Shown piece after piece: positions 1 to 64,000 of a DNA stretch of 64,000 nucleotides. The DNA is from a virus. Each line of letters opens with the position of its first letter. The stretch's first letter is position 1. Location of the stretch: the IMG/VR virus record IMGVR_UViG_3300033047_000016; one strand, given 5' to 3'. The notes under the pieces were generated by a model that had not been told where the DNA came from, searched no databases, and saw nothing but the letters and a program-made list of their open reading frames with translations. Both the position numbers and the translations under genes were made by a program.

Positions 1-2
1 GT

Positions 3-1151
3 GCCTATAATATCAGTTGTTGCTTCTCCAGTACGTGACAAACGTACAATGAAATTACCAGCCGCGTCCGCGCCTAATATTTCTTCCACTGTAGCATTTA
101 CCGTTTTCGGACTTTGTCCCCGGTCTTCTGGCGGTGCAGTTATTGCTTGCGTCGCAGGGCGGTCTAATGTTTCTTTTAGGCTTGTACTACTGAACCTGCG
201 TAAGGTGGTTCCACTAATCACTAACAAACTAGAAGATATATTGTCCACACCGACGGCTGAAACTGGCACAGAAGTATCAGCAGATATTTCAGTTATAACA
301 GTTTCGACTATGGTATCTTCTGGGTCAATTAATAGATCAGTAGTCCACACAATTTCAGCCGTTATGTTTGGCAGTCTGTTACCAAAATCTTCCAGCGGAA
401 TATCGTCGAATATGACATAGCAAAATTCTTTATAAGACGGCGTGAACATGTAATCAGGAGGTGTCCCGCCAATGGTCTCAGCATCCGTCTTGAGTGTCGT
501 AAGGTGGGCCGCGTATATTGCCGAGCGCGGATCGGCGCTGGCCTGTGTTTCCACAATAAGATCGGCGATAGTTCTGAACGAGGATTGTGGCCCCGTACCT
601 TCGTTAACGTCTGGAAGACCGGCTAAACGCCGATTAATGGAGTCTTCCATTATGGAGTCAACACGTTGTGATGGGCCACCAGTCTTGAATCTGAAGTTAT
701 ATTTGTCGTTCTGTATATCGCCAGCCCCGGTAGCATCATATATGATTTTACCATCCGCCCACATTCGTAATAGACTTTGTGCTGGGGCGCGCCCAAACAC
801 TACAGAGAAAGACGCTGAGTAGGAATAGGTCGTGGACGTGCCGCCGCCGCCGCCACCTTTACCTCCACCAGTTTCCGTCACTGTCTTCGTCTCTTTAAGT
901 CCCCCAGCCCAAAACACGTTACCAGCCGAGCGGGTTACCCCGTAGTGGTGTGGTATTGACTTACCAAGATTGGACGCCGTAATATCGGTGTCACCAATCT
1001 TTGGGCCTTCTTGACTCGGACCATCAGGCGCGAAAATGAATCCGCCAATAGCGGAACCAATAGCGAACCCAACTGACGGTCCTACTCCGATGTACGTACC
1101 AATAACGGCACCGACTACACCTAAAGCTATCCGTCCAACGCTACTAGACAT
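3..1151 (-). CDS. GTA-like tail tip / host-specificity protein, N-terminal part (runs off the window start)
   Basis: Not in ORF track. Manual translation from ATG at 1151: MSSSVGRIALGVVGAVIG...GPKIGDTDITASNLGKSIPHHYGVTRSAGNVFWAGG...YSYSASFSVVFG...RMWADGKIIYD, typical of GTA/phage tail-tip proteins. Follows NlpC/P60. Confidence 0.85.
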   Translation of the reverse strand, partial: MSSSVGRIALGVVGAVIGTYIGVGPSVGFAIGSAIGGFIFAPDGPSQEGPKIGDTDITASNLGKSIPHHYGVTRSAGNVFWAGGLKETKTVTETGGGKGGGGGGTSTTYSYSASFSVVFGRAPAQSLLRMWADGKIIYDATGAGDIQNDKYNFRFKTGGPSQRVDSIMEDSINRRLAGLPDVNEGTGPQSSFRTIADLIVETQASADPRSAIYAAHLTTLKTDAETIGGTPPDYMFTPSYKEFCYVIFDDIPLEDFGNRLPNITAEIVWTTDLLIDPEDTIVETVITEISADTSVPVSAVGVDNISSSLLVISGTTLRRFSSTSLKETLDRPATQAITAPPEDRGQSPKTVNATVEEILGADAAGNFIVRLSRTGEATTDIIG

Positions 1152-1575
1152 AAGCTACTCCCATGAATAGGCGGATACTTACCAACCTACTGCGCAATGA
1201 TAATGAAGATTCATCGTAGTCTTGTTCATGCACACGCCGTTTAGGATATGCTTCGGCGTGGATTACTGTGACACGTCCTTCAGAATCTACAGCAAAAATA
1301 CCTGTATGGCAAGGCATGATGGTGTCATTAAATATTCCTATAGAACCATGTATTGGGTTATTTGTTGGCAGGGAGAACTTCTTTATATGCCTGACAAAGT
1401 GTGCACCCGGTTCCCGCCTGTATCCGCTAATATCTTCTCCGGGCAGATCAAAATGTTTGGCTGTCTTGTATAGAAGTCCAACACAGTCGATTCCAGCGGA
1501 CGTGCGACCTTGATGAGTCCACCGCGTACCTATCCACGATCTTGCATAGGAAACTATTTCATCAGGCTTAATCAT
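1144..1575 (-). CDS. NlpC/P60 tail peptidase
   Basis: ARSWIGTRWTHQGR..GIDCVGL...HTGI...IHA motifs. ATG at 1575 overlaps the upstream TAA. Confidence 0.9.
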   Translation of the reverse strand: MIKPDEIVSYARSWIGTRWTHQGRTSAGIDCVGLLYKTAKHFDLPGEDISGYRREPGAHFVRHIKKFSLPTNNPIHGSIGIFNDTIMPCHTGIFAVDSEGRVTVIHAEAYPKRRVHEQDYDESSLSLRSRLVSIRLFMGVAYV

Positions 1576-3161
1576 TATCTTGCATCCGGGGAGCGGTACA
1601 GTTCGTCTTGTCCGGGGATATCCGGCGTACCAAAGAAATTTGTCATATTGCCAAAAATAGCGGCACAACTTATCCTAGTCTTATCGCATCCGGGGTACAT
1701 TGTAAAGTAGTCACCGGATTTTATATTTGCTGGCATGGATAAAAACAATTCTATTTCGTTGGTTGCTGCATCCCAACTTTTGACTTCCATAGCAGCCCCG
1801 GCGTTGGCCCCTGTTTCGAATATAACTGCCCCGCCATTGAACCACGCATCCACGGCGCGGACGTCAGAAACTTCACAAATAAATGTTCTGGCATTTGTTG
1901 CTGATAATACTCTGCCACCGCGAAGCCACGCGTTAGTTGCAACCCACGTAGTTGTTCCGTCCACACCGGCGGCTCCATTATATGACGCAGAGTTTGCGTC
2001 CGTATCCGTCGTGCCTGCTACTGTGCATGTATAATACACATCGTCCGCCGTATAGCTTAAGACGGTAGAGTCTTCAGCCGCATTGATTATAAATCCGGTT
2101 AGATTATCCAAGCGTGCATTGGCATTGGTGGGAGAATCCAGCACGACATTGAAATCGAGTCTTATGTAACGTGTGTTGGCTGGTATGCTTAGGTCAACTA
2201 TCTCTACCTCGATCCACGTTGTTCCTACGTCTGTCAGTGGTGTAGCCTGCCCCGGAGTCACTACCCCGTCGGCGTCGATGAACTGGACATCTAGTTGTCC
2301 TCTGTCAGCATTGTCCCGCCGCCATCCGCGTACTGTTAGATAGCACGTTCCAGCGTCAATCGCGGTCAATGGTACCCCCGCCGTGGTTTCTATATCTATA
2401 TCCTGAGTCAGCGTCCCATCCCCCGGACCGCCTCTGACAGAGTACGTTCCAGAATATACACTACCCGTATTCGGGGCAAAATCTTCGCCCAGACGATTCA
2501 ACCAGTATACTGAAGAATTAAAATGACCAAGTGATCCTGAAATTTCAAAGTCTGGGTCACCGATATTGAGGTTGTAATATTTACCCAACTTATGGGTGCT
2601 GTTTCCAGCGCGGACAATATCCCCGACTACATACGCGGTATTCCTTAAGACATCAGCAGGCTTTATTACGATTCCACATGCAGTCTCACCCAAGTTGTAC
2701 AAACATGTGGCAGAAAAAATGTTAGTATATACGTGTGAAAGTCGCTGCATAATACCACGTAATTCTACCTTGTAGGTATTATTTGGTAGGGTCTGAACCT
2801 CCCCAAAAAAGCCTCTGCGCATTTTCAGGCGGCCACGCGCGGAGTCTATCCAAGGGGTCATAAATACAGTTATTTCAGCGTTATCGAACAGTCCGGCTCT
2901 TAAGTCTTCTTCTGGTAGCGCCAAATCTGATGCAGTCCCAACTATATCCAAATTATCCACTGACAACGAAGAGGTAGTTTCAATCGCTGTACGCTTATAT
3001 GCACCGATTGATGCGTACGTTTTTCCGCCTTGTTGAACGTCAACATCAGCGTCTGTAAAGCGCAATACCTGCCCATCAACACGTGTAATTGTCCAACACG
3101 TGCATAGCGCCGTTACGTCTTTATCTAGGTGCTCCCGGAGGGCTGCTGTTATCGTCTTCAT
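1575..3161 (-). CDS. DUF2163 GTA-like tail hub protein with an inserted beta-rich domain
   Basis: N-terminal TALCTCWTITRVDG..RFTD, C-terminal PGCDKT..SC..IFGN..NFFG.PDIPG; internal insertion of roughly 230 aa. Confidence 0.9.
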   Translation of the reverse strand: MKTITAALREHLDKDVTALCTCWTITRVDGQVLRFTDADVDVQQGGKTYASIGAYKRTAIETTSSLSVDNLDIVGTASDLALPEEDLRAGLFDNAEITVFMTPWIDSARGRLKMRRGFFGEVQTLPNNTYKVELRGIMQRLSHVYTNIFSATCLYNLGETACGIVIKPADVLRNTAYVVGDIVRAGNSTHKLGKYYNLNIGDPDFEISGSLGHFNSSVYWLNRLGEDFAPNTGSVYSGTYSVRGGPGDGTLTQDIDIETTAGVPLTAIDAGTCYLTVRGWRRDNADRGQLDVQFIDADGVVTPGQATPLTDVGTTWIEVEIVDLSIPANTRYIRLDFNVVLDSPTNANARLDNLTGFIINAAEDSTVLSYTADDVYYTCTVAGTTDTDANSASYNGAAGVDGTTTWVATNAWLRGGRVLSATNARTFICEVSDVRAVDAWFNGGAVIFETGANAGAAMEVKSWDAATNEIELFLSMPANIKSGDYFTMYPGCDKTRISCAAIFGNMTNFFGTPDIPGQDELYRSPDAR

Positions 3162-4072
3162 ACTAAAATCTCAATCAATTCTACGTCCAAGTTCAACTGG
3201 TGGAAGTCGTCGTATGCCACTTCAAGGCGATCAGTGTCGAAACGTACTGGAACATCGTATTCAATATAGTTCACCACGACGACACTACCGTTTGCAGGTG
3301 GGTTTGAAAATACTATTTGTCCGCGTGTGTGTAGGATATCGTAATCGCTTCCCTCAAGAAGCTGTGATCCGTCCATGGAAATGTTTGCCGTGAAGAATAC
3401 CGTCTTCTTTATGGTGCGGTCGAACACATGTCCCCCAGATTCATACCTTTTGAATATCTGGAATGTGGTGGTGATCCCGTCTCCGACACCCATGTTCTGA
3501 TTTGTAATCTGGTAATCTGACCAATCCTTGTAGCGGAAGCCTAATGCCCTGCCGCGCATGCCATAGAAGAATACCTCTATTTCGGTAATATCCTCTGGTG
3601 TTGCATTTTCAAATGTGGCGGTGTATCGTGCTCGTATGCGGTCCCACTGGACCTCCAAAGCTGTGAAGCCAGAATCAAATGTGAATACGCTGGTCTTGAA
3701 ACCCGGACCACCCTGTGATCCAAAAGACACACATTCTGGAAATCTTTGCTCGACGAAACTATGTTCCAATCTAAGGTCTTCGAATGGCGGGTAGATCGTC
3801 TGAAGGACAGCGTATCCGGTGGCGCGCGTAATATTGGCTGGGCTGTTACCGAACACGGAATATACCGCGTTGGCGATTATCGCTGCCGGGTTTGCAATGA
3901 CAGTATAGCCCTTAGAATCTACACTAGCGCCTCCTTCGAACGCGGCGTACCCAGCGCCCGTACTGATGTGCGCGAACCCGCTAGATGCAACAGCATACCC
4001 ACGAGAGTCTACACTTGCTCCGCCTTCGAACGCTGCGTACCCAATATGCTTTATGACATCATTAGTTGCCAT
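3158..4072 (-). CDS. DUF2460 distal-tail-like protein with N-terminal repeats
   Basis: FPECVSFGSQGGPGFKT...GRALGFRYKDWSD...YDVPVRFDTD; two GYAAFEGGASVDS copies at the N-terminus. Confidence 0.85.
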   Translation of the reverse strand: MATNDVIKHIGYAAFEGGASVDSRGYAVASSGFAHISTGAGYAAFEGGASVDSKGYTVIANPAAIIANAVYSVFGNSPANITRATGYAVLQTIYPPFEDLRLEHSFVEQRFPECVSFGSQGGPGFKTSVFTFDSGFTALEVQWDRIRARYTATFENATPEDITEIEVFFYGMRGRALGFRYKDWSDYQITNQNMGVGDGITTTFQIFKRYESGGHVFDRTIKKTVFFTANISMDGSQLLEGSDYDILHTRGQIVFSNPPANGSVVVVNYIEYDVPVRFDTDRLEVAYDDFHQLNLDVELIEILV

Positions 4073-4075
4073 GTG

Positions 4076-5080
4076 TTATTGCGCCAACACACCAGCTTCT
4101 AAGCCAATCAAATCTGCCTCAGTCCATGGGGCCGTGGTAGCAGGGTTGTCGGTCCAGATTGTAAGATAGCTGTCCGGCGTGATTGCATTGGCACTCAAGC
4201 TTGCCCCAGCATAGTCCGTCGAAGCAATGCGCACGAATGGTTGGAAGTCTGTAATCGTCGCACCTACGTCCAACTGGGCCACTGTATCCAGTACCAACGC
4301 ATAGATTACCTTGTCCCCCAAGTCAAATGTTGGGGTAGAGAATACCCAACTTTCTCGATCTGTTGGCGTGGTGGTAGATATAACATCAGAAGCATTATAA
4401 CCGATATCATCAATATTCGTGTAGTCGTTTGTGAACGCGCTGTAGTTACCTACGGCAGACGGGACGAGAATTGCCAACTCCATGCCGACTGTTGGTACCG
4501 CGTCAGAGACAATAATGTCTTGAACATATACGTCTTCCTCTGCTATGGTACGTCTAGGTGCAATGAGAATCTGGGCAGCTTGATTATATCCACCCGCGTC
4601 CGTTAAGGTTGTAGTGAAGCGAAGCTGCTGATTGAAATAGAACGACAACTTCTTGGTGTCGTCCGGGTTGCTAACAGTGGATATTTCTATCCGAATGTCC
4701 CAAACATTGAAATCATTTTCCGCTGCTGGAAATACTTCACCCACAGTAATGGTTCCACCATCATCGTAGGTTATTTGTGTTTCTAGGCCGACGCCTGCCA
4801 CATTATTAGTCACATATTTAAGAGAGCATATTACAGCACCTGTGCTGTCTCTCACTTGTAGATATTCCTGTGGTGCAGGAGACCCAATAGTAGTCGGCGC
4901 AGAGGCTGATGCCATCCTGCAATGCACCCAAATGTCGTCAGAGCCTGTGAAGGCTTTGAACATCTGATTACCTACTGGAACTAGGACTGACCCGCGCCGT
5001 TTATCATCCAGACCTAACACATCCAGAGTATTTTCAAAAATCGCCCACTCGCCCTCTGCGCCGCAAACCAAAAGTGCCAT
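4076..5080 (-). CDS. tail-associated structural protein
   Basis: Beta-rich ORF inside the tail operon; C-terminal NPATTAPWT.ADL motif. Confidence 0.65.
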   Translation of the reverse strand: MALLVCGAEGEWAIFENTLDVLGLDDKRRGSVLVPVGNQMFKAFTGSDDIWVHCRMASASAPTTIGSPAPQEYLQVRDSTGAVICSLKYVTNNVAGVGLETQITYDDGGTITVGEVFPAAENDFNVWDIRIEISTVSNPDDTKKLSFYFNQQLRFTTTLTDAGGYNQAAQILIAPRRTIAEEDVYVQDIIVSDAVPTVGMELAILVPSAVGNYSAFTNDYTNIDDIGYNASDVISTTTPTDRESWVFSTPTFDLGDKVIYALVLDTVAQLDVGATITDFQPFVRIASTDYAGASLSANAITPDSYLTIWTDNPATTAPWTEADLIGLEAGVLAQ

Positions 5081-5136
5081 GTCGTAACCTCATATAAGTT
5101 GCGCTAAATTAACATCATGCGCGTATCTGTGTCAAG

Positions 5137-6483
5137 TTATACCGGGTAAGGAGCCGGTATTTCTATAGTTTCAAAGTCTTTGTGCCTGTTTCGCCCGATG
5201 GTGACCCGTACAGAGTCTATAGCTCCGGCAAATGGCCCCTGCCCACCCGCTGGGGAAGCTAGGCGACCCACTACTAGCGGGGTTACCGCATCATGCACCA
5301 AGTCGCTTGTGCGCCCTGATTGTTGTACAATACCATTAATGCGCAAAACATACCAGCCCGCAGGGGTTCGGTCTATTGTGATGTAATCGAACACGTCAGA
5401 TTGTGCCCCGGTCCATGGATAGTTGATTAAAACATTTTCGGTTAAGCCATCATCCGTTATCACAAATTGCAATTGCTTGTTGGCTAGAGAATAGCGTAAA
5501 GTCCAGCACCTAGTTGCGCCCGATTCGTCCCACTTTCCTATCAAGGTTTGCTGGGCGTCACCACCTGTAGGTCGCTGCGCAAATAACTCAATCGTAAATG
5601 GGACCCCCTGTAATGAGTAATCAGACCCAGCTAAGCTGACATACCCTGTTGTGTTGGTTTTATATGAACCTGACCCATGTACAAATTTAGATGTATCAAT
5701 GACCCCGTCACCATTTAACGTCACAGTGTTTCCTAGCGGGGATTGGTCTATTGTCGTGGTCAAGTTAGCTATATCGTCGAAGTTCAGTATTGCCCGCACA
5801 CTTTCAAAATACGGGTCGCTACCCCCTGCCACATCGTTGGGAGAAAATATTGAGCTATCAGAGAAGCCTGATTTAACCCCAATGAGAGGTAGAGACGTCA
5901 GCGACTGGCTGTTGAACTCGTCGATCACTGCTTGGATAGAATCTATATCAAAACGCACCGGTTCATCGAATTCCATGTTGGAACAATAGATTGGAGTCCC
6001 GTATCCCGGAGCGGCGTTTAACGCTATCTCGGCTGTATCATAGTCTATACTGTAATCAGTGCCTTCGATCATAGAGCCTACCGCCCCTACACCGATGCCT
6101 GTGACTGAGCCTTGAACGATCTTTCGCAAACGCTTATAGTGCCTAGACCCTTGAAATCCGTAGAACTTCCACATAGGAAGAATAGTACTTATACCGTCTC
6201 CCGTGGCTATTGGGGCGTTCACCGTGCGGTAATTGCCCCAATTTTTATAGCGAAAGCCATGTGCTTGCCCCTGTCTCGCGTTGAAGAATTCTAATACCGC
6301 CAACATCTGCACATCTGTCTTGATGCCGTATGCGACGTTGAAGTGCATTTGAGGCTGGCACCAATCTATATTGCGCTTCTCATATCCACGAAATGATTCG
6401 AATACCTGAGTCTTAAACTCAGGACCTCCGCTGGAACCCCAGCTTACATTTTCAGGAAAGCATACATTGTGAAAACCAAGCAT
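5137..6483 (-). CDS. DUF2460 distal-tail protein fused to a LamG/concanavalin-A-like domain
   Basis: FPENVSWGSSGGPEFKT..ARQGQAHGFRYKNW..FDEPVRFD, then DPYFESVRAILNFD...FTIE...GAIDSVRVTIG. Confidence 0.85.
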   Translation of the reverse strand: MLGFHNVCFPENVSWGSSGGPEFKTQVFESFRGYEKRNIDWCQPQMHFNVAYGIKTDVQMLAVLEFFNARQGQAHGFRYKNWGNYRTVNAPIATGDGISTILPMWKFYGFQGSRHYKRLRKIVQGSVTGIGVGAVGSMIEGTDYSIDYDTAEIALNAAPGYGTPIYCSNMEFDEPVRFDIDSIQAVIDEFNSQSLTSLPLIGVKSGFSDSSIFSPNDVAGGSDPYFESVRAILNFDDIANLTTTIDQSPLGNTVTLNGDGVIDTSKFVHGSGSYKTNTTGYVSLAGSDYSLQGVPFTIELFAQRPTGGDAQQTLIGKWDESGATRCWTLRYSLANKQLQFVITDDGLTENVLINYPWTGAQSDVFDYITIDRTPAGWYVLRINGIVQQSGRTSDLVHDAVTPLVVGRLASPAGGQGPFAGAIDSVRVTIGRNRHKDFETIEIPAPYPV

Positions 6484-6514
6484 ATCTGTTGCGTACCATC
6501 TTTTCTTCTGCCCG

Positions 6515-9500
6515 TCAACCGTTATCGGTTAGGGCGCGTTGTCCTGTAGTTGCGGCTTCCGACGCGAGTTGCTTTTGAGACCTACGGAAACTATCAGCAT
6601 CTGGTGTACTTATGTTGAAGTTTTGTACCAATGTCTTGCTACTACCTCTACCACCATTTTCGCCCATGTCAACAGGAATTCGACGTCCTCCGGTCAGTGG
6701 TACAACTGCTTCGTTGTTGTGTAGGATGGCAGGGATGCCCCCTGATGTGTTTCCGGTGCCTGCGGCGAAGCTTGGGGCCTGACGGAATCTAGCCGCCGGA
6801 GCCATTACACTCGGGATAGATGGCCCTCCACCGCCTGTGACACCACCACCAGAACCAAACAAAGCACCAATAACAGAAACAACGATGCCAGCAATACCAC
6901 CACCACCACCACCACCACCTCCTCCTCCTCCTCCTCCTCCTCCAAGAATTGCTGCCCCAGTAGCTGCCCCAGCAACCACACCACCGCCAAGAATAGGTGC
7001 ACTTGTAGCCGCCGCAGTAGTCATTGCCGCTGTTGTTGTAACCCCGTTTACTGTGCCTCCGGTAATTACAGACGTCTGCATAGTCGCACCGGCAACCGTT
7101 CCGCCTGTGGCTACAGACGTTTGCATAGCCGTACCAGCTTGTGCTCCACCTTGGGTAACGGACGTCCGCAATTGTTGTCCGGCTTGGATGATAGCGGCGC
7201 GCATAGATTCCGCCGCCTGTGTTCCGCCAGTGGCAATTGCTTGCTGCATTTGCAACCCGTCTGGACCGGCGAATGGGTCTGCCACATCCCCCGGTGACTC
7301 CCCACCGCCAACAAGATCAGATAGTAACCCACCGAGGCCAAATCCACCTTCACCACTTCCACTTGTATTTCCACCAAGTAAAGTTGCGAGTTCTTTTACG
7401 GCCTTATCAGCGATAATGTCTGCGACAATGCCTAGAATGGATTCTCCCAAAGCTTCGAAACTGAACTCGCCAGTCTTAATGAAATTTGAAATGGTGTCAC
7501 TAAGGCTTTCGAATACACCGACTTCGATCTGCTGACCAGCTTCGCGCCAAGACGGTACACTGTTCATGAAGTCATTAACCGGGTCATTGGCCAATTCTTT
7601 TAGTTTCTTGTTAAGGAGTTCTGCCGCTTCTATTTGCTGGATGAACGCCATAGTTTGTTCGTCTGTTAGGTTGGCCCCATTCATTTGGGCTTCAGCAAGT
7701 AGCCCAGCCGCAGTAGCTGACGAAGTCATGCCTGAAGACAGCATTGCCAATGCTGCATTTTCAGTGTCCAAGGCTGTAATACTTTCTCCGAGTGCCTCCG
7801 TTAGCTTCTTTATGGCGTCAACGTTTTGCTTACCGCCACCACCGCCGCCGCCTTTATTACTCTCTTTAAGCTTATCTCTTGCTGCAATAAGCGCCGCTTG
7901 CTCAGTTTGAAATGATCCAAGCTTGCCTTTCAGAGCGTCTAACTGTGAGTTCAACTCTACTCTACCGGGTCCAGTTGTGGTAGACAGTTTAGATTCCAGA
8001 TCAGTTATCTGCGCATTAGTTTTAGCAACAAGCTTTCCGCCCTCACCATAGGTTGCAAAATACTCGGCGACGGCCCGTGTTGATCCCGACAGTCCCTCAA
8101 TACGCAAACGTTCTTTGGATTCGGCTATTGCACTCCCGAGTGTTGCACTAATACTAAACGAGGTACTTGCCAGTGTGGCAAACGCTTGGGCCATGGTGAG
8201 GACACCGTTGGCTCCCTGTGCCGCCGCATTCCCCGCATTAATAGCACTAGCCGCGAATGCTGCTTGGGCCGCTGCTGCTGCCCGTGCCGCCGTCTCATCA
8301 TTTTCAAATTCTCTTGCGGCATCAATCAGATTTTGGATCAATTCTTCGGCAACCGCATTCTTAGAAGCGTCACGCATTTTTTCCAGAGTGTTAATGTAGT
8401 CAGCCGCAGATAAGCTTGCGACCTGCCCTGTACGAATCGCTGCTCGCAACTCTGAATCGAATTGTGTTATTTCAGATGTGGGAAACTCCGTTCCAAGCTC
8501 TCCAAGGATGGCGCTTAGATTTGAATACGACTGTTGCCCTTCAGGCAAAGCCTCAAACTGTTCAATCATTGCCGCAGCAAATTCCTGTGCTTCCTCGCTT
8601 GGGAAGTCCAGACTTTTTATTGCCGATTTAAGGCGATCCACGCCTACACCAAAATCTTCAAATTTAGAGAATTCGGCATTAAGAACTTTTAGTGAAGGTA
8701 CTAGAGAATCTGAAATACTGGTGCCACTTATAGCAGACACTATGCCATTTATATCACCCAACCCACTTAACGTTTCTTTCACTTGCGTGGCAAATCCAAC
8801 CCCGGATTGTCCGGCAGCTTCGTCTGCGGCAATCGTAGCGGCTCTGAGTTCTTCCAACTTGACAATTGAATCATCAAATATATCCAGAACTCTTGCTCTG
8901 AAAGATGCAGTGCTGGTACCTGAATCGAATGCTGCTTGGACTTCTTCGAACACTTTTCTAAGCGCCGGAGCAGCGGACTCCGACTCTCTAGTCAGTCTCC
9001 CCAATTCTTTCTCTAGGTCTTCTAAACCTCTGCCGCTGCTAACCACGCCTCTAGCCATATCAGCAAAAGTTTTAACCAGACGATCATCGGAAGTACCGTA
9101 AAGTTCTACCAACTTTTCTCTGGTGGCGACAGTGGCCAGTTCTGCAAGAGCCAGTTCTTCAGTCAACCCGGCTAGATTTGCCAGAGCGCCAGCAGCCGTT
9201 GGATTAGTAGTCATGGCCTTACTGATATCATCGCGCAGTTTCAAGAATCCTCCCCCAGTCTTCAGGGCTTCTTGAGACATTTCCACCATGCGTATAATGA
9301 CAGAACGCGTATTGTTACTAAACTGGTCCATCGTAATGGTGGCGTCACCAAATACCGCTTTAAGGCCAGCAATTCTGCTCATAGCAGTCTTCATTGTTGT
9401 CCCAGAGATAACTTCAACAGCAGATTTACCACTTAGAATGGTCAACGCATCCCCAAGTGCTGCAATTTCAGTGGAACTGTCTCTGGTAAAAGTCTCTAAC

Positions 9501-12079
9501 GACTTTCCAAGAGTATCCAAATCTCCAAACATTCTGGCAAGTTCTATACTGCTGGACGCTCGCGCGGCAGCTAGACCCATATTATCGAATGATACTCCTG
9601 CACGTCGAACAGCCGCATCAATCTCGTCAGCCATTTTGCTGGATTTATCTCCGATATCACCAAATAGTGTTGGGATAAGAAGAAGGGCCGTTATTGCGAT
9701 ACCTATAGGTCCAGCAAGAAGTCCCATAGCACGGGAAACTCCGGTCATGGCTAACGACAATCTACCTGCCGCTGCCCCTGTCGCCGCCATAGCTCCAGCA
9801 TGCTTAGCCATAGCAATCGGCGCTACACCGAACACTCCATTAGAACGAAGTTGTGAAGCAATCTGTAAGTCTGTGGCAATGGTTAGTTTGGCGGTGGACT
9901 TCGTAAGAATAGTCTCTGCAACTACCACTTCACCCATCGCAATTGTCTGCGCTGTTGCTGCCGCCGTAGTTCCGGTCATGCCGCCAACAAGAACACTGAA
10001 TCCGAGCGCGGCACGCGCACCACTGGTAACTATTGCGTTACCCATCAATAGTATTTGGCGAACAACAATGCCTCCAACCACAGCTTTAACAACGTTTCCA
10101 ATTTGTTCAATATTTTTAACAAACGATACGGCAAAACTAAAGGCTATGCTGGCCAAGTCAGATAATCCTGCACCTAGCTGCTGCATTGAGCGTTTAGCGT
10201 CCGGGCTACGAAGTGCCGTCGTAAGCTCATTCAATCCCTCAGCAACCTGTTCCATAAATCCAGATTGCGACACGGCTTGCAATGACAATTCTATCTCAGA
10301 ACGGAACCGACCAAGAGCCGCTGGAGCTTTTTTAAGTGCTTGCTCTAGTCCCGGTCCAAATGCCTTACGCACTTCGACGGCAAACTTCGGAAGCACTTCA
10401 GACGAAATAAGCGTACCAGCCTTAAGCATTTTTTGAAGTTCTTGGGTCGTTACACCGACCGCACGTGCCATCAGGTTAACGGCACCCGGAAGTCTTTCAC
10501 CAAGCTGTCTACGAAGTTCTTCAGAACTGATCGTGTTCTTGCTAAGCATTTGTTCCAAAGCGAGAAAAGACAGTTTCTGGTCTTCAGCGCCACGGCCCAT
10601 AACGGTAAGTGCTTCAGACACTGACGAGAAAATATCTTGAGCCACAGAAGCTTCAACTCCTGCCAGCGATGCAGACACAGCAAACTTGCTGAAGTCGTCC
10701 CGTGCGCCACGAAGGCTGATACCCAAATTCTGAGCCATGCCGTCCACAAAGTCCATCTGCTGTACGGCACCTCTCATGGAACCGGTAGCAACACCCATTG
10801 CAACTTCAAATTGTTGCAGGCCCGCTCCGGCGGCGAATACAGATTTAATGAACGTCCCGAAAGTCATTGTCCCGAGAAGTGTTCTGAATGCTGATCCGGC
10901 TTGGAACGTCGCGCTAAACGCATTCTCAAGTCCGCGCATGGACCCGGTAGCATTTCGCATGGACTTGGACGCAGCATTTGCTGCACCGGCAATAGAACGC
11001 ATTTCACGTTCCACAAGACGCGCATTATTGGCGGCGTCCCTCTCGCCCAAGGCCAAAGTCTTAGCCGAGCGCGCCGCTTTCATCTGTGCCCCGTCGGCTT
11101 GGATTAGGCTGGTCTTCGCACGACTCGCTGCTTCAGCGAATTGCGACATGGCTTGACGTAATTGGAGTGTAGTAGCAACACCACCAGCCGCACTCGCCCG
11201 CAATTGGATTAGTGCTTGAGTAACTGCCATCACTCCGCGCGTATCACCGATGGCGCGCAGACGATTGGTCAGGCGTGCCGTTTCTTGCTCCGCCTGTCTA
11301 ATAGCTTGTGACGCAGATAGTTGGACACTTGCTTGCTTTTGTGTTGTTGCTGTTTGGGCTTTTGTAGCCGCTGCTGCTGCCTTTGCCGACGATGTTATCG
11401 CCCGGTTAGCTGCATCTTTCTGGCGCGTAGCCGCTGCCGACTCTCTCTCCGCTCTAGCGTTGTCACTAGCCTTTGCCGTTAGCGTTACCAAAGAAGTCTG
11501 AACACCTTTAATGGTGCTATTCAGTTTGGTCTTGGCATTATCGAATTGTTGTGTAGTTACTACCGCGCCGCCAATCTCTTTCTTGAACCGACCGAAAGCC
11601 ATCCCCAATTCGTTGATTGATTGGAACCCACTTACCTTCATCAGTGACGTTGTCAGACGTTCGACTGATAGACGTGTATCATCGACTGCACGCTTGATCC
11701 GGTTCTGGCTGGTGACCTGCTCGTCCCCGCCTCGTGCACGGCCTGCTACAGCCGGTGTAGCCCCTGCGGTGGGGGTCAGGGCACCACGGGCTTGCTTAGC
11801 CAACGAGACCTGCCGTGCAAGCGCCGCGTTGGCCTTTCCAATAGATGTTGCGAACTTGTTGTTGGCTGCGCGTGCTGTATTATACGCCTCTGCCAACCCC
11901 CGCACACCGATACCAAGCTTTTTGGAGTTATCGCGTATGCGTGTGAATGCCCCATCGCTGTCCCGATCAAGTGACTTTACCGCATTCTTTATTGCGTTAA
12001 GCGCACCAATGAACTCACGGCTACCTGCACGTGCAGCAGCCGCGTTGATTTTCAACCGTAGTTCATGTGTTTCAGCCAT
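6515..12079 (-). CDS. tape measure protein
   Basis: 1854 aa, Ala-rich; tape-measure motif ALEQMLSKNTISSEELRRQLGERLPG; C-terminal PAILHNNEAVVP and STPDADSFRRSQ. Confidence 0.95.
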   Translation of the reverse strand: MAETHELRLKINAAAARAGSREFIGALNAIKNAVKSLDRDSDGAFTRIRDNSKKLGIGVRGLAEAYNTARAANNKFATSIGKANAALARQVSLAKQARGALTPTAGATPAVAGRARGGDEQVTSQNRIKRAVDDTRLSVERLTTSLMKVSGFQSINELGMAFGRFKKEIGGAVVTTQQFDNAKTKLNSTIKGVQTSLVTLTAKASDNARAERESAAATRQKDAANRAITSSAKAAAAATKAQTATTQKQASVQLSASQAIRQAEQETARLTNRLRAIGDTRGVMAVTQALIQLRASAAGGVATTLQLRQAMSQFAEAASRAKTSLIQADGAQMKAARSAKTLALGERDAANNARLVEREMRSIAGAANAASKSMRNATGSMRGLENAFSATFQAGSAFRTLLGTMTFGTFIKSVFAAGAGLQQFEVAMGVATGSMRGAVQQMDFVDGMAQNLGISLRGARDDFSKFAVSASLAGVEASVAQDIFSSVSEALTVMGRGAEDQKLSFLALEQMLSKNTISSEELRRQLGERLPGAVNLMARAVGVTTQELQKMLKAGTLISSEVLPKFAVEVRKAFGPGLEQALKKAPAALGRFRSEIELSLQAVSQSGFMEQVAEGLNELTTALRSPDAKRSMQQLGAGLSDLASIAFSFAVSFVKNIEQIGNVVKAVVGGIVVRQILLMGNAIVTSGARAALGFSVLVGGMTGTTAAATAQTIAMGEVVVAETILTKSTAKLTIATDLQIASQLRSNGVFGVAPIAMAKHAGAMAATGAAAGRLSLAMTGVSRAMGLLAGPIGIAITALLLIPTLFGDIGDKSSKMADEIDAAVRRAGVSFDNMGLAAARASSSIELARMFGDLDTLGKSLETFTRDSSTEIAALGDALTILSGKSAVEVISGTTMKTAMSRIAGLKAVFGDATITMDQFSNNTRSVIIRMVEMSQEALKTGGGFLKLRDDISKAMTTNPTAAGALANLAGLTEELALAELATVATREKLVELYGTSDDRLVKTFADMARGVVSSGRGLEDLEKELGRLTRESESAAPALRKVFEEVQAAFDSGTSTASFRARVLDIFDDSIVKLEELRAATIAADEAAGQSGVGFATQVKETLSGLGDINGIVSAISGTSISDSLVPSLKVLNAEFSKFEDFGVGVDRLKSAIKSLDFPSEEAQEFAAAMIEQFEALPEGQQSYSNLSAILGELGTEFPTSEITQFDSELRAAIRTGQVASLSAADYINTLEKMRDASKNAVAEELIQNLIDAAREFENDETAARAAAAAQAAFAASAINAGNAAAQGANGVLTMAQAFATLASTSFSISATLGSAIAESKERLRIEGLSGSTRAVAEYFATYGEGGKLVAKTNAQITDLESKLSTTTGPGRVELNSQLDALKGKLGSFQTEQAALIAARDKLKESNKGGGGGGGKQNVDAIKKLTEALGESITALDTENAALAMLSSGMTSSATAAGLLAEAQMNGANLTDEQTMAFIQQIEAAELLNKKLKELANDPVNDFMNSVPSWREAGQQIEVGVFESLSDTISNFIKTGEFSFEALGESILGIVADIIADKAVKELATLLGGNTSGSGEGGFGLGGLLSDLVGGGESPGDVADPFAGPDGLQMQQAIATGGTQAAESMRAAIIQAGQQLRTSVTQGGAQAGTAMQTSVATGGTVAGATMQTSVITGGTVNGVTTTAAMTTAAATSAPILGGGVVAGAATGAAILGGGGGGGGGGGGGGGGIAGIVVSVIGALFGSGGGVTGGGGPSIPSVMAPAARFRQAPSFAAGTGNTSGGIPAILHNNEAVVPLTGGRRIPVDMGENGGRGSSKTLVQNFNISTPDADSFRRSQKQLASEAATTGQRALTDNG

Positions 12080-12081
12080 AG

Positions 12082-12492
12082 TTACCGCCTATTTAGGCCA
12101 CGCTTTTTTTGGGGCCTTTCAGCTTTTCTGCGTGTCTTTTCCATTTCCTTGGCCTGCTTATCATAGAAGTCTCGCAGATATTCGCGGTCAAGGGCCGGTA
12201 TGAATCGCAGTAGTTGATCTACATACACACGCTCACGTCTATTGGTCAGCGTCGTAAAATGACTCATCGCTTCTACTGTTATTGCTGATGGTCCATTAGC
12301 TCCAACTCCCCGCCTTTCTGACAGGAAGCAAAATGCGGACCATATCCATAACATATCGGGGAAAATTGTGGGGACGGGTTCCTGCGGTCGCGGAGGGGTT
12401 TTATTTGCCTTAGCTTTCGCTTCGCGCATTTCACGCATCTTGCGAAGCTTTGGGCTATCCTCTTTGGCCAGATTGGATACGAAATCATCCAT
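12082..12492 (-). CDS. tail assembly chaperone, C-terminal (gpT-like) part
   Basis: Directly precedes the tape measure gene; its frame is open back to the GGGAAAC slippery site. Confidence 0.8.
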   Translation of the reverse strand: MDDFVSNLAKEDSPKLRKMREMREAKAKANKTPPRPQEPVPTIFPDMLWIWSAFCFLSERRGVGANGPSAITVEAMSHFTTLTNRRERVYVDQLLRFIPALDREYLRDFYDKQAKEMEKTRRKAERPQKKRGLNRR

Positions 12493-12539
12493 ACTGGCTT
12501 TCTGCGGTGTCGCGTTACGAAGACTCCACCGCAGGAACC

Positions 12540-12986
12540 TTAAGAGTTTCCCTCTGCGTCCTTGTCTGCTTTTTCGCGGAAAGTGTCGCGCTCGTTCGCA
12601 GCTTGATATACAAATTCACGGAAGTCTTTGATATCCATCATTTGCAGGGCAGCTTGGACAGAGTAAGGAATCTCTTTACCGGTTTCGGTATCACGTACGC
12701 CGACCCAATCAATCATTACCGCTTCTGCAAGCTGACGCTTGAGGATATCCATTGACTGTTCGTCGTTCATTTCACCCGGCTTGCGGAGTAGTCCCTCGCC
12801 GTATGTCTCGCGGACAATACGCTCGAAAGCTTTGATCACTGTATCGGAACGCAGGCGACGAATTTTCACCTTCAATCCTAGCAGGTCATTTACCACAACC
12901 CACGCGCCCGCCTCTTCAAGGCTCTCGTCGGTTTGGAAAATTGCGTGAATGTTTGTTTTTAGTACTTTGTCGGTAGTTTTAGACAT
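12540..12986 (-). CDS. tail assembly chaperone (gpG-like)
   Basis: FQTDESLEEAGAWV...LAEAVMIDWVGV; lies between tail tube and tape measure. Confidence 0.85.
   Translation of the reverse strand: MSKTTDKVLKTNIHAIFQTDESLEEAGAWVVVNDLLGLKVKIRRLRSDTVIKAFERIVRETYGEGLLRKPGEMNDEQSMDILKRQLAEAVMIDWVGVRDTETGKEIPYSVQAALQMMDIKDFREFVYQAANERDTFREKADKDAEGNS
12546..12552 (-). promoter_or_regulatory. -1 programmed frameshift site G GGA AAC
   Basis: XXXYYYZ heptamer ending one codon before the stop. The -1 frame (K-L-L-R-F-L-R-W-S-L-R-N-A-T-P-Q-K-A-S-M-D-D-F) is open into 12082..12492. Downstream hairpin CTGCGGTG/CACCGCAG. Confidence 0.85.
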
Positions 12987-13089
12987 TTTAGCCTCATCGG
13001 GAAAATAGGTGGGAACGGATTGGCCCCGACAACCAAGCGCCGTCCCCTTGCCATGGCAATCTCGGAAATCCAAGATGTCGGGTATTTAT

Positions 13090-13111
13090 AAGGGCCGCGT
13101 TAGCGGCCCTT
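13090..13111 (-). terminator. hairpin terminator after the tail tube gene
   Basis: AAGGGCCGC-TAAC-GCGGCCCTT hairpin. Confidence 0.6.
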
Positions 13112-13122
13112 ACGTGTTTCTA

Positions 13123-14910
13123 TTAAACCGCAGCGTTCGGAGAGAAGCGGTCAATCTGGAACATTGTGTCCGTGGTAGGATCGCGGAACGCTGTGAATTC
13201 GATGTTCTCGAATACGTCCTGATCAATGCCACCCGGAGCAATCTCATCTTGAGAAATCTTCAGGGCAGGGATCGTGAAGAAGTACGCCTGACCTTCGGAG
13301 TCTGTGATGGAGAATTCCAGCGAAATAGTGTCGTGGTTGATAAAGTCTGTGAACAGTTCTTCATCTTCGAAATACACAGTCATGGAGCCTGTCAGGTTGA
13401 ACCGTCCAGTACCAATGCCGCGTGGGAACTTCGAGCCAACACAGTTCTGCATGCGCAGTCCAGCTTCGCCCGTAAGGGAGATAGACTGGATACATGCGAG
13501 AAGCGGGGAGCCGTCCTTGACAATATCGCCCACATCGGTTGTGGCGTTAACCACTTCACCCGGCTGCGAGTCCAATACGTCGTAAGCAACTCCACCAAGA
13601 ACAGTAGCTTGCACCAGTGATGTAGCGCGTCCTTCGAAGCCTACGGTACCAGTGACGATTGATCCGGTGGCAATCTCCAAAGAGAATGTTCCTGCAACCA
13701 TACCATCTTGTTCCATGTACTGTCCAACGTCTTGGAAGGCAGTTTCAATGGAGAAGAAGCGCTGTTGAATAGCAGTTTCATCACCTGAGTTCTTAAGATG
13801 GGAACCCTTGATATTGGTCACCGCACCTGCTGCAACAACCGGAGGTACTGGGTTGACGGTCAGAAGATCGTCTGCCAGTGCCGTGATCGTATAGATACCA
13901 GATGCACCTGCGACGCCGCCTGTAAAGGTAACCAGTGCAAGGTTGGCGTCAACGGTGTCAACAGTTATCGCACCACCAGTAGCATTCAGGTTGGTGATCG
14001 TGATAATGTCGGTTGCGGTAATGTGTGTTGCCTTGAGGTTTAGCGGGCTTAGCGTGCGCGAGCGCAGTGCATTGATCGCCGCAGTCAAAGCTGCAAGGTC
14101 CGTGTCTGCATCAACACCGATTGTATAGTCTGTGCCTGCCGTCAACTGGGCAGTATTCACGCCGTCGTCAAAGGTTAGCACGGACGTTGTCAGTGCGGCT
14201 GGATCAGTACCGGTCAAGGTTGCTGTTTCTAGCCCAAGGCCGTCTACATAAATCTTCTGGCCAAGTTGTAGTTGTCCGGCAGTAATTGCCGCAGCAAACG
14301 GGTTAGTCGCGTTGCCATCAATACCAGTTGCACCAAGAGAAATGTTGACGTCGTTGAAAACAATAACGTCGTTGGCATCAAACAGGCGAGACTGAATATT
14401 TCCAGCTTCAATGACAAGTGTGGACTCGTTCAGATTTACTTGCGTATCGGAACCATTCAACACAACCGACAAAATGGAAAAGTATCCGTTGTTTTCGGCG
14501 TTGGCAAATCCGGTAACCTTAACACGGCGACCTGCGATCAGATACTTGGTAATATCGGAGCCGGACACAGTGATTTGGCTGGTAGAAGTTACGGATACCG
14601 TAACGCCCTTCCAGTAATCCATGGTCATTGGACGTTCCCACTGCGAAAGCAGGAATGCGGCTAGGAATTCATCTTGTGGCCCCGAGGACCATTCGAAGTT
14701 AATGTCTCCACCCGAAGAGGCCGAAACCTCAACGATATCGGACACCATGCGATCAGCACGGAGTTCATCAGAAACAACGGTTTCCTTGTTCGCGGTCAGC
14801 GAAGAAGAAGTTAGGCGCACTTCGCGAGTCGTTCCAGAGGCAGGCGTAACTCCAAAGGAGCTTTCCTCAATGTAACGAATCTGTGCGCGGTTTGCGTCAG
14901 CAAAAGGCAA
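13123..14910 (-). CDS. major tail tube protein with an inserted domain
   Basis: ANRAQIRYIEESSFGVTP...VVSDELRADRMV..GGDINFE; C-terminal GRFNLTGSMTVYFED. Confidence 0.88.
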   Translation of the reverse strand: MPFADANRAQIRYIEESSFGVTPASGTTREVRLTSSSLTANKETVVSDELRADRMVSDIVEVSASSGGDINFEWSSGPQDEFLAAFLLSQWERPMTMDYWKGVTVSVTSTSQITVSGSDITKYLIAGRRVKVTGFANAENNGYFSILSVVLNGSDTQVNLNESTLVIEAGNIQSRLFDANDVIVFNDVNISLGATGIDGNATNPFAAAITAGQLQLGQKIYVDGLGLETATLTGTDPAALTTSVLTFDDGVNTAQLTAGTDYTIGVDADTDLAALTAAINALRSRTLSPLNLKATHITATDIITITNLNATGGAITVDTVDANLALVTFTGGVAGASGIYTITALADDLLTVNPVPPVVAAGAVTNIKGSHLKNSGDETAIQQRFFSIETAFQDVGQYMEQDGMVAGTFSLEIATGSIVTGTVGFEGRATSLVQATVLGGVAYDVLDSQPGEVVNATTDVGDIVKDGSPLLACIQSISLTGEAGLRMQNCVGSKFPRGIGTGRFNLTGSMTVYFEDEELFTDFINHDTISLEFSITDSEGQAYFFTIPALKISQDEIAPGGIDQDVFENIEFTAFRDPTTDTMFQIDRFSPNAAV

Positions 14911-15078
14911 AGGACGGTCTCCTTAACTACAGAGGGTGGCACCGCCGCCCTGTTTTATCTCATGAGAGGGCGCACTAACGTGGCCCATGTACTGTGCACC
15001 CTAGCTAATTCTTGCCGAAATGTCAAGGTGTCGGCAAAAACGGGTCAGGGTATTATAGAATCATTCTTGTGTCAATAC

Positions 15079-15504
15079 TCAAAGCAAAGAATCTTTAAAA
15101 TCGTATCTGTACGGACACCGCATTTGTTCTTTGTGCCTGCCTCGAACCTCACCTCGATCCTGAACAGATGGGTCTTTGAAGGTCACTGTTCCTTCGACGC
15201 CTACGGCGAGCACTTGCCGCTTGAAAATACGGCTTGCAAAATACGCGATTGCTTGCCCCTCGCCAGCGCCAGTGTCCTTTGGTGTATACACATCAACCTG
15301 AATTAAGCCCGGATTTCTTGATTTGGATTCAATTCCAAGATTAATTGGCAATACGTCTTCCGACGCCAATATACTGATCACAGCGTACTCAGCCACATCT
15401 TCGGGCACAGGCGAGTTGGAGAAATATATATTCATTGTCGGGTATTCAGCATTCATGAATGTCTGAAACCGCGATTCGACGAAACTGAAAAAATTAGGTG
15501 TCAT
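15079..15504 (-). CDS. tail terminator-like protein
   Basis: GLIQVDVYTPKDTGAG motif; position before the tail tube gene. Confidence 0.75.
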   Translation of the reverse strand: MTPNFFSFVESRFQTFMNAEYPTMNIYFSNSPVPEDVAEYAVISILASEDVLPINLGIESKSRNPGLIQVDVYTPKDTGAGEGQAIAYFASRIFKRQVLAVGVEGTVTFKDPSVQDRGEVRGRHKEQMRCPYRYDFKDSLL

Positions 15505-15980
15505 ATGGTATTGCTCTCCAAGAGCGTTATTAATTCCTGCAACGTGACGCCAAACATTCCTTGTGGCGAGCGCGGCGTGAAGGGTTCTTCTGGAAGCTCT
15601 CCGGCTTCAAGTCCCCCAATATGTGGCGCGTTATTCACAATCCAAAATGTGGTGAAAGGGTCTGCGTAGCTTACCGATCCAAGCGTAGCCATTGCTCTCG
15701 CCTCTGCGCCGCCGCGCAATCTCTCTGCCCCAAGTGCCAATTTATTTGTGGCTTCTATGGGATTCTTTCCTGTGGCGGCTCCACCTGAGAATGGTTTTCC
15801 TGCGGAAGCCACGTAACTCATTACAGCCTGTCCGGTATGCACTGGTGTGCGTCGTATCAAGCGAACCATTGCTGCGTTCATCAACATTTTCATTCTAGCG
15901 CGGAACTTCTTTTCAAACCGACGCTGGAATTGATCGAGACCGTTGTTGAATGTAACCGGATTCGACACAACTGAAAACAT
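15501..15980 (-). CDS. tail completion (HK97 gp10-like) protein
   Basis: RRTPVHTG..NNAPHI..LEAG..SPQGMF motifs. Confidence 0.75.
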   Translation of the reverse strand: MFSVVSNPVTFNNGLDQFQRRFEKKFRARMKMLMNAAMVRLIRRTPVHTGQAVMSYVASAGKPFSGGAATGKNPIEATNKLALGAERLRGGAEARAMATLGSVSYADPFTTFWIVNNAPHIGGLEAGELPEEPFTPRSPQGMFGVTLQELITLLESNTI

Positions 15981-15982
15981 AA

Positions 15983-16360
15983 TTACTCCGTCTTACGCAC
16001 GTGAAGTATGTGTAGGCTACCGCCCGGTACTCCAAGCAAGCGCTTCACAATGTAATTATCGCCGCCCGCAGTTCTAATCGCGTCGTCAATTTTAGGTTCC
16101 ACTGGAAGATCAAGCGCCGCAATCAACGCTTTCATATCTGTTGTGACTACAACTGAATCATCCATTTCCTCTACTGTGAACCGTGCAAACGTCATAGGCA
16201 CGTCAGCGTGGTCAGTGCCGTTTGTGGTGTAGGTCCGCGTAGCGGTATTATACGTGCTGCTGGTATTGTCAACGAATGTTTGATTTGGTGCGAGACCGTC
16301 TACCTGTCCAAGAATTTTCATGACGTTCTGGACTTGCTCTTCAAGAAGGCTTTTAAACAT
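15983..16360 (-). CDS. head closure / head-tail joining protein
   Basis: Size and synteny; YNTATRT and DMKALI motifs. Confidence 0.65.
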   Translation of the reverse strand: MFKSLLEEQVQNVMKILGQVDGLAPNQTFVDNTSSTYNTATRTYTTNGTDHADVPMTFARFTVEEMDDSVVVTTDMKALIAALDLPVEPKIDDAIRTAGGDNYIVKRLLGVPGGSLHILHVRKTE

Positions 16361-16908
16361 TACCGTATCACCCTTCCAACCCGGATGCGCCCAGTCACAA
16401 CAATCCCGAGTCCAGTGATCAGAAATCCAATATTTACTGGCATAAGGTCTGATCCAGTCTTAGAATCTGAGCTACCGTCTTCGAAGAATTCAATCTCGAC
16501 AACATCGGCCTTTACGCGCTTAATGCCTTCTGGCAAGTTGCTACTTTGTCCGCCAGACGCGGCTGCTGCACTACCAATCAAGAATATAGAAATCTCAGCT
16601 ACGGCTTGCTTCAACTGGTCTGGTATATCATTCTCGCCAATAAGAATGCTGTCCCGATCATATACGCCACAACGAGGCCAGCGGAGTCCGCTGGTCTCGA
16701 CTGTCTTATATCCGTTCCATTGAACGTAATCATCAATGTATCCAGATGCCCATACCAAGTACGTGTCTTTCTCTGTCGGCGTTAGCGCCGTCCATAGTGC
16801 ATACGAGGTGGGATTGACGCAAAGAATATCGTCCGCTTCAAGAGCGGTTAGATACGAATTGGCCGTGGTGATGCCGGTGCCGTCTTCGACAATTAATGTT
16901 ACAGCCAT
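16360..16908 (-). CDS. head-tail adaptor (DnaT-like family)
   Basis: LIVEDGTGITTANSY..EAD...LRWPR..IPDQLKQA motif. Confidence 0.8.
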   Translation of the reverse strand: MAVTLIVEDGTGITTANSYLTALEADDILCVNPTSYALWTALTPTEKDTYLVWASGYIDDYVQWNGYKTVETSGLRWPRCGVYDRDSILIGENDIPDQLKQAVAEISIFLIGSAAAASGGQSSNLPEGIKRVKADVVEIEFFEDGSSDSKTGSDLMPVNIGFLITGLGIVVTGRIRVGRVIR

Positions 16909-16917
16909 TTGGACTCC

Positions 16918-17742
16918 TTAAGTGCGCATGAAGCTTGGCAAGTTTGTTTTAAAATCGTTGCCCTCATCCATAGCACAATTATCAGCATCAGACAAGTTCA
17001 TGCGGTTGAAAGCCATGACCCACTGTCGCGCCTGTCTGGACCGTACTACGTCTTCCTCGCCGAATTCTATGAGGCCAACACTTTCCATCCATGGCATCTT
17101 TGCCATCTGGACGACCTGTGCAAGGCCGCTGTTATGGATACGGGCCTGCCGTATGTCACCACACAGCACCATGTTCAATCCTTCACCCTGACGCGTCAGT
17201 GTGATATACAGATCATCTAAGTCTAGGTTCTCTGCCTCGTCAACGATGCAGGCTGCGTCTCTGAACGTACGCCCTTGTATGAATTCGTATGGAACTTCTT
17301 CTATGCACTTGGACCGGCGCAGGCGTTCAAAGTCAGTGGGGGACATCGCGTCTTTCATGCCTTCAAAGATTGGCACGAGCCACGGGGCTGTCTTTTCTTC
17401 CAGCGTCCCCGGAAGGTAGCCATTACGGTGTTTTGATTTTGCTACATTCGGTCTGGCGACGTACAGCTTGCTTATATCGCCACGGGCAAGCATGCCACCA
17501 TATACGCACGCTGGAACGTACGTCTTACCAACACCTGCTGGACCTACCGCAAATGTTAGCTCATTGCCTGTCAAGCTTTTTACATACAGTGCTTGGTTGG
17601 CATTGCGAGGTTCGAGTGGCTTAGGATTGCGCTTTGATTGTCGGCGCGTCTTCTCTGCCTTACGTTGCTGCCGCCGTGTGGCTTTTTCACTTACTCCGTC
17701 TTCGGGATTGATCTGGCCTGCTGACATATCGTCTTCAACCAT
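16918..17742 (-). CDS. phoH: PhoH-like ATPase
   Basis: PRNANQ, GPAGVGKT Walker A, GYLPGTLEEK, IQGRTF, VDEAEN, LTRQG, GDIRQ, VVRS. GGAG SD before 17742. Confidence 0.95.
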   Translation of the reverse strand: MVEDDMSAGQINPEDGVSEKATRRQQRKAEKTRRQSKRNPKPLEPRNANQALYVKSLTGNELTFAVGPAGVGKTYVPACVYGGMLARGDISKLYVARPNVAKSKHRNGYLPGTLEEKTAPWLVPIFEGMKDAMSPTDFERLRRSKCIEEVPYEFIQGRTFRDAACIVDEAENLDLDDLYITLTRQGEGLNMVLCGDIRQARIHNSGLAQVVQMAKMPWMESVGLIEFGEEDVVRSRQARQWVMAFNRMNLSDADNCAMDEGNDFKTNLPSFMRT

Positions 17743-17834
17743 AAGTAGTCTCCAAAAAAGCTCACCACAAGACACACCAGTACGGATCACAGCCGCGTGT
17801 GCTGTGTTATGTGAGCATGTTAATAATCAAAAGA

Positions 17835-18254
17835 TCAGGGAATTAGTACAGGAAGTACCGCGATAAACGATGCCCCAAATACATTTAGCAGCGCAATAAT
17901 TCCAGCAACGCCAGCGCCTAATAAAGCTAGATTGCGTAGAATTTTTATAGGCCCACTCCACGCGGACTCTCTCCGCACCATTTCGGTATTACGGTCTGAC
18001 ATCACGGTATCTACGTCAGCACGGACCCCGTGCAAATCTTCTCGAATTTTTTCAACGTCACCGCGTACAGCAACGACGTCACCTTTGCTGCTTTCTACTT
18101 TTGCAGAAAGTCCTGTGACATCTTCGCGCAGCCCATCTAACGAGCCGTGTATGCGCCCGTCTCGAAACTCCATACCTTTACGAAGATCGCGCATTTCACT
18201 TAATATGAACGCGATCCCCAATCCCCCATTAGAGGACTGATCTAATTCTGACAT
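17835..18254 (-). CDS. coiled-coil protein with C-terminal transmembrane helix (holin/antiholin-like?)
   Basis: Heptad repeats and a hydrophobic C-terminus. Confidence 0.5.
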   Translation of the reverse strand: MSELDQSSNGGLGIAFILSEMRDLRKGMEFRDGRIHGSLDGLREDVTGLSAKVESSKGDVVAVRGDVEKIREDLHGVRADVDTVMSDRNTEMVRRESAWSGPIKILRNLALLGAGVAGIIALLNVFGASFIAVLPVLIP

Positions 18255-18274
18255 TATCGTATTCTCCGGCGCGC

Positions 18275-18508
18275 TTACGCTATATCTGAGTTTTTATCAG
18301 CCTCACCGGTAAAGACAGTCTGGAGCACGTGCGCTTGGTCTTTAGGTTTCCGGCGATACTTTCGTTTGGTTTTCTTTGAAGCATCCTCAACAGGAATTAT
18401 GGTAGGAGCCGTTTGGGTCCAACCTTCTTGTAGAATTAACTTGTCCGCAAGATCGCGGCGAGGGATATCGAACGGTTCGCCAGCGGGCGAGTATACACGC
18501 GTTGACAT
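18275..18508 (-). CDS. small hypothetical protein
   Basis: GGAG SD; shares a motif with 24582..25187. Confidence 0.6.
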   Translation of the reverse strand: MSTRVYSPAGEPFDIPRRDLADKLILQEGWTQTAPTIIPVEDASKKTKRKYRRKPKDQAHVLQTVFTGEADKNSDIA

Positions 18509-18594
18509 ATGATTACTCCGTCTATATTTCAACTTGCGTTAAACATACCACAGTGTATTAGGAATGTCACGCATTTTGCCGTGCACGGTTTTGG

Positions 18595-19752
18595 TTAGCT
18601 TGCGGCCCAGACGTGCGGGATTACTTTGTTGGCAATATCTGCCTTGTCTTGTTCTGTGATACTTCCTGCCGAAACAAGACTCTGCACCAATCCATCAATC
18701 ACTACAGTACATCCGGGGCCTGAATTATCCACCAGTTGACATATACCACGCACAACGATAGTGCCAGAGGTACACGTAGAATCCAACACAACACGACCAC
18801 TCAGCATGTCAATACTGGCGTTGTTACCTGCGGAGAAGTTTTGTAGTTCTAACCCACCAGTATAATTTCGTACACTGACTGAGCAATTAGCTCCATTGAC
18901 GTCAATAACAGGCGTCCCGGTTCCCGCTACATCGGACACACATTGTATAAAACGTACTGGCACCACTGCGGTAGAATTAATGGTTATTGGTCCAGCGATT
19001 GCACACTCATACATGAACCCCTTAAAGTCACTCAAAGCATTAATTTGGCATTTATTGAATTCGCCTTGACCTGTTAGAGTGCCTGATACTGACAGGCTAC
19101 TGAATGACGTCTTATCGGTAGATGATCCAACCGTTAGAATCATGCTAGAGTCTAGGGGAGAATCCCCCACAAACACCGCGTTATCGGCTACGTCTGTTGC
19201 TGAAAACACCACGGCACCAAACACGGAAAAGCGGCGTAGTTTCTGTTTCGTTGCAATTATAAATGCGTCAGGATAGTTGTTAACTGGATCAGTTGGGGTG
19301 CCACGAGGAAACGACGTTCCAGACAGCCCATTATCAATGTCTATGTAAACGGACGCGTTGATGAATGATTGGCTATTTATCTGCTCAGAAAATGTCAAAC
19401 CGGCAGAGTTCGCAGAACGTATAGACACTTGGTTAACGTTTGTAACGTCGCCAATATTCGAGTTTGCTCCAACCAAGTTAACAGCATACTGGCCGTCTTC
19501 AAACGTGACCGTATATCCGTTGATAATTTCTACTACACGAGCCAACGTAACCCCACCAACAGTTACCGGTGGGTTGTGGTTGTGTGTGTTGCTGTATACA
19601 ATGCCCTCTGCCTCATCCTCTAAGTCTTTCAAGATGAGGCGAAAACCGTCGATATCGAGTTGGCGAATCTCTGTTGGGGCCGCTTGCACCAGTAAGGTGT
19701 CGGCTTTAGGTATATTGATAACTTTGGTGGGCCAGTTGACAGTTATCGCCAT
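18595..19752 (-). CDS. virion structural protein with beta-helix-like C-terminus
   Basis: Long beta-rich ORF in the structural operon. Confidence 0.65.
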   Translation of the reverse strand: MAITVNWPTKVINIPKADTLLVQAAPTEIRQLDIDGFRLILKDLEDEAEGIVYSNTHNHNPPVTVGGVTLARVVEIINGYTVTFEDGQYAVNLVGANSNIGDVTNVNQVSIRSANSAGLTFSEQINSQSFINASVYIDIDNGLSGTSFPRGTPTDPVNNYPDAFIIATKQKLRRFSVFGAVVFSATDVADNAVFVGDSPLDSSMILTVGSSTDKTSFSSLSVSGTLTGQGEFNKCQINALSDFKGFMYECAIAGPITINSTAVVPVRFIQCVSDVAGTGTPVIDVNGANCSVSVRNYTGGLELQNFSAGNNASIDMLSGRVVLDSTCTSGTIVVRGICQLVDNSGPGCTVVIDGLVQSLVSAGSITEQDKADIANKVIPHVWAAS

Positions 19753-19755
19753 GAC

Positions 19756-19974
19756 TTATGCTGTTGACCCCCCAGTATGGACCATTGCAGTTAGAAGATT
19801 AACACGCCCAGTAAGCGCTTGAATTTGTGCGTTTGCCATTGCTAAGGCGCGTTCATTTGCCACAAGTTTCTTGTGCATATTGTGGTATTGTTTATCAATA
19901 CGCTTTTGTGCTTCGTTCAACGCAACAATGTTGTTGCGGTTGATTATATCTTGTTCACTTAGTACAGCCATCAT
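19756..19974 (-). CDS. small coiled-coil hypothetical protein
   Basis: Translationally coupled ORF in the operon. Confidence 0.6.
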   Translation of the reverse strand: MMAVLSEQDIINRNNIVALNEAQKRIDKQYHNMHKKLVANERALAMANAQIQALTGRVNLLTAMVHTGGSTA

Positions 19975-21560
19975 TCATCCAATATCTGATTTACCGTGAC
20001 AGAGAATCCTTGGTCTGTCAACGTTCCCGTGGTCTCGTATGTGACATAGTACGGGGGTGGGGTCGTAGAGTTGCGTACACGTACCTGAAGGGCCTTATCC
20101 GCTGTGTAGTTTACCGTCTGAGAAAATGTGGTGGTGGCCTCAATCTGGTTAAACAACACAATGGAATCCGTGGTGTTCTCAATGAATACGCGACTTCCGG
20201 CGATTAGTCCAGTCAAAGTTATTGTAACGGAGTTATTTACAGTGACGGTTCCTGCGGAAGAATTTCGAATGATCGCTTCTGCAATGTTGCCACCATTGAT
20301 AACGTTGAGCACCAAGTTGCCCGTCCCACCTGCCGGATTAAAATGGATCGCGGCGTCAGTGCCTGTTCCAGAATATCCGGTAAATGTGTTGTTGTCAAAC
20401 GTGTATGTTCCGGCGGTGTCTATTTCAATAGCGTGACCGGTACCGGCAGACACAAAGGTGCTGTCGGTTATAAGATTTGGCGTATCAGACAACAGTGCCG
20501 GAGTTACTGCGCTGGCTTCTACCAATATGTCGGTAATGTCTGCGCCATTCTGAGTCACCAATTCAGTGCCACGAAAAGTGGTGCCAATAATGGTGGTGCT
20601 TGCTTGGAACGTGCTGGGGCCAATGCCTGTGAATGTCCCTGTTGTCAGATTGAATGTAGGGTCATTGGCGTCAACAATTACGCGACCTTTGTTGGTCGTC
20701 CCAAGTGCCGTCAAAGATACGTTAGTCCAGTTGCATACGGTACTTGCGTGATCAATAATAATCTGGCTGAAGTCGCTGGCTGCATGTATGGTATCAGCAA
20801 AAGAGATAGATACGTCTGAGACTTCAAATCTGGCGAGTGTCGCTGTGCCTGCGTTGTTTCTCCCAATGGCAAACGTGCCTTGAAGTTCAAAACCAGCACC
20901 ACTGGCTGTAAGGATTCCCCAGCGATTTGTTACGTTGTCGCTGTCTATAGAAAAGTCTGCAAAGTTGCATGGATCATCACTAGCGTCACCAGCCGAGATA
21001 AGTTCTCCGGCGGTGAGGAAACCACCAAGACCATAGCGCATAGCGTCGATGCCGACGTTTGCACCCTTGACCGATGCCGTGGTATTCAATCCACCACCAA
21101 AAACTTGCGGGTTGGCTGCTGGGGTTCCGGTTAGCGTTCTGTAAGGCTCTGCGGCGTTTGCCGTACGCAGCGCATAATCTATCGGGTAGCAACGTGCAAC
21201 ACGGCCACCGGCACCGTAGGTGTCATTACCTTCCACGTGGTACTGGCAATAAGCGCCAGTCGCTGACCCAATCAAGACAGAAGCACCCTTCAGAGCGCGT
21301 GTATCGGTCAGTCCGGGCGTAGCTGCAAAATGCCATATCCACACGTGATCGCCAGCACCGAGTGTTATCCCCGCACCGTTATCGAACATTAAGCCTTTAT
21401 CAGCATTTGTTATCTGTTTGTCTACGCAATTTGTTCCTTGCATGGACAAGTCTGGTGATGCCGACAATCCGGCACCACCGCCACCATAGGCAACAAAGCC
21501 CGTGGTAGCCTCAGAAAGAGTGATGTCTGTTAAGTCTTCAGTGTAGCTTGGTACCGCCAT
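19971..21560 (-). CDS. virion structural protein (beta-helix-like; possible fibre)
   Basis: Thr/Gly-rich 529-aa ORF in the structural operon. Confidence 0.65.
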   Translation of the reverse strand: MAVPSYTEDLTDITLSEATTGFVAYGGGGAGLSASPDLSMQGTNCVDKQITNADKGLMFDNGAGITLGAGDHVWIWHFAATPGLTDTRALKGASVLIGSATGAYCQYHVEGNDTYGAGGRVARCYPIDYALRTANAAEPYRTLTGTPAANPQVFGGGLNTTASVKGANVGIDAMRYGLGGFLTAGELISAGDASDDPCNFADFSIDSDNVTNRWGILTASGAGFELQGTFAIGRNNAGTATLARFEVSDVSISFADTIHAASDFSQIIIDHASTVCNWTNVSLTALGTTNKGRVIVDANDPTFNLTTGTFTGIGPSTFQASTTIIGTTFRGTELVTQNGADITDILVEASAVTPALLSDTPNLITDSTFVSAGTGHAIEIDTAGTYTFDNNTFTGYSGTGTDAAIHFNPAGGTGNLVLNVINGGNIAEAIIRNSSAGTVTVNNSVTITLTGLIAGSRVFIENTTDSIVLFNQIEATTTFSQTVNYTADKALQVRVRNSTTPPPYYVTYETTGTLTDQGFSVTVNQILDE

Positions 21561-21581
21561 AACAATTACCTTCCATAGCTA

Positions 21582-23345
21582 TTAAGCGTCGGAAGTACGA
21601 ATTGCTGTTGACGACCCGCCTGATCCACCTAGAACACCCGTGGTTTCGAATGTCTTGATCGGTGAGGCCCCACCATCCCGGACGCGAATGAACAAGCCCA
21701 AATCCGCCAGATACACTGAGGTAAATGATTCAGAAGTGGCCCCTGCCAACTTGTCGATATATGTGACATATACATTGACGCCTGCGGTGGCAGAGTCAAG
21801 CTCATCTGCACCGGAGAAGTCTGCCGATGTAATGGTGAAGGTTGACCCTGTGTATGACGTATATGTCAACAGCCTGTCAAAACCAGAGTCATTAACAACA
21901 CGTAGCGTTCCCGCCGCTGGTGTGTCGGTAGGAATTGCTGCCGTAGTGACGACTGCGGTTTCCGTACCAGTAATAAGTGTGGTGTTTAGCGACAGTTGTG
22001 CTTTGTCAATGGCTGAAGCATTGTCTTTTGTAACAAGAATTCTGTCTTCACCAACGACCAGACCTGAAACCGTGAACGTTACATTGTTCGGCGGGGTCCG
22101 CTGTGTATTGTCTAAGTCGAACAATGTGTCGGATGCTGTGAGGTCAGTATCAAGAATACCAAGACCATACGAACCAATGATCGCAGAACCGGTCGAGGCT
22201 CCAACAAACGGCGTTGACAAAGAACGAGAAGTGACTGTAATATTCACCAGCGCCGTAGCAGTGCTTACCCCAGTAATCAATTCGTTGTTTACCGGTGGAA
22301 TACCTGACAACAATTGAATCCACATCTTAGTACCGGCAGTGACACTGTCAATTGCCAGCAATTGTCCAGTACCATTTGGCCACGATACTGCCTCTGGCTC
22401 AACAAACGTGCCAGTAGGTGTGTCAATTTCGACCTCGTGCGTGATACCCCGGAACAGGTCACCAGTCAAGCCGTACAGCGTTTCAGCGGTACCACGACGA
22501 GAGGCCCACTTGAGGCGCTCGTAGAAGTCGTTGATGGTCTGTGTGCCGACGGTCCAGTTCGAGTAGTAGAATTCGTTTACAGTGTCGCCCGTAACGTCAA
22601 TCGCGCTGTAGCCTTCATTACTGTTTACAACAGACGTCCACGTCGCCACGGTTACAGCGGCGGTTTGGTTGTTAAGGTCAGTCGCGCTGTAGCCTTCATT
22701 ACTGTTTACAACAGACGTCCACGTCGCCACGGTTACAGCGGCGGTTTGGTTGTTAAGGTCAGTCGCTTCAGACAGGGCCAAAACGTTGTTGCCTCGGGAA
22801 GTACCGTTGATTGAGAATTCGCCGAATGTGAACAAGAATTCACGGTTGAGTCCAAGCAGACGTCGCCCATCAATATCCGTACCAGCGGTACGCGTCTTGA
22901 CCATGAATCTGTGTGAAATTCCTGCCGCAGCGTCGGCATTGAATCCGGCAGGGGTTAGGTCATTCCAAAAGTCATTTGCCAATACGGCACCGTCTTGGTG
23001 GATGATGATGAATACTGGATTACCAAAGTTTACGATACCATCCCAAATGTCGTCGCCACCCGTTTGGATGATCGAGCCATCATAAAGATGCTCAGCCGAC
23101 GTCTGGTCAATGTTATAACCATTCAGGAGCGTGATGATGTTATCAGTCGAACGGTCTGACGGCGTCAGAGACGAAATGTCAAGCAGATCATCGCCAGCCG
23201 CCAAGGCGTCGTCAGCAAAGTCTTGCAGCGCTCTGTGAAATTCGATAACTGTCGCATAGGTCGGTGAACCGCCTGTGTGTGCGTTACCGATGTAACGAAT
23301 GTCCCCATTCGTGCCAATGGTCCAGTCTAGTGCGTCAAAAGCCAT
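21582..23345 (-). CDS. virion structural protein (possible fibre) with a 27-aa tandem duplication
   Basis: 587-aa Thr/Gly-rich ORF. Confidence 0.65.
   Translation of the reverse strand: MAFDALDWTIGTNGDIRYIGNAHTGGSPTYATVIEFHRALQDFADDALAAGDDLLDISSLTPSDRSTDNIITLLNGYNIDQTSAEHLYDGSIIQTGGDDIWDGIVNFGNPVFIIIHQDGAVLANDFWNDLTPAGFNADAAAGISHRFMVKTRTAGTDIDGRRLLGLNREFLFTFGEFSINGTSRGNNVLALSEATDLNNQTAAVTVATWTSVVNSNEGYSATDLNNQTAAVTVATWTSVVNSNEGYSAIDVTGDTVNEFYYSNWTVGTQTINDFYERLKWASRRGTAETLYGLTGDLFRGITHEVEIDTPTGTFVEPEAVSWPNGTGQLLAIDSVTAGTKMWIQLLSGIPPVNNELITGVSTATALVNITVTSRSLSTPFVGASTGSAIIGSYGLGILDTDLTASDTLFDLDNTQRTPPNNVTFTVSGLVVGEDRILVTKDNASAIDKAQLSLNTTLITGTETAVVTTAAIPTDTPAAGTLRVVNDSGFDRLLTYTSYTGSTFTITSADFSGADELDSATAGVNVYVTYIDKLAGATSESFTSVYLADLGLFIRVRDGGASPIKTFETTGVLGGSGGSSTAIRTSDA
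22601..22766. repeat. exact 81-bp tandem duplication
   Basis: 22601-22681 is identical to 22682-22762, plus TCGC microhomology; in frame (27 aa). Confidence 0.95.
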
Positions 23346-23351
23346 AGTGTG

Positions 23352-23858
23352 TCAAACCTTCTCTGTTGTCACCCGTGTGAGGGTATCGTTTGTGTAAGAC
23401 AGTATTTTTCTGTGCCCAGTGTAGTCTTCGTCTACTTGGATAAGCACGTCATTGCCGTCATATGTTAATATTGTCACGTCCCCGGATTCGCGGGTGACAC
23501 TCGTCAGGTTTCCGCCGGTATATGCTAGAATCCGGTCGTCAAGCCTTTGGTATTTTATCGGAGATATTTCGTACTCGAACGCAACCACTATCGGCCCGTC
23601 AATAGCACCACCAACTATAGAAGTTCCCCACATCGAGTCGGTCGGTGTAGTGAATACGCCGTCAACACCAAACAAGGTACTTACAGGCTGGTTATCGCTA
23701 AGAACCGAAAGGTTCAGTGCGTCAGATACCCTAGCGTCAATAATAACATCAGGGGCCGCTTCGTTGTCAAAAGAAAGCGCCTCTTCAGCAACCAAATAAA
23801 AAGTCGCTTCAGACTCTGCAACAACCCCCATACGGTTTTGGGGGTCGAAACCACTCAC
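23352..23858 (-). CDS. hypothetical structural protein with YD-like C-terminal strands
   Basis: Coupled ORF; LAYTGGNLTSV / LTYDGNDVLIQV / LSYTNDTLTRV repeats. Confidence 0.6.
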   Translation of the reverse strand: MSGFDPQNRMGVVAESEATFYLVAEEALSFDNEAAPDVIIDARVSDALNLSVLSDNQPVSTLFGVDGVFTTPTDSMWGTSIVGGAIDGPIVVAFEYEISPIKYQRLDDRILAYTGGNLTSVTRESGDVTILTYDGNDVLIQVDEDYTGHRKILSYTNDTLTRVTTEKV

Positions 23859-24262
23859 TTAACTTTAAACTCTAAAGTTCCGATACCGAAACTAAGAGTG
23901 TCTCCGATGGGTGCCGTTCTAGGAGAAGCAAGGTCCCCTTTGAATATCATGTTGCCCAAATTATCGAACACTGCCGCCGCAACTACCGTTGGCCATATTG
24001 TAGTCGATACTGGGCCAAAAATCAAGGCTATGTCGTTCGCAATTCTTGTGCCTGCATTTTCTGTATGCACGGGTGCGCCGAATGTTATTGCCTGTCTGGA
24101 ATAGCCATGCAACACGTTTGGTTCCGCTAGGCTACTGCCATCGTCGTTTATGCTTGCTGTGCTCAGTGCAACTTCTAACGTTACCGGAGCCGTAGGCATA
24201 TCCGTTCCGCGTATCCATGCGGCGATTTGCCCCTGCACATATGTACTAAATCCTGCTGCCAT
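23855..24262 (-). CDS. phage fibre-related structural protein
   Basis: YSRQAITF...ALIFGP...VFD..GNMIFKG motif typical of small phage tail/fibre proteins. Confidence 0.65.
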   Translation of the reverse strand: MAAGFSTYVQGQIAAWIRGTDMPTAPVTLEVALSTASINDDGSSLAEPNVLHGYSRQAITFGAPVHTENAGTRIANDIALIFGPVSTTIWPTVVAAAVFDNLGNMIFKGDLASPRTAPIGDTLSFGIGTLEFKVK

Positions 24263-24273
24263 GTCTAGTTACC

Positions 24274-24555
24274 TCACTGCTTGGTGAACCAGATGGTGCC
24301 ATCAATTTCTGCTGAGTCTCTGATGTACGATAGAGATTCCCCAGAATTAATCTTCACCAATTCCGGGTGTAGGGAATTAACGGGCATTTCCGTTGCGTCC
24401 GCCGTGGGAGTACCACGGGCGACCACAATGTGCATGAGTCTGTTTGAAAATACACGATACAATGCCGGAGCACTGACGGTCGGGGCAAAGTTGCCCGACA
24501 CGTTAGTTAGCGCGGCGCTGGTAGTGTCTGTCGCAGAAAGTTGATGATCTGACAT
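24274..24555 (-). CDS. small structural protein
   Basis: Beta-rich ORF with SD in the operon. Confidence 0.55.
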   Translation of the reverse strand: MSDHQLSATDTTSAALTNVSGNFAPTVSAPALYRVFSNRLMHIVVARGTPTADATEMPVNSLHPELVKINSGESLSYIRDSAEIDGTIWFTKQ

Positions 24556-24581
24556 CTGTATCCCTCAAATTTGCCTATGGA

Positions 24582-25187
24582 TTAGGCTTCGGAAACTACC
24601 TGCGCATCATTTTCGGCTTCGACAATCTTGACGATAGCCGTTTCTTTTGACGCGCGGTGGTGTACCTTCAGCCCGTACCGCTGCTGTGCCATGTCTCGCA
24701 GATTCTCTTCCGAGAACCCTTCAAGATACTTGACAACATCATCACTGCCTGCTACTCGCATAGCTTGTTCTGCCAAAGGCTCTTTGTTGACGTCAATATC
24801 GGCATCAACGGTTGTTGGTTCGGCTTCGGCAGTGACTGCGGCTTCGGTTGCCTCAATAACGGCGTCCAATGCTGCGGCCTCTTTCGACCCTTCTGGGTTG
24901 TTCCAGAAATACTTTTCAGAATTAACCATATCGCGGGCGTTGGCTTGCGACATTTCATATTCTTTGCCGTCTGCGTCATAAATGACTACGGTTTTTGCGG
25001 TTGGGTCAGCGGGTCCGTCGGCTTCTGGTCGATCTGCCTTTACGTCAACTGACTTCCAGTAATGTTTTCCGCCGCGCACTAAGTCAATAGCGTTAAGGCG
25101 TGTTACAACCAACTCTTTCCCGTCGTCGTCAAAAACGACAACAGTGTCGATTGCGGAATTTCTGCTGTGTGATGGTGCGTTAGCCAT
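24582..25187 (-). CDS. hypothetical protein with two ~30-aa repeats
   Basis: VFDDDGKELVVTRLNAIDLV / IYDADGKEYEMSQANARDMV. Confidence 0.65.
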   Translation of the reverse strand: MANAPSHSRNSAIDTVVVFDDDGKELVVTRLNAIDLVRGGKHYWKSVDVKADRPEADGPADPTAKTVVIYDADGKEYEMSQANARDMVNSEKYFWNNPEGSKEAAALDAVIEATEAAVTAEAEPTTVDADIDVNKEPLAEQAMRVAGSDDVVKYLEGFSEENLRDMAQQRYGLKVHHRASKETAIVKIVEAENDAQVVSEA

Positions 25188-25220
25188 AAGGTCGGGTCTC
25201 CGGCTTGTGTGTGTTAATAT

Positions 25221-25245
25221 AAAAAGGGGCGGCGTTAGCCGCCCC
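25221..25245 (-). terminator. intrinsic terminator after the capsid genes
   Basis: GGGGCGGC-TAAC-GCCGCCCC followed by a T-run on the minus strand. Confidence 0.8.
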
Positions 25246-25272
25246 TCAAACTGTGTGTTGATCCACTACGGA

Positions 25273-25710
25273 TTAACCGTGGCGGTCGTATGCGATCCAA
25301 GAACTGAACGTTACGGACGGTGTGGTACCGCCGACGGTCAGAGTCAGGCCCATTGCTTCGCGATCAGCGGAAAGCTTTTCAGCCGTGTGCGCGTCGATCT
25401 TGATAACATATTGGCCAGTGCCGACTGCGGAAACCGCGCCTGCAACAACTGCGCCACCCAAACCGGTCGGGCCAATCTTGACCTCGAACAAGTAGGTTTC
25501 GTCGGCGTCTGCGGTGTCAAGTGCTTCGATAGCAATGACGATTGCATAGCCTTCTGCGCCAAGATGATTCTTCTGGTCGCCTTCGCGAGCATTGACCATC
25601 TTGTCCAGAGCGAATTCACCAATGTCTGCGGTTGCAGTTAGTGCTACCGATCCGGGTGCCCGGAATGCGGTGTCGGCTTCATAAATGTAGCTTACTTCAG
25701 AGCGTGCCAT
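25273..25710 (-). CDS. minor capsid / decoration protein
   Basis: Directly after the major capsid gene, strong SD, beta-rich. Confidence 0.65.
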   Translation of the reverse strand: MARSEVSYIYEADTAFRAPGSVALTATADIGEFALDKMVNAREGDQKNHLGAEGYAIVIAIEALDTADADETYLFEVKIGPTGLGGAVVAGAVSAVGTGQYVIKIDAHTAEKLSADREAMGLTLTVGGTTPSVTFSSWIAYDRHG

Positions 25711-25792
25711 TTTTTGTATTCTCCTAAATTAGGTCTGTGACCTTCTGAGGGTTTGTGGTGGAGGTTAGCTCAACCGCTAACCCCCAGAGTTA

Positions 25793-26719
25793 TCACTTGA
25801 CGACTGCTGCGTTGGCGATGCCACGCAGACGTGATGCAGCGCGACCGTGCATGACAGCCATTCCGACCAGCCATTCGACACGAGTACGGAGGACAGGTGC
25901 ACTTTGCAGTTCACCAAGGTCACGTACTTCCATCATGCCGTTTTGCAGGCCAACAACACCTTCGTCGGACATGTTGACACAGTAGATGGACGTTGCAGTA
26001 GCGGTTGCGCCACCAGCACCAACTTCGTCAAAGGAGACGATCTGGTTACCCTGTGCATCGTAGTCAATGACTACAATTGGCAGGCCATCAAATTGTGTTA
26101 CACGACGACCGAATTCGTCCTGTGCGAAGGTGATATAACCACCGATGTTCGGATCAGTTGCGGCTGCGGAAAGCAGGTTACGCATCTTCTTCGACATAAT
26201 CAGGTGTGTGGGATCATCCACTTGGTCAATCAGGTCACGCAGATTGCTGATCTTCAGTGCGTCGCCGCCGTCTGTTGCACCGTTTTCCAGAAGCTGGTCG
26301 CCTTGGATACGGATACGCAGGCCGTCAAACTCACGAGGATCGGCGGTGGAGTCACCGTTGATCATCTTTGCGCCGATGGTCAGGGACAATGCCTTGACTT
26401 TCTTCAGTTCATGTGCACCACGGACATCCTCAGACGTCATTTTCAGCGTTGCCAGATCGACGTCAAGATCGCCACCTGAGATACGCAGACGCTCAGTCTC
26501 CGGGTTCATGATTCCAGCCGATGCGGTATATCCTTCACCGACACCACGGAATGCTACGCCCGGAAGGCTACCTTCCATGTTGTATACATACGCGCCACCA
26601 TCCACATTCAGGAATTGGGTGACTCGCAGCAGGTCGCTCGTGCGAGCGAAATGCTCAATAACAGTGTTCCGCAGAACTTCGCCTGAGTTGAGCTTAGAGG
26701 CTTCAAACAGAGTAATCAC
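25793..26719 (-). CDS. major capsid protein
   Basis: ITLFEASK..YVYNMEGSLPGVAFRGVGEGY..INGDS..PREFDGL..RTRVEW..HGRAASRLRGI; HK97-fold, CbK-type. Confidence 0.92.
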   Translation of the reverse strand: MITLFEASKLNSGEVLRNTVIEHFARTSDLLRVTQFLNVDGGAYVYNMEGSLPGVAFRGVGEGYTASAGIMNPETERLRISGGDLDVDLATLKMTSEDVRGAHELKKVKALSLTIGAKMINGDSTADPREFDGLRIRIQGDQLLENGATDGGDALKISNLRDLIDQVDDPTHLIMSKKMRNLLSAAATDPNIGGYITFAQDEFGRRVTQFDGLPIVVIDYDAQGNQIVSFDEVGAGGATATATSIYCVNMSDEGVVGLQNGMMEVRDLGELQSAPVLRTRVEWLVGMAVMHGRAASRLRGIANAAVVK

Positions 26720-26904
26720 TTTCGTGTCTCCTACTTTACGGTTTGCTTTACTTCAAATTTTGGTACGGGCAGTGAAGCTGGCTCACCGAGCCTTTATTAC
26801 CCTCCAACTCAGCCCAATTAAGTTGAAGGCATTTTAACTAAGAGGCTACTCCGTAATCTCTAGTTATTCGCGGGGCTGTAGGCGTTTCCGCCTACAACGT
26901 TAAT

Positions 26905-27708
26905 TCATGTGAGGCCGTTTGCGCGGGCGTATTTCATACGTTCCGCTGGCTTCATTTTGTCCAACTCAGCGGCGGACAAACGTCCGGTGCTGGTATCAGA
27001 ACTGCCGGATGATCCACCACCCTTGGCACCTTTAAACAGATAGGCGTGCGTCTCACGTTGCTCAAGCAGCCATTCCTTGATCGACTTAGGTGTTACACCA
27101 TCCGATCCGTAAATAACTGTGCCGTCGCTATGCTTCGGCGTAAGCTTCCCATCATCACCAACTCTAAAGGTCGTCAACGCGTTCGGCATAAGCATCGTAA
27201 CCGCGTTTTCGATCATCGCTACGTCCGGGTCAGCGGATGCGATGCGGACTGCATTCTCAACCAGCATGGAGTCTGCCCGTGCTTCGGCTTTGTTCCGTGC
27301 CGTCTTGTGGGCGTCACGATCCTTGGCCATGGTTGCCAACTGGTCTTTCATGTTGTTGGTTACCTCAGTGACGCGCGCCGCAGCCGCTTCTTCAAGGGAG
27401 GTTTCCTCAACCAGTTTGCCGTCCGATACCTTCTTACTGGTATCGCGCAATGCTTCGAGCGTCTTAGCAAAGTCAGACAGCTTGCCTTCTTCAAGGTCAG
27501 GTAGCTGAACGCCGGTGACGCCCTCGTATTGTGCAATTGCCGCTTGAAGAACGTCACGCTCTTTCGTCACAGCAATGTTGTTGTCGCGAAATTCTTTAAT
27601 CTTTCCAGAAGCAGTAACCGAAACTACATACTTACCTTCTTCTTCTTTCGCGGCATCTTGAAGGTCGTCCGGGACCTCCGAAAGACTATCATAAGTGAGT
27701 GTTGCCAT
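26905..27708 (-). CDS. capsid scaffold protein
   Basis: Acidic and helical; EFRDNNI and YLFKGAKGGG; lies between portal and capsid genes. Confidence 0.75.
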   Translation of the reverse strand: MATLTYDSLSEVPDDLQDAAKEEEGKYVVSVTASGKIKEFRDNNIAVTKERDVLQAAIAQYEGVTGVQLPDLEEGKLSDFAKTLEALRDTSKKVSDGKLVEETSLEEAAAARVTEVTNNMKDQLATMAKDRDAHKTARNKAEARADSMLVENAVRIASADPDVAMIENAVTMLMPNALTTFRVGDDGKLTPKHSDGTVIYGSDGVTPKSIKEWLLEQRETHAYLFKGAKGGGSSGSSDTSTGRLSAAELDKMKPAERMKYARANGLT

Positions 27709-27916
27709 CTTTATCTACACACCACCCCGTGGCGCGCCCTTCTTAAGTTAACCTCGACACCGTCGGGGGTGAGAACGGGGAGTTCCCTACTGTGCCAATT
27801 CGTATACTAAATGTCACAAGACACGCATCGTTTTTGGCGTTGATAGTTGAATGTTTAACCCATTGTGCTAAAAATGTCAAGGTCAAGCGTAAAAACGGGT
27901 CACATACAATTTTTAT

Positions 27917-28132
27917 TTAAAGTGTCTCTGGATCGTCGAAAAATCGTTCTGGATCATTGTCGTCACCAAAATGGGCAGCTTTAACTACTTCCGCCGCACT
28001 GACCCCAACCAAGTTTTTCAATTCTTCGAATGTTACTTGGCCATTTGCAAACTCCGCTACGGCGTCCAGCGCATCCGCGTCTAGCTCGTCAAAGTCTGCA
28101 AAGTCTTGATTTATACCACTAATTATTTTCAT
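27917..28132 (-). CDS. hypothetical protein
   Basis: Acidic ORF coupled to the upstream ORF. Confidence 0.5.
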   Translation of the reverse strand: MKIISGINQDFADFDELDADALDAVAEFANGQVTFEELKNLVGVSAAEVVKAAHFGDDNDPERFFDDPETL

Positions 28133-28386
28133 GACGTGGTGCACATAATGGGACCTAATCCCGTTGGGCAGTCATGTCGATTACAACTGTACGACATGGA
28201 CCCTTTCAATTCTATCCCACACTTTGGGCATGTTGGTGAATTCAGCATCGGTGGTGCTGGATATGTTGGTGCCGGATAAAAATCGTCTCGTGGGTGCTCT
28301 AAATAATTATTATGCTTCCGCTGCACCGCAACCAGTTCTTCTAATAGTTCTTCTATGCGCCGTAGCCTATCTGAAAGCTTACTCAT
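28129..28386 (-). CDS. small Zn-ribbon hypothetical protein
   Basis: CPKCG..YSCNRHDCP motif; start overlaps the portal stop. Confidence 0.55.
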   Translation of the reverse strand: MSKLSDRLRRIEELLEELVAVQRKHNNYLEHPRDDFYPAPTYPAPPMLNSPTCPKCGIELKGSMSYSCNRHDCPTGLGPIMCTTS

Positions 28387-30061
28387 CGTCGTCGGTCTCA
28401 TCATCATCATCAGACGATTTCATTTCCGCGTCAATTTGCTTGGTCAGCGCACGGGCATCTTTAGTCTGCTGTTGTACTCCCGGCGTGCTTGGTTCACCCG
28501 GAGACGCTTTGACGTCTTCGGAGGCCATACCAAACTCAGCCCGCATCAAGCGGAATTCGTGGAAGGCGTCTGCATCTGGGAAATTCTTCATTCTCGCCAG
28601 AACATCTACCATGTTGGGGAATTGATTCGACTGCTTCAGGAGGCTCTTATATTCTTCCTCATCCATCCATTCTGGAATTACTTCCGCGCGACTTAGATAA
28701 TCGTAGACAACGTCCACGGGAATAATGCCATCCATATACATTTGGTGGATGGCGCGGAATTCTCTCGCGCCAGCGTCTTTGATTAAGAAGTCACGGTTCA
28801 ATTCAAATGTTATTGCTTTGATGGTAGATTTAGACGCGTTGCTCCAATCCGCCCACCACTGCAATATTTCGGTCACGGCCTCATCAACAGTATCCGCAAT
28901 ATTGAGCAACAGTGTTTGCTCGTTGCGCTCTTGCATCACAAGGGAGTTATCTGATTCGGCTGCGCCACGTGATGATCCGGGCATCATGCGTCCACCGATG
29001 GATGCAATCTGACCTTCTTTTGATCGCAGGATATTTTCCAAATGTTGTAGCCCGCGCCCGTTAAATTCTAGCAGCTTGGCTTCTTCATCTTTATCCAATA
29101 TCCACACGACATCAGGGCCGACCTCATAGTTGCCTTGATCTTGTGAACTATCATTTTGCACGACAAAGATCGGACTACCTGTGTAAAACAGAGCCTGCTC
29201 TAACTGTGCATAAGACATGTAGTGGGAAAAGTTTAATGTGGCAATATCCAAGATCGGCGGCTTCTGCACGTCTGGATAATTTGTGAACGGGCCAATTATC
29301 TTGAATGGAATGTAATCGAGCGTCTTACCGCGCACGGTAGGCGTGACTATTAGGTCTGGTGCTGCATCAATATCTGGGATCGCTGCGGCGTTATCGGATT
29401 CGGAATACACGAATTGGCTATAAACCAGATCACCACTAGCGTCTTCTTCCAACGTCAGTACCCGGAACCTAGATTTGAAGTCGTACGGCGACCAGTGACC
29501 TTCTCTGGAATAGTAAATCTCACGCAGGGTAACCTTCGACAGGACCCACGATCCATTAACCTCTGACATCTGCCAGTCGAGAATATTCTCAGCCGTGTAA
29601 CACGAAATGTATGGGTCTCCGACACCATTAGGATCAGCGTCAACCAACATACCATAGCGACCTACAGCCAAGACTTCCTTTACAGCAGTCTTTGACATTA
29701 GGTGGAGGGACATACCCTCTTTCGTGATTCTCTTTGAAGACTCTTTTAGTTTTGGGGTGAACCCAGCTATTTTAGGTAGCCTACGGAATACAGTACCGTA
29801 CAAGGCATTAAGTGTCCGCGCGGTCATGTTGTAAAACACAGACCGACGTAAATAAGCTTTGTATTGAGTGGCGTTGTGCGTTGCTTGGCGCGGGAGGTAT
29901 TTCTCCCCCTTGCGCTTCACTTCGATTTCACCTATCTCTGCATCGCGAATCATTTCCCAATGTGGGGACCAGTACGCGTAGTCTGGATGCAATACTGGGG
30001 ATGCGCGATAGGGAACGGACAACGCCGCCCTAGTGTCTGGATTTGGTACTGAACTACTCAT
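28379..30061 (-). CDS. portal protein (DUF4055 family)
   Basis: HPDY...GEKYLP..YLRRSVFYNMTART..GRYGMLVD..YTAENILDW..KPPILDIA. Confidence 0.9.
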   Translation of the reverse strand: MSSSVPNPDTRAALSVPYRASPVLHPDYAYWSPHWEMIRDAEIGEIEVKRKGEKYLPRQATHNATQYKAYLRRSVFYNMTARTLNALYGTVFRRLPKIAGFTPKLKESSKRITKEGMSLHLMSKTAVKEVLAVGRYGMLVDADPNGVGDPYISCYTAENILDWQMSEVNGSWVLSKVTLREIYYSREGHWSPYDFKSRFRVLTLEEDASGDLVYSQFVYSESDNAAAIPDIDAAPDLIVTPTVRGKTLDYIPFKIIGPFTNYPDVQKPPILDIATLNFSHYMSYAQLEQALFYTGSPIFVVQNDSSQDQGNYEVGPDVVWILDKDEEAKLLEFNGRGLQHLENILRSKEGQIASIGGRMMPGSSRGAAESDNSLVMQERNEQTLLLNIADTVDEAVTEILQWWADWSNASKSTIKAITFELNRDFLIKDAGAREFRAIHQMYMDGIIPVDVVYDYLSRAEVIPEWMDEEEYKSLLKQSNQFPNMVDVLARMKNFPDADAFHEFRLMRAEFGMASEDVKASPGEPSTPGVQQQTKDARALTKQIDAEMKSSDDDDETDDDE

Positions 30062-30134
30062 ATGAACACTCTATGGATAAAATACAACATGTCAAGTCAA
30101 TCACCTAGAACGGTCTAAATTATTGACTCAATTA

Positions 30135-30527
30135 TTATACTGTTGGTATGGCGTTCTTCGTATCGCTTGTCACGGAAGCTCCATGACGGTTCACAGCACG
30201 AATCTCCACAGCATAAGAAGTGGTATTCGTCAGCCCAGAAATTGTTATAGGTCCGGTTGCTGTCGCCCCAGACGTCCACGCCCCAGCGTCTACTCTATAT
30301 TCGATGTCAGCAATTGCTTCACCACTTGTTGGTAGCTGCGTTACGGTGATGGTAAGATCGCCGTCTGTTACTGGATCGGTCAGCGTCCAGTCACCAATGA
30401 CAAAAGCTTCTGAGGGTCCATATACTGGCCCCTTGTACACAGGCTGCGCAAAGATGCCTACAGCAGTGCGTACACTGGCTGGCGGCGCGCCTACGGCGGC
30501 GCGCGTAGCCGAGTACAAGATGCTCAT
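30135..30527 (-). CDS. fibronectin type III domain protein
   Basis: IEYRVD..W..TISGLTNTTSYAVEIRAVN. Confidence 0.75.
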   Translation of the reverse strand: MSILYSATRAAVGAPPASVRTAVGIFAQPVYKGPVYGPSEAFVIGDWTLTDPVTDGDLTITVTQLPTSGEAIADIEYRVDAGAWTSGATATGPITISGLTNTTSYAVEIRAVNRHGASVTSDTKNAIPTV

Positions 30528-30823
30528 TAGTCGTCCAGACGTGTAGACAGGCGAGCCAGTGCGACACTTACGCTAGGCGTGGTCGATCCAGACATTGTCA
30601 CGTATACCGTACAATCTGGTAGCCAAATAACTTCGCCGGTTGATACCGTGTAGCTGGCTCCGGTGATAGGTGTATCGACTGCCGGTCCAACATTGACCTT
30701 CAGTTGTGCTGTGCCGCCGCCGAAGCTACCGCTTAGCGCGAGGAAGTACTGACCAGATTCTACTGGTACAGCTACAGTGTCGCCATCGGCTACAATGCTT
30801 TGTGCAATTACTTTAGTTGACAT
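30527..30823 (-). CDS. small beta-sandwich structural protein
   Basis: Paralogue of 35708..36001. Confidence 0.65.
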   Translation of the reverse strand: MSTKVIAQSIVADGDTVAVPVESGQYFLALSGSFGGGTAQLKVNVGPAVDTPITGASYTVSTGEVIWLPDCTVYVTMSGSTTPSVSVALARLSTRLDD

Positions 30824-30912
30824 GGATTCACTCCTATTGAATTCTATGTGCACAATACCACACAGAATCTACCAGCACAAGGCTGTGCGGTCTTTGGGTT
30901 CTGAACGTAATT

Positions 30913-30984
30913 TGGTCAGGGTATCGGGGATCGAACCCGATCAGCAAGCTTCCAAAGCCCACGCCGTCACCAGAACATACCCTG
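30913..30984 (-). tRNA. tRNA-Pro(TGG), non-canonical fold
   Basis: CAGGGTA/TACCCTG acceptor, TT-TGG-AA loop, TTCGA T-loop, CCA. Confidence 0.85.
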
Positions 30985-30991
30985 TATAAAG

Positions 30992-31066
30992 TGGAGCCTC
31001 CAAACGGAATCGAACCGATTTCTCTGGATTACAAAACCAGCACATCACCATTTATGCTTTGGAGGC
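30992..31066 (-). tRNA. tRNA-Thr(TGT)
   Basis: Cloverleaf, TT-TGT-AA loop, CCA. Confidence 0.9.
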
Positions 31067-31150
31067 ATTTGTCTGTTACAATAGACACGAAATGGCTTCG
31101 TGTCCAGTATATAATACATTTGGTGCCAAATTACTCTGACACTTGTGTTG

Positions 31151-31226
31151 TGGTGCTGGCGGTGGGAGTTGAACCCACGACTTCTGCTTTACGAGAGCAG
31201 CGCTCTGGCCACTGAGCTACACCAGC
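31151..31226 (-). tRNA. tRNA-Thr(CGT)
   Basis: Cloverleaf, CT-CGT-AA loop, CCA. Confidence 0.92.
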
Positions 31227-31282
31227 GAGTGCCTGTTACAACGGTCATATAAAGCCTTGTGACCGTTGTAACGGGCATAGTT

Positions 31283-31357
31283 TGGTCTCCCCGGAAGGAA
31301 TCGAACCCTCGATTTTCGGTTTAGAAGACCAAAACCCGATAAACCATCGGCGGAGAG
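31283..31357 (-). tRNA. tRNA-Arg(TCT), non-canonical fold
   Basis: CT-TCT-AA loop, TTCGA, CCA; D hairpin abuts the acceptor stem. Confidence 0.85.
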
Positions 31358-31361
31358 ATTA

Positions 31362-31436
31362 TGGCACCCTCGGAAGGAATCGAACCTTCAATTCTCAGCT
31401 TAGGAGGCCAAAACCCGATAGACCATCGGCGAGGGT
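31362..31436 (-). tRNA. tRNA-Arg(CCT), non-canonical fold
   Basis: CT-CCT-AA loop, TTCGA, CCA; D hairpin abuts the acceptor stem. Confidence 0.85.
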
Positions 31437-31567
31437 CAGGAAGACATTACGACACGTTCAATGTCGCAACGGTTGATGCCAATATCGCTAAGTTCGCGCT
31501 CTGACATGCGGTAAAGTTGATCGCGCGCTTTGTTGCGTGCGAGGTAACGGCGGATAGCTGAAAACAT
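31436..31567 (-). CDS. DUF1127 (YjiS/CcaF1-like) small protein, 43 aa
   Basis: Not in ORF track. AGGAG SD; MFSAIRRYLARNKARDQLYRMSERELSDIGINRCDIERVVMSS carries the L..MS.R.L.DIG..R.DI signature. Confidence 0.85.
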   Translation of the reverse strand: MFSAIRRYLARNKARDQLYRMSERELSDIGINRCDIERVVMSS

Positions 31568-31668
31568 TTCGGAAACTCCTTTTGATTGATTTCAAATCGG
31601 AGTATACTCTTATGCCACACATGCACAACACACACGCAGACATTCCCGTCATGCTTCCACTGCATATG

Positions 31669-31756
31669 TGGCGGAGGGCGGAGGAATCGAACCCCACACG
31701 TTTCCGTGCGAACCGCTTTCCAAGCGGACCCCGCCGACCAGACAGGATCGCCCTCC
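31669..31756 (-). tRNA. tRNA-Ser(GGA)
   Basis: TT-GGA-AA loop, long variable arm, G73, CCA. Confidence 0.9.
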
Positions 31757-31805
31757 ATATGGGCCGCAATACTTACGCATTGTGTAAGCGATAGCGGCCC
31801 ACTAA

Positions 31806-32312
31806 TCAGTGCATCGACGGTGTGCTCTTGAACTTTCCACGCACACCGTGGTCTGCCACGTAAGAAGCGGCAAACGCGTCAGGCTTAGTCTTTACCGTAC
31901 GCCCTGTAACGCCCCTCAGATAGCCCACTGCCGCGCCGTGTGCGCAGTTAGAGCCGTGCTTTGGGTCGGCGTTGATGTCGAGGTGTACTTCAACCTCGTG
32001 CTCCAACAACAATTCTTCAAGCTGCTGGTAAGCTTCAGCCGTTTTATAAGCTTCATTCATCATTCGCATAATCGGGCGGTTCATTTTCTGATCGTAGTCG
32101 ATCATTTTTTCAGTGTCAGTGAACACCTTACAGCCGTGCCCGATACCGTTCTCGTCAATGTTGTGAATGACTACGGCAGTGGTGTACGACGCATGCCACA
32201 CGGCTTGTTTGTCACGATACCTGTTGGAGTCGCAGCCGATGTATACACGAGATTCTGGTGTAGCTTCACTCAGAACTTCTCGGATTCTTTTGACGGTTTT
32301 TTCTCTCAACAT
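31806..32312 (-). CDS. RNase H-like YkuK-family protein
   Basis: YIGCDS..RMMNEA..EVHLDIN..HGS..KPDAFAASYVAD. Confidence 0.85.
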   Translation of the reverse strand: MLREKTVKRIREVLSEATPESRVYIGCDSNRYRDKQAVWHASYTTAVVIHNIDENGIGHGCKVFTDTEKMIDYDQKMNRPIMRMMNEAYKTAEAYQQLEELLLEHEVEVHLDINADPKHGSNCAHGAAVGYLRGVTGRTVKTKPDAFAASYVADHGVRGKFKSTPSMH

Positions 32313-32333
32313 GTCGGACTCCTTTCTGTTAAG

Positions 32334-32747
32334 TTACGGATGCAGAGGTAGTTTCAATACTGCCCTGAATGTCAATACTGGATAGTCTGGGCAAAAAACG
32401 TACCCACAAGTTTTAACGGGAATAGCGTGTGTGACGTTACCATCGCGAACCGGATAAGTTGGATCGAGAATTATGTCCGACGGAGCACCCCAAGCTTTTG
32501 CTTGTTTTACCATATTTACCAATTCGTATTCGCTGTCCACACTAACAACCATTGTCGTGCCGAAGCCTTGCTCCGTCTGGTTGGACCAGTTATGGAACCC
32601 CGGAACGTGGTCACCGGGATTCTCACCAAGACTAGCAACAAATGCGTTGGCAGCGTGCGCCGCTTGCGCCATGCCTTTACCGGGGTTCATTGAATCCATG
32701 TCAGTGCGAATCAAAATATACAGGATCGGGTTCGGGTCCATGTTCAT
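32334..32747 (-). CDS. peptidyl-tRNA hydrolase, PTH2 family
   Basis: YILIRTDM.SMNPGKGMAQAAHAA motif. Confidence 0.85.
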   Translation of the reverse strand: MNMDPNPILYILIRTDMDSMNPGKGMAQAAHAANAFVASLGENPGDHVPGFHNWSNQTEQGFGTTMVVSVDSEYELVNMVKQAKAWGAPSDIILDPTYPVRDGNVTHAIPVKTCGYVFCPDYPVLTFRAVLKLPLHP

Positions 32748-32760
32748 ACTCCTTCGTTGT

Positions 32761-32850
32761 TGGCGGATGGCGGAGGACTTGAACCCCGACCCAATTAAGG
32801 GCCAACTCGATTAGCAATCGGTTCCGGCGCGCCTGTCCGGTTCACCATCC
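32761..32850 (-). tRNA. tRNA-Ser(GCT)
   Basis: TT-GCT-AA loop, long variable arm, CCA. Confidence 0.9.
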
Positions 32851-32951
32851 AATAATATTACCTACTCTTGACACACAGTAAACGGTATGTCAACATCTGC
32901 AAGTAAAAAACTCACGCCCACGGGAGAACCCTCTAAGTGGTTTCGACAATA

Positions 32952-33206
32952 TCACCAGTACCAATGGTGCGGCTTACGCGCCAATGGCCATGTCATGTTT
33001 TCCACATCTTCGCCGCGTAATACTTTCTGCACCATAAGACGCACTTCCATGCGTTTTGGCCTATGGTGGAAGATGATATCATGGGAGGATGGGGACCCTT
33101 GCCACCACTTCCATTCAAGGTCAGTGCCCGCAAATTTCCTTTTCAAATAATTGCAACTACCCTTGCACGCTAGTACGCGGGAGCGCTTTCTCTTGTGATG
33201 TGCCAT
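32952..33206 (-). CDS. basic, Trp-rich hypothetical protein
   Basis: TAAGGAG SD; preceded by an ATG-TTA-TAG mini-ORF. Confidence 0.7.
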   Translation of the reverse strand: MAHHKRKRSRVLACKGSCNYLKRKFAGTDLEWKWWQGSPSSHDIIFHHRPKRMEVRLMVQKVLRGEDVENMTWPLARKPHHWYW

Positions 33207-33255
33207 ATTCGGTCTCCTTAGTTACCTATAACATGACAAATCTCCTTTTATGTTT

Positions 33256-33330
33256 TGGTGCTGTCGGGGAGAATCGAACTCCCGCTAACCCCCTACCAAA
33301 GGGTTGTGCTACCATTATCACTACGACAGC
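33256..33330 (-). tRNA. tRNA-Thr(GGT)
   Basis: TT-GGT-AG loop, CCA. Confidence 0.92.
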
Positions 33331-33500
33331 AGGTCTCTTGCGCGGCGCTTACGATCTTCAAGCATTGACAGTGTGTGCTGCCTATCCGCTTCTGGCATTT
33401 TCAGCCAATTCTGTATTTCTGTCAATGTTCGCCCACAAATCTTACAGATGCAAGTTTTAGGGTCGATATGGCAACTAGTGCGGCATGCTGGTTCAAACAT
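33321..33500 (-). CDS. DUF1289-like Cys-rich small protein
   Basis: C...C.ID....C..CGRTLTEI..W..M motif. Confidence 0.75.
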   Translation of the reverse strand: MFEPACRTSCHIDPKTCICKICGRTLTEIQNWLKMPEADRQHTLSMLEDRKRRARDLLS

Positions 33501-33518
33501 ACTGGTTCCCCGGTAGTG

Positions 33519-33601
33519 TGGCATCGGTGTGAGGAATCGAACCCCTTACCCACGGCTTTGGAGACCGCTGAGTGGACCACCACCCATTAGGTTACACCGA
33601 T
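33519..33601 (-). tRNA. tRNA-Trp(CCA), enlarged D region
   Basis: CT-CCA-AA loop, G73, CCA. Confidence 0.85.
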
Positions 33602-33603
33602 AT

Positions 33604-33679
33604 TGGCGCTCTCGGCAGGACTCGAACCTGCCACCTTACCCTTCGGAGGGGTACGCTCTTCCAGATGAGCTACGAAAGC
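33604..33679 (-). tRNA. tRNA-Arg(CCG)
   Basis: Canonical cloverleaf, CT-CCG-AA loop. Confidence 0.93.
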
Positions 33680-33729
33680 ATATTCACACTTTACACCAGT
33701 TTGGTTCTAATGCAAGCCTCATCGGAGGA

Positions 33730-34491
33730 CTAATCCGTCAAATCTTTTAGACGTTCGCCTAGTGTCCTGTTCCCAACCATCGTTGTCAGCGTAATTGCCT
33801 GACGGCGCTTGCGTGGGTAACGTTCAGCTAGTACCTCGAACGGGTCGCGTTCGATGATGGTCTTCACTTCCACCCGCTGGATAATAGGCTTTGGGTACAA
33901 CGCCGAAGAATGTGTGCGCATCAGGTTCATCTTATCGGGGATTCCTCCGGCAAGATCATACTGGCCATGAATTTTAGCGGCTATCTGCATTTTGCTCCAC
34001 TCAATACTGTACAGCTTGTAACGGTCAATACCGTTGGTCAAGTATACGCGAACTGGGCGTGTGCTATGAATAATGCGCTGCTTCCGCTCCACCAGACATT
34101 CAAGCCAATAGTTGTCCTTCTCCATCAAGTCGGATAGAGACGTCTTTAGTGGGCCAAACCTAAGTGTACGCTCAACCAGTGGGTGCATCTGCTTTATCAG
34201 TAAATCCCCGTCTTCTTTGTCGTTAGTTATTTCCAGAGACGGGCCATCAAAAATTTCGAACCCGTCGCAAGTTACTTGCTTTTCTCTTGCTTCTCCTACG
34301 TTTGGAGTATCTTGATTCATCATCATTTCAGCCAACTCCTTTTCATACTGTTTCAAATCTTTGGGTGCGAAACGCGGGCACGGTCTGCCTTCTTTATTGG
34401 TTCCCCACCCGACAAAGCGATATGGCTTGCCCTTGGTACAGACGTGTTTGCGAAAAACTCTTGCCATAGCGTTGGGTGGCATTGCTGCCAC
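33730..34491 (-). CDS. hypothetical protein
   Basis: 253-aa ORF on the coding strand. Confidence 0.65.
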   Translation of the reverse strand: MAAMPPNAMARVFRKHVCTKGKPYRFVGWGTNKEGRPCPRFAPKDLKQYEKELAEMMMNQDTPNVGEAREKQVTCDGFEIFDGPSLEITNDKEDGDLLIKQMHPLVERTLRFGPLKTSLSDLMEKDNYWLECLVERKQRIIHSTRPVRVYLTNGIDRYKLYSIEWSKMQIAAKIHGQYDLAGGIPDKMNLMRTHSSALYPKPIIQRVEVKTIIERDPFEVLAERYPRKRRQAITLTTMVGNRTLGERLKDLTD

Positions 34492-34500
34492 CCATTTGCC

Positions 34501-34740
34501 TTAGCTTAGCACAGCAGCGATGTCTTCTGCCGACAGCCCCGCGCTTTGCAGTTCATCAAGAATGTTCGCGTCGATATCGGCCAAAACCTTTTCCGCCGCT
34601 TCCCGGTCGTCGAGCATCTTGCTGATCTTTCCCTTCAGGGATTCAATCTTCTTCTTGCGCCGCGACGCCTGTACTTGGGACAGAAGCCCCTCGCCTGTTA
34701 CCTGACTGTTCTGATCACTCATATCTTTCTCCTTCTCCAT
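34501..34740 (-). CDS. hypothetical coiled-coil protein
   Basis: ORF with SD; start may be 34722. Confidence 0.6.
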   Translation of the reverse strand: MEKEKDMSDQNSQVTGEGLLSQVQASRRKKKIESLKGKISKMLDDREAAEKVLADIDANILDELQSAGLSAEDIAAVLS

Positions 34741-34802
34741 TTGGTTATCATTGTGATAAACACCTAATAGAGTGATTCGGATTCGAATGCAAGAAGAAAG
34801 TT

Positions 34803-34878
34803 TGGTGAACCGGGAGAGATTCGAACTCTCGACGCCGGGGGTAAAAGCCCCGCGCTCTGACCACTGAGCTACCGGTAC
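34803..34878 (-). tRNA. tRNA-Lys(TTT)
   Basis: CT-TTT-AC loop, CCA. Confidence 0.92.
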
Positions 34879-34888
34879 GTGTTGTTTT

Positions 34889-34980
34889 TGGCGGACAGCC
34901 GAGGTCTCGATCCCCAGACGAGGCTGTCCTCGCCCGATCCGCTTTCAAGGCGGTCCCCGGCCCCGCCGAGTTGACTGTCC
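34889..34980 (-). tRNA. tRNA-Ser(TGA)
   Basis: CT-TGA-AA loop, long variable arm, CCA. Confidence 0.88.
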
Positions 34981-34981
34981 A

Positions 34982-35539
34982 TTAAGTGTGTTGCGTTGCG
35001 CGTATAACCATGCCAGAATTAATCACTTCACCGTTTCCAGAAAGTCTGACCTGTGGAACGATTGGGTTGTCGCGTGTGTTGCTATCACCGATGTAGATGT
35101 AATTTGTTGTCAAGGCAAATCTATGCCCGACCACACCAGAGTCCAGTTTTCCTAGCGAGCTTTCCAACGTGTATGAACCGGCCCCAGTTCCTAACATATA
35201 CCTGAACGATAGTATCAGGTTCTGTGCGTCTGGTGTGACAATGAAGTCGTGGCGTATGATGATATCTGATCCGATAGTAAGGTCTGTCACATCAATGTTT
35301 CCACCCGCCGACATTAAAGCCGCGACGTCAATTGGTAGATACGTCAGCAATGTATTTGGACCCAAAGAATCATTAGTCAACGTCGTCCACGTATCTGTCA
35401 CCAAGTCGATTGGTGCTAACACTGTTGCAGCATCATTGTAGTCTGCAAAGCCATGGCGGTCGCGCAAAAATATCTGGTTCGCGTCGAGTTCTGTGTGTGT
35501 TAACGCTGTGCCTTTGGCTGCGCGTGTAAGAATTCCCAT
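34982..35539 (-). CDS. structural/fibre-like protein
   Basis: N-terminal LTRAAKGTALTHTELDAN anchor motif common in phage fibre proteins. Confidence 0.65.
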   Translation of the reverse strand: MGILTRAAKGTALTHTELDANQIFLRDRHGFADYNDAATVLAPIDLVTDTWTTLTNDSLGPNTLLTYLPIDVAALMSAGGNIDVTDLTIGSDIIIRHDFIVTPDAQNLILSFRYMLGTGAGSYTLESSLGKLDSGVVGHRFALTTNYIYIGDSNTRDNPIVPQVRLSGNGEVINSGMVIRATQHT

Positions 35540-35540
35540 A

Positions 35541-35708
35541 TCACTCTCCCTCTACATACCCTGCATCAACGTATCCGGTGTCTACATACAAATTGATATT
35601 TACCGGAATATCCGCTTCAATGAATTCCAGAATGCTACCCGTTGGCGCTGTCTTTATCGGAGAAGTAGGACTGCGGTTTGGGGACAAGTCCTTTACCGAA
35701 ACAGGCAT
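35541..35708 (-). CDS. 55-aa hypothetical protein with YVDTGYVDAGYV motif
   Basis: Manual translation; coupled to both neighbours. Confidence 0.6.
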   Translation of the reverse strand: MPVSVKDLSPNRSPTSPIKTAPTGSILEFIEADIPVNINLYVDTGYVDAGYVEGE

Positions 35709-36001
35709 CAGGTAACTTCCAAAGCTACCGGTGCCATGGCTACAGACACATCAGTACTAGCACCTTGTACGCTGACTGTTATGAACGCCGTGCAAGCTGG
35801 TAACCACACAATCTCGGCTATAGGCGCAGTGTATGCCATTCCCGCCACAGGTACTCCTGTAGCTGGGCCTATGTTAAGCTTGAACGTTACAGTGGCACCG
35901 TCGAACACACCACCAACGGCAAACAAGTATCTGCCCGCTTGGATTGGTACCGATTGTGTGTCGCCGTTTACTTTTTGATTCTGTGTGATAACGAATGTCA
36001 T
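35708..36001 (-). CDS. small beta-sandwich structural protein
   Basis: Paralogue of 30527..30823. Confidence 0.65.
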   Translation of the reverse strand: MTFVITQNQKVNGDTQSVPIQAGRYLFAVGGVFDGATVTFKLNIGPATGVPVAGMAYTAPIAEIVWLPACTAFITVSVQGASTDVSVAMAPVALEVT

Positions 36002-36082
36002 GATGCTCTCCAAGATTGTCCGTCTTATTGATGCGTCGTATTGTAACACCACCGTTACCGTAAAGCAACTGGCGTCGGTTTA

Positions 36083-36157
36083 TGGTACTCCGCCTCAGAA
36101 TCGAACTGAGACCACAAGCGTTATGAGCGCTGCGCTCTACCGTTAAGCTAACGGAGC
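36083..36157 (-). tRNA. tRNA with CAT anticodon (Met or Ile2)
   Basis: CT-CAT-AA loop, CCA. Confidence 0.88.
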
Positions 36158-36165
36158 ATGTTCAC

Positions 36166-36504
36166 CTAAGCTGCGAAAAGATCACCAAGCGTTGGTGGGT
36201 CTGTGTCGTTGGCTGCGTCGAATGACCAGCCTTCACCGTCTCCGGTATATATGTCGTGTGGGCAGATGTCACAACAGTCGCAACAGTCTGTTGAAAAGCA
36301 AAAAGTGAACCCGTACTCGGCAGTCTCATAGTCATACCAATAAGGGTCGATCATTCCATCCACGCTACGCGGTCTTGGGCCAGAACCCCAGCGCATGCTA
36401 ACGATCTTTCTATTACCAATTTGTGTTGGAGGTAGCTCTGCGCTATTCAATGCGCGGCGAACGCGGCGTGAAATTACATTTTTGTTTCGCTTCTTCGTGC
36501 TCAT
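36166..36504 (-). CDS. hypothetical protein, basic N-terminus and Cys cluster
   Basis: AGGAG SD directly after a tRNA. Confidence 0.6.
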   Translation of the reverse strand: MSTKKRNKNVISRRVRRALNSAELPPTQIGNRKIVSMRWGSGPRPRSVDGMIDPYWYDYETAEYGFTFCFSTDCCDCCDICPHDIYTGDGEGWSFDAANDTDPPTLGDLFAA

Positions 36505-36522
36505 AGCTTTCTCCTTTTCTGT

Positions 36523-36610
36523 TGGCGGATGGCGGAGGTCTCGATCCCCTAACCGTTAAGTCTTCATCGCTTTCGAAGCGAGCCCGGCGCGCCTGTCCGG
36601 TTCACCATCC
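36523..36610 (-). tRNA. tRNA-Ser(CGA)
   Basis: TT-CGA-AA loop, long variable arm, CCA. Confidence 0.88.
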
Positions 36611-36617
36611 TAGTATT

Positions 36618-36693
36618 TGGTACGCGAGGTGGGAGTCGAACCCACACTGAACGGGACTTAAATCCGCTGCCTCTGCCTTTGGGCTACTCGCGC
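36618..36693 (-). tRNA. tRNA-Leu(TAA), short variable loop
   Basis: TT-TAA-GT loop, CCA. Confidence 0.85.
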
Positions 36694-36697
36694 ATGT

Positions 36698-36775
36698 TGG
36701 TACGGGATACGGGACTCGAACCCGTAAAACTCTAGTGTTTGAAACCAGCGACTTTGCCAATTTGCCCAATCCCGC
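36698..36775 (-). tRNA. tRNA-Leu(CAA), short variable loop
   Basis: TT-CAA-AC loop, CCA. Confidence 0.88.
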
Positions 36776-36778
36776 ATG

Positions 36779-36949
36779 TTACAATTCGTGGATGCTTACC
36801 AGTTCTGCTGTACGAACAGCTTCAGCCAGCTTATCCTCGATGCTGTTTGTATCAATTGGTCCAATGAACCCAGCGTCCAACAAGAACGCTATGTCGATAA
36901 CCCTGCAACCGGGGTACTTCTCTTCCAGAGCATCAATCACTTTCTGCAT
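36779..36949 (-). CDS. 56-aa hypothetical protein
   Basis: AAGGAG SD; MQKVIDALEEKYPG...; manual translation. Confidence 0.6.
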   Translation of the reverse strand: MQKVIDALEEKYPGCRVIDIAFLLDAGFIGPIDTNSIEDKLAEAVRTAELVSIHEL

Positions 36950-36968
36950 CTTCTATACTCCTTGTTGT

Positions 36969-37046
36969 TGGTACGCATGGAGGGACTCGAACCCTCAAAA
37001 CTCTTGGACCTAAACCAAGCGACTTTGCCAATTTGCCCACACGCGC
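36969..37046 (-). tRNA. tRNA-Leu(TAG), short variable loop
   Basis: TT-TAG-GT loop, CCA. Confidence 0.88.
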
Positions 37047-37052
37047 ATGTGT

Positions 37053-37136
37053 TGGTGCCGATGAAGGGAGTCGAACCCTCAACCCCGAAGGGTACAGTTT
37101 CTGAAACTGCTGCGTATACCATTCCGCCACATCGGC
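37053..37136 (-). tRNA. tRNA-Leu(CAG)
   Basis: TT-CAG-AA loop, long variable arm. Confidence 0.92.
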
Positions 37137-37145
37137 TGATGTGTT

Positions 37146-37227
37146 TGGTGCCCGTGACTGGACTCGAACCAGCACTCCGAAGAACAGCCCTCTCAAGACT
37201 GCGTGTCTACCATTTCACCACACGGGC
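37146..37227 (-). tRNA. tRNA-Leu(GAG)
   Basis: TT-GAG-AG loop, long variable arm. Confidence 0.92.
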
Positions 37228-37263
37228 GTGTAGTTGGTTGTCCAATTTGATGAACAACGTAGT

Positions 37264-37338
37264 TGGTTGTCCCGGTTGGGATTGAACCAACGACACATGG
37301 CTTATCGGGCCACCGCTCTACCACTGAGCTACGGGACA
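37264..37338 (-). tRNA. tRNA-Ile(GAT)
   Basis: CC-GAT-AA loop (C33), CCA. Confidence 0.9.
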
Positions 37339-37440
37339 TTGAATAGGCGCGAGCTATGGGGCTTTAGGCCCTGCTGCGGTTACCGTGCGCACGTCACCAA
37401 CAGCCCCGACTGCCTTGACGACAATCCGCACCTCGCATAA

Positions 37441-37516
37441 TGGTAGTCCCGGTAAGATTCGAACCTACGACCTTCCACTAATCAGGTGGACGCTCTTCCA
37501 ACTGAGCTACGGGACC
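37441..37516 (-). tRNA. tRNA-Ile(GAT), second copy
   Basis: CT-GAT-TA loop (U37), CCA. Confidence 0.9.
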
Positions 37517-37686
37517 ATGAGGTCGGGAGCCATGCAACATGTCTCGTCTTTCATCTGGCGCGACCCAGACCGACCGTAATAGTGTGGTGACTTTGCTACG
37601 CTGGCGTCACCGGGCCTCGATAGATTCAAAGCCGATAGGCAGTGAACTCGGTAATTTGGAGCAATCCTCTGGATCACTCGTGAATC

Positions 37687-37760
37687 TGGAGCGGATACGG
37701 GGTAACGCTCCCCGTTAATTTGATTGGCAACCAAGTGCATTACTTTTATGCTATACCCGC
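37687..37760 (-). tRNA. tRNA-Gly(GCC), atypical D and T loops
   Basis: GCGGGTA acceptor, U73, TT-GCC-AA; T-loop AGCGTTA. Confidence 0.82.
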
Positions 37761-37963
37761 AAATCCACCTTTTACTGCGGGACTTACCCACACCACGTCA
37801 AGCGTGGAGGACGATGGTGTCCTATTGGCCTATTAAGGTGGCCAGCCACACTACCCGCGCCTTCCACGCATGCTACGCTTAGTTACCGGGCAGTTCCTAT
37901 ATTGCTCGCGACCTGTCACCGCAACGCTCGAAGCCTATCTAGGCAACATTACGCAAGCAAAAG

Positions 37964-38037
37964 TGGAGCGGACGGAGAATTTCGAAATCTCGCGCATGGG
38001 TTGGAAACCCACTGCTCTGCCTCTGAGCTACGCCCGC
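37964..38037 (-). tRNA. tRNA-Gly(TCC)
   Basis: TT-TCC-AA loop, U73, CCA. Confidence 0.9.
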
Positions 38038-38068
38038 AAACTCTACGACTTTGTTGTAGCCGCAATCT

Positions 38069-38323
38069 TTATTCAATAACTGGCTCTTCAATGATACACC
38101 AATGGGACGGTATCCATTCAAGCTCCACTTCTTCTGTTTCCATGTCCCAACAACACCCGCGTGCACAGCGGACTTTTATTTCTCTGGTCATTACCATACC
38201 TTCTTCAGTACGGTACCAACGGCCATCCATCAGGATCGCCATCTGTAGTTGTTCATCTTGGGACCACGTCAATATTTCTTCGCCGTGGTTTGGGCGGCGG
38301 CTTTCAACCGCTATCCAGTTCAT
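38069..38323 (-). CDS. DUF551-like hypothetical protein
   Basis: MNWIAVESRRP...PSHW motif. Confidence 0.6.
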   Translation of the reverse strand: MNWIAVESRRPNHGEEILTWSQDEQLQMAILMDGRWYRTEEGMVMTREIKVRCARGCCWDMETEEVELEWIPSHWCIIEEPVIE

Positions 38324-38748
38324 GCTGCTGCCCTCGTGACAGTTTCGTGACAGCTTCCCGACATCTTTGTGACATCTTCGGTGTCGAACCACTCGGTGAC
38401 GGCGTCAGCCGTGATCGTTTTATCGTGATACTTCATCAAGAGCTTGTGCACTCGTCCGATGAGTTTTCCACGTGTGTACGGGTCCAACCGTGTATTTCGT
38501 TCAATGGTGCAATACGCATGCCCTTTAATGAAACTCCGCGCAAGCTGTGTAGCCCGCGATTCCCACCGGACGATTCCGATGCGATGTTCATAAAGGTCTT
38601 GTCGTTTGCGTGCGCACGCTGCACCTTCTTCTGCCTGCTGGTGTTCAGTATACCAATTGGCGGTGCGTTTCAGTTTCAATTCCTCGCGGCGAATGATCTG
38701 TGCTTCTACGGCGAGTGATTTTGCTTTGATCTTAAGTTCGATTGACAT
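38320..38748 (-). CDS. hypothetical phage protein (SD hidden in a hairpin)
   Basis: MSIELKIKAKSLA..HRIGIVRWESRATQLARSFIKG..Y..IE; GGAGG SD. Confidence 0.75.
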   Translation of the reverse strand: MSIELKIKAKSLAVEAQIIRREELKLKRTANWYTEHQQAEEGAACARKRQDLYEHRIGIVRWESRATQLARSFIKGHAYCTIERNTRLDPYTRGKLIGRVHKLLMKYHDKTITADAVTEWFDTEDVTKMSGSCHETVTRAAA

Positions 38749-38755
38749 TTTTATG

Positions 38756-38826
38756 CCTCCATATTTACGTTTCAAATAGTGTGTAATGAAACGTCGCTAT
38801 CATGGAGGTTTTTCGATCTACAACAT
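38756..38826 (-). promoter_or_regulatory. ATG-TTG-TAG leader plus anti-SD hairpin (putative readthrough-sensing switch)
   Basis: AAGGAG-ATG TTG TAG; stems CCTCCATG/TATGGAGG and ACGTTTCA/TGAAACGT. Confidence 0.65.
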
Positions 38827-38862
38827 GGCCTTCTCCTTTTCTTCTGGTCTTGGTTACAAATT

Positions 38863-38936
38863 TGGTGCGCCCGGTGGGAGTTAAACCCACTTAAAACTGT
38901 TTTAGAGGCAGGTGCATTCCCCAATGCTACAGGCGC
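38863..38936 (-). tRNA. amber suppressor-like tRNA (CTA)
   Basis: GCGCCTG/CGGGCGC acceptor, loop CT-CTA-AA, weak anticodon stem, CCA. Confidence 0.75.
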
Positions 38937-38984
38937 TTACTCGTATCAACATACACGTGATTCGCGCAGTGTCAAGGATTATTT

Positions 38985-39056
38985 TGGCACTCGGTGGGAG
39001 AGTCGAACTCCCCAAGCTGGCTTCGTAGACCCGCCACCGGTTCCGCCGGACCAAGT
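38985..39056 (-). tRNA. tRNA-Arg(ACG), non-canonical fold
   Basis: CT-ACG-AA loop, TTCGA, CCA. Confidence 0.8.
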
Positions 39057-39086
39057 ATTGATGCAACCGAAGGTCACACAATTTAT

Positions 39087-39162
39087 TGGTGCTCCTGATA
39101 GGATTCGAACCTACAACCTCCCGGTTCGTAGCCGGGTGCTCATCCAGTTGAGCTTCAGAAGC
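39087..39162 (-). tRNA. tRNA-Arg(ACG)
   Basis: Canonical cloverleaf. Confidence 0.92.
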
Positions 39163-39168
39163 GTTATT

Positions 39169-39423
39169 TCAGATAGTCTTCGACATCAATAATTTCGATG
39201 CCTGCGTCGTGTGAGAGTCCCAATCAACAAAAAAAGAGTCAGGTGCAGGAGGTATCCTATTCAGGTCTCCGTACTCATTGATGTAGAACGCGAACTGAGC
39301 CAGCAAAAGTTTCTTAACCTGTGATACTGTCTCGGCTTGTACACAAATATCATACTCAAGGCACTGGGCAACGAAAATACCTAATTCACTGTTTGTGTAT
39401 ACTATAATCCTGACATGATCCAT
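39169..39423 (-). CDS. HicB-like small protein
   Basis: FVAQCLEYDICVQAET motif. Confidence 0.55.
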   Translation of the reverse strand: MDHVRIIVYTNSELGIFVAQCLEYDICVQAETVSQVKKLLLAQFAFYINEYGDLNRIPPAPDSFFVDWDSHTTQASKLLMSKTI

Positions 39424-39445
39424 GTACTTTCTTTCCGTGTGTACG

Positions 39446-39847
39446 TTATTTCAAAAAGTCTTCGACATCAATAATTTCGATGCCTGCATCGTGCATGATC
39501 TTCATCATACTGGAAGTCCCCCGCCCACCGGGGAACGCCACACATATATCAATCGAGAACATGTCGTGCATGAACTTGTTGCGGGCCATCCCGGCAGCAT
39601 CCCCAAGACCAGTCCAATTGGCTGGTACCTTGATCTGTTGTATGCCGACTTCCTCAGCCCACCTACCGGAGAGCGCGTCAGCGCCCTTGTAAGCCACTGG
39701 GTGCGCCCTGTAGCCCTGCTTGTACGCGCCAGCGTCACCATGTATCACAAGCGTAAACTTGTGCTCTGCGTGGAATTTATTCATCATGAAACGTAGCTCG
39801 CCGTACAGCGCGTATTCGCGTCCGCCGCATACTAAAACTTTCATCAC
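39446..39847 (-). CDS. SLOG family (DUF2493/YspA-like) protein
   Basis: KVLVCGGR..IHGDA..GADAL..PANW..AGMARN..AFPGGRGT..M. Confidence 0.85.
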   Translation of the reverse strand: MMKVLVCGGREYALYGELRFMMNKFHAEHKFTLVIHGDAGAYKQGYRAHPVAYKGADALSGRWAEEVGIQQIKVPANWTGLGDAAGMARNKFMHDMFSIDICVAFPGGRGTSSMMKIMHDAGIEIIDVEDFLK

Positions 39848-39859
39848 AAAATTCCTTAT

Positions 39860-39934
39860 TGGCGCTGGTAACGAGACTCGAACTCGCCTTTTCCGCTAGA
39901 CAGGCGGACCTATTCCCTGATTAGGTATACCAGC
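39860..39934 (-). tRNA. tRNA-Asp(GTC)
   Basis: CT-GTC-TA loop, G73, CCA. Confidence 0.85.
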
Positions 39935-39944
39935 ATTGTCGTTG

Positions 39945-40220
39945 TTAGGAAAGCCCTCGTTCTTTCCAAAAATCGTTTTCATCTTCTTCGGGAATACAGA
40001 ACAGCGAGTAACCTACCGGACCTGTCCACTGATGCCCGTTGTATAGTTGCTCCATCGCTGTAACAATTACGTTCTGGTTTCGCCTAATTTCGTGGGCACG
40101 TAAGATACACGCTGTCTCAGTTCGCGGATGAATGAACTCATCTGACACCCACGTGCATTTCGACATATCTGGCTCACCAGCAATGGCTGCACAGAAAGCA
40201 ATAATAGGGATAAATGGCAT
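39945..40220 (-). CDS. hypothetical protein
   Basis: ORF between tRNAs with a hydrophobic N-terminus. Confidence 0.55.
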   Translation of the reverse strand: MPFIPIIAFCAAIAGEPDMSKCTWVSDEFIHPRTETACILRAHEIRRNQNVIVTAMEQLYNGHQWTGPVGYSLFCIPEEDENDFWKERGLS

Positions 40221-40238
40221 TCAGTGTCTTTTCGTGTT

Positions 40239-40315
40239 TGGTGTGCCGGGTGGGATTTGAACCCACGATCCAAGATTAAGAGTCAAGAGCTTTAGACCAA
40301 CTAAGCTACCGGCGC
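40239..40315 (-). tRNA. tRNA-Lys(CTT)
   Basis: CT-CTT-AA loop, CCA. Confidence 0.88.
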
Positions 40316-40451
40316 ATGTTTAAACAAATTGGGCGAGGTCAGCACAGCTTTCCTCGCCCGAAACCATCGGTAAGCTGACGCGCCAGCTAGATGATGGTAA
40401 ACTTGCGCGGTAGGCCGCGAATTCGATCATGTTTCAAAAGTCGTTTCATAA

Positions 40452-40853
40452 TCATTCTCCCTCTATTGGGACCAGCCAGAAGCCATTCCCAGTTGTGTGC
40501 GGACCAACGATTCTCCATCCGAGGGCCTGCATCTTGTCTTTGTTTATCGTCATTAGAACACGAACGTTTCCAACCGGATCAGAAGGCATCGGTGTCAACA
40601 CATTTGCGTACGCCGCGTTTATAATCTCTTCAAGACTTAGCCCACGGCGCATTCTGCGAGACTCCAACAGTGCCGCAATAATACCAACGTAGCGTCCTGA
40701 CCAATGCCCCATCAACCATTCTGGACTTAGCCTGTATGTTGTTGGCTGTCCACATGTTGGGCAAAATGGTGTTTCTTCTTTTCCGTCCACATCGTCCTCG
40801 AATCTGGTGCAGGGTTTTTGTCCAGAACCCCACGAAACTGCATCGAAACGCAT
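40452..40853 (-). CDS. hypothetical protein, Zn-ribbon plus possible winged helix
   Basis: CPTCGQ motif. Confidence 0.55.
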   Translation of the reverse strand: MRFDAVSWGSGQKPCTRFEDDVDGKEETPFCPTCGQPTTYRLSPEWLMGHWSGRYVGIIAALLESRRMRRGLSLEEIINAAYANVLTPMPSDPVGNVRVLMTINKDKMQALGWRIVGPHTTGNGFWLVPIEGE

Positions 40854-40913
40854 CGTGGCTGAACAACACGACCGCTTTGTGAGACTAATACTTACGTCAA
40901 TCGTTAAATGGTG

Positions 40914-41288
40914 TCAAGTGCTTTCGGTCGTGTGTTGTAATAATTCTGCGTGAATTTCTCTGTGACAGTTTGCACAAACAAGTATACATTTGTCTAGCTC
41001 TTTCTTAACCCGTTTCCACGATCTGGTGTGCCCGTTGTGGCCCGGACCAAATTCTTTTTCATCTGGGTTTATGTGATGAAATTCGAGTGCCCCTACACAT
41101 TTATCATATCCACATTTGCAGCACTTCCCGCCTTTGTATTCAAGGGACATAAGTTTGACTTTTCGCCTTCGCCTTGAAACAGCATCGGAGCGACATTGGA
41201 GGCAGCGCCAGTATCCACGAGATTCCAATACATGCGCATGTTTTCCATGATGCTTACACGTTAGATTCTGTCTCCTGTTTACTGGCAC
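40914..41288 (-). CDS. HNH endonuclease
   Basis: YKGGKCCKCGY..ALEFHH..KCILVCANCHREIH. Confidence 0.9.
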   Translation of the reverse strand: MPVNRRQNLTCKHHGKHAHVLESRGYWRCLQCRSDAVSRRRRKVKLMSLEYKGGKCCKCGYDKCVGALEFHHINPDEKEFGPGHNGHTRSWKRVKKELDKCILVCANCHREIHAELLQHTTEST

Positions 41289-41303
41289 CTACTTATCCTA
41301 TTA

Positions 41304-41380
41304 TGGCTCCACACCTCAGATTCGAACTGAGCACAAACGCATTAACAGTACGCCTTCCCCGCCTAGAGGAACCGTGTGGA
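41304..41380 (-). tRNA. tRNA-Asn(GTT)
   Basis: CT-GTT-AA loop, G73, CCA. Confidence 0.88.
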
Positions 41381-41470
41381 ATATGTCGTTTAGATCATAA
41401 AGCATCATTATGATGATCAGATCATACTTTCTGGTCTCACTCTTGCGCCGCGCGCTGATGAGTATAATTC

Positions 41471-41544
41471 TGGATGCCCGCCGAGGAATCGAACCTCAAT
41501 TTCTAGAGTCAAATTCTAGCGTCCTGCCGTTAGACGACCGGGCA
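41471..41544 (-). tRNA. tRNA-Gln(TTG)
   Basis: U1-A72, AT-TTG-AC loop, CCA. Confidence 0.88.
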
Positions 41545-41684
41545 ATGGTGGGCACGGATGGCTTTCGACACCACCTGCACCACTTTCGGTATACTTTACA
41601 TAGCCATTCCGACAGGCTCTCCTTTGACGCGTGTGTTCACAGCCAGAGCTATATAGTAGCTGCTATTAAGACCACATCAAAACT

Positions 41685-41759
41685 TGGTGGATCGCCGGGG
41701 AATCGAACCCCGACTCCCTGCTTGCAAAGCAGGTGTGCTCCCGTTATCACTAGCGACCC
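41685..41759 (-). tRNA. tRNA-Ala(TGC)
   Basis: G3-U70, TT-TGC-AA loop. Confidence 0.93.
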
Positions 41760-41764
41760 ATATT

Positions 41765-41836
41765 TGGTGGAGCTACGGGGTAACGATCCCCACCATCAAC
41801 ATTGCAAATGTCGAGTCCGTCCCATACGGTAGCCCC
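41765..41836 (-). tRNA. tRNA-Ala(TGC), non-canonical fold
   Basis: GGGGCTA/TAGCTCC with G3-U70, TT-TGC-AA loop, CCA. Confidence 0.82.
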
Positions 41837-41841
41837 AAACT

Positions 41842-41916
41842 TGGTACGCACTACTGGGATCGAACCAGTGACCTCTTCCATGTCATGGAAGCACTCTACC
41901 GCTAAGCTAAGCGCGC
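41842..41916 (-). tRNA. tRNA-Val(GAC)
   Basis: AT-GAC-AT loop, CCA. Confidence 0.92.
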
Positions 41917-41920
41917 ATAT

Positions 41921-41996
41921 TGGTTCTCGATGAAGGAATCGAACCTTCTCTGTCAGGACGTGTAAAGACCCCGCTCTACCAGTGAGCTAATCGAGC
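41921..41996 (-). tRNA. tRNA-Val(TAC)
   Basis: TT-TAC-AC loop, CCA. Confidence 0.88.
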
Positions 41997-41997
41997 A

Positions 41998-42570
41998 TTA
42001 AAGCGTAATGCCGCGTCCGAAGAATTCTGGATACGGCAAGTTCTTGCGTGCGTCCTTATCAAACAGGTACCACGCACAATTGTCTTTGCCAGAAACCCCA
42101 TTCTCTTCCCACGATACGCGTCCAATGGACACTATGGTAAGAAGACGATCACGAATGTACGGCGTCGCTTGCTTGGTGTGTAGCCAATCAGCGTCGAACA
42201 AGAGCCACGTTGGGCACAGGTCAGAGAACCGTTCAATCATCGTGTGTAGGAGATACCCAGACTTCTTTGTCCGGTCCCACGGCGGGTTCGTGATGATGTA
42301 GTCGCAATTGTTGCCAATATCACTTCTTGTAAGAAGCGTGGCATCCAGTTGGTCTATACCATCGTCCTGCGGCTCGATATCGTAGGCCGCAGTCAGCATT
42401 GCATTACTTTCCGTCAGATAGTCGATATGTTCGCACATTCTGAAGTCACCAGCACATGGCTCACAGTACGTGAACGACTCCGGCAGGAAAGGGATTAACG
42501 GTTCCACAGCTACCCGTGGTGTCGGGTAATAGTCGCGTGCTTTGCGTTCAAAGGTTGATCTTTTTGACAT
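41998..42570 (-). CDS. phage N6-adenine DNA methyltransferase
   Basis: DYYPTP, EPCAGD, IITNPPW motifs. Confidence 0.85.
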   Translation of the reverse strand: MSKRSTFERKARDYYPTPRVAVEPLIPFLPESFTYCEPCAGDFRMCEHIDYLTESNAMLTAAYDIEPQDDGIDQLDATLLTRSDIGNNCDYIITNPPWDRTKKSGYLLHTMIERFSDLCPTWLLFDADWLHTKQATPYIRDRLLTIVSIGRVSWEENGVSGKDNCAWYLFDKDARKNLPYPEFFGRGITL

Positions 42571-42601
42571 GACACTGATGTGCCACACAAAAGGGGGTGT
42601 G

Positions 42602-42796
42602 TCAACCGTTAAAAACGATAAAGGCGTCGGTGACTTCGTTTTCTTCGTCAGTTTCAACATTCTTGCGAACTGAGAAGATAGAAATCGGACGGTCGCCAAA
42701 TACGCTCACCCTGACCAGCAGAGAATCGTCTGCATCCATATCGTTCAGGACCGTCTTAAGGTCCCCAAGCGTCATTGCTTCATTAGAAATTGCCAT
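42602..42796 (-). CDS. hypothetical protein
   Basis: AGGAG SD. Confidence 0.55.
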   Translation of the reverse strand: MAISNEAMTLGDLKTVLNDMDADDSLLVRVSVFGDRPISIFSVRKNVETDEENEVTDAFIVFNG

Positions 42797-42808
42797 GGTA
42801 GTCTCCTA

Positions 42809-43783
42809 TTAAGTTCTGGCGCGAACGCCCATCTGAATTCCGGCCAAGTCGGCTGGTAGCCACGTCGCTGCCGTATCAGGGTTTGTAAGGTATTCGTCCA
42901 TATACCATTCACCAAACAACCCAAGGGATATATCTGCCCCATCTTGCGTGGTTCCGCCCTCATACCTGAAGAAGTGGTTCATTGACGCCAAACCTGACGC
43001 CCCTCTTTGTGCGTGTGATTGAATAACTATCCGGTTAATAATGTCTCCACCAGATATGTTATCCAAGTTGCTGAGGCCAAAAGACACCCGCTCGTTAAGA
43101 ACATCTGTTGATACTCCCGTAGCAAGAGAATCATCCACAACACTGGCGACTGTTCCGTCCCACTGCTTAAATACACCAAATGATTGCGGCTTCAATTCAC
43201 GCAGCCTAAAACCACGCGTGTCTTCGTCCGCGACAATTATTTCTGAACCATATACAGTTGGCTCCACTGCGTCTATTGGGTTACTTATTTCCAATGACGT
43301 TGGGTTGGTTTTGCCGAGCGTATTAAGTACCGTTTGCTGGAACTGCAATGCACCGCCAACGTATGCACTAACACGGATATCTGTTGTCCCAGTAACAATT
43401 ATTTCAACGTCTACGGTTATTGGTGTTCCATTGGGAATCAGCGTTCCGCCGGATTCCACCACCGTATCGCCTCTAGCAAAGAAAGACATCAGCGTGTTGT
43501 CTAGCTGCATCTGAAAAATGTCGTTGCTGCCAGCGTCTCTGACCGTTGCTATAGGTTGATCATATAGCGTTTGGTTGACAGCAGCTATATCGACCGTGAC
43601 TACCCAGTGCAGCCACGTCGTAGTTCCGGCTGCGGCATCGAAACCTAATGAAGCGATCTTGCCTGCCGCAAGTTGATATGCTTCGGCAACGCGTGTGTTG
43701 TCGAACTTACTTCCATCGGTGGTCATAACCCCGCCGAACGTGGTTATATCAGCGCGCGATGTTGCTATTCGTAATATTGACAT
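42809..43783 (-). CDS. tail-associated protein, paralogue of 4076..5080
   Basis: Similar length and shared motifs (W.H; IIV.D; NP.T...W...DL.G...GV). Confidence 0.7.
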   Translation of the reverse strand: MSILRIATSRADITTFGGVMTTDGSKFDNTRVAEAYQLAAGKIASLGFDAAAGTTTWLHWVVTVDIAAVNQTLYDQPIATVRDAGSNDIFQMQLDNTLMSFFARGDTVVESGGTLIPNGTPITVDVEIIVTGTTDIRVSAYVGGALQFQQTVLNTLGKTNPTSLEISNPIDAVEPTVYGSEIIVADEDTRGFRLRELKPQSFGVFKQWDGTVASVVDDSLATGVSTDVLNERVSFGLSNLDNISGGDIINRIVIQSHAQRGASGLASMNHFFRYEGGTTQDGADISLGLFGEWYMDEYLTNPDTAATWLPADLAGIQMGVRART

Positions 43784-43792
43784 TATATGATC

Positions 43793-44134
43793 CTATGTTG
43801 TTATAGCATACATCGTAGTCGATGCTGCTGCAATGTTCCCACCACTGGCTCCTGTTCCGCCCATCAATTCGTATACAGAAAATAGTGATGAAGATATTCC
43901 GATGTTTCCGGGTACACCACCTCTTAGAACGAACACTGCCGTATATGGTACGATCACTCTGGGTAAATTTCCGCCACCAGCAACTGCATAAACGTATGTT
44001 CTATTGGTGTATATTCTGTCTGGTGACGTTCCTGCCACCATATACATATTGGTACTTTGCGCAAACACAGCAAAGTCCGGGTCCGTGTTGGACGCTTGGA
44101 CGATATAGTGGTTTAGGTTGAATACTTCAATCAT
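43793..44134 (-). CDS. beta-strand repeat structural protein
   Basis: Repeated ..Y.V.G strands resembling the N-terminus of 3158..4072. Confidence 0.55.
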   Translation of the reverse strand: MIEVFNLNHYIVQASNTDPDFAVFAQSTNMYMVAGTSPDRIYTNRTYVYAVAGGGNLPRVIVPYTAVFVLRGGVPGNIGISSSLFSVYELMGGTGASGGNIAAASTTMYAITT

Positions 44135-44175
44135 TGTGCCGCATCATGCCATATATCGTTATCATTTGCAAGTCA

Positions 44176-44260
44176 TGGTGGGCGGGTGAGGACTCGAACC
44201 TCTCCCTGTTACAGTACGGCTTTACAGGCCGCTCATCGGAACCCCCGATTTTACCCGCCC
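44176..44260 (-). tRNA. tRNA-Tyr(GTA)
   Basis: CT-GTA-AA loop, long variable arm, CCA. Confidence 0.88.
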
Positions 44261-44268
44261 ACGGGTAT

Positions 44269-44343
44269 TGGTACTAGGTAGAGGAATCGAACCTCATCCG
44301 CCCGGATCACGACCGAGAATGCAACCGTTACACCTTACCTAGC
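44269..44343 (-). tRNA. tRNA-His(GTG), alphaproteobacterial type (no G-1, A73)
   Basis: TC-GTG-AT loop; G1-U72, A73. Confidence 0.87.
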
Positions 44344-44355
44344 ATAGTCCGGGCG

Positions 44356-45318
44356 TTAAGCCCGAACAATTCCTTCATACACGTCCTCAACGAAGTCGTC
44401 AATCCATACGCGGTCGGGCGCGGCAGAAAGTGGGGATTTATCCCCTATTGACTCCAGAATCTCAACTTTTTCGTCGAACGTGTCTAATATCTCGTCGATG
44501 TGCACCTCTCCGGCCCTGATTTTCATCAAGAATGGAAGGTTGACGCACGGAAATTCGATGAATCCGTGTTTGAACAACGAAATCCCTTGATCAGCGATGC
44601 GTACAGCGTGGTACATGGCTTTGCAGTCCATGCCACCAGCATCGCGCGCCGCCTTGGCTCTTTTACCTGCTTCGTCTACCGGTTTCTTGTAAATACGGTA
44701 GGCTTCAGCACACTTAACGGTTTCTGGGCACTGTCGCCCATATACATCAAGGTACGGTATGATGCGACCGTCTGGTTGCACCTTATCAACGAATTCTACT
44801 CCGTCGATGTCCTCAAGAGCACTTGCTATATCTGCAACCTTTTTGATCGTGCCATTGCTGTTTGCATACATGGCCAACAAAGCTACAACTGCTTCATACG
44901 TCTCCAAACGCTTGCCGCGCATCGAATATCTAACCGCCTGTCCCTTGCAATATCCAACGAACGCCTTTGAGTTGTTGTTGAGGATTTTGTCTCTATTCTG
45001 CACGATCCTGTCCCAAACCCAATTCTCTAGGATAAGTTGGAGTGGATCGGTTTCGATAAATAGCAGTTCAACCGGAATGGTCTGCATATCTGCTGCCAAT
45101 TGCAGATAACGCTGAAGCTCAAAGCTCTCTACGTCAACATCGTCGGCGTCGTTTCGTGTCTCCTTCGATCCAGTAGACTGGCTCGTGATTAATGTTCTCT
45201 TCCCCAGAAGAATTTGTCTTTTCGTGGGGAGGTGCACTGCTTTGTAGTCGCGATCTGAGTCTGCGGTATTTGTACCGTACAGGCGCGATCCTGCCAAGCA
45301 TCTGAAAATCTCTGTCAT
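44356..45318 (-). CDS. nucleotidyltransferase (Pol-beta superfamily)
   Basis: GSRLYGTNTADSDRD motif; KAMYHAVR..LMKIRAG. Confidence 0.88.
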   Translation of the reverse strand: MTEIFRCLAGSRLYGTNTADSDRDYKAVHLPTKRQILLGKRTLITSQSTGSKETRNDADDVDVESFELQRYLQLAADMQTIPVELLFIETDPLQLILENWVWDRIVQNRDKILNNNSKAFVGYCKGQAVRYSMRGKRLETYEAVVALLAMYANSNGTIKKVADIASALEDIDGVEFVDKVQPDGRIIPYLDVYGRQCPETVKCAEAYRIYKKPVDEAGKRAKAARDAGGMDCKAMYHAVRIADQGISLFKHGFIEFPCVNLPFLMKIRAGEVHIDEILDTFDEKVEILESIGDKSPLSAAPDRVWIDDFVEDVYEGIVRA

Positions 45319-45589
45319 GGTGAAGCCCTTTCTATGTTGTGTAGGCGAGCAGTTTTACATGATGCCCAGCATAAGGTCAAAACAGAATTAACTGCCCTAA
45401 CTCCACCACCATGCCAAGTCTGGGGCATGGACCAAAGTTCCCGGTTACGCGTCCGGGGTGCATCTGACGTGTGCACCGCTCTGTTTATATCGCCGATCCG
45501 ATTTTTTAAATTACCCTCGAATTACAGGCTTACGGTCGGTTGTCAAGGGCGCTCCATTTAAAGTATGCGCCGCCGGTTCCGCAAAATAA

Positions 45590-45997
45590 GGTGAGGGATT
45601 CTGTTGCTAGGTTCCCTCGGACCCCCTCACTGATCGGCGTCTGCATTTAATCCTTACGGATTAAGCTGCGATTGCCATTCCAGTAGGTGCTGCATTTACA
45701 TTTGCTGCATTTACTTAAGTTCACAGTCCTAAGACTATTTGCCCAGATAACGTTTAGGCCAACCCGACACGCCGCTTTCCCTATTCCATCCTGTCGATCC
45801 TAGTTCGCCCCCATCAAAAGACCCTTTCGAGGCATCGCCAGAATACCCCGCATGGAGCACCTAACCTCTTCCCTCTCCGCGAGAAACGGATGTGAGCGTA
45901 ATGTCTCTCCCTCGTAAGGGCCTTATGGTGGAGGCGTCGGGTACTGCCCCCGAGTCCAGAAATGTCTTCACGATTGAAGATATACGTGTGTTTCGTA
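45590..45997 (-). ncRNA. ssrA: two-piece (circularly permuted) tmRNA
   Basis: Acceptor piece ends GACTCGGGGGCAGTACCCGACGCCTCCACCA at 45926. Intervening segment, then the coding piece starts GGGGGCGAACTAGGATCGAC at 45812 (G3-U70). Tag AANVNAAPTGMAIAA* at 45708-45661. Confidence 0.92.
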
Positions 45998-46003
45998 CGA
46001 ACC

Positions 46004-46032
46004 AATATAGAGTGATTCGTTTAGTATGTCAA
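46004..46032 (-). promoter_or_regulatory. sigma70 promoter of tmRNA
   Basis: TTGACA-17-TATATT with CGAATCA in the spacer. Confidence 0.8.
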
Positions 46033-46315
46033 CCTCTGAAAAGCCTCAAAGCTACTCCGTCCCTTCGTTCGTCGGGCTGTGCGCGAACCGGTTATGGTAT
46101 TCCGGTGGGAGGCAAACAATAAGCTTCGTACTCTTCAGAGGAAATGAGGTGTTCTTTCGACGCATCCCAAGACGACCGGATTTGCCAAATGGTTTCGTTT
46201 GATCCTTGCAGGGGCATTCTGTGGCACTTGGTCGCTTCTCATCCAATGTACGCCTGCTTCATTTATTCCCGTGGCTAACTAATCTCCACGACTACGGTTC
46301 CCATCCTCATCGACA

Positions 46316-46960
46316 CTACGCGGCAGACCGCTGTGGAAACGTCCACATACGGATACTGCAAACTTCATCGGCATCGCGGCGCTTTATGCGGCGCATCGTC
46401 AATGCCATTTCCCGGTGACCTACGGCAGCTTCCAGAGCATCCTCTGCTTCAGGGATCGTATCCCATCCACCGCAGAAATAGCTCTCGGAGTGAAGGCCGT
46501 TGTTGGTTACCAGAAGTTCATGTCCTGCGAGCATTACATGATACACACGGTGCGCTTCGCCAGCGTATCGTGCAACCATGAACTCACCGTACACAGAGTC
46601 CGCTAGGAACTTGGCCGCAGCCAATCCGCGCGTTCCATCCAGAAGAGTAACAGCAATGCCGTGGTTCTTGGTGACCAGAACAGGCTGACCCCAACTCGGA
46701 TGGTGAATACCATACATGGCATCGTTTTCGACGCTGGAACCTATCCACAAAACTTTAGTGTTGAAGCCTGACACAGTCATAAGCTCGTCGCCAATTTCAA
46801 TGTCTTCTACTGCGACCGTGCCGCCGTTAGGCGTTGACAGTCGGGTGCCTTCGGCAAAACAAGTTACTTCAGCATCATCGTGCCCGAAGCCGTTACCGTT
46901 GCCGTGTGACGTGTGGCCTACGCCGTTTCCATTATCGTGTCCATTACCAGACATGTGCAT
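46316..46960 (-). CDS. Hint-domain protein (alphaproteobacterial Hedgehog/intein-like type)
   Basis: TCFAEGTRL.TP.G..AVEDIEIGD..VLWIG..VTKNH..YHVML..H.LL..NG..SES. Confidence 0.85.
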   Translation of the reverse strand: MHMSGNGHDNGNGVGHTSHGNGNGFGHDDAEVTCFAEGTRLSTPNGGTVAVEDIEIGDELMTVSGFNTKVLWIGSSVENDAMYGIHHPSWGQPVLVTKNHGIAVTLLDGTRGLAAAKFLADSVYGEFMVARYAGEAHRVYHVMLAGHELLVTNNGLHSESYFCGGWDTIPEAEDALEAAVGHREMALTMRRIKRRDADEVCSIRMWTFPQRSAA

Positions 46961-47023
46961 TCCTCCAATCAGTTTCGATTGGGAGATACATAAGCATCCA
47001 GTTCAACGATGTCAAGAAATATT

Positions 47024-47176
47024 TGGTCCGGTGGCCGGAATCTAACCGATGAACCCTACTGGCGTGCACGCTTTTCAGGAACACTGCGCCAACCTGCCCG
47101 CTCGTTATACCACGGAAAATGTGCACTTCCGCTTCTGAGAGGAATTTCAGGTGCTCTAACACTGAGCTACACCGGC
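47024..47176 (-). ncRNA. tRNA-like RNA with ~80-nt insertion in the anticodon arm
   Basis: GCCGGTG-TA-GCTC..GAGC D arm, T-like arm, CACCGG-ACCA end; 153 nt. Confidence 0.7.
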
Positions 47177-47190
47177 ATAATGAGACTATT

Positions 47191-47266
47191 TGGTAGCGGG
47201 AGGTGGATTTGCACCACCGACCTTCGCCTTATGAGGACGACGAGATAGCTACTTCTCCACCCCGCA
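47191..47266 (-). tRNA. initiator-like tRNA-Met(CAT)
   Basis: 1-72 mismatch, GCGGGG acceptor, CT-CAT-AA loop. Confidence 0.85.
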
Positions 47267-47464
47267 ACAAAATAGTCTAAATAGACACCCAGCATCAATA
47301 CTGGCGTATTAATAAATATCCAGCCCCTCCACTCCGCAGAGCCATCACGCTGATATCATCCTCCCGACTTGAACCGGGCTTACCGACCCACGTGCCGTAG
47401 CGCCATGGGTGTGGTGTATTTGGGAACATAAGCTATATGGCCTGCCCTGTCAAGGGCGGTCGGT

Positions 47465-48336
47465 CTATTTAGTAGCCTGAGAATACAGCGTACAGTGAGA
47501 ACCTTCTGGACCGTACCAAACCCGTTTCACAGGGCATGTTAATCCTTCTTCCACATGCGTGCCGAAGCTACACACGTAGTCCTCAATGGTGCGATTTATA
47601 AAGGTCTCGCGTTTGACCTGTCACCATGTGCTACTCGTCTGTTGATCCTCCGCCTGCCTTCCGACAGTTATTCACCGCTAAGCGCTTACGTTTTCTCTTC
47701 AAACAAACATCGTCGCCTTGCGAGCTATGATGCACCGTGTTCCAAAAGGCACGGTATTAACCACCTTTCACACATGACCGAACTAGTCTTTTGCTTTTAT
47801 ATGACGTGAAGGATTTGAACCCTCTCCGACAGCGTTGAAAGCTGTTGCTCTACCAATGAGCTAACGAAGTTAACCCCAAAGATGTGCTAGTCCGATTGCT
47901 CCGAAGGTTTTTGACCCTAAGAATACAACACACCTCATGTCTTTCGGCTTGCGACCTAATTAACGGCTCTTCAGGTCTCCGGGGATTATCTCCCCTTATT
48001 CCCTTGAACTGCATGCTGCCCTCTGCCGCGAAGCATCGAACTAGTCATGCCACCTATTGATCATCATCGCTCGTCCGGCTGGCATGTCATGAGCGCAGTC
48101 GCCAAACTGCTTCTATCCACCCTTTTGGGGCTTCAATTATCCTTTCGGACACATGACCCAGACTTACCGACTATCGCCACTCTGGTAAGTGACGCACAAC
48201 GCTACGGATATTCCCGGCGTCGTCGATCTAGGCTTGCATAAATGGACTGTTTCCAGCGGATACTTGGGAAGCACCCTTTGGGCCTGTTGCCAGACTTACC
48301 CTTGAAGACCTCATGCGGCCTTATTCCCGAAGGAAC
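47465..48336 (-). ncRNA. probable GOLLD RNA (~870 nt)
   Basis: ORF-free, has its own promoter, lies in a tRNA island. Segments resemble remembered GOLLD motifs (GTGTTGTATTC..CAAAA..GAGCAA..GCACATC; GCAAAAGAC..CGGT..GTGAAAGGTG.TTAATACC; 3' CTGTATTCTCAG). Contains an embedded tRNA-like domain. Not verified by covariance search. Confidence 0.72.
47801..47870 (-). other. tRNA-like domain (TCA anticodon) embedded in the large ncRNA
   Basis: GCTC-ATTGGTA-GAGC, ACAGC-TTTCAAC-GCTGT, GAGGG-TTCAAAT-CCTTC; broken acceptor, no CCA. Confidence 0.75.
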
Positions 48337-48342
48337 TCCTGT

Positions 48343-48371
48343 GTTCTACATCAACTGGAAAACCTTGTCAA
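48343..48371 (-). promoter_or_regulatory. sigma70 promoter of the large ncRNA
   Basis: TTGACA-17-TAGAAC. Confidence 0.7.
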
Positions 48372-48398
48372 CAGTTAATTGCAGAAAATTCAAACTTT

Positions 48399-48923
48399 TT
48401 AATTTCGCATAAATTGGCTCGTGCCACCTTTCATCTTCAGGTAGATGGAGTTGAGCCATCTTTCCTGCTTCTCGCTTATCGTTGACCCCCTAACTTCGGC
48501 TCGGTTAGCCATATCGTGAATGAACGCCGCCTCGTTGGTTTTCAAACTATTTGATTTTGCGTTACATTGGAACGCTTGGCTACGCCAACCGGGGATTGTT
48601 CCACCGGAATGATATCCGTCTGGGTTGGCTGCAAAAGGGTCAACGTTCGGTTGCCCAGACAGGCCAGAGGGTTGCACGGACCTTACGTCCCGGTACACGA
48701 TCTTCTCTTTGACAATAATTCGATCACGATACACGATCTTTTCGCGATACTCGATACGAGTTGCTCCGCCTTGCATCTTGGCCAAGTCATGGAAGTCGAA
48801 ATTCTGTGCCACCAACAACCTCTGTATGCCTCGTGCTGCGGCTACCACCTCACCATCTTTGTCAGATGCTAGGAGAGGAATGAGCTTTTGCAGCTTAGTG
48901 TGACTTTTACTTGTCAGGTTCAT
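48399..48923 (-). CDS. hypothetical protein
   Basis: LIPLLASDKDGEVVAAARGI...SEKQERWL; SD and own promoter. Confidence 0.7.
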   Translation of the reverse strand: MNLTSKSHTKLQKLIPLLASDKDGEVVAAARGIQRLLVAQNFDFHDLAKMQGGATRIEYREKIVYRDRIIVKEKIVYRDVRSVQPSGLSGQPNVDPFAANPDGYHSGGTIPGWRSQAFQCNAKSNSLKTNEAAFIHDMANRAEVRGSTISEKQERWLNSIYLKMKGGTSQFMRN

Positions 48924-49420
48924 ATTGCTCTCCTTGTTGGTGTGTGAGAGTTATATAGAGGCGCGTTAGCGCCAAGTCAAGTGTAAATTGTCGGAGCATC
49001 GTATACGACACTAGAATGAGTGGAGCAGTTTAACCGTACTCAGGGTATTCATCACCGCACGTGGTAAGTTACGCCGAGGCGCAGAAAGGAACTGTGGGCT
49101 GAACTGCGGGACTTTACTACCACCAAATCCCGCTAGGTGGAACTCGATTAATAGGAAGGGTCTGGCCCAGATCGTCCTGTGGAGGGTCGTGGTTCTTTGG
49201 GTATGTATCTCACGGTACTCTCCTTTTTGCCTTGAATTGGTTGCAGCGCCGCACTTATGTGTATTCCAAAACCGGTGGGGATCAGCCCTCGGCTGTGGCA
49301 CATAGCCCGCGTTTTACCTGACGAATGTTACCATGGATTAGTCAGGACGCTGCGATTTGCCTTGAAGGAATTCGATGGTGTGTCTCACCTAAGCAAGTCC
49401 ACACCACCAAAACCCAATGG

Positions 49421-49873
49421 TTAGAAACTGTAGCCGACACGAATACTGAACAGATCAGTCGAAACGAAGTCAACGCGCGTATATTTCGCACCGATGAATA
49501 CACCGTTGTCGAACTGATAGTCAGCACCGATAGACCCGGTCACCCCATCATCGAAGTTTGTGTCGCCGTAGCCAACGGCGGCATATGCCAGAACATCGCC
49601 GAAGTCGTATCCGACACTGATGTCGATATAGCTCAGCCCATCGTCGTTGATGTCGGACACACCAACTTCCACGCCACTTACGACGTTTCCATAGTCTTGA
49701 CGATAACCAATAAACAGTCCGCCAGTGGTGTCGTTGAACGTGTCGGCATCAACGTTGTTTGCTGAAGCTCCGACGTAAAGGCCCGTCCAATCTGTGGTGT
49801 CGGCTGTTGCCAGTGCAGGCATTGCCATGAGTGCTACAGCGGCTGCTGCGATCAGTAGAGTTGCTTTTTTCAT
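49421..49873 (-). CDS. outer-membrane beta-barrel protein (Omp25/RopB-like)
   Basis: Signal peptide, DWTGLYVG, alternating strands, C-terminal VGYSF. Confidence 0.85.
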   Translation of the reverse strand: MKKATLLIAAAAVALMAMPALATADTTDWTGLYVGASANNVDADTFNDTTGGLFIGYRQDYGNVVSGVEVGVSDINDDGLSYIDISVGYDFGDVLAYAAVGYGDTNFDDGVTGSIGADYQFDNGVFIGAKYTRVDFVSTDLFSIRVGYSF

Positions 49874-49944
49874 TGTTTGGTCTCCTATTTGTTTCATGTG
49901 TGTTGGTGTTTAAACCAACAACAATATCATGTCAATAGGAAATT

Positions 49945-50020
49945 TGGTCAGGGTAACTGGATTCGAACCAGCGCCGCTCCCTTCCGAGGGGAGTACTCTA
50001 CCAGACTAAGCCATACCCTG
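49945..50020 (-). tRNA. tRNA-Pro(CGG)
   Basis: CT-CGG-AA loop, CCA. Confidence 0.92.
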
Positions 50021-50024
50021 CTTA

Positions 50025-50366
50025 TTAACTCTTTGAGCCTTCGGGTTCAGTTGCTACTTCATTTTCGAATGGGCCAAAACCTAACGTGTTTCCAGTGTCT
50101 CCTATGCACACCAGTCCATCGTTTCTAATGAACACATATGTGTAGCTCCCAGAGATTGGGTTTACCCAGAATTCAAATCCCATGATTCCATTGTTCTTGT
50201 ATTTCAAACTGACGCCGGACATGAGTTGGCGCTCGTTGTGTGGTTCACCGGATAACTCCGCCACCATAGCGTCACGATTGGGCCAACACCCATTTGGTAT
50301 TGCTTGTGCGTTAGCTGATACAGCGGTGGCTCCGGCGATTATTATTGCAAGAATTAGGTTCTTCAT
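50025..50366 (-). CDS. secreted hypothetical protein
   Basis: Signal peptide; two Cys. Confidence 0.7.
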   Translation of the reverse strand: MKNLILAIIIAGATAVSANAQAIPNGCWPNRDAMVAELSGEPHNERQLMSGVSLKYKNNGIMGFEFWVNPISGSYTYVFIRNDGLVCIGDTGNTLGFGPFENEVATEPEGSKS

Positions 50367-50727
50367 GGTTCACTCCTTTCACTAAGATAGGATCAGTGTA
50401 GCACGATCTTCCGATCCTGTAAAATTGTGCGGCTTATGTGTGGGTCACTGCGCTCATAACTACTACAACAGCGGGTATCGAAATCCGCGCCTCCGGGCTA
50501 AAATGCAAATGCTGGTCCCAGCGATCTTCCACTAATCCATGTTGTAGTGCTTCCGTCCAATGTAGTCCAGAGCATACTCATCTGCCTTATCTCTTCTGTT
50601 CACCAACACCGCCTGTCAGGCGTTTCACCTGCTCAACGGTTTTTAAGCTTTTGCATTGTTACGTTGTTGATTTCTCTGAAGCCTTATCTCAGGTTTTCTG
50701 CCCCTTTTCCAAAGGACTTCCACGGTC

Positions 50728-51075
50728 TTAACCGGAGACAATGATCGTGTATCCCCTTATCGTATGTATTCCTAACGTAACCGGCTTGTTCCAGCCTGCA
50801 CGTTTCGCCTCTTTCATGGAGGCGAAGAAGTCTAAATCACACATGACCGCCGCCATTGAGTTTCTTTCGGCGTAGTCGTGAATGTTTACGCGTTTGGGCC
50901 ACGGTACCGGTCGAAATGGCATTATATCGAACGCTGGCCACCAACGATTTTGAATTCCAAATACCCCAGACCAAAAGCCGTCTTCGTCTTTCTTTGTTAA
51001 GCCTAATTCGTGGACGTAAATGTTATTTTGATGAACATCTACCGGTCTGTTTTTCTTATCCAGATAAATCCTCAT
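50728..51075 (-). CDS. hypothetical protein
   Basis: TAAGGAG SD; FFASMKEAKRAGW motif. Confidence 0.65.
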   Translation of the reverse strand: MRIYLDKKNRPVDVHQNNIYVHELGLTKKDEDGFWSGVFGIQNRWWPAFDIMPFRPVPWPKRVNIHDYAERNSMAAVMCDLDFFASMKEAKRAGWNKPVTLGIHTIRGYTIIVSG

Positions 51076-51306
51076 GGTTACTCCTTATTAATTGGCTCTC
51101 GTGGCAGGATTAAACATACACTAAGAAAGGTTTCGAACCCTCTCGTTTCTTTGTCTCCACAAACTGAAATCACAAACCAAGCCGACAGCGCTGTCCGCAC
51201 CGGATTCGTTTAAACGTTTGCTTCACCTGCGTCTTGCGGTAGACAACCGCCTGTCCTGATCGGACGACACGAAACTCGGAGCAATCCTCTGGATCACTCA
51301 TAAACT

Positions 51307-51381
51307 TGGAGACGCGAGGGGGAATCGAACCCACCTTAACTGATTTTGCAGACCAGCGCCTATCCATTCGGCATCCGCGTC
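51307..51381 (-). tRNA. tRNA-Cys(GCA)
   Basis: CT-GCA-AA loop, U73, CCA. Confidence 0.9.
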
Positions 51382-52255
51382 GTTGTGGTGCCTGCACCAC
51401 ATTAGTTTGTTAGGTAGGCTGTTTACTCTGAAACGCCCAGAAAGTCACGCACATTGGGTCCACTATCACTTGGCATACTTGCGGCTAGTTACTCTCCGAC
51501 TTGATCTAGTAACTCATACTTGCTGACGACGACCAACATGATCGCGGTATGGCGTTCGAGTTATATAGCGATAAGAAGGGTGAAGCACTGCGGCGTCGAG
51601 CCTCAGAGGATGGGGTAGGTACGTTCCCCGCTGTTCTGTTACACACATAGTACGACACCCTATCACTGCTCCCCGGAGTCGAACCGGGGCACCATTTAGC
51701 CTCACGTTTTGCAAACGCTACGCAACAGTTGGGTTTTCTGTCTGGCCTGACTTCGACCCGGTTGGCCAACCTTAAGGTGTCGAACAATGTGTGTTTGAGG
51801 TGCTGGTTAGACTTGATTATTGGGGTCCCCAACCCAACCACATATCCCCGTGGCAGGCGGGTGCGTTGTTAACGGTGCCAACCCATTTCCGCTGCATTAC
51901 ATAGACACCATCCAACCACGGTCGATGTCGGTATATGCAGATGGCGCGGTGTGAGACACGCGCCAATTCTATTTCGTGTGGTCAATTAACGAGGACCATC
52001 TGTCTCGTGCCTTGATTATTGGACCAATACTTTCGTATCAGACATGTTCGGGACTTATTCGTTAAGGCGTATACGCCGTATTGTGTTAGGCCATGCCGCG
52101 CGACGGCTGTTTAACCCTGCCGGTCGCTCGCAGGGTACCACTATTATTTCACAGGCGGGCCTTCGTTCACGAAGCAGTGATCCCTCTATGGGGCTGAGCA
52201 CATCTACCGACGCACACCCGATCCTATTTTGGTGCAACGAAGTCACACAATTTAT

Positions 52256-52377
52256 TGGTGTCTCGGCGGGGAATCGAACCTCCGCAGCACGGGTAATTAC
52301 TTCCCGCTCATGCTCCCGTCCACTTCACTCTGCCTGTCAGCGACCGGTCGCTTCGGGCTTTGTTGCAGGGCTAGACA
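52256..52377 (-). ncRNA. CCA-ended tRNA-like RNA (~120 nt)
   Basis: GGTTCGATTCC T-arm and ACCA end, but no normal D or anticodon arm. Confidence 0.55.
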
Positions 52378-52382
52378 AACTT

Positions 52383-52459
52383 TGGTGGTACCAGTTGGGA
52401 TCGAACCAACCTACTCTCGGATATGAGCCAAGCGCTTGAACCAACTCAGCTATGGTACC
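52383..52459 (-). tRNA. tRNA-Met(CAT), elongator-like
   Basis: CT-CAT-AT loop, CCA. Confidence 0.9.
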
Positions 52460-52493
52460 ATTATTCTACTATTCAGTACCGGAGGACTGAATA

Positions 52494-52568
52494 TGGTAGG
52501 GAGGGCAGGATATGAGCCTGCACACACTGGGTATGACCCCAGCCGCTATTCTTTTTGCGTACCTCCCC
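52494..52568 (-). tRNA. aberrant CAT tRNA-like gene
   Basis: Acceptor and T stems intact, CCA; 6-nt loop GTCATA; no GG or TTC. Confidence 0.6.
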
Positions 52569-52793
52569 GTGAAACACCTTTAGAGCATGCCGTGACGATC
52601 CATCGACGTGCACCCAAAACACGACTGGTTCATCTTCATAACTTTGACGTCATTCTAACCGGCGCGCGGAGGAACTGACAAACCGCTACCGAATCACGAC
52701 ACACACTAAAAATGTTTCATAATGAGTTATAGGGAATTTTCCTATACCTCACTATACTTTGCTATACTCCAGCCGCAGGCGGCTAGAGGTTCA

Positions 52794-52869
52794 TGGTGAA
52801 ACGGGAAGGAATTGAACCTTCGTCTTCGGTTTTTCAAACCGATGTGAGCACCAGCCTCACCACCGTTTC
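52794..52869 (-). tRNA. tRNA-Phe(GAA)
   Basis: TT-GAA-AA loop, CCA. Confidence 0.9.
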
Positions 52870-53125
52870 ATTAACAACATGATTATCGAGCTTTCGCTCT
52901 ACAAATTGACGTATTCCCATAAGATTGGTTAAAGTACACCGCTCGAATACGTTCAGAACCCATTGGTTGTCAGTCAGGCAACCGGAATAAAATAACGTGG
53001 TGCGCTGGCCTTTCAGCCTTGCCATCCTACGGTCTGGGTAACTGTTTCCCTTTCCGTATCTCTAACCTAGTGACTGTCGTTTAGATCGTCAAGAGGTATT
53101 TTCGAATTCTTGTAGAAAGTTTTTC

Positions 53126-53201
53126 TGGTGCACTCGGCAGGACTTGCACCTGCACCCCCCACCTCAAACGGCAGGTATACTTGTAGTTATACGACGAGTA
53201 C
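53126..53201 (-). tRNA. aberrant tRNA-like gene (TTG?)
   Basis: GTACTCG/CGAGTGC acceptor, CCA; 6-nt loop GTTTGA. Confidence 0.6.
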
Positions 53202-53202
53202 T

Positions 53203-53276
53203 TGGTGTCACCGATCAGATTCGATACTGATGTTTCTCACACTAAAGGCGAGTGTCCTGTCTTAGACGAAAGCGAC
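53203..53276 (-). tRNA. ochre suppressor-like tRNA (TTA)
   Basis: CTCGC-CTTTAGT-GTGAG anticodon arm, Glu/Gln-like D arm, 8-nt T-loop, CCA. Confidence 0.68.
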
Positions 53277-53361
53277 ATGATTGTTCTTTTTGGTGTGAAG
53301 CCCCGTACCACTGACGTGGTCAGTACCGGAGGGCTTTGCGTACGTCACTGTGTGACTTAAC

Positions 53362-53438
53362 TGGTAGGGCATACGGGATTTGAACCCGTGTCCTCCGCAT
53401 TGAAAGTGCAGCGTCCTAGACCGCTAGACCAATGCCCC
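53362..53438 (-). tRNA. tRNA-Glu(TTC)
   Basis: CT-TTC-AA loop, CCA. Confidence 0.92.
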
Positions 53439-53470
53439 GAAATGTTCGTGATTCGGAGCCTCAGTGTTCC

Positions 53471-53638
53471 TTAATGGACGAGTTGTTTCTTTGTAGAAAC
53501 TGGACCATCATTAGAACATTGAAGTTCCGAGGTGGTCTCTCGTTCATCGGCATCATCCGCAAACGGATACGGCAGATAAGGTCGCGCTGGCATTCCACCC
53601 ATGGGGGAATTAAACATAATGGTTTTAGTAGTCGTCAT
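53471..53638 (-). CDS. 55-aa hypothetical protein
   Basis: AGGAGGT SD after a TTGACA-17-TATACA promoter; manual translation. Confidence 0.5.
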   Translation of the reverse strand: MTTTKTIMFNSPMGGMPARPYLPYPFADDADERETTSELQCSNDGPVSTKKQLVH

Positions 53639-53742
53639 ATCATTCACCTCCTATGGTGGTTGGTTTGTAGGTTCTGTATACGCAGGTGATTCTGGTATGT
53701 CAAGAACTTTCTCGTGGTAAGGGTCAGAAACATTATCAAACA

Positions 53743-54042
53743 TCATTCTACGTATCCCTCTTTGCGGGCAACATCACGCCAACACGCAACCTTCTGCATT
53801 TTAGCCTTAATGGCATCATGGTCCCGAGCAATGTTGATGTCTTCTTCGTCCCACAACATCTGGACGATTCCCAAGACATCATTAAATTCGGCGCTAACGC
53901 GCTCAAAATTGGATAGGGCATCGCCGTTCTGTCTGCCAAACACCCGATCCATTCCAAACTGCTGGGCCTTGATTGCGATCTGCGCCAGTTCCGACGCTTC
54001 TTCGGCAAGTTTACCAAGCAGGTATTGTTCATTCGTCAGCAT
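53743..54042 (-). CDS. MazG-like nucleotide pyrophosphohydrolase
   Basis: KLAEEASELAQ...AEFNDV (EExxE...ExxD). Confidence 0.7.
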   Translation of the reverse strand: MLTNEQYLLGKLAEEASELAQIAIKAQQFGMDRVFGRQNGDALSNFERVSAEFNDVLGIVQMLWDEEDINIARDHDAIKAKMQKVACWRDVARKEGYVE

Positions 54043-54043
54043 A

Positions 54044-54328
54044 TCAAATTACCCCAATCATGTATAAAGCAAAAGAACCGGCGGCGGCGAGCATCGTCAG
54101 TAGTAACAACACGCCAGCCGCAAGAACATACCAGAACATGAACCTCTCAAATTTGGTAGGGTACTTGTGTGAGAAAGGCGTCGCTTCGGCAGACCGAAGT
54201 AGTGCTCCTTCAGGGGGATCAAACAAAACCTCCGGGCGGGTCACGTCAACCGTGACATACTCTCCGCCATCAATCCTAATGGTTTCTTCCCGCATGGGTT
54301 GATCGCGCATGTAATCCCAGCCATTCAT
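54044..54328 (-). CDS. membrane hypothetical protein
   Basis: C-terminal transmembrane helix. Confidence 0.55.
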   Translation of the reverse strand: MNGWDYMRDQPMREETIRIDGGEYVTVDVTRPEVLFDPPEGALLRSAEATPFSHKYPTKFERFMFWYVLAAGVLLLLTMLAAAGSFALYMIGVI

Positions 54329-54561
54329 GTCAGCGCCCACGCCGTGATAGCAACAATAGTTGCGACGATCAGTGTCGCCTTCGTTGCCGCGCGGATCATT
54401 CCCCATGTATCAACATCTTTGTTTAATGGCATGTCTGGTCCTCCTGTTATTGGTGGTGCGCGTTAGCGCTGGCGCTATTTTCGCTTTGTGGTGATCGTCG
54501 TCTTCAACGATGAAGTCGATCCACCCTACAATGTCTTGGTCTTCTGCGGCAACCGCTGGCA

Positions 54562-54747
54562 TCAATCGGCCTCGTATTCGAATAGGTCGTTGTCCTCAAA
54601 CTCCACCCCCATGAACGTCCCTCCCTCTATTGGGTTGTCGATGTAGTATACCCGCATGATGCCATCGACGCCGTACGCCTTTCGCACCGCATTCTTTACG
54701 ATGTTGTTGACGTCATTCTCTGTGAGACTGATACGTATTTGGGTCAT
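54562..54747 (-). CDS. hypothetical protein
   Basis: AAGGAG SD. Confidence 0.6.
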   Translation of the reverse strand: MTQIRISLTENDVNNIVKNAVRKAYGVDGIMRVYYIDNPIEGGTFMGVEFEDNDLFEYEAD

Positions 54748-54786
54748 GGGTTGATTGGCTCCTTGTGTAGATGGTACGCGTTAGCG

Positions 54787-54933
54787 TTAATTGCCGAGCA
54801 TCGCACCCAAGATTCCTGCAATGATCAGTGCTATAATACTGAATGCTCCTGCGCCTGCTGCAAATGCTCCTGCGCCTGCTGCAAATGCAAAACCGATCTT
54901 GAACACAGCCCAAAAAGTAAGTCCTGTCAACAT
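54787..54933 (-). CDS. 48-aa membrane peptide with an exact 21-bp tandem repeat (FAAGAGA x2)
   Basis: TAAGGAG SD; manual translation. Confidence 0.6.
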   Translation of the reverse strand: MLTGLTFWAVFKIGFAFAAGAGAFAAGAGAFSIIALIIAGILGAMLGN

Positions 54934-54978
54934 GATATTCTCCTTATTTTTATTTCGTTGAGTTATCGTGTAGGACCG

Positions 54979-55404
54979 TTAGGTCCACATGTCAATGATT
55001 CTTTTCAACCTATTCTCTGCGAGCTTCCAATCTTTACGTAATACAGCATCGTGCGCCCAAAGTATCTCATGTTTTGCTGGTGACCCACCATCAGCCAAGT
55101 CAGACGGTTGCGCGTCAGCGCCTGCCTGTGGTGCTTTAGGCTTTTCAATTACCACTTCAGCTTCGGTTGGTACTGCCGTGGCTCTCCCAAAATCTACGAT
55201 TTCGTCAGACTTCGTTGCCACCCCGAATGCGGCTGCAACCGAGTCTACACCCACCTGTAATTCTGCGATCAACGCGCGCCGCGCGTTCTCATCCGATTCA
55301 TACCCAGCCCCAGCGAGGTTTTGTAGCAACAACATGGCGTGTGTTATTTTTGGGACCCGCATATCCCGCAGTCTATCAAATTTTTCACGTTTTGTTTCCG
55401 TCAT
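54979..55404 (-). CDS. hypothetical protein
   Basis: [10 protein letters not shown]...LLQNLA...YE; AAGGAG SD. Confidence 0.7.
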
Positions 55405-56530
55405 GTTTTGCTCCTTTTGCTTGATTTATAAGTGCCGGTATCGCTCGCAGATTCCACGGAACATGTAGCCCACAGACATCTTTCCCCCGCAATGGCACTT
55501 CATGATCGACATGATACTGTATGCCCGTCTCTTTTGTCTTCCTTCTGGCACGAAAATATACAGCGTTCATATCGTCCCATTGTTCGGAAGTCAACCATTC
55601 AGGTGTGGCCTTCTCTAATTGCCGCTTATACCTAAGTTTTTTGGCTTTCACCTTTGCCGGATTATTCTGGCTCCACGCTCGATCACGTGCCCGGTGTACG
55701 TCTATATTCTTAGTGCGTGAGGCTTTGGAGTAGGCGCAGCACTTCTTTCTGTATTCGGGATCAGATTCAAACTGCAATTTATGGTGACGCTTTTTCATTA
55801 TTGCTACGCAGTACGGACATTTTGAAGAAGACAGCGTAAACTTTCGTATCTTTGGATGTCCTTTATTACAGGACTTATCTGATTGATGAAACCGTGATCC
55901 ACATAATTTAGCAGCCATTCTGGTCCTTGGAAGATCGTCCAATCGGTTGTTATCCACAATCTCTTTAGCAGACATCTTGTTCAGTTCTTCAATATGTTCA
56001 GTGACTCTATTGGCTTCTTCTTGTGAGACCGCGTCAGCGGTTGCCCACACTTTGTATGTGTACATTTTTGTATTTTTTTTACCGGATGCCACTCGCCATA
56101 GAGTTCCATCTTCCTTCTTAAATATTGGTAGATCATAGTAAAGCGCGCGTGAGCGTGAAGACGGAAACCAAATACTATCATCATGACATTCTGTCCACAG
56201 TTCAGCGTAAGCTGTTTTTACCATATCTGCGTGTTTTGCTAAGTGCTCTTCTCGTTCTTTAAGTTTTTTCTCTGCACGTAATTTTTGATTTTTCTTGCGT
56301 TGAACCTTAAGTGGCCCAGAGCGCTTTTTTGTTGTTGTTTTAATTTCTATAGCGCGACACATCACACAAGACGTGTAAACCTTCCCGCACGGTGCTGGAT
56401 TTACTGACGTTATCATCCTCAATGGTGAATGGCCATGTTTGCACGGTTTTGTTGAATAATACCGGACACCTAGATTATACGCCACACGTTCATTGTGTGG
56501 AAGTATTTTTATATTTGTGACACCCCGCAT
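55385..56530 (-). CDS. HNH endonuclease with repeated Zn-binding modules
   Basis: KPCKHGH / SCNKGH modules; ATPEWL...[27 protein letters not shown]. Start uncertain (up to 56671). Confidence 0.88.
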
Positions 56531-56960
56531 TTCTTCTATAGACAGATTTGTTATAGTGATCAACTGGTGTTGTATTTGGGCACACCTATCATATTCTAAG
56601 GTATGGTCTCCGCTTCTACAAATCAGCGGTACAGTTGTGCTGGGGATAAACATAAAATATGCGTAGAGCATTAACTATCCAATGTCAAGGCACATATGAA
56701 TATTACCCTAAGCTAAATACATTATCAAAATTTGAATCTAAAATTTTACCTAAAATAATTGTGCTCGCTTTTTTTACTACTTTATTTCAGGTCCTTTTCC
56801 ACTAACTGTGCCCCAACTTTGCACTTAACACACACCCAGTTACTGTGGCGAATTGCTGGCCCCGGTGGGTACCCCACCTTGGGTCCCGCCATGTTGCATA
56901 TATGTAACAGTGACCTTTTTGTCGATGTTGAGAGGCTTTCACCTCTCAACACCTTGACAT

Positions 56961-57200
56961 TCATTCGCATTCAATGAGCGAGTCAGTCACGTAATCCATG
57001 TGATTCGTTTCAATATAATCAATGAGGCGGGCGCTGATAGGCTTGCCTGTGACTGGGTGGGTGTAGGCCACGCTGTCCACGTCCGACCATGTAGGCTCAT
57101 CGCTACCGTGTGAGTTGCTGCCACCGTGGGTTACATCAGCCTCAGCAACAACGTCGAAGGTGCAGCCCTTGGTCTCGAATGTGAGTGTGGTGTGTGTCAT
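56961..57200 (-). CDS. early-region hypothetical protein
   Basis: Downstream of a repeated promoter. Confidence 0.65.
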   Translation of the reverse strand: MTHTTLTFETKGCTFDVVAEADVTHGGSNSHGSDEPTWSDVDSVAYTHPVTGKPISARLIDYIETNHMDYVTDSLIECE

Positions 57201-57234
57201 GTGCTCAGTCCCTTGTGTGTGTGTCTATACATTC

Positions 57235-57290
57235 AATATAGGGATGGGGTAGGTGATTCGCAACCCCTAATATGCACATTATGCTAAATA
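57235..57290 (-). promoter_or_regulatory. repeated early-type promoter
   Basis: TTTAGCATAATGTGCAT upstream box; TTGCGA-17-TATATT; CGAATCA overlapping -35. Confidence 0.75.
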
Positions 57291-57391
57291 CTTGCATTCG
57301 CTGCCCTGCCTTATATGCGGGCCATACAGGGCGGGTTGCCTGTGGCATGGGTGGCAGGCCATGGGGCAGGGCTTGGCCCTGCCCTGCGCTC

Positions 57392-57667
57392 TCAGCCTTC
57401 CCGGCGTAGGTGGTAAAGATAATCGCCGAGTCCGTCCTGTGCGTCCTGCGCTGCGCTCTCCTTACCTTTCAACCACGTGTCAATCATGGCCTGTACTTCC
57501 AGCCCATCAATGTCATAGTATCCCGCCCAGCGGTCACCCTCTGCGCACCATGCCTGAAACTCTTCATATAACGCATCTGGCATGTCCCCCATTGTTTCAT
57601 GATCACAAACAAAGAGTTCGATTGTTTCGGCTGCTACCTGTGCGTCTGTGGGGATGATGTGGCTCAT
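57392..57667 (-). CDS. early-region acidic hypothetical protein
   Basis: SD and own promoter. Confidence 0.65.
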   Translation of the reverse strand: MSHIIPTDAQVAAETIELFVCDHETMGDMPDALYEEFQAWCAEGDRWAGYYDIDGLEVQAMIDTWLKGKESAAQDAQDGLGDYLYHLRREG

Positions 57668-57706
57668 GGGATAGTTCCTTGTGTGGGTGTGTCTCTCTAT
57701 ACCCTC

Positions 57707-57762
57707 AATCTAAGGGTTGCGAGGATGATTCGCAACCCCTAATATGCACATTCTGCTGAATA
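57707..57762 (-). promoter_or_regulatory. repeated early-type promoter
   Basis: TTGCGA-17-TAGATT plus upstream box. Confidence 0.75.
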
Positions 57763-57764
57763 CT

Positions 57765-58166
57765 TTAAGGGATGGCCCAAACAACCGGCGGCTGGCCTTC
57801 ATTGGCAAGCATGATCAGGCTCGCCACAGTGGCCACAGGCGCGCCTGTATCCTTGCGATAGAAGTGACCCGCCTTGTATGGGTTATAAGCCACTAGAACG
57901 GCGCTGTGCAGGCGCTCAACAAAAGCTGTCCAGCCTGTCACATCGTCGCTGATTATACCATGGTCTATGCGCGCAAAGGCGTGCACATTCTTGCGCCCTT
58001 CTTTGACCACGCGCAACCGGCCCGATTCTCGCACAACCATAGCCGCGCCATGGCTGGCAATCACAACCCTTGCATGCGCTGTCACGCGCCCCGTTTTACG
58101 CGATCTGCAAGACCACACTTTCTTGTGTAGGTTGTAGTACACATCGGCCATTATGAGCGAGTCCAT
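57765..58166 (-). CDS. phage hypothetical protein
   Basis: VYYNLHKKVWS...VRESGR.RV..EGRKNVHAF...YNPYK motif. Confidence 0.75.
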   Translation of the reverse strand: MDSLIMADVYYNLHKKVWSCRSRKTGRVTAHARVVIASHGAAMVVRESGRLRVVKEGRKNVHAFARIDHGIISDDVTGWTAFVERLHSAVLVAYNPYKAGHFYRKDTGAPVATVASLIMLANEGQPPVVWAIP

Positions 58167-58329
58167 TATGCCAACCCTTTGGTGCAAAGGGCGGCAAGGG
58201 TCGCAACCGCGAACACATAGAAGGCGGCTGGGTATACCTGCGCCAGTACCTGCGCCTGCTGCAAGATGTCGGGGTTTGCTGTAATGAATTCCATTATCTC
58301 AGTTCCTTGTTTAGCGTTTCGTTAAATTC

Positions 58330-58385
58330 AGAATAAGGGGTAAGGCGATTCGGGTCAACCCATAAAATGCACATTCTGCTAAATT
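58330..58385 (-). promoter_or_regulatory. repeated early-type promoter
   Basis: TTGACC-17-TATTCT with CGAATCG; upstream box. Confidence 0.78.
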
Positions 58386-58390
58386 CTTTT

Positions 58391-58525
58391 GTTCCCCATT
58401 TGTTCTCTGCGTTTTCTCTTTGTTCACCTTTTGTTCTCCTTTTGTTCTTTAGATTGGGAACAAAAGGTGAACAAAGGGGGAACAAAAGGTGAACGGCGAG
58501 AACAAAACGTGAACAAAGGGTGAAC
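58391..58525. repeat. bipartite array of GTTC-N7-GTTC / GAAC-N7-GAAC boxes (alphaproteobacterial LexA box-like)
   Basis: GTTC at 58391, 58402, (TTTC 58413), 58422, 58433, 58444; GAAC at 58458, 58469, 58480, 58491, 58500, 58511, 58522. Confidence 0.85.
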
Positions 58526-58567
58526 ACGCCAGACAAAGGAAATTGGCGGGTTTCCCCGCCTTTTTCC

Positions 58568-58780
58568 TTATATGTCTTTTAAGCGGCTGTCATATCCCGT
58601 TGGGCCTTCCTGCCAAGCGATCATCCGGGCTTTTGCCTCAGTGCTTCCAGTATCGGCGCGGATCAAGCTAACGTGTGCGTCAAAGTCATTTCCGCTTGCT
58701 TTTGCTTTAAGAAAGTTTTGAAAGTGCATTGCGTCTTGTGCGTCGCGGTTGGTGGCGGTTGTGAGAATGATGCGGTTCAT
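58568..58780 (-). CDS. early-region hypothetical protein
   Basis: AAGGA SD, own promoter. Confidence 0.65.
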   Translation of the reverse strand: MNRIILTTATNRDAQDAMHFQNFLKAKASGNDFDAHVSLIRADTGSTEAKARMIAWQEGPTGYDSRLKDI

Positions 58781-58863
58781 GTTGCTATTCCTTGTTTAGC
58801 GTTTCTGATAACCCTTTCTTGCATAGCCGGTGATTCTGGTCAACCCATAAAATGCACATTCTG

Positions 58864-59100
58864 CTAAATTCTTTTGTTGAGGCGACTCCATCTGATATTG
58901 TCCCGGATATTGGCGGCGCGGCGGCTGGCGAGCCAATACACCGCCAGTGCAAGGCCGCAGGCGACGGTTGCCGCCAATGCGGCGCTAACCCCTATCAGGG
59001 CCGCGCAGGGCAGGTCTATCCCCATGCTCTCGACTATGGCAAGCAAGGCCAGATCAGTTTCATAAAAAGGCGCGGTTGGGGTTGTGCAAGCTGTATACAT
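58864..59100 (-). CDS. membrane hypothetical protein
   Basis: Transmembrane helix. Confidence 0.5.
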   Translation of the reverse strand: MYTACTTPTAPFYETDLALLAIVESMGIDLPCAALIGVSAALAATVACGLALAVYWLASRRAANIRDNIRWSRLNKRI

Positions 59101-59353
59101 GATTCAGCCCTTTCCATTTGTGCGGCTGGCAATGATAGAGGCGAACGATTCGCCGTCCATGGCACGGGCCAATTCAGCGGGGTTGCGCGGTGTCAGTATT
59201 TCGACGCTCTCAGTGATTTCGATTTCTTTGGCCATTGTCTCAGTTCCTTGTTTTGTTTCAGTCCGGGCGGGCCGCTTTACCCCGCCCCGGTTCTTCCCCT
59301 TGTGCAGTCCGCCGGGGTAGCGGCTGGCGGGTTCTAATCCGCTCTATACCCTC

Positions 59354-59410
59354 AATCTACAGGCAAGGATGATTCGGGTCAACCCATAAAATGCACATTC
59401 TGCTAAATTC
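59354..59410 (-). promoter_or_regulatory. repeated early-type promoter
   Basis: TTGACC-17-TAGATT with CGAATCA; upstream box. Confidence 0.78.
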
Positions 59411-59413
59411 TTT

Positions 59414-59710
59414 TTAAACGTCGATTGCGTGGGTGTTGCTGATAACAACCGCAAATTCTTTGGGTTCATTTGCCGCCAGCCATGTCAGGGCATCAAGGTG
59501 ATTCTTGCTACCCTCTTGCGCCCTCTTGATCACAAAGGCGTGGGCCATAGGATCGCCGGAAAACTGGGCGCTTTCATCGTGCCGCTCCAAGCGCCACGTT
59601 GTCCCATCCGGGTTGCCGCTTGCGTCGCTGATAAACCATCCCTCACTAAGCGCCGATTCATAATCATAGTTTTTTGACGGGTCCGCGCGATATTCCTTTG
59701 GGCCGCTCAT
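59414..59710 (-). CDS. early-region hypothetical protein
   Basis: MSGPKEY start coupled to the upstream ORF. Confidence 0.65.
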   Translation of the reverse strand: MSGPKEYRADPSKNYDYESALSEGWFISDASGNPDGTTWRLERHDESAQFSGDPMAHAFVIKRAQEGSKNHLDALTWLAANEPKEFAVVISNTHAIDV

Positions 59711-59844
59711 GGCTTCATTCCTTTCATAGTTTGCGCCACAGTGTCGGCAAGGTCCAGAGTGAACCCGGAAACAAAATTGGTTGCCAGAGGGGAAACAAAC
59801 ATTACGAACAGGGTAATGACCATTATGGGGAAGAGATATTTCAT
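59707..59844 (-). CDS. small membrane protein
   Basis: AAGGA SD, hydrophobic. Confidence 0.5.
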   Translation of the reverse strand: MKYLFPIMVITLFVMFVSPLATNFVSGFTLDLADTVAQTMKGMKP

Positions 59845-59935
59845 TGTCGCGTTCCTTGTTTTGCGTTTCTGATAACCCTTTCTTGCATAGCTGGTGATTC
59901 GGGTCAAGCCCTAAAATGCACATTCCGCTAAACTT

Positions 59936-60175
59936 TTACATTCCCTCCAAATCTCGCATAATCTCGGCATCGGTTGGCGCTTTCCAGTTCAGGATTTTCC
60001 CGGTTACAACGTCAATTTCCAGAATGACATAATCCCCATAGTGTTGCCCCGGCATAAAGCTGGGCACGTATCCGTCACCGGCTTGGATAGTATCCCCCGA
60101 TTCGTTGGTCGCAACCGCGTTGCAAAGGTCGCTACACTTGGCAGTGATTTCGATCACAGTGATTTTCCGTTTCAT
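59936..60175 (-). CDS. phage hypothetical protein
   Basis: AKCSD...DGYVPSFMPG.HYGDYV.LEID..TG.ILNW. Confidence 0.72.
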   Translation of the reverse strand: MKRKITVIEITAKCSDLCNAVATNESGDTIQAGDGYVPSFMPGQHYGDYVILEIDVVTGKILNWKAPTDAEIMRDLEGM

Positions 60176-60176
60176 A

Positions 60177-60374
60177 TTAGAATTCCTCGCCTTGGTCTTG
60201 CTCACATGAAAGCCAGCCCTCGCCCATCAGGGCATAAGCCGGAGTCAACTCTTCAAGCAATTCGACGCAATCGCTACCGGTCAAATTTGTGTCCAGCGCG
60301 TAAACGTAATTCCCGCCTTGCCCCTCAAGATCACCGCTTTGAATGAACAGTGTGAAAAAAAGTGCAAACTTCAT
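60177..60374 (-). CDS. hypothetical protein
   Basis: Coupled ORF. Confidence 0.55.
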   Translation of the reverse strand: MKFALFFTLFIQSGDLEGQGGNYVYALDTNLTGSDCVELLEELTPAYALMGEGWLSCEQDQGEEF

Positions 60375-60521
60375 TTTGTGGCCTTTCCGGCGGGGGTTTT
60401 CCCCGCCTTTGTTTGGGTGGTGCCCCTCGCCTTTACCGGGGTCCGCGTTCTCTTTTGATAACCCTTTCTCGCATGATTCGCGGCATGTGTCAACAAGAAA
60501 TACACATGCCGCTAAACTATG

Positions 60522-60908
60522 TCAGGCGGCGCGGGCGCTTGCGCCCATCGCCTCCACATAGCGGGCGATGTTTTCGCCCTTGTGGATACCATTGCAGAAC
60601 AGGAAAAATTCCACATCATCGGCACGGGTTGTCAGCCCTTCCCCGTCCAGTTCCCACCGCAAGGCGGTTTCAAAGGAAACGCCAAACGACTCCGCGTGCG
60701 TATCAAGGCGATCATTCAGGGCGACCAGTGCCGCGCGCTCTTGCACGTCCGCGTCACGCATCACGTGCACAAGGTCAGTGCACAAGGCGTTAAACTCGCG
60801 CACCTGTTGTAGGGTTGTCAGTGCGTCCCAGCGGTTGCCGTCTACAGGGCGCACACCGTGCACATCTTTGTGCAGGTCGCTGTAAGTTCCGAAGTCAATC
60901 CGTTCCAT
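60522..60908 (-). CDS. phage hypothetical protein
   Basis: YSDLHKDVHGVRP motif. Confidence 0.7.
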   Translation of the reverse strand: MERIDFGTYSDLHKDVHGVRPVDGNRWDALTTLQQVREFNALCTDLVHVMRDADVQERAALVALNDRLDTHAESFGVSFETALRWELDGEGLTTRADDVEFFLFCNGIHKGENIARYVEAMGASARAA

Positions 60909-61039
60909 TGTCTCAGTTCCTTGGTTTGTGTTTCCGATAACCCTTTGTCGCATGACAGGCGATTCGGGTCAAGCGAATAAGTTTAGCAGAATGTAAATAT
61001 TGTTCTTGACCATTGCCACCGAATCGCCTATTCTGATTA

Positions 61040-61102
61040 TGAGGTCAGGAACACCGGGTGCGGTTAGTAGGGGACGGGTTGGGAGTGCGGAGTCCGCCCT
61101 TT
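61040..61102 (+). ncRNA. candidate sRNA, copy 1
   Basis: Follows TTGACC-17-TATTCT (61006-61034); near-identical to 62451-62521. Confidence 0.6.
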
Positions 61103-61111
61103 AAAAAAAAG

Positions 61112-61173
61112 GAACAAACAAGGAGCAAAACGTGAACAAATAGGGAACGATAAAAAGAGAACAAAACGTGAAC
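61112..61173. repeat. GAAC-N7-GAAC box array
   Basis: GAAC 61112, GAGC 61123, GAAC 61134, 61145, 61159, 61170. Confidence 0.8.
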
Positions 61174-61229
61174 ACTTTGAGGCAAAGAAAAGGCGCGCCG
61201 GTTAAGGCGCGCCTGATTTGTTGCGGGTT

Positions 61230-62129
61230 CTACTTCCCCTTAAACCCCGCAAGGCTCTCTGCAAGGGTCCACAGGTCGCGGTTAAGCTTAGCCGCGCCAC
61301 CTATACCCGTGACGGCTTGCACCTTGGCACGGCGCGCCTTGCCGTTGCTTCCAGTGATCCAGCCGCGTTGTCCGCCCTTGATGCAATTTTCTTGCACAAT
61401 ATTCAAGGCGTGCCACAGGGTGTTATGGCGATCCTCGGAACGGCGCGCCCGCAACAAGTCCAGCGGTTGAACCGCCGCGCGGGTTTCATTCAAAACCGGG
61501 CGTTCATCCGAGTCCAGATCATACGCCGCCGGGAACCGCAACAAGTGAGCGGCGCGGGCGTAAATCATCGCCTCGTCACGGTCCAGCCGGATTGCCTTGA
61601 ATTCATCAATTTGTGCCAGCACGCGGGGGGCCATTTCAAGGATTGTTTCCGCGCCATCTTTCACCGACTCGATCACACCCTTGCCATTGTGACGGACACT
61701 TACCGGCGCGAAGGTGTCGCCAGTGAAAAGGCCATTGAGGCAAACAAAGCGAAACACGCCAGCGATCATTTTATAAGCGCTTGTGCCGTCGTTTGCATTG
61801 GTAAGGATGATTTCAAAGGCGCGGCCCTCTGTATTGGTAAGGGAACGGTGACGCAAGCGCAGCATGTGCCGGGTAAACCGTTCCTTGCCTTCAATGCGGG
61901 TCCGCGCCTGTTGTGCGTATACCGGTTGAAAGTCAGCCGCGCGCAGTGCTGTAAGCACCTTGCAAGTGGCGATAGGCACAAAGCGGTCAGACCGCGACTT
62001 ATGCGCCTCAGTGGCAAACAGAGCCGGAACCGCCGCCGCCAGTTCAGAGTCTGACAAAGGAGTCACGCCGTCAGGGGATGCAATCGCGCCACCGTTTGAC
62101 ATTCCGTTCATGAAGCGAGTGTAAGACAT
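61230..62129 (-). CDS. DUF932/DUF945 family protein
   Basis: HKSRSDRFVPIAT..FTRHMLRLR..LTNANDGTSAY..GVFRFVCLNGL..QENCIKGG..KLNRDLW. Confidence 0.9.
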   Translation of the reverse strand: MSYTRFMNGMSNGGAIASPDGVTPLSDSELAAAVPALFATEAHKSRSDRFVPIATCKVLTALRAADFQPVYAQQARTRIEGKERFTRHMLRLRHRSLTNTEGRAFEIILTNANDGTSAYKMIAGVFRFVCLNGLFTGDTFAPVSVRHNGKGVIESVKDGAETILEMAPRVLAQIDEFKAIRLDRDEAMIYARAAHLLRFPAAYDLDSDERPVLNETRAAVQPLDLLRARRSEDRHNTLWHALNIVQENCIKGGQRGWITGSNGKARRAKVQAVTGIGGAAKLNRDLWTLAESLAGFKGK

Positions 62130-62273
62130 TTTATATTCCTTTTTGTTTGGGCTGGCGTTTTGCCTTCCCTACAATCTTTATTGCATAGGCCAAAGTGATT
62201 CGCAAGATTTAAATTGCGTCAAGCTAAAGTTTTCTTTCTACTGAACACTCTTTAGCAAAGTTAATTTTGTGGG

Positions 62274-62382
62274 TTGACAGCACCTGATTCGGTTTGGTAT
62301 AATGGATTGACGACGTATGCGCACACGGCGAATCGTTATAGGTCGTCAGTCCATTTTAGCACAACGAATCAAGTGCGGTCAA
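62274..62382. repeat. imperfect inverted repeat forming two convergent promoters
   Basis: + TTGACA-18-TATAAT-GGATTGACGAC; - TTGACC-18-TAAAAT-GGACTGACGAC. Confidence 0.75.
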
Positions 62383-62450
62383 GTAAATAAGTTTAGCAGA
62401 ATGTTAATTTTGTTCTTGACTGCCAGCCCCAAATCACTGTAATCTAAATG

Positions 62451-62521
62451 TGAGGTCAGGAACACCGGATGCGGTTAGTAGGGGACGGGTTGGGAGTGCG
62501 GAGTCCGTTCTCTTTTTTTTT
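62451..62521 (+). ncRNA. candidate sRNA, copy 2
   Basis: Follows TTGACT-18-TAATCT; ends in a hairpin plus T-run. Confidence 0.62.
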
Positions 62522-62533
62522 GGCGGGCAAAAA

Positions 62534-62560
62534 GAACAAAACGTGAACACTTTGCTGAAC
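62534..62560. repeat. GAAC-N7-GAAC box
   Basis: GAACAAAACGTGAAC plus a further GAAC. Confidence 0.75.
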
Positions 62561-62596
62561 AAAAAAGCCCGCGTTAGCGGGCCGATTCGTTCTGTT

Positions 62597-62896
62597 TCAG
62601 ATGTTAACCACCCTGTCAAGGTTAAAGGAAAAGCCAAACTTTTCCGGGCGCGTGTTGTGAAAAAACACGTTGCCGTGATGGGCCAGCGCCTGCCGCGCGT
62701 TTTCTGAGCGCTTGAGGGATTCGGGCGTCGCCTTTGGGCCTGCCGAGCCACCTACAAGCCGCTTGTAAACCTTTGGCATGCCGGTGCGTCGCACCACATC
62801 GCCGTTCTTTTTGGCGAAAACCACTGTGGTGATTTTTGCGCCGCGTTTTGCCAGCTTGGCTTGGACGGTCGCGCGGGGGAGAAATTCGGTTTTCAT
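62597..62896 (-). CDS. basic hypothetical protein
   Basis: ITTVVFAKKNGDVVRRTG...FSFNLDRV; followed by a terminator at 62561-62583. Confidence 0.7.
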   Translation of the reverse strand: MKTEFLPRATVQAKLAKRGAKITTVVFAKKNGDVVRRTGMPKVYKRLVGGSAGPKATPESLKRSENARQALAHHGNVFFHNTRPEKFGFSFNLDRVVNI

Positions 62897-63010
62897 GTTG
62901 TTCCCTTTCCGGGGGTTGCGGGTTGGCTTGTTTGCCTTCCCTATATCTTTGATAGCATAAGCAAAATGATTCGCATAGAGCTAATTTCACTTATGCTAAA
63001 GTTTTTTCAC

Positions 63011-63169
63011 TTAAGCCTTCCAGCCTTTCCCGCCTTCAAATTCGCGCCGATTCCCTTTGGCGCGCCGCGCGGCCTTGTGCTGTTCTTTGGCACTGTGGCG
63101 GTCGCGAGTCTTGTCGCGGTTAGTTGATTCATCTTGCTGAGTCCGTTGCTCAAATTTTGGCTGTTTCAT
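63011..63169 (-). CDS. 52-aa basic hypothetical protein
   Basis: Manual translation MKQPKFEQR...GWKA. Confidence 0.5.
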   Translation of the reverse strand: MKQPKFEQRTQQDESTNRDKTRDRHSAKEQHKAARRAKGNRREFEGGKGWKA

Positions 63170-63283
63170 CTTTTCTTTCCCTTCAGATTGGCAGGGGAAT
63201 CATCCCCCGCCTTGTTTCAAAAATGCCCTAAAACTACATATAAGGCAAGCAATAATAAAATGAGTCCTATAGCGATTCCTTTC

Positions 63284-64000
63284 CTAGTTTGCGCGCCGCT
63301 CAAACGCCGCGACCTTGCTTGTCATTCCATGCGCGGGAATAAAAACGCTTGCCCGATTCGGGCTGGACAATCCACCGCAGGCAAGGCACGCCGCGCAATT
63401 TGTTTTTGCGCCCGCCTCTTTTGACGCTGGACAAAGGAATTCGCCTTTAACAAGCGACTCCGCCTTTGTGCCGACGCGAAAGGTTCGATACCCCAACGCT
63501 TGCGCCCATTGCGACTCGTGCACGTTGTCAGCGCTTGCCATACAATAGCGCGCAAAGCGTGAATCGCATTCTTTCCACTGGTGAGTGTAACCCGTACCGC
63601 GCGCCGCAAGTTTAAGGATACGGTCCCAAACATGGAACGGGACCGCCGCAGGGTCACCATAAGCGCCGAGTCGAACGTTGCGACCCGCCAGCAAGGCTTG
63701 CGCGTTATCCCGCTTTATACGCTTGTAAACGCCGCGTTTTGCCGTGCCAAAGATATTCAAAGGCGCTTGAAAAATTGTCACGTAACAGGACCGCCCCACG
63801 TTTTTACCGTCCACAATTGTGCCCCGATGTGGACACGCGCCGCAGATGCTGGCATCCTCGCCAGTTTGGACCGCCGTTGTTGGTTTCACGTCTGCCCGAA
63901 GAATCCAAGTCTGAACCAGATTGCCCGTTTTTGCGTTAGTCGATCCCGTTTTGAGACCGGTCGCAATCAACATAATAGGCGCGCCGTCAATCCGACTCTT
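63284..64000 (-). CDS. Cys-rich phage protein (possibly Fe-S; GP88-like), start likely beyond the window
   Basis: NAKTG..SICGACP..CYV..RLGAYGDP..GYTHQW..ASAD..CPA..CAACLAC; frame is open to the window end. Confidence 0.7.
   Translation of the reverse strand, partial: KSRIDGAPIMLIATGLKTGSTNAKTGNLVQTWILRADVKPTTAVQTGEDASICGACPHRGTIVDGKNVGRSCYVTIFQAPLNIFGTAKRGVYKRIKRDNAQALLAGRNVRLGAYGDPAAVPFHVWDRILKLAARGTGYTHQWKECDSRFARYCMASADNVHESQWAQALGYRTFRVGTKAESLVKGEFLCPASKEAGAKTNCAACLACGGLSSPNRASVFIPAHGMTSKVAAFERRAN

Follow-up and report, generated by a model that had tools for sequence, protein, structure and literature searches.

Compact tRNA genes in a phage tRNA island: probable elongator tRNAs with a remodelled core

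In mammalian mitochondria, the type I tRNA-Ser(UCN) has a shortened connector and a small D loop with G18-G19, and it keeps T-Psi-C. Its anticodon stem is extended to 6 bp, its variable loop comprises 3 nt, and the molecule adopts an L shape (reviewed in PMC7609411). According to the same review, tRNAPyl is likewise an L-shaped molecule with a compact core. It has a 7/5 acceptor branch, a D loop of 4-5 nt, six pairs in the anticodon stem and three nucleotides in the variable loop; its connector has no nucleotide in Methanomethylophilus alvus and one in M. barkeri. A further tRNAPyl named for comparison is that of D. hafniense (PDB 2ZNI). The main text of Mukai et al. (Nucleic Acids Res 2017, PMC5389517) places (8/4) tRNA-Ser, tRNA-His and allo-tRNAs in alpha-proteobacterial phages and holds no description of a compact-core type. 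Accounts of tRNA-targeting defence describe phage tRNAs that escape through changes in the anticodon loop (eLife 2023, PMC10264068), as does the T5 tRNA-Lys in the case of PARIS (PMC11464382).

Five compact tRNA genes, with the specificities Pro(UGG), Arg(UCU), Arg(CCU), Arg(ACG) and Ala(UGC), are found in a phage tRNA island within IMG/VR record IMGVR_UViG_3300033047_000016 (Table 1). The whole 64,000-nt stretch that was analysed is referred to here as the window. No description of these compact phage tRNAs was found in the published literature. The initial annotation had assigned all five genes one compact fold. Its coordinates are confirmed, and the fold was recovered by an exhaustive parser in which connector length was varied together with the D stem and its loop, the linker, the anticodon stem and the variable loop, each resulting combination being scored. 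The best fit is the same in all five genes. A 7-bp acceptor stem is followed, with no connector nucleotide at 8-9, by a 4-5-bp D stem closing a 5-nt D loop that always contains GG. Next come a linker of 1-2 nt and an anticodon stem of 6-7 bp; the variable loop has 2-3 nt, the T stem 5 bp, and CCA is encoded.

Table 1. Compact tRNA genes and neighbouring canonical tRNA genes in the window
Gene	Type	Position	Strand	Length (nt)	Support and remarks
tRNA-Pro(UGG)	compact	30913..30984	-	72	parser fit; Rfam tRNA 27.1 bits, below gathering score
tRNA-Arg(UCU)	compact	31283..31357	-	75	parser fit; model R1 85.4 bits; family alignment A2
tRNA-Arg(CCU)	compact	31362..31436	-	75	parser fit; model R1; A2; 4 nt upstream of UCU gene
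tRNA-Arg(CCG)	canonical	33604..33679	-		canonical fit
tRNA-Arg(ACG)	compact	38985..39056	-	72	parser fit; family covariation in A4, A5
tRNA-Arg(ACG)	canonical	39087..39162	-		62.4 bits; twin of compact copy, 30 nt away
tRNA-Ala(UGC)	canonical	41685..41759	-		canonical fit; twin of compact copy, 5 nt away
tRNA-Ala(UGC)	compact	41765..41836	-	72	parser fit
tRNA-Pro(CGG)	canonical	49945..50020	-		canonical fit

The compact fit scores 9-18 units higher than the best canonical one, which still leaves one or two D-stem mismatches. All correctly registered canonical tRNAs of the window fit with a 1-2-nt connector and none with the compact fold. The acceptor and anticodon stems of the compact genes are separated by only 13-16 nt, versus at least 17 in a minimal canonical tRNA. 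None of the five has the U8, N9 connector and the D loop of at least 7 nt with A14 and R15 that characterize canonical tRNAs. Outside this region, every gene pairs at 7/7 acceptor and 5/5 T-stem positions and ends in NCCA, and pairing in these two helices reaches 98-100% across the family alignments. The anticodon loops (TTTGGAA, CTTCTAA, CTCCTAA, CTACGAA and TTTGCAA) all have seven nucleotides with U33 and a purine at 37, and the T loop is TTCGAnn in four genes.

Standard tools recognize these genes poorly. ARAGORN calls two of the five, and none reaches the gathering score of 29 bits with the Rfam tRNA model RF00005. Arg(CCU), Arg(ACG) and Ala gave no Rfam tRNA match at E values up to 10. 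Arg(UCU) is missed by ARAGORN and matches in Rfam solely the tRNA-Sec model (23.6 bits); Arg(CCU) is neither called by ARAGORN nor matched by any Rfam tRNA model. Folding energies computed for the individual sequences do not reach significance (z from -1.5 to +0.5), the usual situation for tRNAs; the compact fold is supported by covariation rather than by energy.

Pro(UGG) combines the D arm TGTT-CTGGT-GACG with a GC linker, a 6-bp anticodon stem, the variable loop TGA, a T arm and ACCA. Orthologues lie at L003 9719, L004 9066, L010 5042 and L147 1050, and in L004 the sixth anticodon-stem pair has undergone a compensatory change from G-C to C-G. As two of its four pairs are G-U and no compensatory change occurs among relatives, the D stem is, on the sequences compared, the least supported helix of this gene. 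In Arg(UCU) and Arg(CCU), a D arm of the pattern CCGAT-GGTYT-ATCGG (loop GGTTT and GGTCT, respectively) abuts the acceptor and is followed by a G linker, a 7-bp anticodon stem and a 3-nt variable loop (ATC in Arg(UCU)). The outer two to four pairs of this long stem are not conserved and are mismatched (A-G, A-A) in most relatives.

Arg(ACG) has the D arm CCGG-CGGAA-CCGG, a T linker, a 7-bp anticodon stem, the variable loop TG and the T loop TTCGACT. Its counterparts in DSS3_MAL1, DSS3P8, vB_RpoS-V10, RpAliso, MD18 and RcXuper share 85-90% identity with it, and it is the weakest member of its family (60.8 bits with model R1). One internal G-A mismatch interrupts its anticodon stem and its variable loop is 1 nt shorter than the family consensus; with a canonical twin alongside, this copy may be drifting. 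Ala(UGC) is built from the D arm CCGT-ATGGG-ACGG, an AC linker, a 6-bp anticodon stem, the variable loop TGG and the variant T loop ATCGTTA. The G3-U70 pair initially noted for it is present in its acceptor stem (GGGGCTA/TAGCTCC, G3-T70) and recurs in every other compact Ala, namely those of L008, L003, DSS3P8, MAL1, MD18 and RcXuper. In the L008 orthologue at 2065, the D stem CCGT/ACGG is replaced in a compensatory manner by CTGT/ACAG. The connector of compact Ala genes ranges from 0 to 2 nt among phages, with two unpaired nucleotides after the acceptor stem in MAL1 and MD18, so the lack of a connector is not a fixed rule.

Covariation among homologues, whose absence the initial annotation had named as counting against the fold, was looked for and found in alignments A2 to A5. 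Alignment A5 comprises 20 distinct compact Arg(ACG/CCG/UCG) genes. Here 98.5% of pair cells are paired, compared with 77% in shuffles, a control that ignores the relatedness of the sequences, and at most 50% with slid partners; in 17 of the 23 pairs both partners vary. Pairing is complete (100%) in the D stem next to the acceptor, where one pair is A-U in 11 sequences and G-C in 9, and it stands at 96% in the 7-bp anticodon stem. The nucleotides standing in place of 8 and 9 form invariant C-G pairs in 20/20 sequences, and the next pair covaries. Pairing reaches 98.9% in A4 and 97.7% in A3 (Pro and Ala), where the sixth anticodon-stem pair is formed in all sequences. In A2 (Arg YCU), the acceptor is 100%, the T stem 98.5% and the D helix 85% paired, the last with two covarying pairs. 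The D loop is CGGAA in 19 of 20 compact Arg(ACG/CCG) family genes, the exception being the MD18 CCG gene with CGGAG. A20 is an element read by E. coli ArgRS, and the near-invariant loop is consistent with its retention. The earlier proposal of a selected alternative tRNA architecture is thus supported by compensatory substitutions across diverged phages, by tight arrays and by identity elements kept outside the core. To judge from these sequences, the compact shape seems to have been selected rather than to reflect decay.

Six cultured phages carry such genes: DSS3P8, vB_RpoS-V10, DSS3_MAL1, RpAliso, MD18 and RcXuper. Their hosts belong to Ruegeria, Phaeobacter and Rhodobacter (Rhodobacterales), and the compact genes are mostly unannotated there. 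The family also extends to IMG/VR contigs and to two complete genomes (343 kb and 218 kb) in which no portal homologue was detected. When 185,579 bacterial species were scanned with the motif, 82 pattern matches were returned, of which one was tRNA-like, versus 17 viral loci; the compact fold is nearly restricted to viral sequence. Phages whose portals are 61-62% identical have canonical Pro and Arg(YCU) genes at the same slots, and the compact state is therefore derived at these slots.

Compact genes stand 4-7 nt from canonical tRNAs in the arrays. As initially annotated, Ala(UGC) and Arg(ACG) sit beside canonical twins at the distances given in Table 1. The paired arrangement recurs for Arg(ACG) in DSS3_MAL1 and MD18, and for Ala in L003, DSS3P8, MAL1 and RcXuper. 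The acceptor CAGGGTA/TACCCTG and the discriminator A73 of the canonical Pro(CGG) are identical to those of compact Pro(UGG). Other anticodons are borne in compact form only: the window has no canonical UCU or CCU gene, leaving compact decoders for AGA and AGG. Arg(CCG), canonical in the window, is present as a compact gene in all five cultured relatives parsed (DSS3P8, DSS3_MAL1, RpAliso, MD18 and RcXuper), with no canonical copy in the scanned stretch of DSS3P8 and RpAliso. In the 17-kb island upstream of the RpAliso portal, the scan found only compact tRNA-like genes for ACG and CCG. The window also contains six genes of the 8/4 type (four Ser, one Tyr and one Trp). Odd tRNA-like sequences of broken appearance occur nearby at L004 3403-3478 and L008 4670-4751.

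Taken together, the five genes probably encode functional phage elongator tRNAs whose core has been remodelled into a compact form. With a 7-bp acceptor stem, a 5-bp T stem and CCA, the half read by aminoacyl-tRNA synthetases, RNase P and EF-Tu has its standard form, and so does the anticodon loop. Remodelling concerns the hinge. U8 and N9 are either missing or taken up into the D stem, which follows the acceptor directly, and the D loop lacks its 5' half, leaving about 5 nt with the GG of G18-G19. The anticodon stem is extended to 6-7 bp, and the variable loop is down to some 3 nt. If tRNAPyl and mitochondrial tRNA-Ser(UCN) are a guide, the longer anticodon stem may offset the lost layers of the core. 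The genes are probably co-transcribed with the adjoining canonical tRNAs and processed by host enzymes. Host ArgRS, ProRS and AlaRS could then charge the products through elements outside the remodelled core, enabling them to decode AGA/AGG, CGN, CCA and GCA. The phage has a GC content of roughly 50%, and CCA accounts for 39% of its Pro codons, GCA for 33% of Ala and AGA plus AGG for 21% of Arg. Canonical anticodon loops together with well-used codons favour ordinary decoding. Compaction itself may bring some advantage; the initial annotation had suggested that the fold might evade host tRNA-targeting defences, or else serve a decoy or non-ribosomal donor.

It is unlikely that the genes encode tRNA-shaped RNAs kept for a non-decoding role, whether as sponges or decoys presented to host nucleases that target tRNAs or as a distraction from the canonical twins. 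Such a role would suit the side-by-side retention of same-anticodon Ala and Arg(ACG) twins, in the window and in the relatives named above, and the tRNA-directed phage defences and phage tRNA counter-measures documented in PMC10264068 and PMC11464382. However, the genes have retained their anticodon loops, identity elements and encoded CCA, not all of which a decoy needs, and no sequence feature speaks for this function. The anticodons also match codons well used by the phage, and no canonical gene accompanies the compact ones for ACG and CCG in the 17 kb of RpAliso scanned or for UCU and CCU in the window. This last point bears equally on the idea of decaying duplicates, in which D arms hit by deletions would persist after selection has gone. 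Some features of the set have the look of decay: the mismatch and shortened variable loop of Arg(ACG), the weak D stem of Pro, the mismatched outer anticodon-stem pairs in Arg(YCU) relatives and the broken-looking tRNA-like neighbours in L004 and L008. Covariation nevertheless makes this reading very improbable. Despite many double substitutions, pairing is maintained in the acceptor, T and D helices and in the inner anticodon helix, across phages with portals only 61-81% identical and phage groups without a detectable portal homologue, and the D and anticodon loops are invariant or nearly so.

The compact drawing might also be an artefact of secondary-structure bookkeeping applied to ordinary cloverleafs with unusual pairs. 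An alternative reading of the sixth anticodon-stem pair and the 3-nt loop is a Watson-Crick 26:44 pair with a 4-nt variable region, a pattern also seen in several canonical tRNAs of the window, and the compact Ala genes of MAL1 and MD18 do have their two unpaired nucleotides after the acceptor. This explanation is scarcely credible, however, given that the gap between acceptor and anticodon stems falls short of the canonical minimum and that the canonical fit is both mismatched in the D stem and lower in score. The place of 8 and 9 is paired in all 20 Arg sequences of A5 beside a covarying pair, and none of the five genes is recovered by the Rfam tRNA model. Working elongator tRNAs remain the preferred reading.

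Among the systems introduced above, the escape tRNAs described in PMC10264068 and PMC11464382 share with the compact genes that they are phage isoacceptors duplicating a host or phage function while departing from it in some feature that could be recognized by a nuclease. In those accounts the anticodon loop is changed, whereas the compact genes have a canonical loop, a changed core and no linked nuclease or defence system. The allo-tRNA class, as presented in the main text of PMC5389517, is also non-canonical and found in tRNA clusters of alpha-proteobacterial phages, but it combines an 8/4 or 9/3 acceptor/T branch with a long variable arm, in contrast to the 7/5 branch and minimal variable loop of the five genes. 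The proposed likeness to tRNAPyl and mitochondrial tRNA-Ser(UCN) is accurate when set against PMC7609411. The compact core that marks tRNAPyl, in which 0-1 connector nucleotides and a D loop of 4-5 nt go with six anticodon-stem pairs and three variable-loop nucleotides, is shared by the phage genes. Yet the anticodon of tRNAPyl is CUA and it is served by a PylRS of its own, and the M. barkeri form lacks G18-G19 and T-Psi-C, whereas the phage genes carry UGG, UCU, CCU, ACG and UGC anticodons, keep the elbow motifs, bear Arg, Pro and Ala identity marks and have no sequence relationship to tRNAPyl. Mitochondrial tRNA-Ser(UCN) differs in having one connector nucleotide, where the five window genes have none, and in being a mitochondrial, serine-specific, single isoacceptor; the phage Arg genes exceed it with an anticodon stem of up to 7 bp and a D stem of 5 bp. 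Its type I architecture is nonetheless that of the phage set, which has GG in the D loop (5/5 genes), TTCGA in the T loop (4/5), an anticodon stem of 6-7 bp and a variable loop of 2-3 nt. Because the elbow nucleotides are kept, mitochondrial tRNA-Ser(UCN) is, at the level of sequence comparison, the best architectural match to the compact phage genes, the likeness being one of architecture only.

Five minus-strand tRNA genes of the window, Pro(UGG), Arg(UCU), Arg(CCU), Arg(ACG) and Ala(UGC), share a compact fold: a 7-bp acceptor stem, no connector at positions 8-9, a D stem of 4-5 bp with a 5-nt loop, an anticodon stem of 6-7 bp and a variable loop of 2-3 nt. The fold is confirmed as the initial annotation had drawn it. 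A parser that allowed 0-2 connector nucleotides, 3-5 bp in the D stem, 4-7 bp in the anticodon stem and D loops, linkers and variable loops of varying length scored every combination; the compact fold came out as the best model for all five, 9-18 units ahead of the best canonical model. The window's canonical tRNAs, when correctly registered, all fit with 1-2 connector nucleotides. Searching for NCCA together with a 7-bp acceptor stem and a 5-bp T arm recovers all five, while ARAGORN calls just Pro(UGG) and Ala(UGC), and none reaches the threshold of the Rfam tRNA model. Single-sequence folding z-scores were not significant and were left out of the evidence. Compact Ala(UGC) and Arg(ACG) adjoin canonical twins, as first annotated, and the distances measure 5 nt and 30 nt, respectively. 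Compact Ala lies within a four-gene array with spacers of 4-5 nt, and the UCU and CCU decoders of the window are exclusively compact.

Six cultured phages contain sequences with 85-90% identity to compact Arg(ACG): DSS3_MAL1, DSS3P8, vB_RpoS-V10, RpAliso, MD18 (Phaeobacter) and RcXuper (Rhodobacter capsulatus). Ruegeria pomeroyi DSS-3 is the listed host of DSS3P8, vB_RpoS-V10 and RpAliso. All five parsed carriers (the six without vB_RpoS-V10) also bear a compact Arg(CCG) of like build, with D arm CCAG-CGGAA-CTGG, T as linker, 7 bp in the anticodon stem, 3 nt in the variable loop and TTCGACT as T loop. In the 17 kb upstream of the RpAliso portal, a tRNA-like scan found ACG and CCG anticodons in compact genes only. 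A motif scan of IMG/VR located the family at 17 loci (9 distinct sequences). Among the carriers are two complete genomes, one of 343 kb with terminal repeats and the other of 218 kb; no portal homologue was detectable in either.

Across 20 distinct compact Arg sequences, 98.5% of pair cells are standard versus 77% in shuffles (kinship ignored), and at most 50% are paired when partners are slid by 1-3 columns. The D stem abutting the acceptor is 100% paired, one of its pairs being A-U in 11 sequences and G-C in the other 9. Pairing reaches 96% in the 7-bp anticodon stem, where five of seven pairs covary, and the D loop reads CGGAA in 19 of the 20. Covariation among homologues, proposed from the outset as a check on the fold, is thus present, with changes on both sides at 17 of 23 pairs. 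A fold that stays paired and covaries across diverged phages supports the suggestion that this is a selected alternative tRNA architecture.

The other families are less uniform. An eight-sequence alignment of Pro and Ala has 97.7% of its cells paired and a standard sixth anticodon-stem pair throughout; compensatory D-stem changes occur in Ala. Invariant and rich in G-U pairs, the Pro D stem (TGTT/GRCG) is therefore unproven as a helix. Scanning with the Pro T-arm and acceptor pattern added one compact Pro whose D arm is identical, and so provided no covariation test of this helix; neither Pro nor the window's Ala found a match in distant blastn searches. For Arg(UCU) and Arg(CCU), together Arg(YCU), an alignment with relatives (13 sequences) is 100% paired in the acceptor stem, 98.5% in the T stem and 85% in the abutting D helix, where two pairs covary. 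Of its anticodon stem the inner three pairs alone are conserved, the perfect 7-bp stem being confined to the window's copies. A search with the tandem Arg(YCU) pair matched only T-arm-sized pieces of unrelated phage tRNAs. A model built on compact Arg genes (R1) scores these at 60-85 bits versus below 50 bits for canonical tRNAs. Compact Pro and Ala go unrecognised by this model, and the three isotype families, judged by sequence, are therefore not one family.

The window (GC 49.7%) is part of a large tailed phage, and its portal gene is preceded by a 23-kb island, entirely on the minus strand, of about 45 tRNA-like genes, an alpha-type tmRNA and a GOLLD RNA. Roseobacter phage DSS3P8 (146 kb, host Ruegeria pomeroyi DSS-3) has a matching gene order, from the portal (62% identity) through Pro, Thr and Arg tRNAs and a DUF458/RNaseH-like gene to more tRNA arrays. 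No closer relative was found in the GenBank phage collection, and a near-identity search of an 11-kb region against GenBank phages gave short tRNA matches only. Uncultured relatives in IMG/VR and JGI metagenomes (portal identity 57-81%) were found via the portal protein, after the exact Arg(YCU) D-arm pattern had returned no matches in IMG/VR. By position, the nucleotidyltransferase and DUF458 genes of the island resemble RpAliso genes annotated as tRNA nucleotidyltransferase and 'ribonuclease', respectively.

These relatives bear on the origin of compaction. Genes adjacent to the portal are canonical in DSS3P8 and the related loci L013 and L014 (61-62% portal identity), reading Pro(GGG) and Arg(CCU) or Arg(UCU); RpAliso, with the same gene order, has a canonical Pro(GGG) at this slot and an Arg(cct) whose annotated length is canonical. 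At the same slots, members of the window's sub-clade (70-81% identity) have compact Arg(YCU), joined in most of them by compact Pro(UGG). Since the 61-62% relatives have canonical genes there, compaction at the Pro and Arg(YCU) slots is derived. Compact Arg(ACG), Arg(CCG) and Ala(UGC), common to both portal-identity groups, are older. A compact His occurs in the phage of locus L006, and compact CAU, UCU, CUG and UGU genes in other viral loci; D stems of the CAU family covary (CGTTG/TAACG, CCGAG/TTCGG, CAGC/GCTG). Given these genes and the blindness of R1 to Pro and Ala, it looks as though the compact design arose, or spread, in several isotypes.

A wide distribution of the compact Arg motif in bacteria was rejected. 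Scanning one genome per species for 185,579 bacterial and archaeal species gave 82 matches, each inspected (about 17 expected by chance under uniform base composition), and at 81 of them the sequence is coding-like and has neither an acceptor stem nor a T arm. The remaining match is tRNA-like and belongs to a tRNA array in a metagenome-assembled genome, where its contig measures 23 kb.

Coordinates of compact, other tRNA-like and protein-coding genes in the window and in other viral sequences
Sequence	Feature	Coordinates	Strand
Window	Portal gene, DUF4055	28379-30061	minus
Window	Compact Pro(UGG)	30913-30984	minus
Window	Compact Arg(UCU)	31283-31357	minus
Window	Compact Arg(CCU)	31362-31436	minus
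Window	Compact Arg(ACG)	38985-39056	minus
Window	Compact Ala(UGC)	41765-41836	minus
Window	8/4 Ser GGA	31669-31756	minus
Window	RNaseH-like DUF458 protein, in island	31806-32312	minus
Window	8/4 Ser GCU	32761-32850	minus
Window	8/4 Trp CCA	33519-33601	minus
Window	8/4 Ser UGA	34889-34980	minus
Window	8/4 Ser CGA	36523-36610	minus
Window	Gly GCC, variant T loop	37687-37760	
Window	tRNA-like, CUA	38863-38936	minus
Window	8/4 Tyr GUA	44176-44260	minus
Window	Nucleotidyltransferase, RlaP / phrog_388 type (tRNA-nucleotidyltransferase-like), in island	44356-45318	minus
Window	tRNA-like, UCA, inside GOLLD RNA	47800-47870	minus
Window	tRNA-like, no convincing anticodon arm	53126-53201	minus
Window	tRNA-like, UUA	53206-53276	minus
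DSS3P8 (L024)	Compact genes	13932-14004, 15575-15647, 17602-17675	
RpAliso (L026)	Compact genes	3000-3072, 4471-4543	
MD18 (L027)	Compact genes	3000-3072, 5369-5441	
RcXuper (L028)	Compact genes	2994-3066, 4587-4659, 1186-1257	
L134	Compact CAU family	4826-4897	
L137	Compact CAU family	13134-13204	
L140	Compact CAU family	11116-11187	
L142	Compact CAU family	11671-11742	
L138	Compact tRNA-like Arg(UCU)	1053-1124	
L139	Compact tRNA-like Gln(CUG)	867-939	
L023	Compact tRNA-like His(GUG)	1462-1535	
L108	Compact tRNA-like Thr(UGU)	6593-6664	
L004	Irregular tRNA-like	3403-3478	
L008	Irregular tRNA-like	4670-4751	

The window holds further unusual tRNA-like genes. Six have an 8-bp acceptor and a 4-bp T stem (8/4), of which ARAGORN calls Ser GGA only, and three bear the stop-codon anticodons CUA, UUA and UCA. 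A gene of the DSS3_MAL1 island is named 'tRNA-Pyl', by annotation alone. One 76-nt sequence combines a perfect 7-bp acceptor, a 5-bp T arm and ACCA with no convincing anticodon arm. Variant T loops with A for T at position 54 occur in compact Ala (ATCGTTA) and Gly GCC (AGCGTTA), which also have T at the fifth position (58), and in the 8/4 Ser UGA and CGA genes (ATCGAGA); the same types recur in Gly, His and Ile genes of relatives. In relatives L004 and L008, irregular sequences adjoining the Arg(ACG) genes keep the acceptor stem and T arm with no clear D or anticodon arm, and may be decayed copies.

Annotation of the compact genes in cultured relatives is sparse. Just one of six GenBank records annotates the Arg(ACG) orthologue. 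Neither it nor compact Arg(CCG) is listed for DSS3P8, RpAliso, MD18 or RcXuper, and the DSS3P8 record leaves out compact Ala(UGC) as well. The compact Ala of RcXuper is annotated tRNA-Ser(cga), and a 'tRNA-Arg' of DSS3P8 (record 15385-15455) actually has the anticodon GCA.

Parts read by RNase P, EF-Tu and synthetases are intact in the compact tRNAs. G3-U70 is kept in every compact Ala, and the acceptor stem and A73 of compact Pro are identical to those of canonical Pro(CGG). The Arg D loop CGGAA is consistent with G18, G19 and, together with C35, the A20 element known for E. coli ArgRS, and the ACG loop CUACGAA is the usual substrate context for A34 deamination. An elbow could still form between the D-loop GG and the T-loop TTCGA. 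The anticodons serve codons well used by the phage: CCA makes up 39% of Pro codons, GCA 33% of Ala, AGA and AGG 21% of Arg, and CGU, CGC and CGA 66% of Arg. These intact parts, the codon use and the sole-decoder genes argue that the compact genes are probably working elongator tRNAs.

That several diverged phages keep both canonical and compact twins suggests that the two forms are not equivalent. Defence evasion, a decoy role and a non-ribosomal donor role, raised in the initial annotation, are speculative readings. One conceivable, though unlikely, reading is that large phages repeatedly swapped the canonical core for the compact one, in several isotypes and lineages, because the core is what a putative tRNA-directed enzyme recognises, be it a nuclease or modifier of host defence or an activity of the phage itself that destroys host tRNAs. 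Compact and 8/4 tRNAs would then be a self-marked, attack-resistant set sustaining phage translation while host tRNAs are disabled. Relatives of the window encode a peptidyl-tRNA hydrolase and an annotated 'ribonuclease', and with the nucleotidyltransferase-like gene of the island these fit a setting of tRNA damage and replacement.

As probable elongators, the compact genes would be natural tRNAs for three ordinary amino acids, predicted to work in bacteria although their type of core is known elsewhere from tRNAPyl and mitochondria. Cultured carriers whose hosts are open to laboratory work (Ruegeria pomeroyi DSS-3, Phaeobacter inhibens DSM 17395 and Rhodobacter capsulatus) allow direct tests of how far bacterial synthetases, EF-Tu, modification enzymes and ribosomes depend on the tRNA core, why both twins are kept, and whether core remodelling is a counter-defence. 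Because ARAGORN calls two of the five, Rfam none, and the Arg(ACG) orthologue is mostly unannotated, phage tRNA repertoires and codon-supply analyses are undercounted. Compact natural tRNAs are also candidate scaffolds for orthogonal tRNA design.

A full-text literature search returned no report of the compact-core type. The main text of PMC5389517, which reports 8/4 Ser and His tRNAs in alpha-proteobacterial phages, is without it; the MD18 paper counted tRNAs by tRNAscan-SE only, and a review of non-canonical tRNAs (PMC7609411) does not describe a compact phage type. The same review records the same combination of changes in tRNAPyl and mitochondrial tRNA-Ser(UCN), both of which are L-shaped; by analogy, the compact phage tRNAs would be L-shaped as well.

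Follow-up and report, generated by a model that had tools for sequence, protein, structure and literature searches.

In the leaders of ermCL-ermC, cat and cmlA, a drug-bound ribosome held at a leader codon opens a hairpin that buries a Shine-Dalgarno sequence (SD). In prfB, the gene of RF2, ribosomes slip into the +1 frame at CUU UGA with the help of an internal SD 3 nt upstream, and what is regulated in this way is the release factor's own synthesis. Ribosome arrest by peptides of the RAPP/RGPP type is characterised by resistance to EF-P, with Pro-tRNA in the A site. Such peptides have as their core a C-terminal Arg-(Ala/Gly)-Pro-Pro in which the Arg is essential (PMC12992588), and it has been proven that arginine-dependent x-Pro-Pro motifs at the end of small upstream ORFs arrest the ribosome (PMC10951233, PMC12992588). 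Switches engineered for unnatural amino acids carry a TAG in the leader, which makes downstream expression dependent on a suppressor tRNA (PMC6412442). Lastly, in recoding phages a phage tRNA(CUA) alters the reading of UAG in a host that uses the standard code, and this has been proposed to act as an expression timer (bioRxiv 10.1101/2021.08.26.457843). That paper does not describe a leader of the type considered below, and no description of a natural stop-gated leader was found in full-text searches.

The locus considered here lies on the minus strand of a 64-kb stretch of viral DNA (64,000 nucleotides, the whole of which we call the window) and consists, in this order, of a promoter, a tRNA with the anticodon CUA, a short leader ORF, a hairpin and a 142-aa gene, gene X (Table 1). 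As in the ermC, cat and cmlA leaders, a short leader ORF with its own SD precedes a hairpin in which the SD of the next gene is buried; unlike in those leaders, where the trigger is a drug-bound ribosome, the holding site here would be reached only through in-frame readthrough of a UAG, and the locus includes a dedicated tRNA gene. With prfB it appears to share an early in-frame stop as the sensor, the contest between a release factor and an alternative decoding event setting gene expression, and among natural systems the RF2 frameshift comes closest to it in this use of a stop codon. In contrast to prfB, however, the stop of the window would be read in frame by a suppressor tRNA and the output would be the unmasking of the SD of a separate gene; the gate reads UUG UAG A, and the conserved Pro-Pro-stop that follows it lies in the zero frame. 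The RAPP/RGPP arrest peptides (ApdA, ApdP and ApcA, and SecM with RAGP) have in common with the leader a basic residue and an x-Pro-Pro at the end of a small regulatory upstream ORF (PMC10951233, PMC7897499, PMC12992588), and a true R-G-P-P or R-S-P-P is found in some relatives (L006, L047 and L030). The window leader itself ends in Glu-Lys-Pro-Pro with an immediate stop, R-x-P-P occurring in only a few relatives; its chain has 8 residues, with no secretion signal and no Sec/YidC target, and its arrest-like motif is placed behind a stop codon. Because E-K-P-P departs from the canonical R-(A/G)-P-P, we do not file the leader under this family. The nearest parallel in design is the engineered TAG-in-leader switch, which is synthetic and derives from the transcription attenuators of trp and tna (PMC6412442), whereas the window arrangement is natural, would act on translation and comes with its own tRNA. 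In recoding phages the late genes contain numerous in-frame TAGs, whereas in the window TAG is an ordinary stop, to which a single, putatively regulatory leader UAG is added. Mechanically, the locus would be a case of leader-peptide translational attenuation with an arrest-like x-Pro-Pro end, and its new feature is the input, namely a putative arrest site set behind an in-frame stop that matches an apparently co-transcribed suppressor tRNA.

Table 1. Positions of the promoter, tRNA, leader, hairpin and genes of the locus in the window
Feature	Positions	Strand	Sequence or basis
Sigma-70-like promoter of the tRNA-leader-X transcript	38948..38975	minus	TTGACA, 16 nt, TATGTT
Promoter hexamers	38975-38970 (-35) and 38953-38948	minus	TTGACA and TATGTT, 16-nt spacer; 10/12 matches
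Amber-suppressor-type tRNA, 74 nt, CCA encoded	38863..38936	minus	Rfam RF00005
Anticodon CUA, tRNA positions 34-36	38905-38903	minus	in a CUCUAAA loop
Leader Shine-Dalgarno, 6 nt before ATG	38833..38837	minus	AGGAG; read directly; SD-like site in 70/77 loci
Leader ORF	38800..38826	minus	ATG TTG TAG ATC GAA AAA CCT CCA TGA; sequence and relatives
Leader start codon	38826-38824	minus	ATG
Putative gating stop	38820-38818	minus	TAG
Pro-Pro codons	38808-38803	minus	CCT CCA
Second stop	38802-38800	minus	TGA
Predicted SD-sequestering hairpin	38756..38808	minus	-19.2 kcal/mol, z -3.9
Outer stem	38808-38801 with 38763-38756	minus	CCTCCATG (Pro-Pro-stop codons) with TATGGAGG
Inner stem	38794-38787 with 38774-38767	minus	ACGTTTCA with TGAAACGT
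Gene X, 142 aa, putatively gated	38320..38748	minus	AlphaFold2; predicted helical hairpin and three short helices
84-aa ORF, its ATG overlapping the X TGA (ATGA)	38069..38323	minus	not conserved beside X in other phages

With all of its long ORFs on the minus strand, a G+C content of about 50% and 35 tRNA or tmRNA calls by ARAGORN, the window has the look of a segment from the large genome of a marine phage. Near-identical DNA is present in seawater and in subsurface metagenomes; the DNA contigs compared were too alike to be informative, and none of the runs recorded as RNA contains this stretch. The window is translated with the standard code (table 11): ORFs of up to 1854 aa run unbroken under it, and the stops of a crude gene set are TAA (52), TGA (39) and TAG (14). 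Recoding of TAG was considered and rejected, the long ORFs being intact and TAG an ordinary stop; a recoded phage has many genes with in-frame TAGs that are whole if TAG is read as sense, and the window has no such set. The sole same-frame ORF pair split by a TAG turned out to be two genes, phrog_6368 aligning from the second gene's own ATG. Since table 11 is in use, the suppressor tRNA does not serve a recoded genome, at least within these 64 kb. A second switch, gated by UGA or UAA, was also sought in the window, and no candidate for one has an SD.

An earlier note on this DNA, made from the letters alone, had described a promoter with TTGACA near 38970, a CUA-anticodon tRNA at 38863-38936, an SD-led leader with an in-frame TAG at 38826-38800, and a hairpin that buries the SD of the 142-aa gene with an anti-SD starting 9 nt after the TAG. 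Every one of these elements was found where the note had placed it, and all lie on the minus strand. The -35 TTGACA of the promoter is conserved in the three closest relatives (L075-L077), and TTGCAA replaces it in L078. The tRNA scores 48.0 bits against Rfam RF00005 (gathering score 29; E 7e-9; model positions 1-71, full model), though ARAGORN at its default settings does not call it. Its 7-nt anticodon loop has U33 and a purine at 37, as is looked for in a suppressor, and its anticodon stem has non-standard pairs at 27-43 and 31-39. These two pairs, with the ARAGORN rejection, speak against the putative UAG decoding by the window tRNA. In the family at large, the tRNAs (n=29) align as a cloverleaf with compensatory changes in 13 of the 16 stem pairs and with UCUAAA invariant; among the four close relatives, three keep the C31.A39 mismatch, and the inner pairs of the anticodon stem covary (L076). 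Because the stem pairs covary, and because C31.A39 recurs while the inner pairs covary, the gene is under selection as a tRNA; judged by these alignments, the family tRNA evolves like a working tRNA.

The leader has a ribosome-binding site of its own, as the leader of an attenuator does. When both strands of the window (128 kb) are searched for the pattern SD-ATG-(0-8 codons)-TAG-(2-6 codons)-CCN CCN-stop, it occurs once, at 38826, and shuffles of the window contain 0.005 occurrences per strand. The hairpin that follows, present in both the MFE and the centroid fold, is predicted to pair CCUCCAUG with UAUGGAGG, the latter being the SD region of gene X; its 3' arm contains the SD GGAGG, 7 nt before the X ATG at 38748. 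The free energy and z given in Table 1 are those of the fold from TAG to ATG, and it is only this part that is unusually stable, the folded region of 131 nt as a whole having a z of -1.2. In the window CCUCC doubles as the Pro-Pro codons and the anti-SD, and the 9 nt between the TAG and the anti-SD put the start of the latter at +16 from the P-site of a ribosome that terminates at UAG.

A tblastn search of X against deposited phages gave three informative relatives, with hosts in the Alphaproteobacteria, the cyanobacteria and the Gammaproteobacteria. In bacteriophage DSS3_MAL1, a Ruegeria phage, a tRNA annotated as "Pyl", with the anticodon CUA, ends 114 nt before the X homologue; the leader reads ATG AAG TCG TAG ATT CGT CCC CCT CCC TGA (MKS-stop-IRPPP-stop), and after it the anti-SD TCTCCTTGAT pairs with ATCAAGGAGA of the homologue. 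Synechococcus phage BUCT-ZZ01 has an unannotated tRNA-CUA, confirmed by ARAGORN, and then MGGDAS-stop-INLKPP-stop; Stenotrophomonas phage DLP5 has MK-stop-VYKPP-stop before the X homologue and a tRNA-Sup-CTA just after it. The DLP5 homologue, used as a query, recovered only itself. As far as these sequences tell, independent lineages retain the tRNA(CUA), the TAG leader and X together.

For a wider survey, loci were taken from IMG/VR by way of X and a family alignment, from contigs of close relatives, and from contigs of members that do not have the word MSIELKIK, and were collapsed to 77 non-identical upstream regions, with X relatives of 33-87% identity; since the locus sets were retrieved via conserved peptide words of X, this sampling is not unbiased. 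The same design is seen in members found without the MSIELKIK search pattern, and in 26 further loci. An SD-led leader whose first in-frame stop is a TAG within 12 codons precedes X in 70 of the 77 loci, and 66 of these 70 have Pro-Pro within 8 residues after the TAG. Pro-Pro stands directly before the second stop in 53 loci (TAA in 36, TGA in 13 and TAG in 4, where the suppressor would read the second stop too); 37 of the 53 have, as in the window, exactly three codons from TAG to Pro-Pro, and in 45 of them R, K or H directly precedes it. The base directly after the TAG is a purine in 66/70 leaders and the next residue Ile or Val in 53/70. In the relatives closest to the window (46-87% protein identity) the leaders read ML-stop-TKIPP-stop, ML-stop-INKPP-stop, MM-stop-IIKPP-stop and M-stop-VYRPP-stop. 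A same-strand tRNA-CUA is present in 64 of the 77 loci and ends 60-330 nt before X in 62, most often about 110 nt upstream of it. The leader motif was matched 43 times inside the 300-nt zones upstream of X (20.7 kb) and not once in the remaining 427 kb of the loci.

The exceptions are of several kinds. The leader is absent in L043, Pro-Pro is absent from L066 and L069, and in 8 of the 70 TAG-gated loci no tRNA-CUA lies within 1.5 kb. In about a dozen loci Pro-Pro is not followed by a stop, and the frame then crosses the stem to a stop overlapping the X ATG, or runs into X. In L030, L036, L040 and L052 the readthrough frame passes the stem to a TGA overlapping the X ATG, and in L050 and L054 it shares the frame of X. 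A gene of about 65 codons ends at the gating TAG in L017, and readthrough would append KVFKPP to its product; in L021, which has no tRNA-CUA within 1.5 kb, M-S-TAG is followed by about 80 codons that end in VPP-stop. These variants, as we read their sequences, keep the same logic. The gate is TGA in L055, L066 and L067, with no UCA tRNA nearby. UCA-anticodon tRNAs matching the TGA gates of L055 and L066 were considered and dropped, as Rfam shows that X in L066 directly follows a permuted tmRNA; L055 has a tRNA-like end that looks similar by eye and is called by no tool. The TAG-gated L052 follows a tmRNA that is called only at the low threshold of ARAGORN. Quadruplet (UAGA) decoding was considered on account of 8-nt anticodon loops in some relatives and was set aside; with the conserved Pro-Pro-stop in the zero frame, it is triplet reading that is relevant.

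When the RNA from the first stop to the X ATG was folded for 42 unique loci, 40 of the predicted folds paired at least 5 nt of the SD region with bases lying 10-40 nt beyond the first stop; with the intervening bases shuffled, this held for 14.6 loci on average and for 23 at most. The arm sequences diverge widely among the loci, yet in each the arm is complementary to its own SD, and a compensatory change turns an A-U pair of the window into G-C in L076; a hairpin that is placed on the downstream SD and kept with covariation is what would be expected of an attenuator. Counted from the T of TAG, the arm begins at 12-25 nt in most of the 42 loci, where the second stop is found at +15 to +18; this stop falls on the arm or immediately before it. 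Four folds have additional outer pairs that extend past this limit, and in all others the arm begins at least 12 nt from that T. When UAG occupies the A site, the leading edge of the ribosome is no further than about +15 from the P-site. With the usual ribosome footprint, the spacing fits a geometry in which a ribosome terminating at UAG would halt just short of the stem and one at the Pro-Pro-stop would cover it, which is the placing of a holding site seen in attenuators.

From the elements, their conservation and their geometry, which sequence and comparison provide, we infer readthrough by the phage tRNA, a stall and an on/off outcome, and consider it quite probable that the locus is a translational attenuator that gates X with stop-codon readthrough as its input. 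Let us suppose that one promoter gives a transcript holding the tRNA(CUA), the 9-codon leader and X. In the off state, ribosomes would initiate at the strong leader SD and be released by RF1 at UAG, the third codon; because the stem starts at +16 and a ribosome at UAG reaches about +15, the SD of X would stay buried and X would not be translated. In the on state, the charged phage tRNA(CUA) would outcompete RF1, Ile-Glu-Lys-Pro-Pro would be read, and the ribosome at UGA would then occupy CCUCCAUG, the 5' arm. Ribosomes are slow both to join two prolines and to release a chain that ends in Pro. Given this chemistry and the known arrest motifs, we read Lys-Pro-Pro-UGA as a dwell site, at which the ribosome would linger, leaving GGAGG single-stranded for a second ribosome to start X; how strong the stall of the window leader might be is a guess, since its motif is E-K-P-P rather than R-(A/G)-P-P and its nascent chain has only 8 residues. 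X would thus be made only with the suppressor present and working, and so would be a read-out of UAG suppression. The earlier note's interpretation, that readthrough of UAG frees the SD of X, is in our view strongly supported by the 70 leaders, 66 Pro-Pro motifs, 64 tRNA-CUA genes and 40 of 42 folds counted above, and the leader and hairpin that it expected homologues to keep are indeed kept (the pairing against about 15 loci in shuffles). Its claim that a ribosome terminating at TAG leaves the stem untouched, and that the stem is reached at Pro-Pro-TGA, agrees with a stem start of at least +16 and with the footprint.

Readthrough is a competition between RF1 and the decoder, and either side can shift its outcome. 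One may therefore ask whether the switch instead reports RF1 activity, for instance when RF1 becomes depleted or inhibited in the course of infection, or termination efficiency in general, rather than the supply of the phage tRNA, which would then be linked to the locus for some other reason. Such a view is helped by the TAG-gated loci without a tRNA-CUA within reach and by the TGA-gated L055, L066 and L067, which have no UCA tRNA nearby and of which the first two adjoin tmRNA-like sequence. We think it quite unlikely, however, in view of the same-strand tRNA-CUA in 62/70 TAG-gated loci, placed for the most part at the same short distance from X and apparently on the same transcript, of the survival of this link in phages of Alphaproteobacteria, Gammaproteobacteria and cyanobacteria, and of the purine that follows UAG, a context favouring suppression by a tRNA. 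Limitation of RF1 and supply of the suppressor as the input cannot be separated by sequence alone. More extreme is the notion that both mini-ORF and pairing arose by chance in the spacer beside a tRNA gene, or are relics, with UAG no more than the stop of the leader and X translated constitutively. Spacers often contain short ORFs and SD-like runs, and the whole 131-nt region folds no better than its shuffles; on the other hand, the expected number of motifs per window strand is minute, the matches crowd into the zones upstream of X, the design holds in 70/77 loci despite the divergence of their leaders at the nucleotide level, and the hairpin pairing is far above shuffles. We hold this notion to be highly improbable and, on motif specificity, hairpin shuffles and the locus tally, already contradicted.

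A subtler question is whether readthrough could gate X with no stall at all, the stem being opened by any translating ribosome or through coupling of termination to reinitiation, and Pro-Pro being kept for another purpose, for example as an anti-SD. The double use of CCUCC in the window would suit this, as would the dozen or so loci that lack a stop after Pro-Pro and the two that lack Pro-Pro. Yet Pro-Pro persists in 66/70 leaders with all four synonymous Pro codons in use at both positions across the 77-locus tally, and it is kept in the many loci whose stem lies wholly downstream of the second stop (L008, L009, L016, L031, L042 and others). Because it is kept outside the stem and with all four codons, Pro-Pro shows selection as a peptide or for its decoding, and the basic residue before it in 45/53 loci recalls the arginine-dependent RAPP-type motifs (PMC12992588). 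Gating with no stall accordingly strikes us as unlikely. The Pro-Pro-stop is likely, on this comparison, to be a stall site that would hold the stem open rather than a mere stopping place.

As for the product of the proposed attenuator, X belongs to no family in Pfam, PHROGs, NCBIfam or PADLOC. With a profile built from 44 members, 3274 clusters (50% identity; E<=1e-3) were recovered among 1.84 billion representatives, nearly all of 110-185 aa, and bacterial genomes gave two weak matches among 185,579 prokaryote species, both on metagenome-assembled contigs; the family is large, unannotated and essentially confined to phages. In the AlphaFold2 model (mean pLDDT 89.7) the helices of the hairpin span residues 3-35 and 39-75. 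Conservation is concentrated in the N-terminus, M-S-(I/V)-E-L-K-(I/V)-K-x-K-x-L, at the base of the hairpin, H-R-x3-V-R-x-E-x-R-A-T-x-L-A, and at a third site, a KYG motif, and the length of the hairpin tip varies. A profile search of the PDB gave a best E of 0.42, Foldseek with the model against the PDB nothing at E<=0.001, a structure search of BFVD only uncharacterised phage proteins, and one of the Atlas TM values below 0.5 throughout. A VIA-align Z of about 9 to generic helical hairpins (ESCRT-III, PspA) was discarded as below the meaningful level for helical folds. No gene following X is conserved across the wider set of loci; in L075-L077 a short ORF overlaps the X stop as in the window, that of L075 with a faint match to DUF551.

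If expression of the X family is tied to suppression in the way proposed here, the family becomes a candidate player in termination or ribosome rescue. We would further raise, as a speculation that we hold to be rather unlikely, that X, made only under UAG readthrough, acts back on termination or suppression and so provides feedback control in standard-code phages; its binding target might be, for example, RF1, the ribosome or the suppressor tRNA, or it might handle ribosomes that have gone past UAG stops. Were this true, the tight association of the X family with suppressor tRNAs, and with tmRNA in a few loci, would mark out a new class of translation-termination factor.

To our knowledge, many standard-code phages carry suppressor tRNAs without a known target. 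In the comparison presented here some 70 related phage loci keep the design of a tRNA with a TAG leader, and readthrough of UAG is probably needed for the translation of X. Such a switch would offer the suppressor tRNAs of standard-code phages a target, in the form of a conserved regulatory UAG. With it, stop-codon readthrough would have a natural sensor; we know this principle only from engineered circuits and, more distantly, from the autoregulation of RF2. With about 190 nt of tRNA and leader the element is compact, and could be a part for genetic-code-expansion work.

The first eight residues of X, the 142-aa gene proposed to be gated by readthrough of the early stop in its leader, are near-invariant in alignment A1, reading M-S-(I/V)-E-L-K-(I/V)-K, in a family whose members are elsewhere 35–45% identical. 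Because the Ser codon within this motif is AGT in some cases and TCT in others, the constraint on the N-terminus acts on the protein.

Coordinates of the features considered here (loci with L-numbers are homologue loci of X)
Feature	Sequence	Coordinates	Strand	Basis or remark
X residues 1-8	window	38725-38748	-	alignment A1
tRNA-like element, 72 nt	window	38985-39057	-	directly upstream of promoter
Its tRNA-Arg(ACG) counterpart	L076	81-153		ARAGORN, lowered threshold
Its tRNA-Arg(ACG) counterpart	L077	705-779		ARAGORN, lowered threshold
133-aa ORF within tRNA array	window	39446-39847	-	YspA/cpYpsA-related SLOG family, PF10686, E 2e-11
113-aa ORF with TAG stop, and next gene	window	42809-44134	-	same frame
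Permuted tmRNA	window	45570-46018	-	ARAGORN; 7 kb from X
71-nt tRNA, anticodon UCA, labelled SeC	window	47800-47870	-	ARAGORN
Permuted tmRNA before X	L052	1056-1491		ARAGORN, low threshold
Permuted tmRNA before X	L066	918-1358		Rfam, 123 bits
Suppressor tRNA, 8-nt anticodon loop	L042	522-597
Suppressor tRNA, 8-nt anticodon loop	L053	336-412
Suppressor tRNA, 8-nt anticodon loop	L065	122-196

The tRNA-like element ahead of the promoter shares 84–88% identity with unannotated stretches of the Ruegeria and Rhodobacter phages DSS3P8, vB_RpoS-V10, RpAliso and RcXuper; against Rfam it gives a weak tRNA-Sec match of only 16 bits, and in L076 and L077 ARAGORN, at a lowered threshold, calls its counterpart tRNA-Arg(ACG). 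The SLOG family represented in the tRNA array of the window is also found upstream of X in L075 and L077.

Some suppressor tRNAs of the X loci carry anticodon loops of 8 nt (CCCCUAAU, CCUCUAAC), which ARAGORN reports as anticodons of 2 or 4 bases, and standard tRNA finders therefore under-count such genes. The UCA-anticodon tRNA of the window may be an opal suppressor, or its prediction may be questionable; the window contains no Pro-Pro leader that has an SD and is gated by UGA. A separate candidate, readthrough of the TAG between the 113-aa ORF and the gene following it in frame, was rejected: the downstream gene aligns over its full length to phrog_6368 starting at its own ATG, and we therefore regard the region as two genes rather than a readthrough fusion.

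In a subgroup of relatives, a permuted tmRNA lies immediately upstream of X in place of the suppressor tRNA, as called in L066 and L052; the sequences upstream of X in L055 and L067 are candidates for the same arrangement. The leader gate is TGA in L055, L066 and L067. This adjacency of tmRNA to X, together with the TGA gates found there, hints that X is tied to translation termination or rescue in general.
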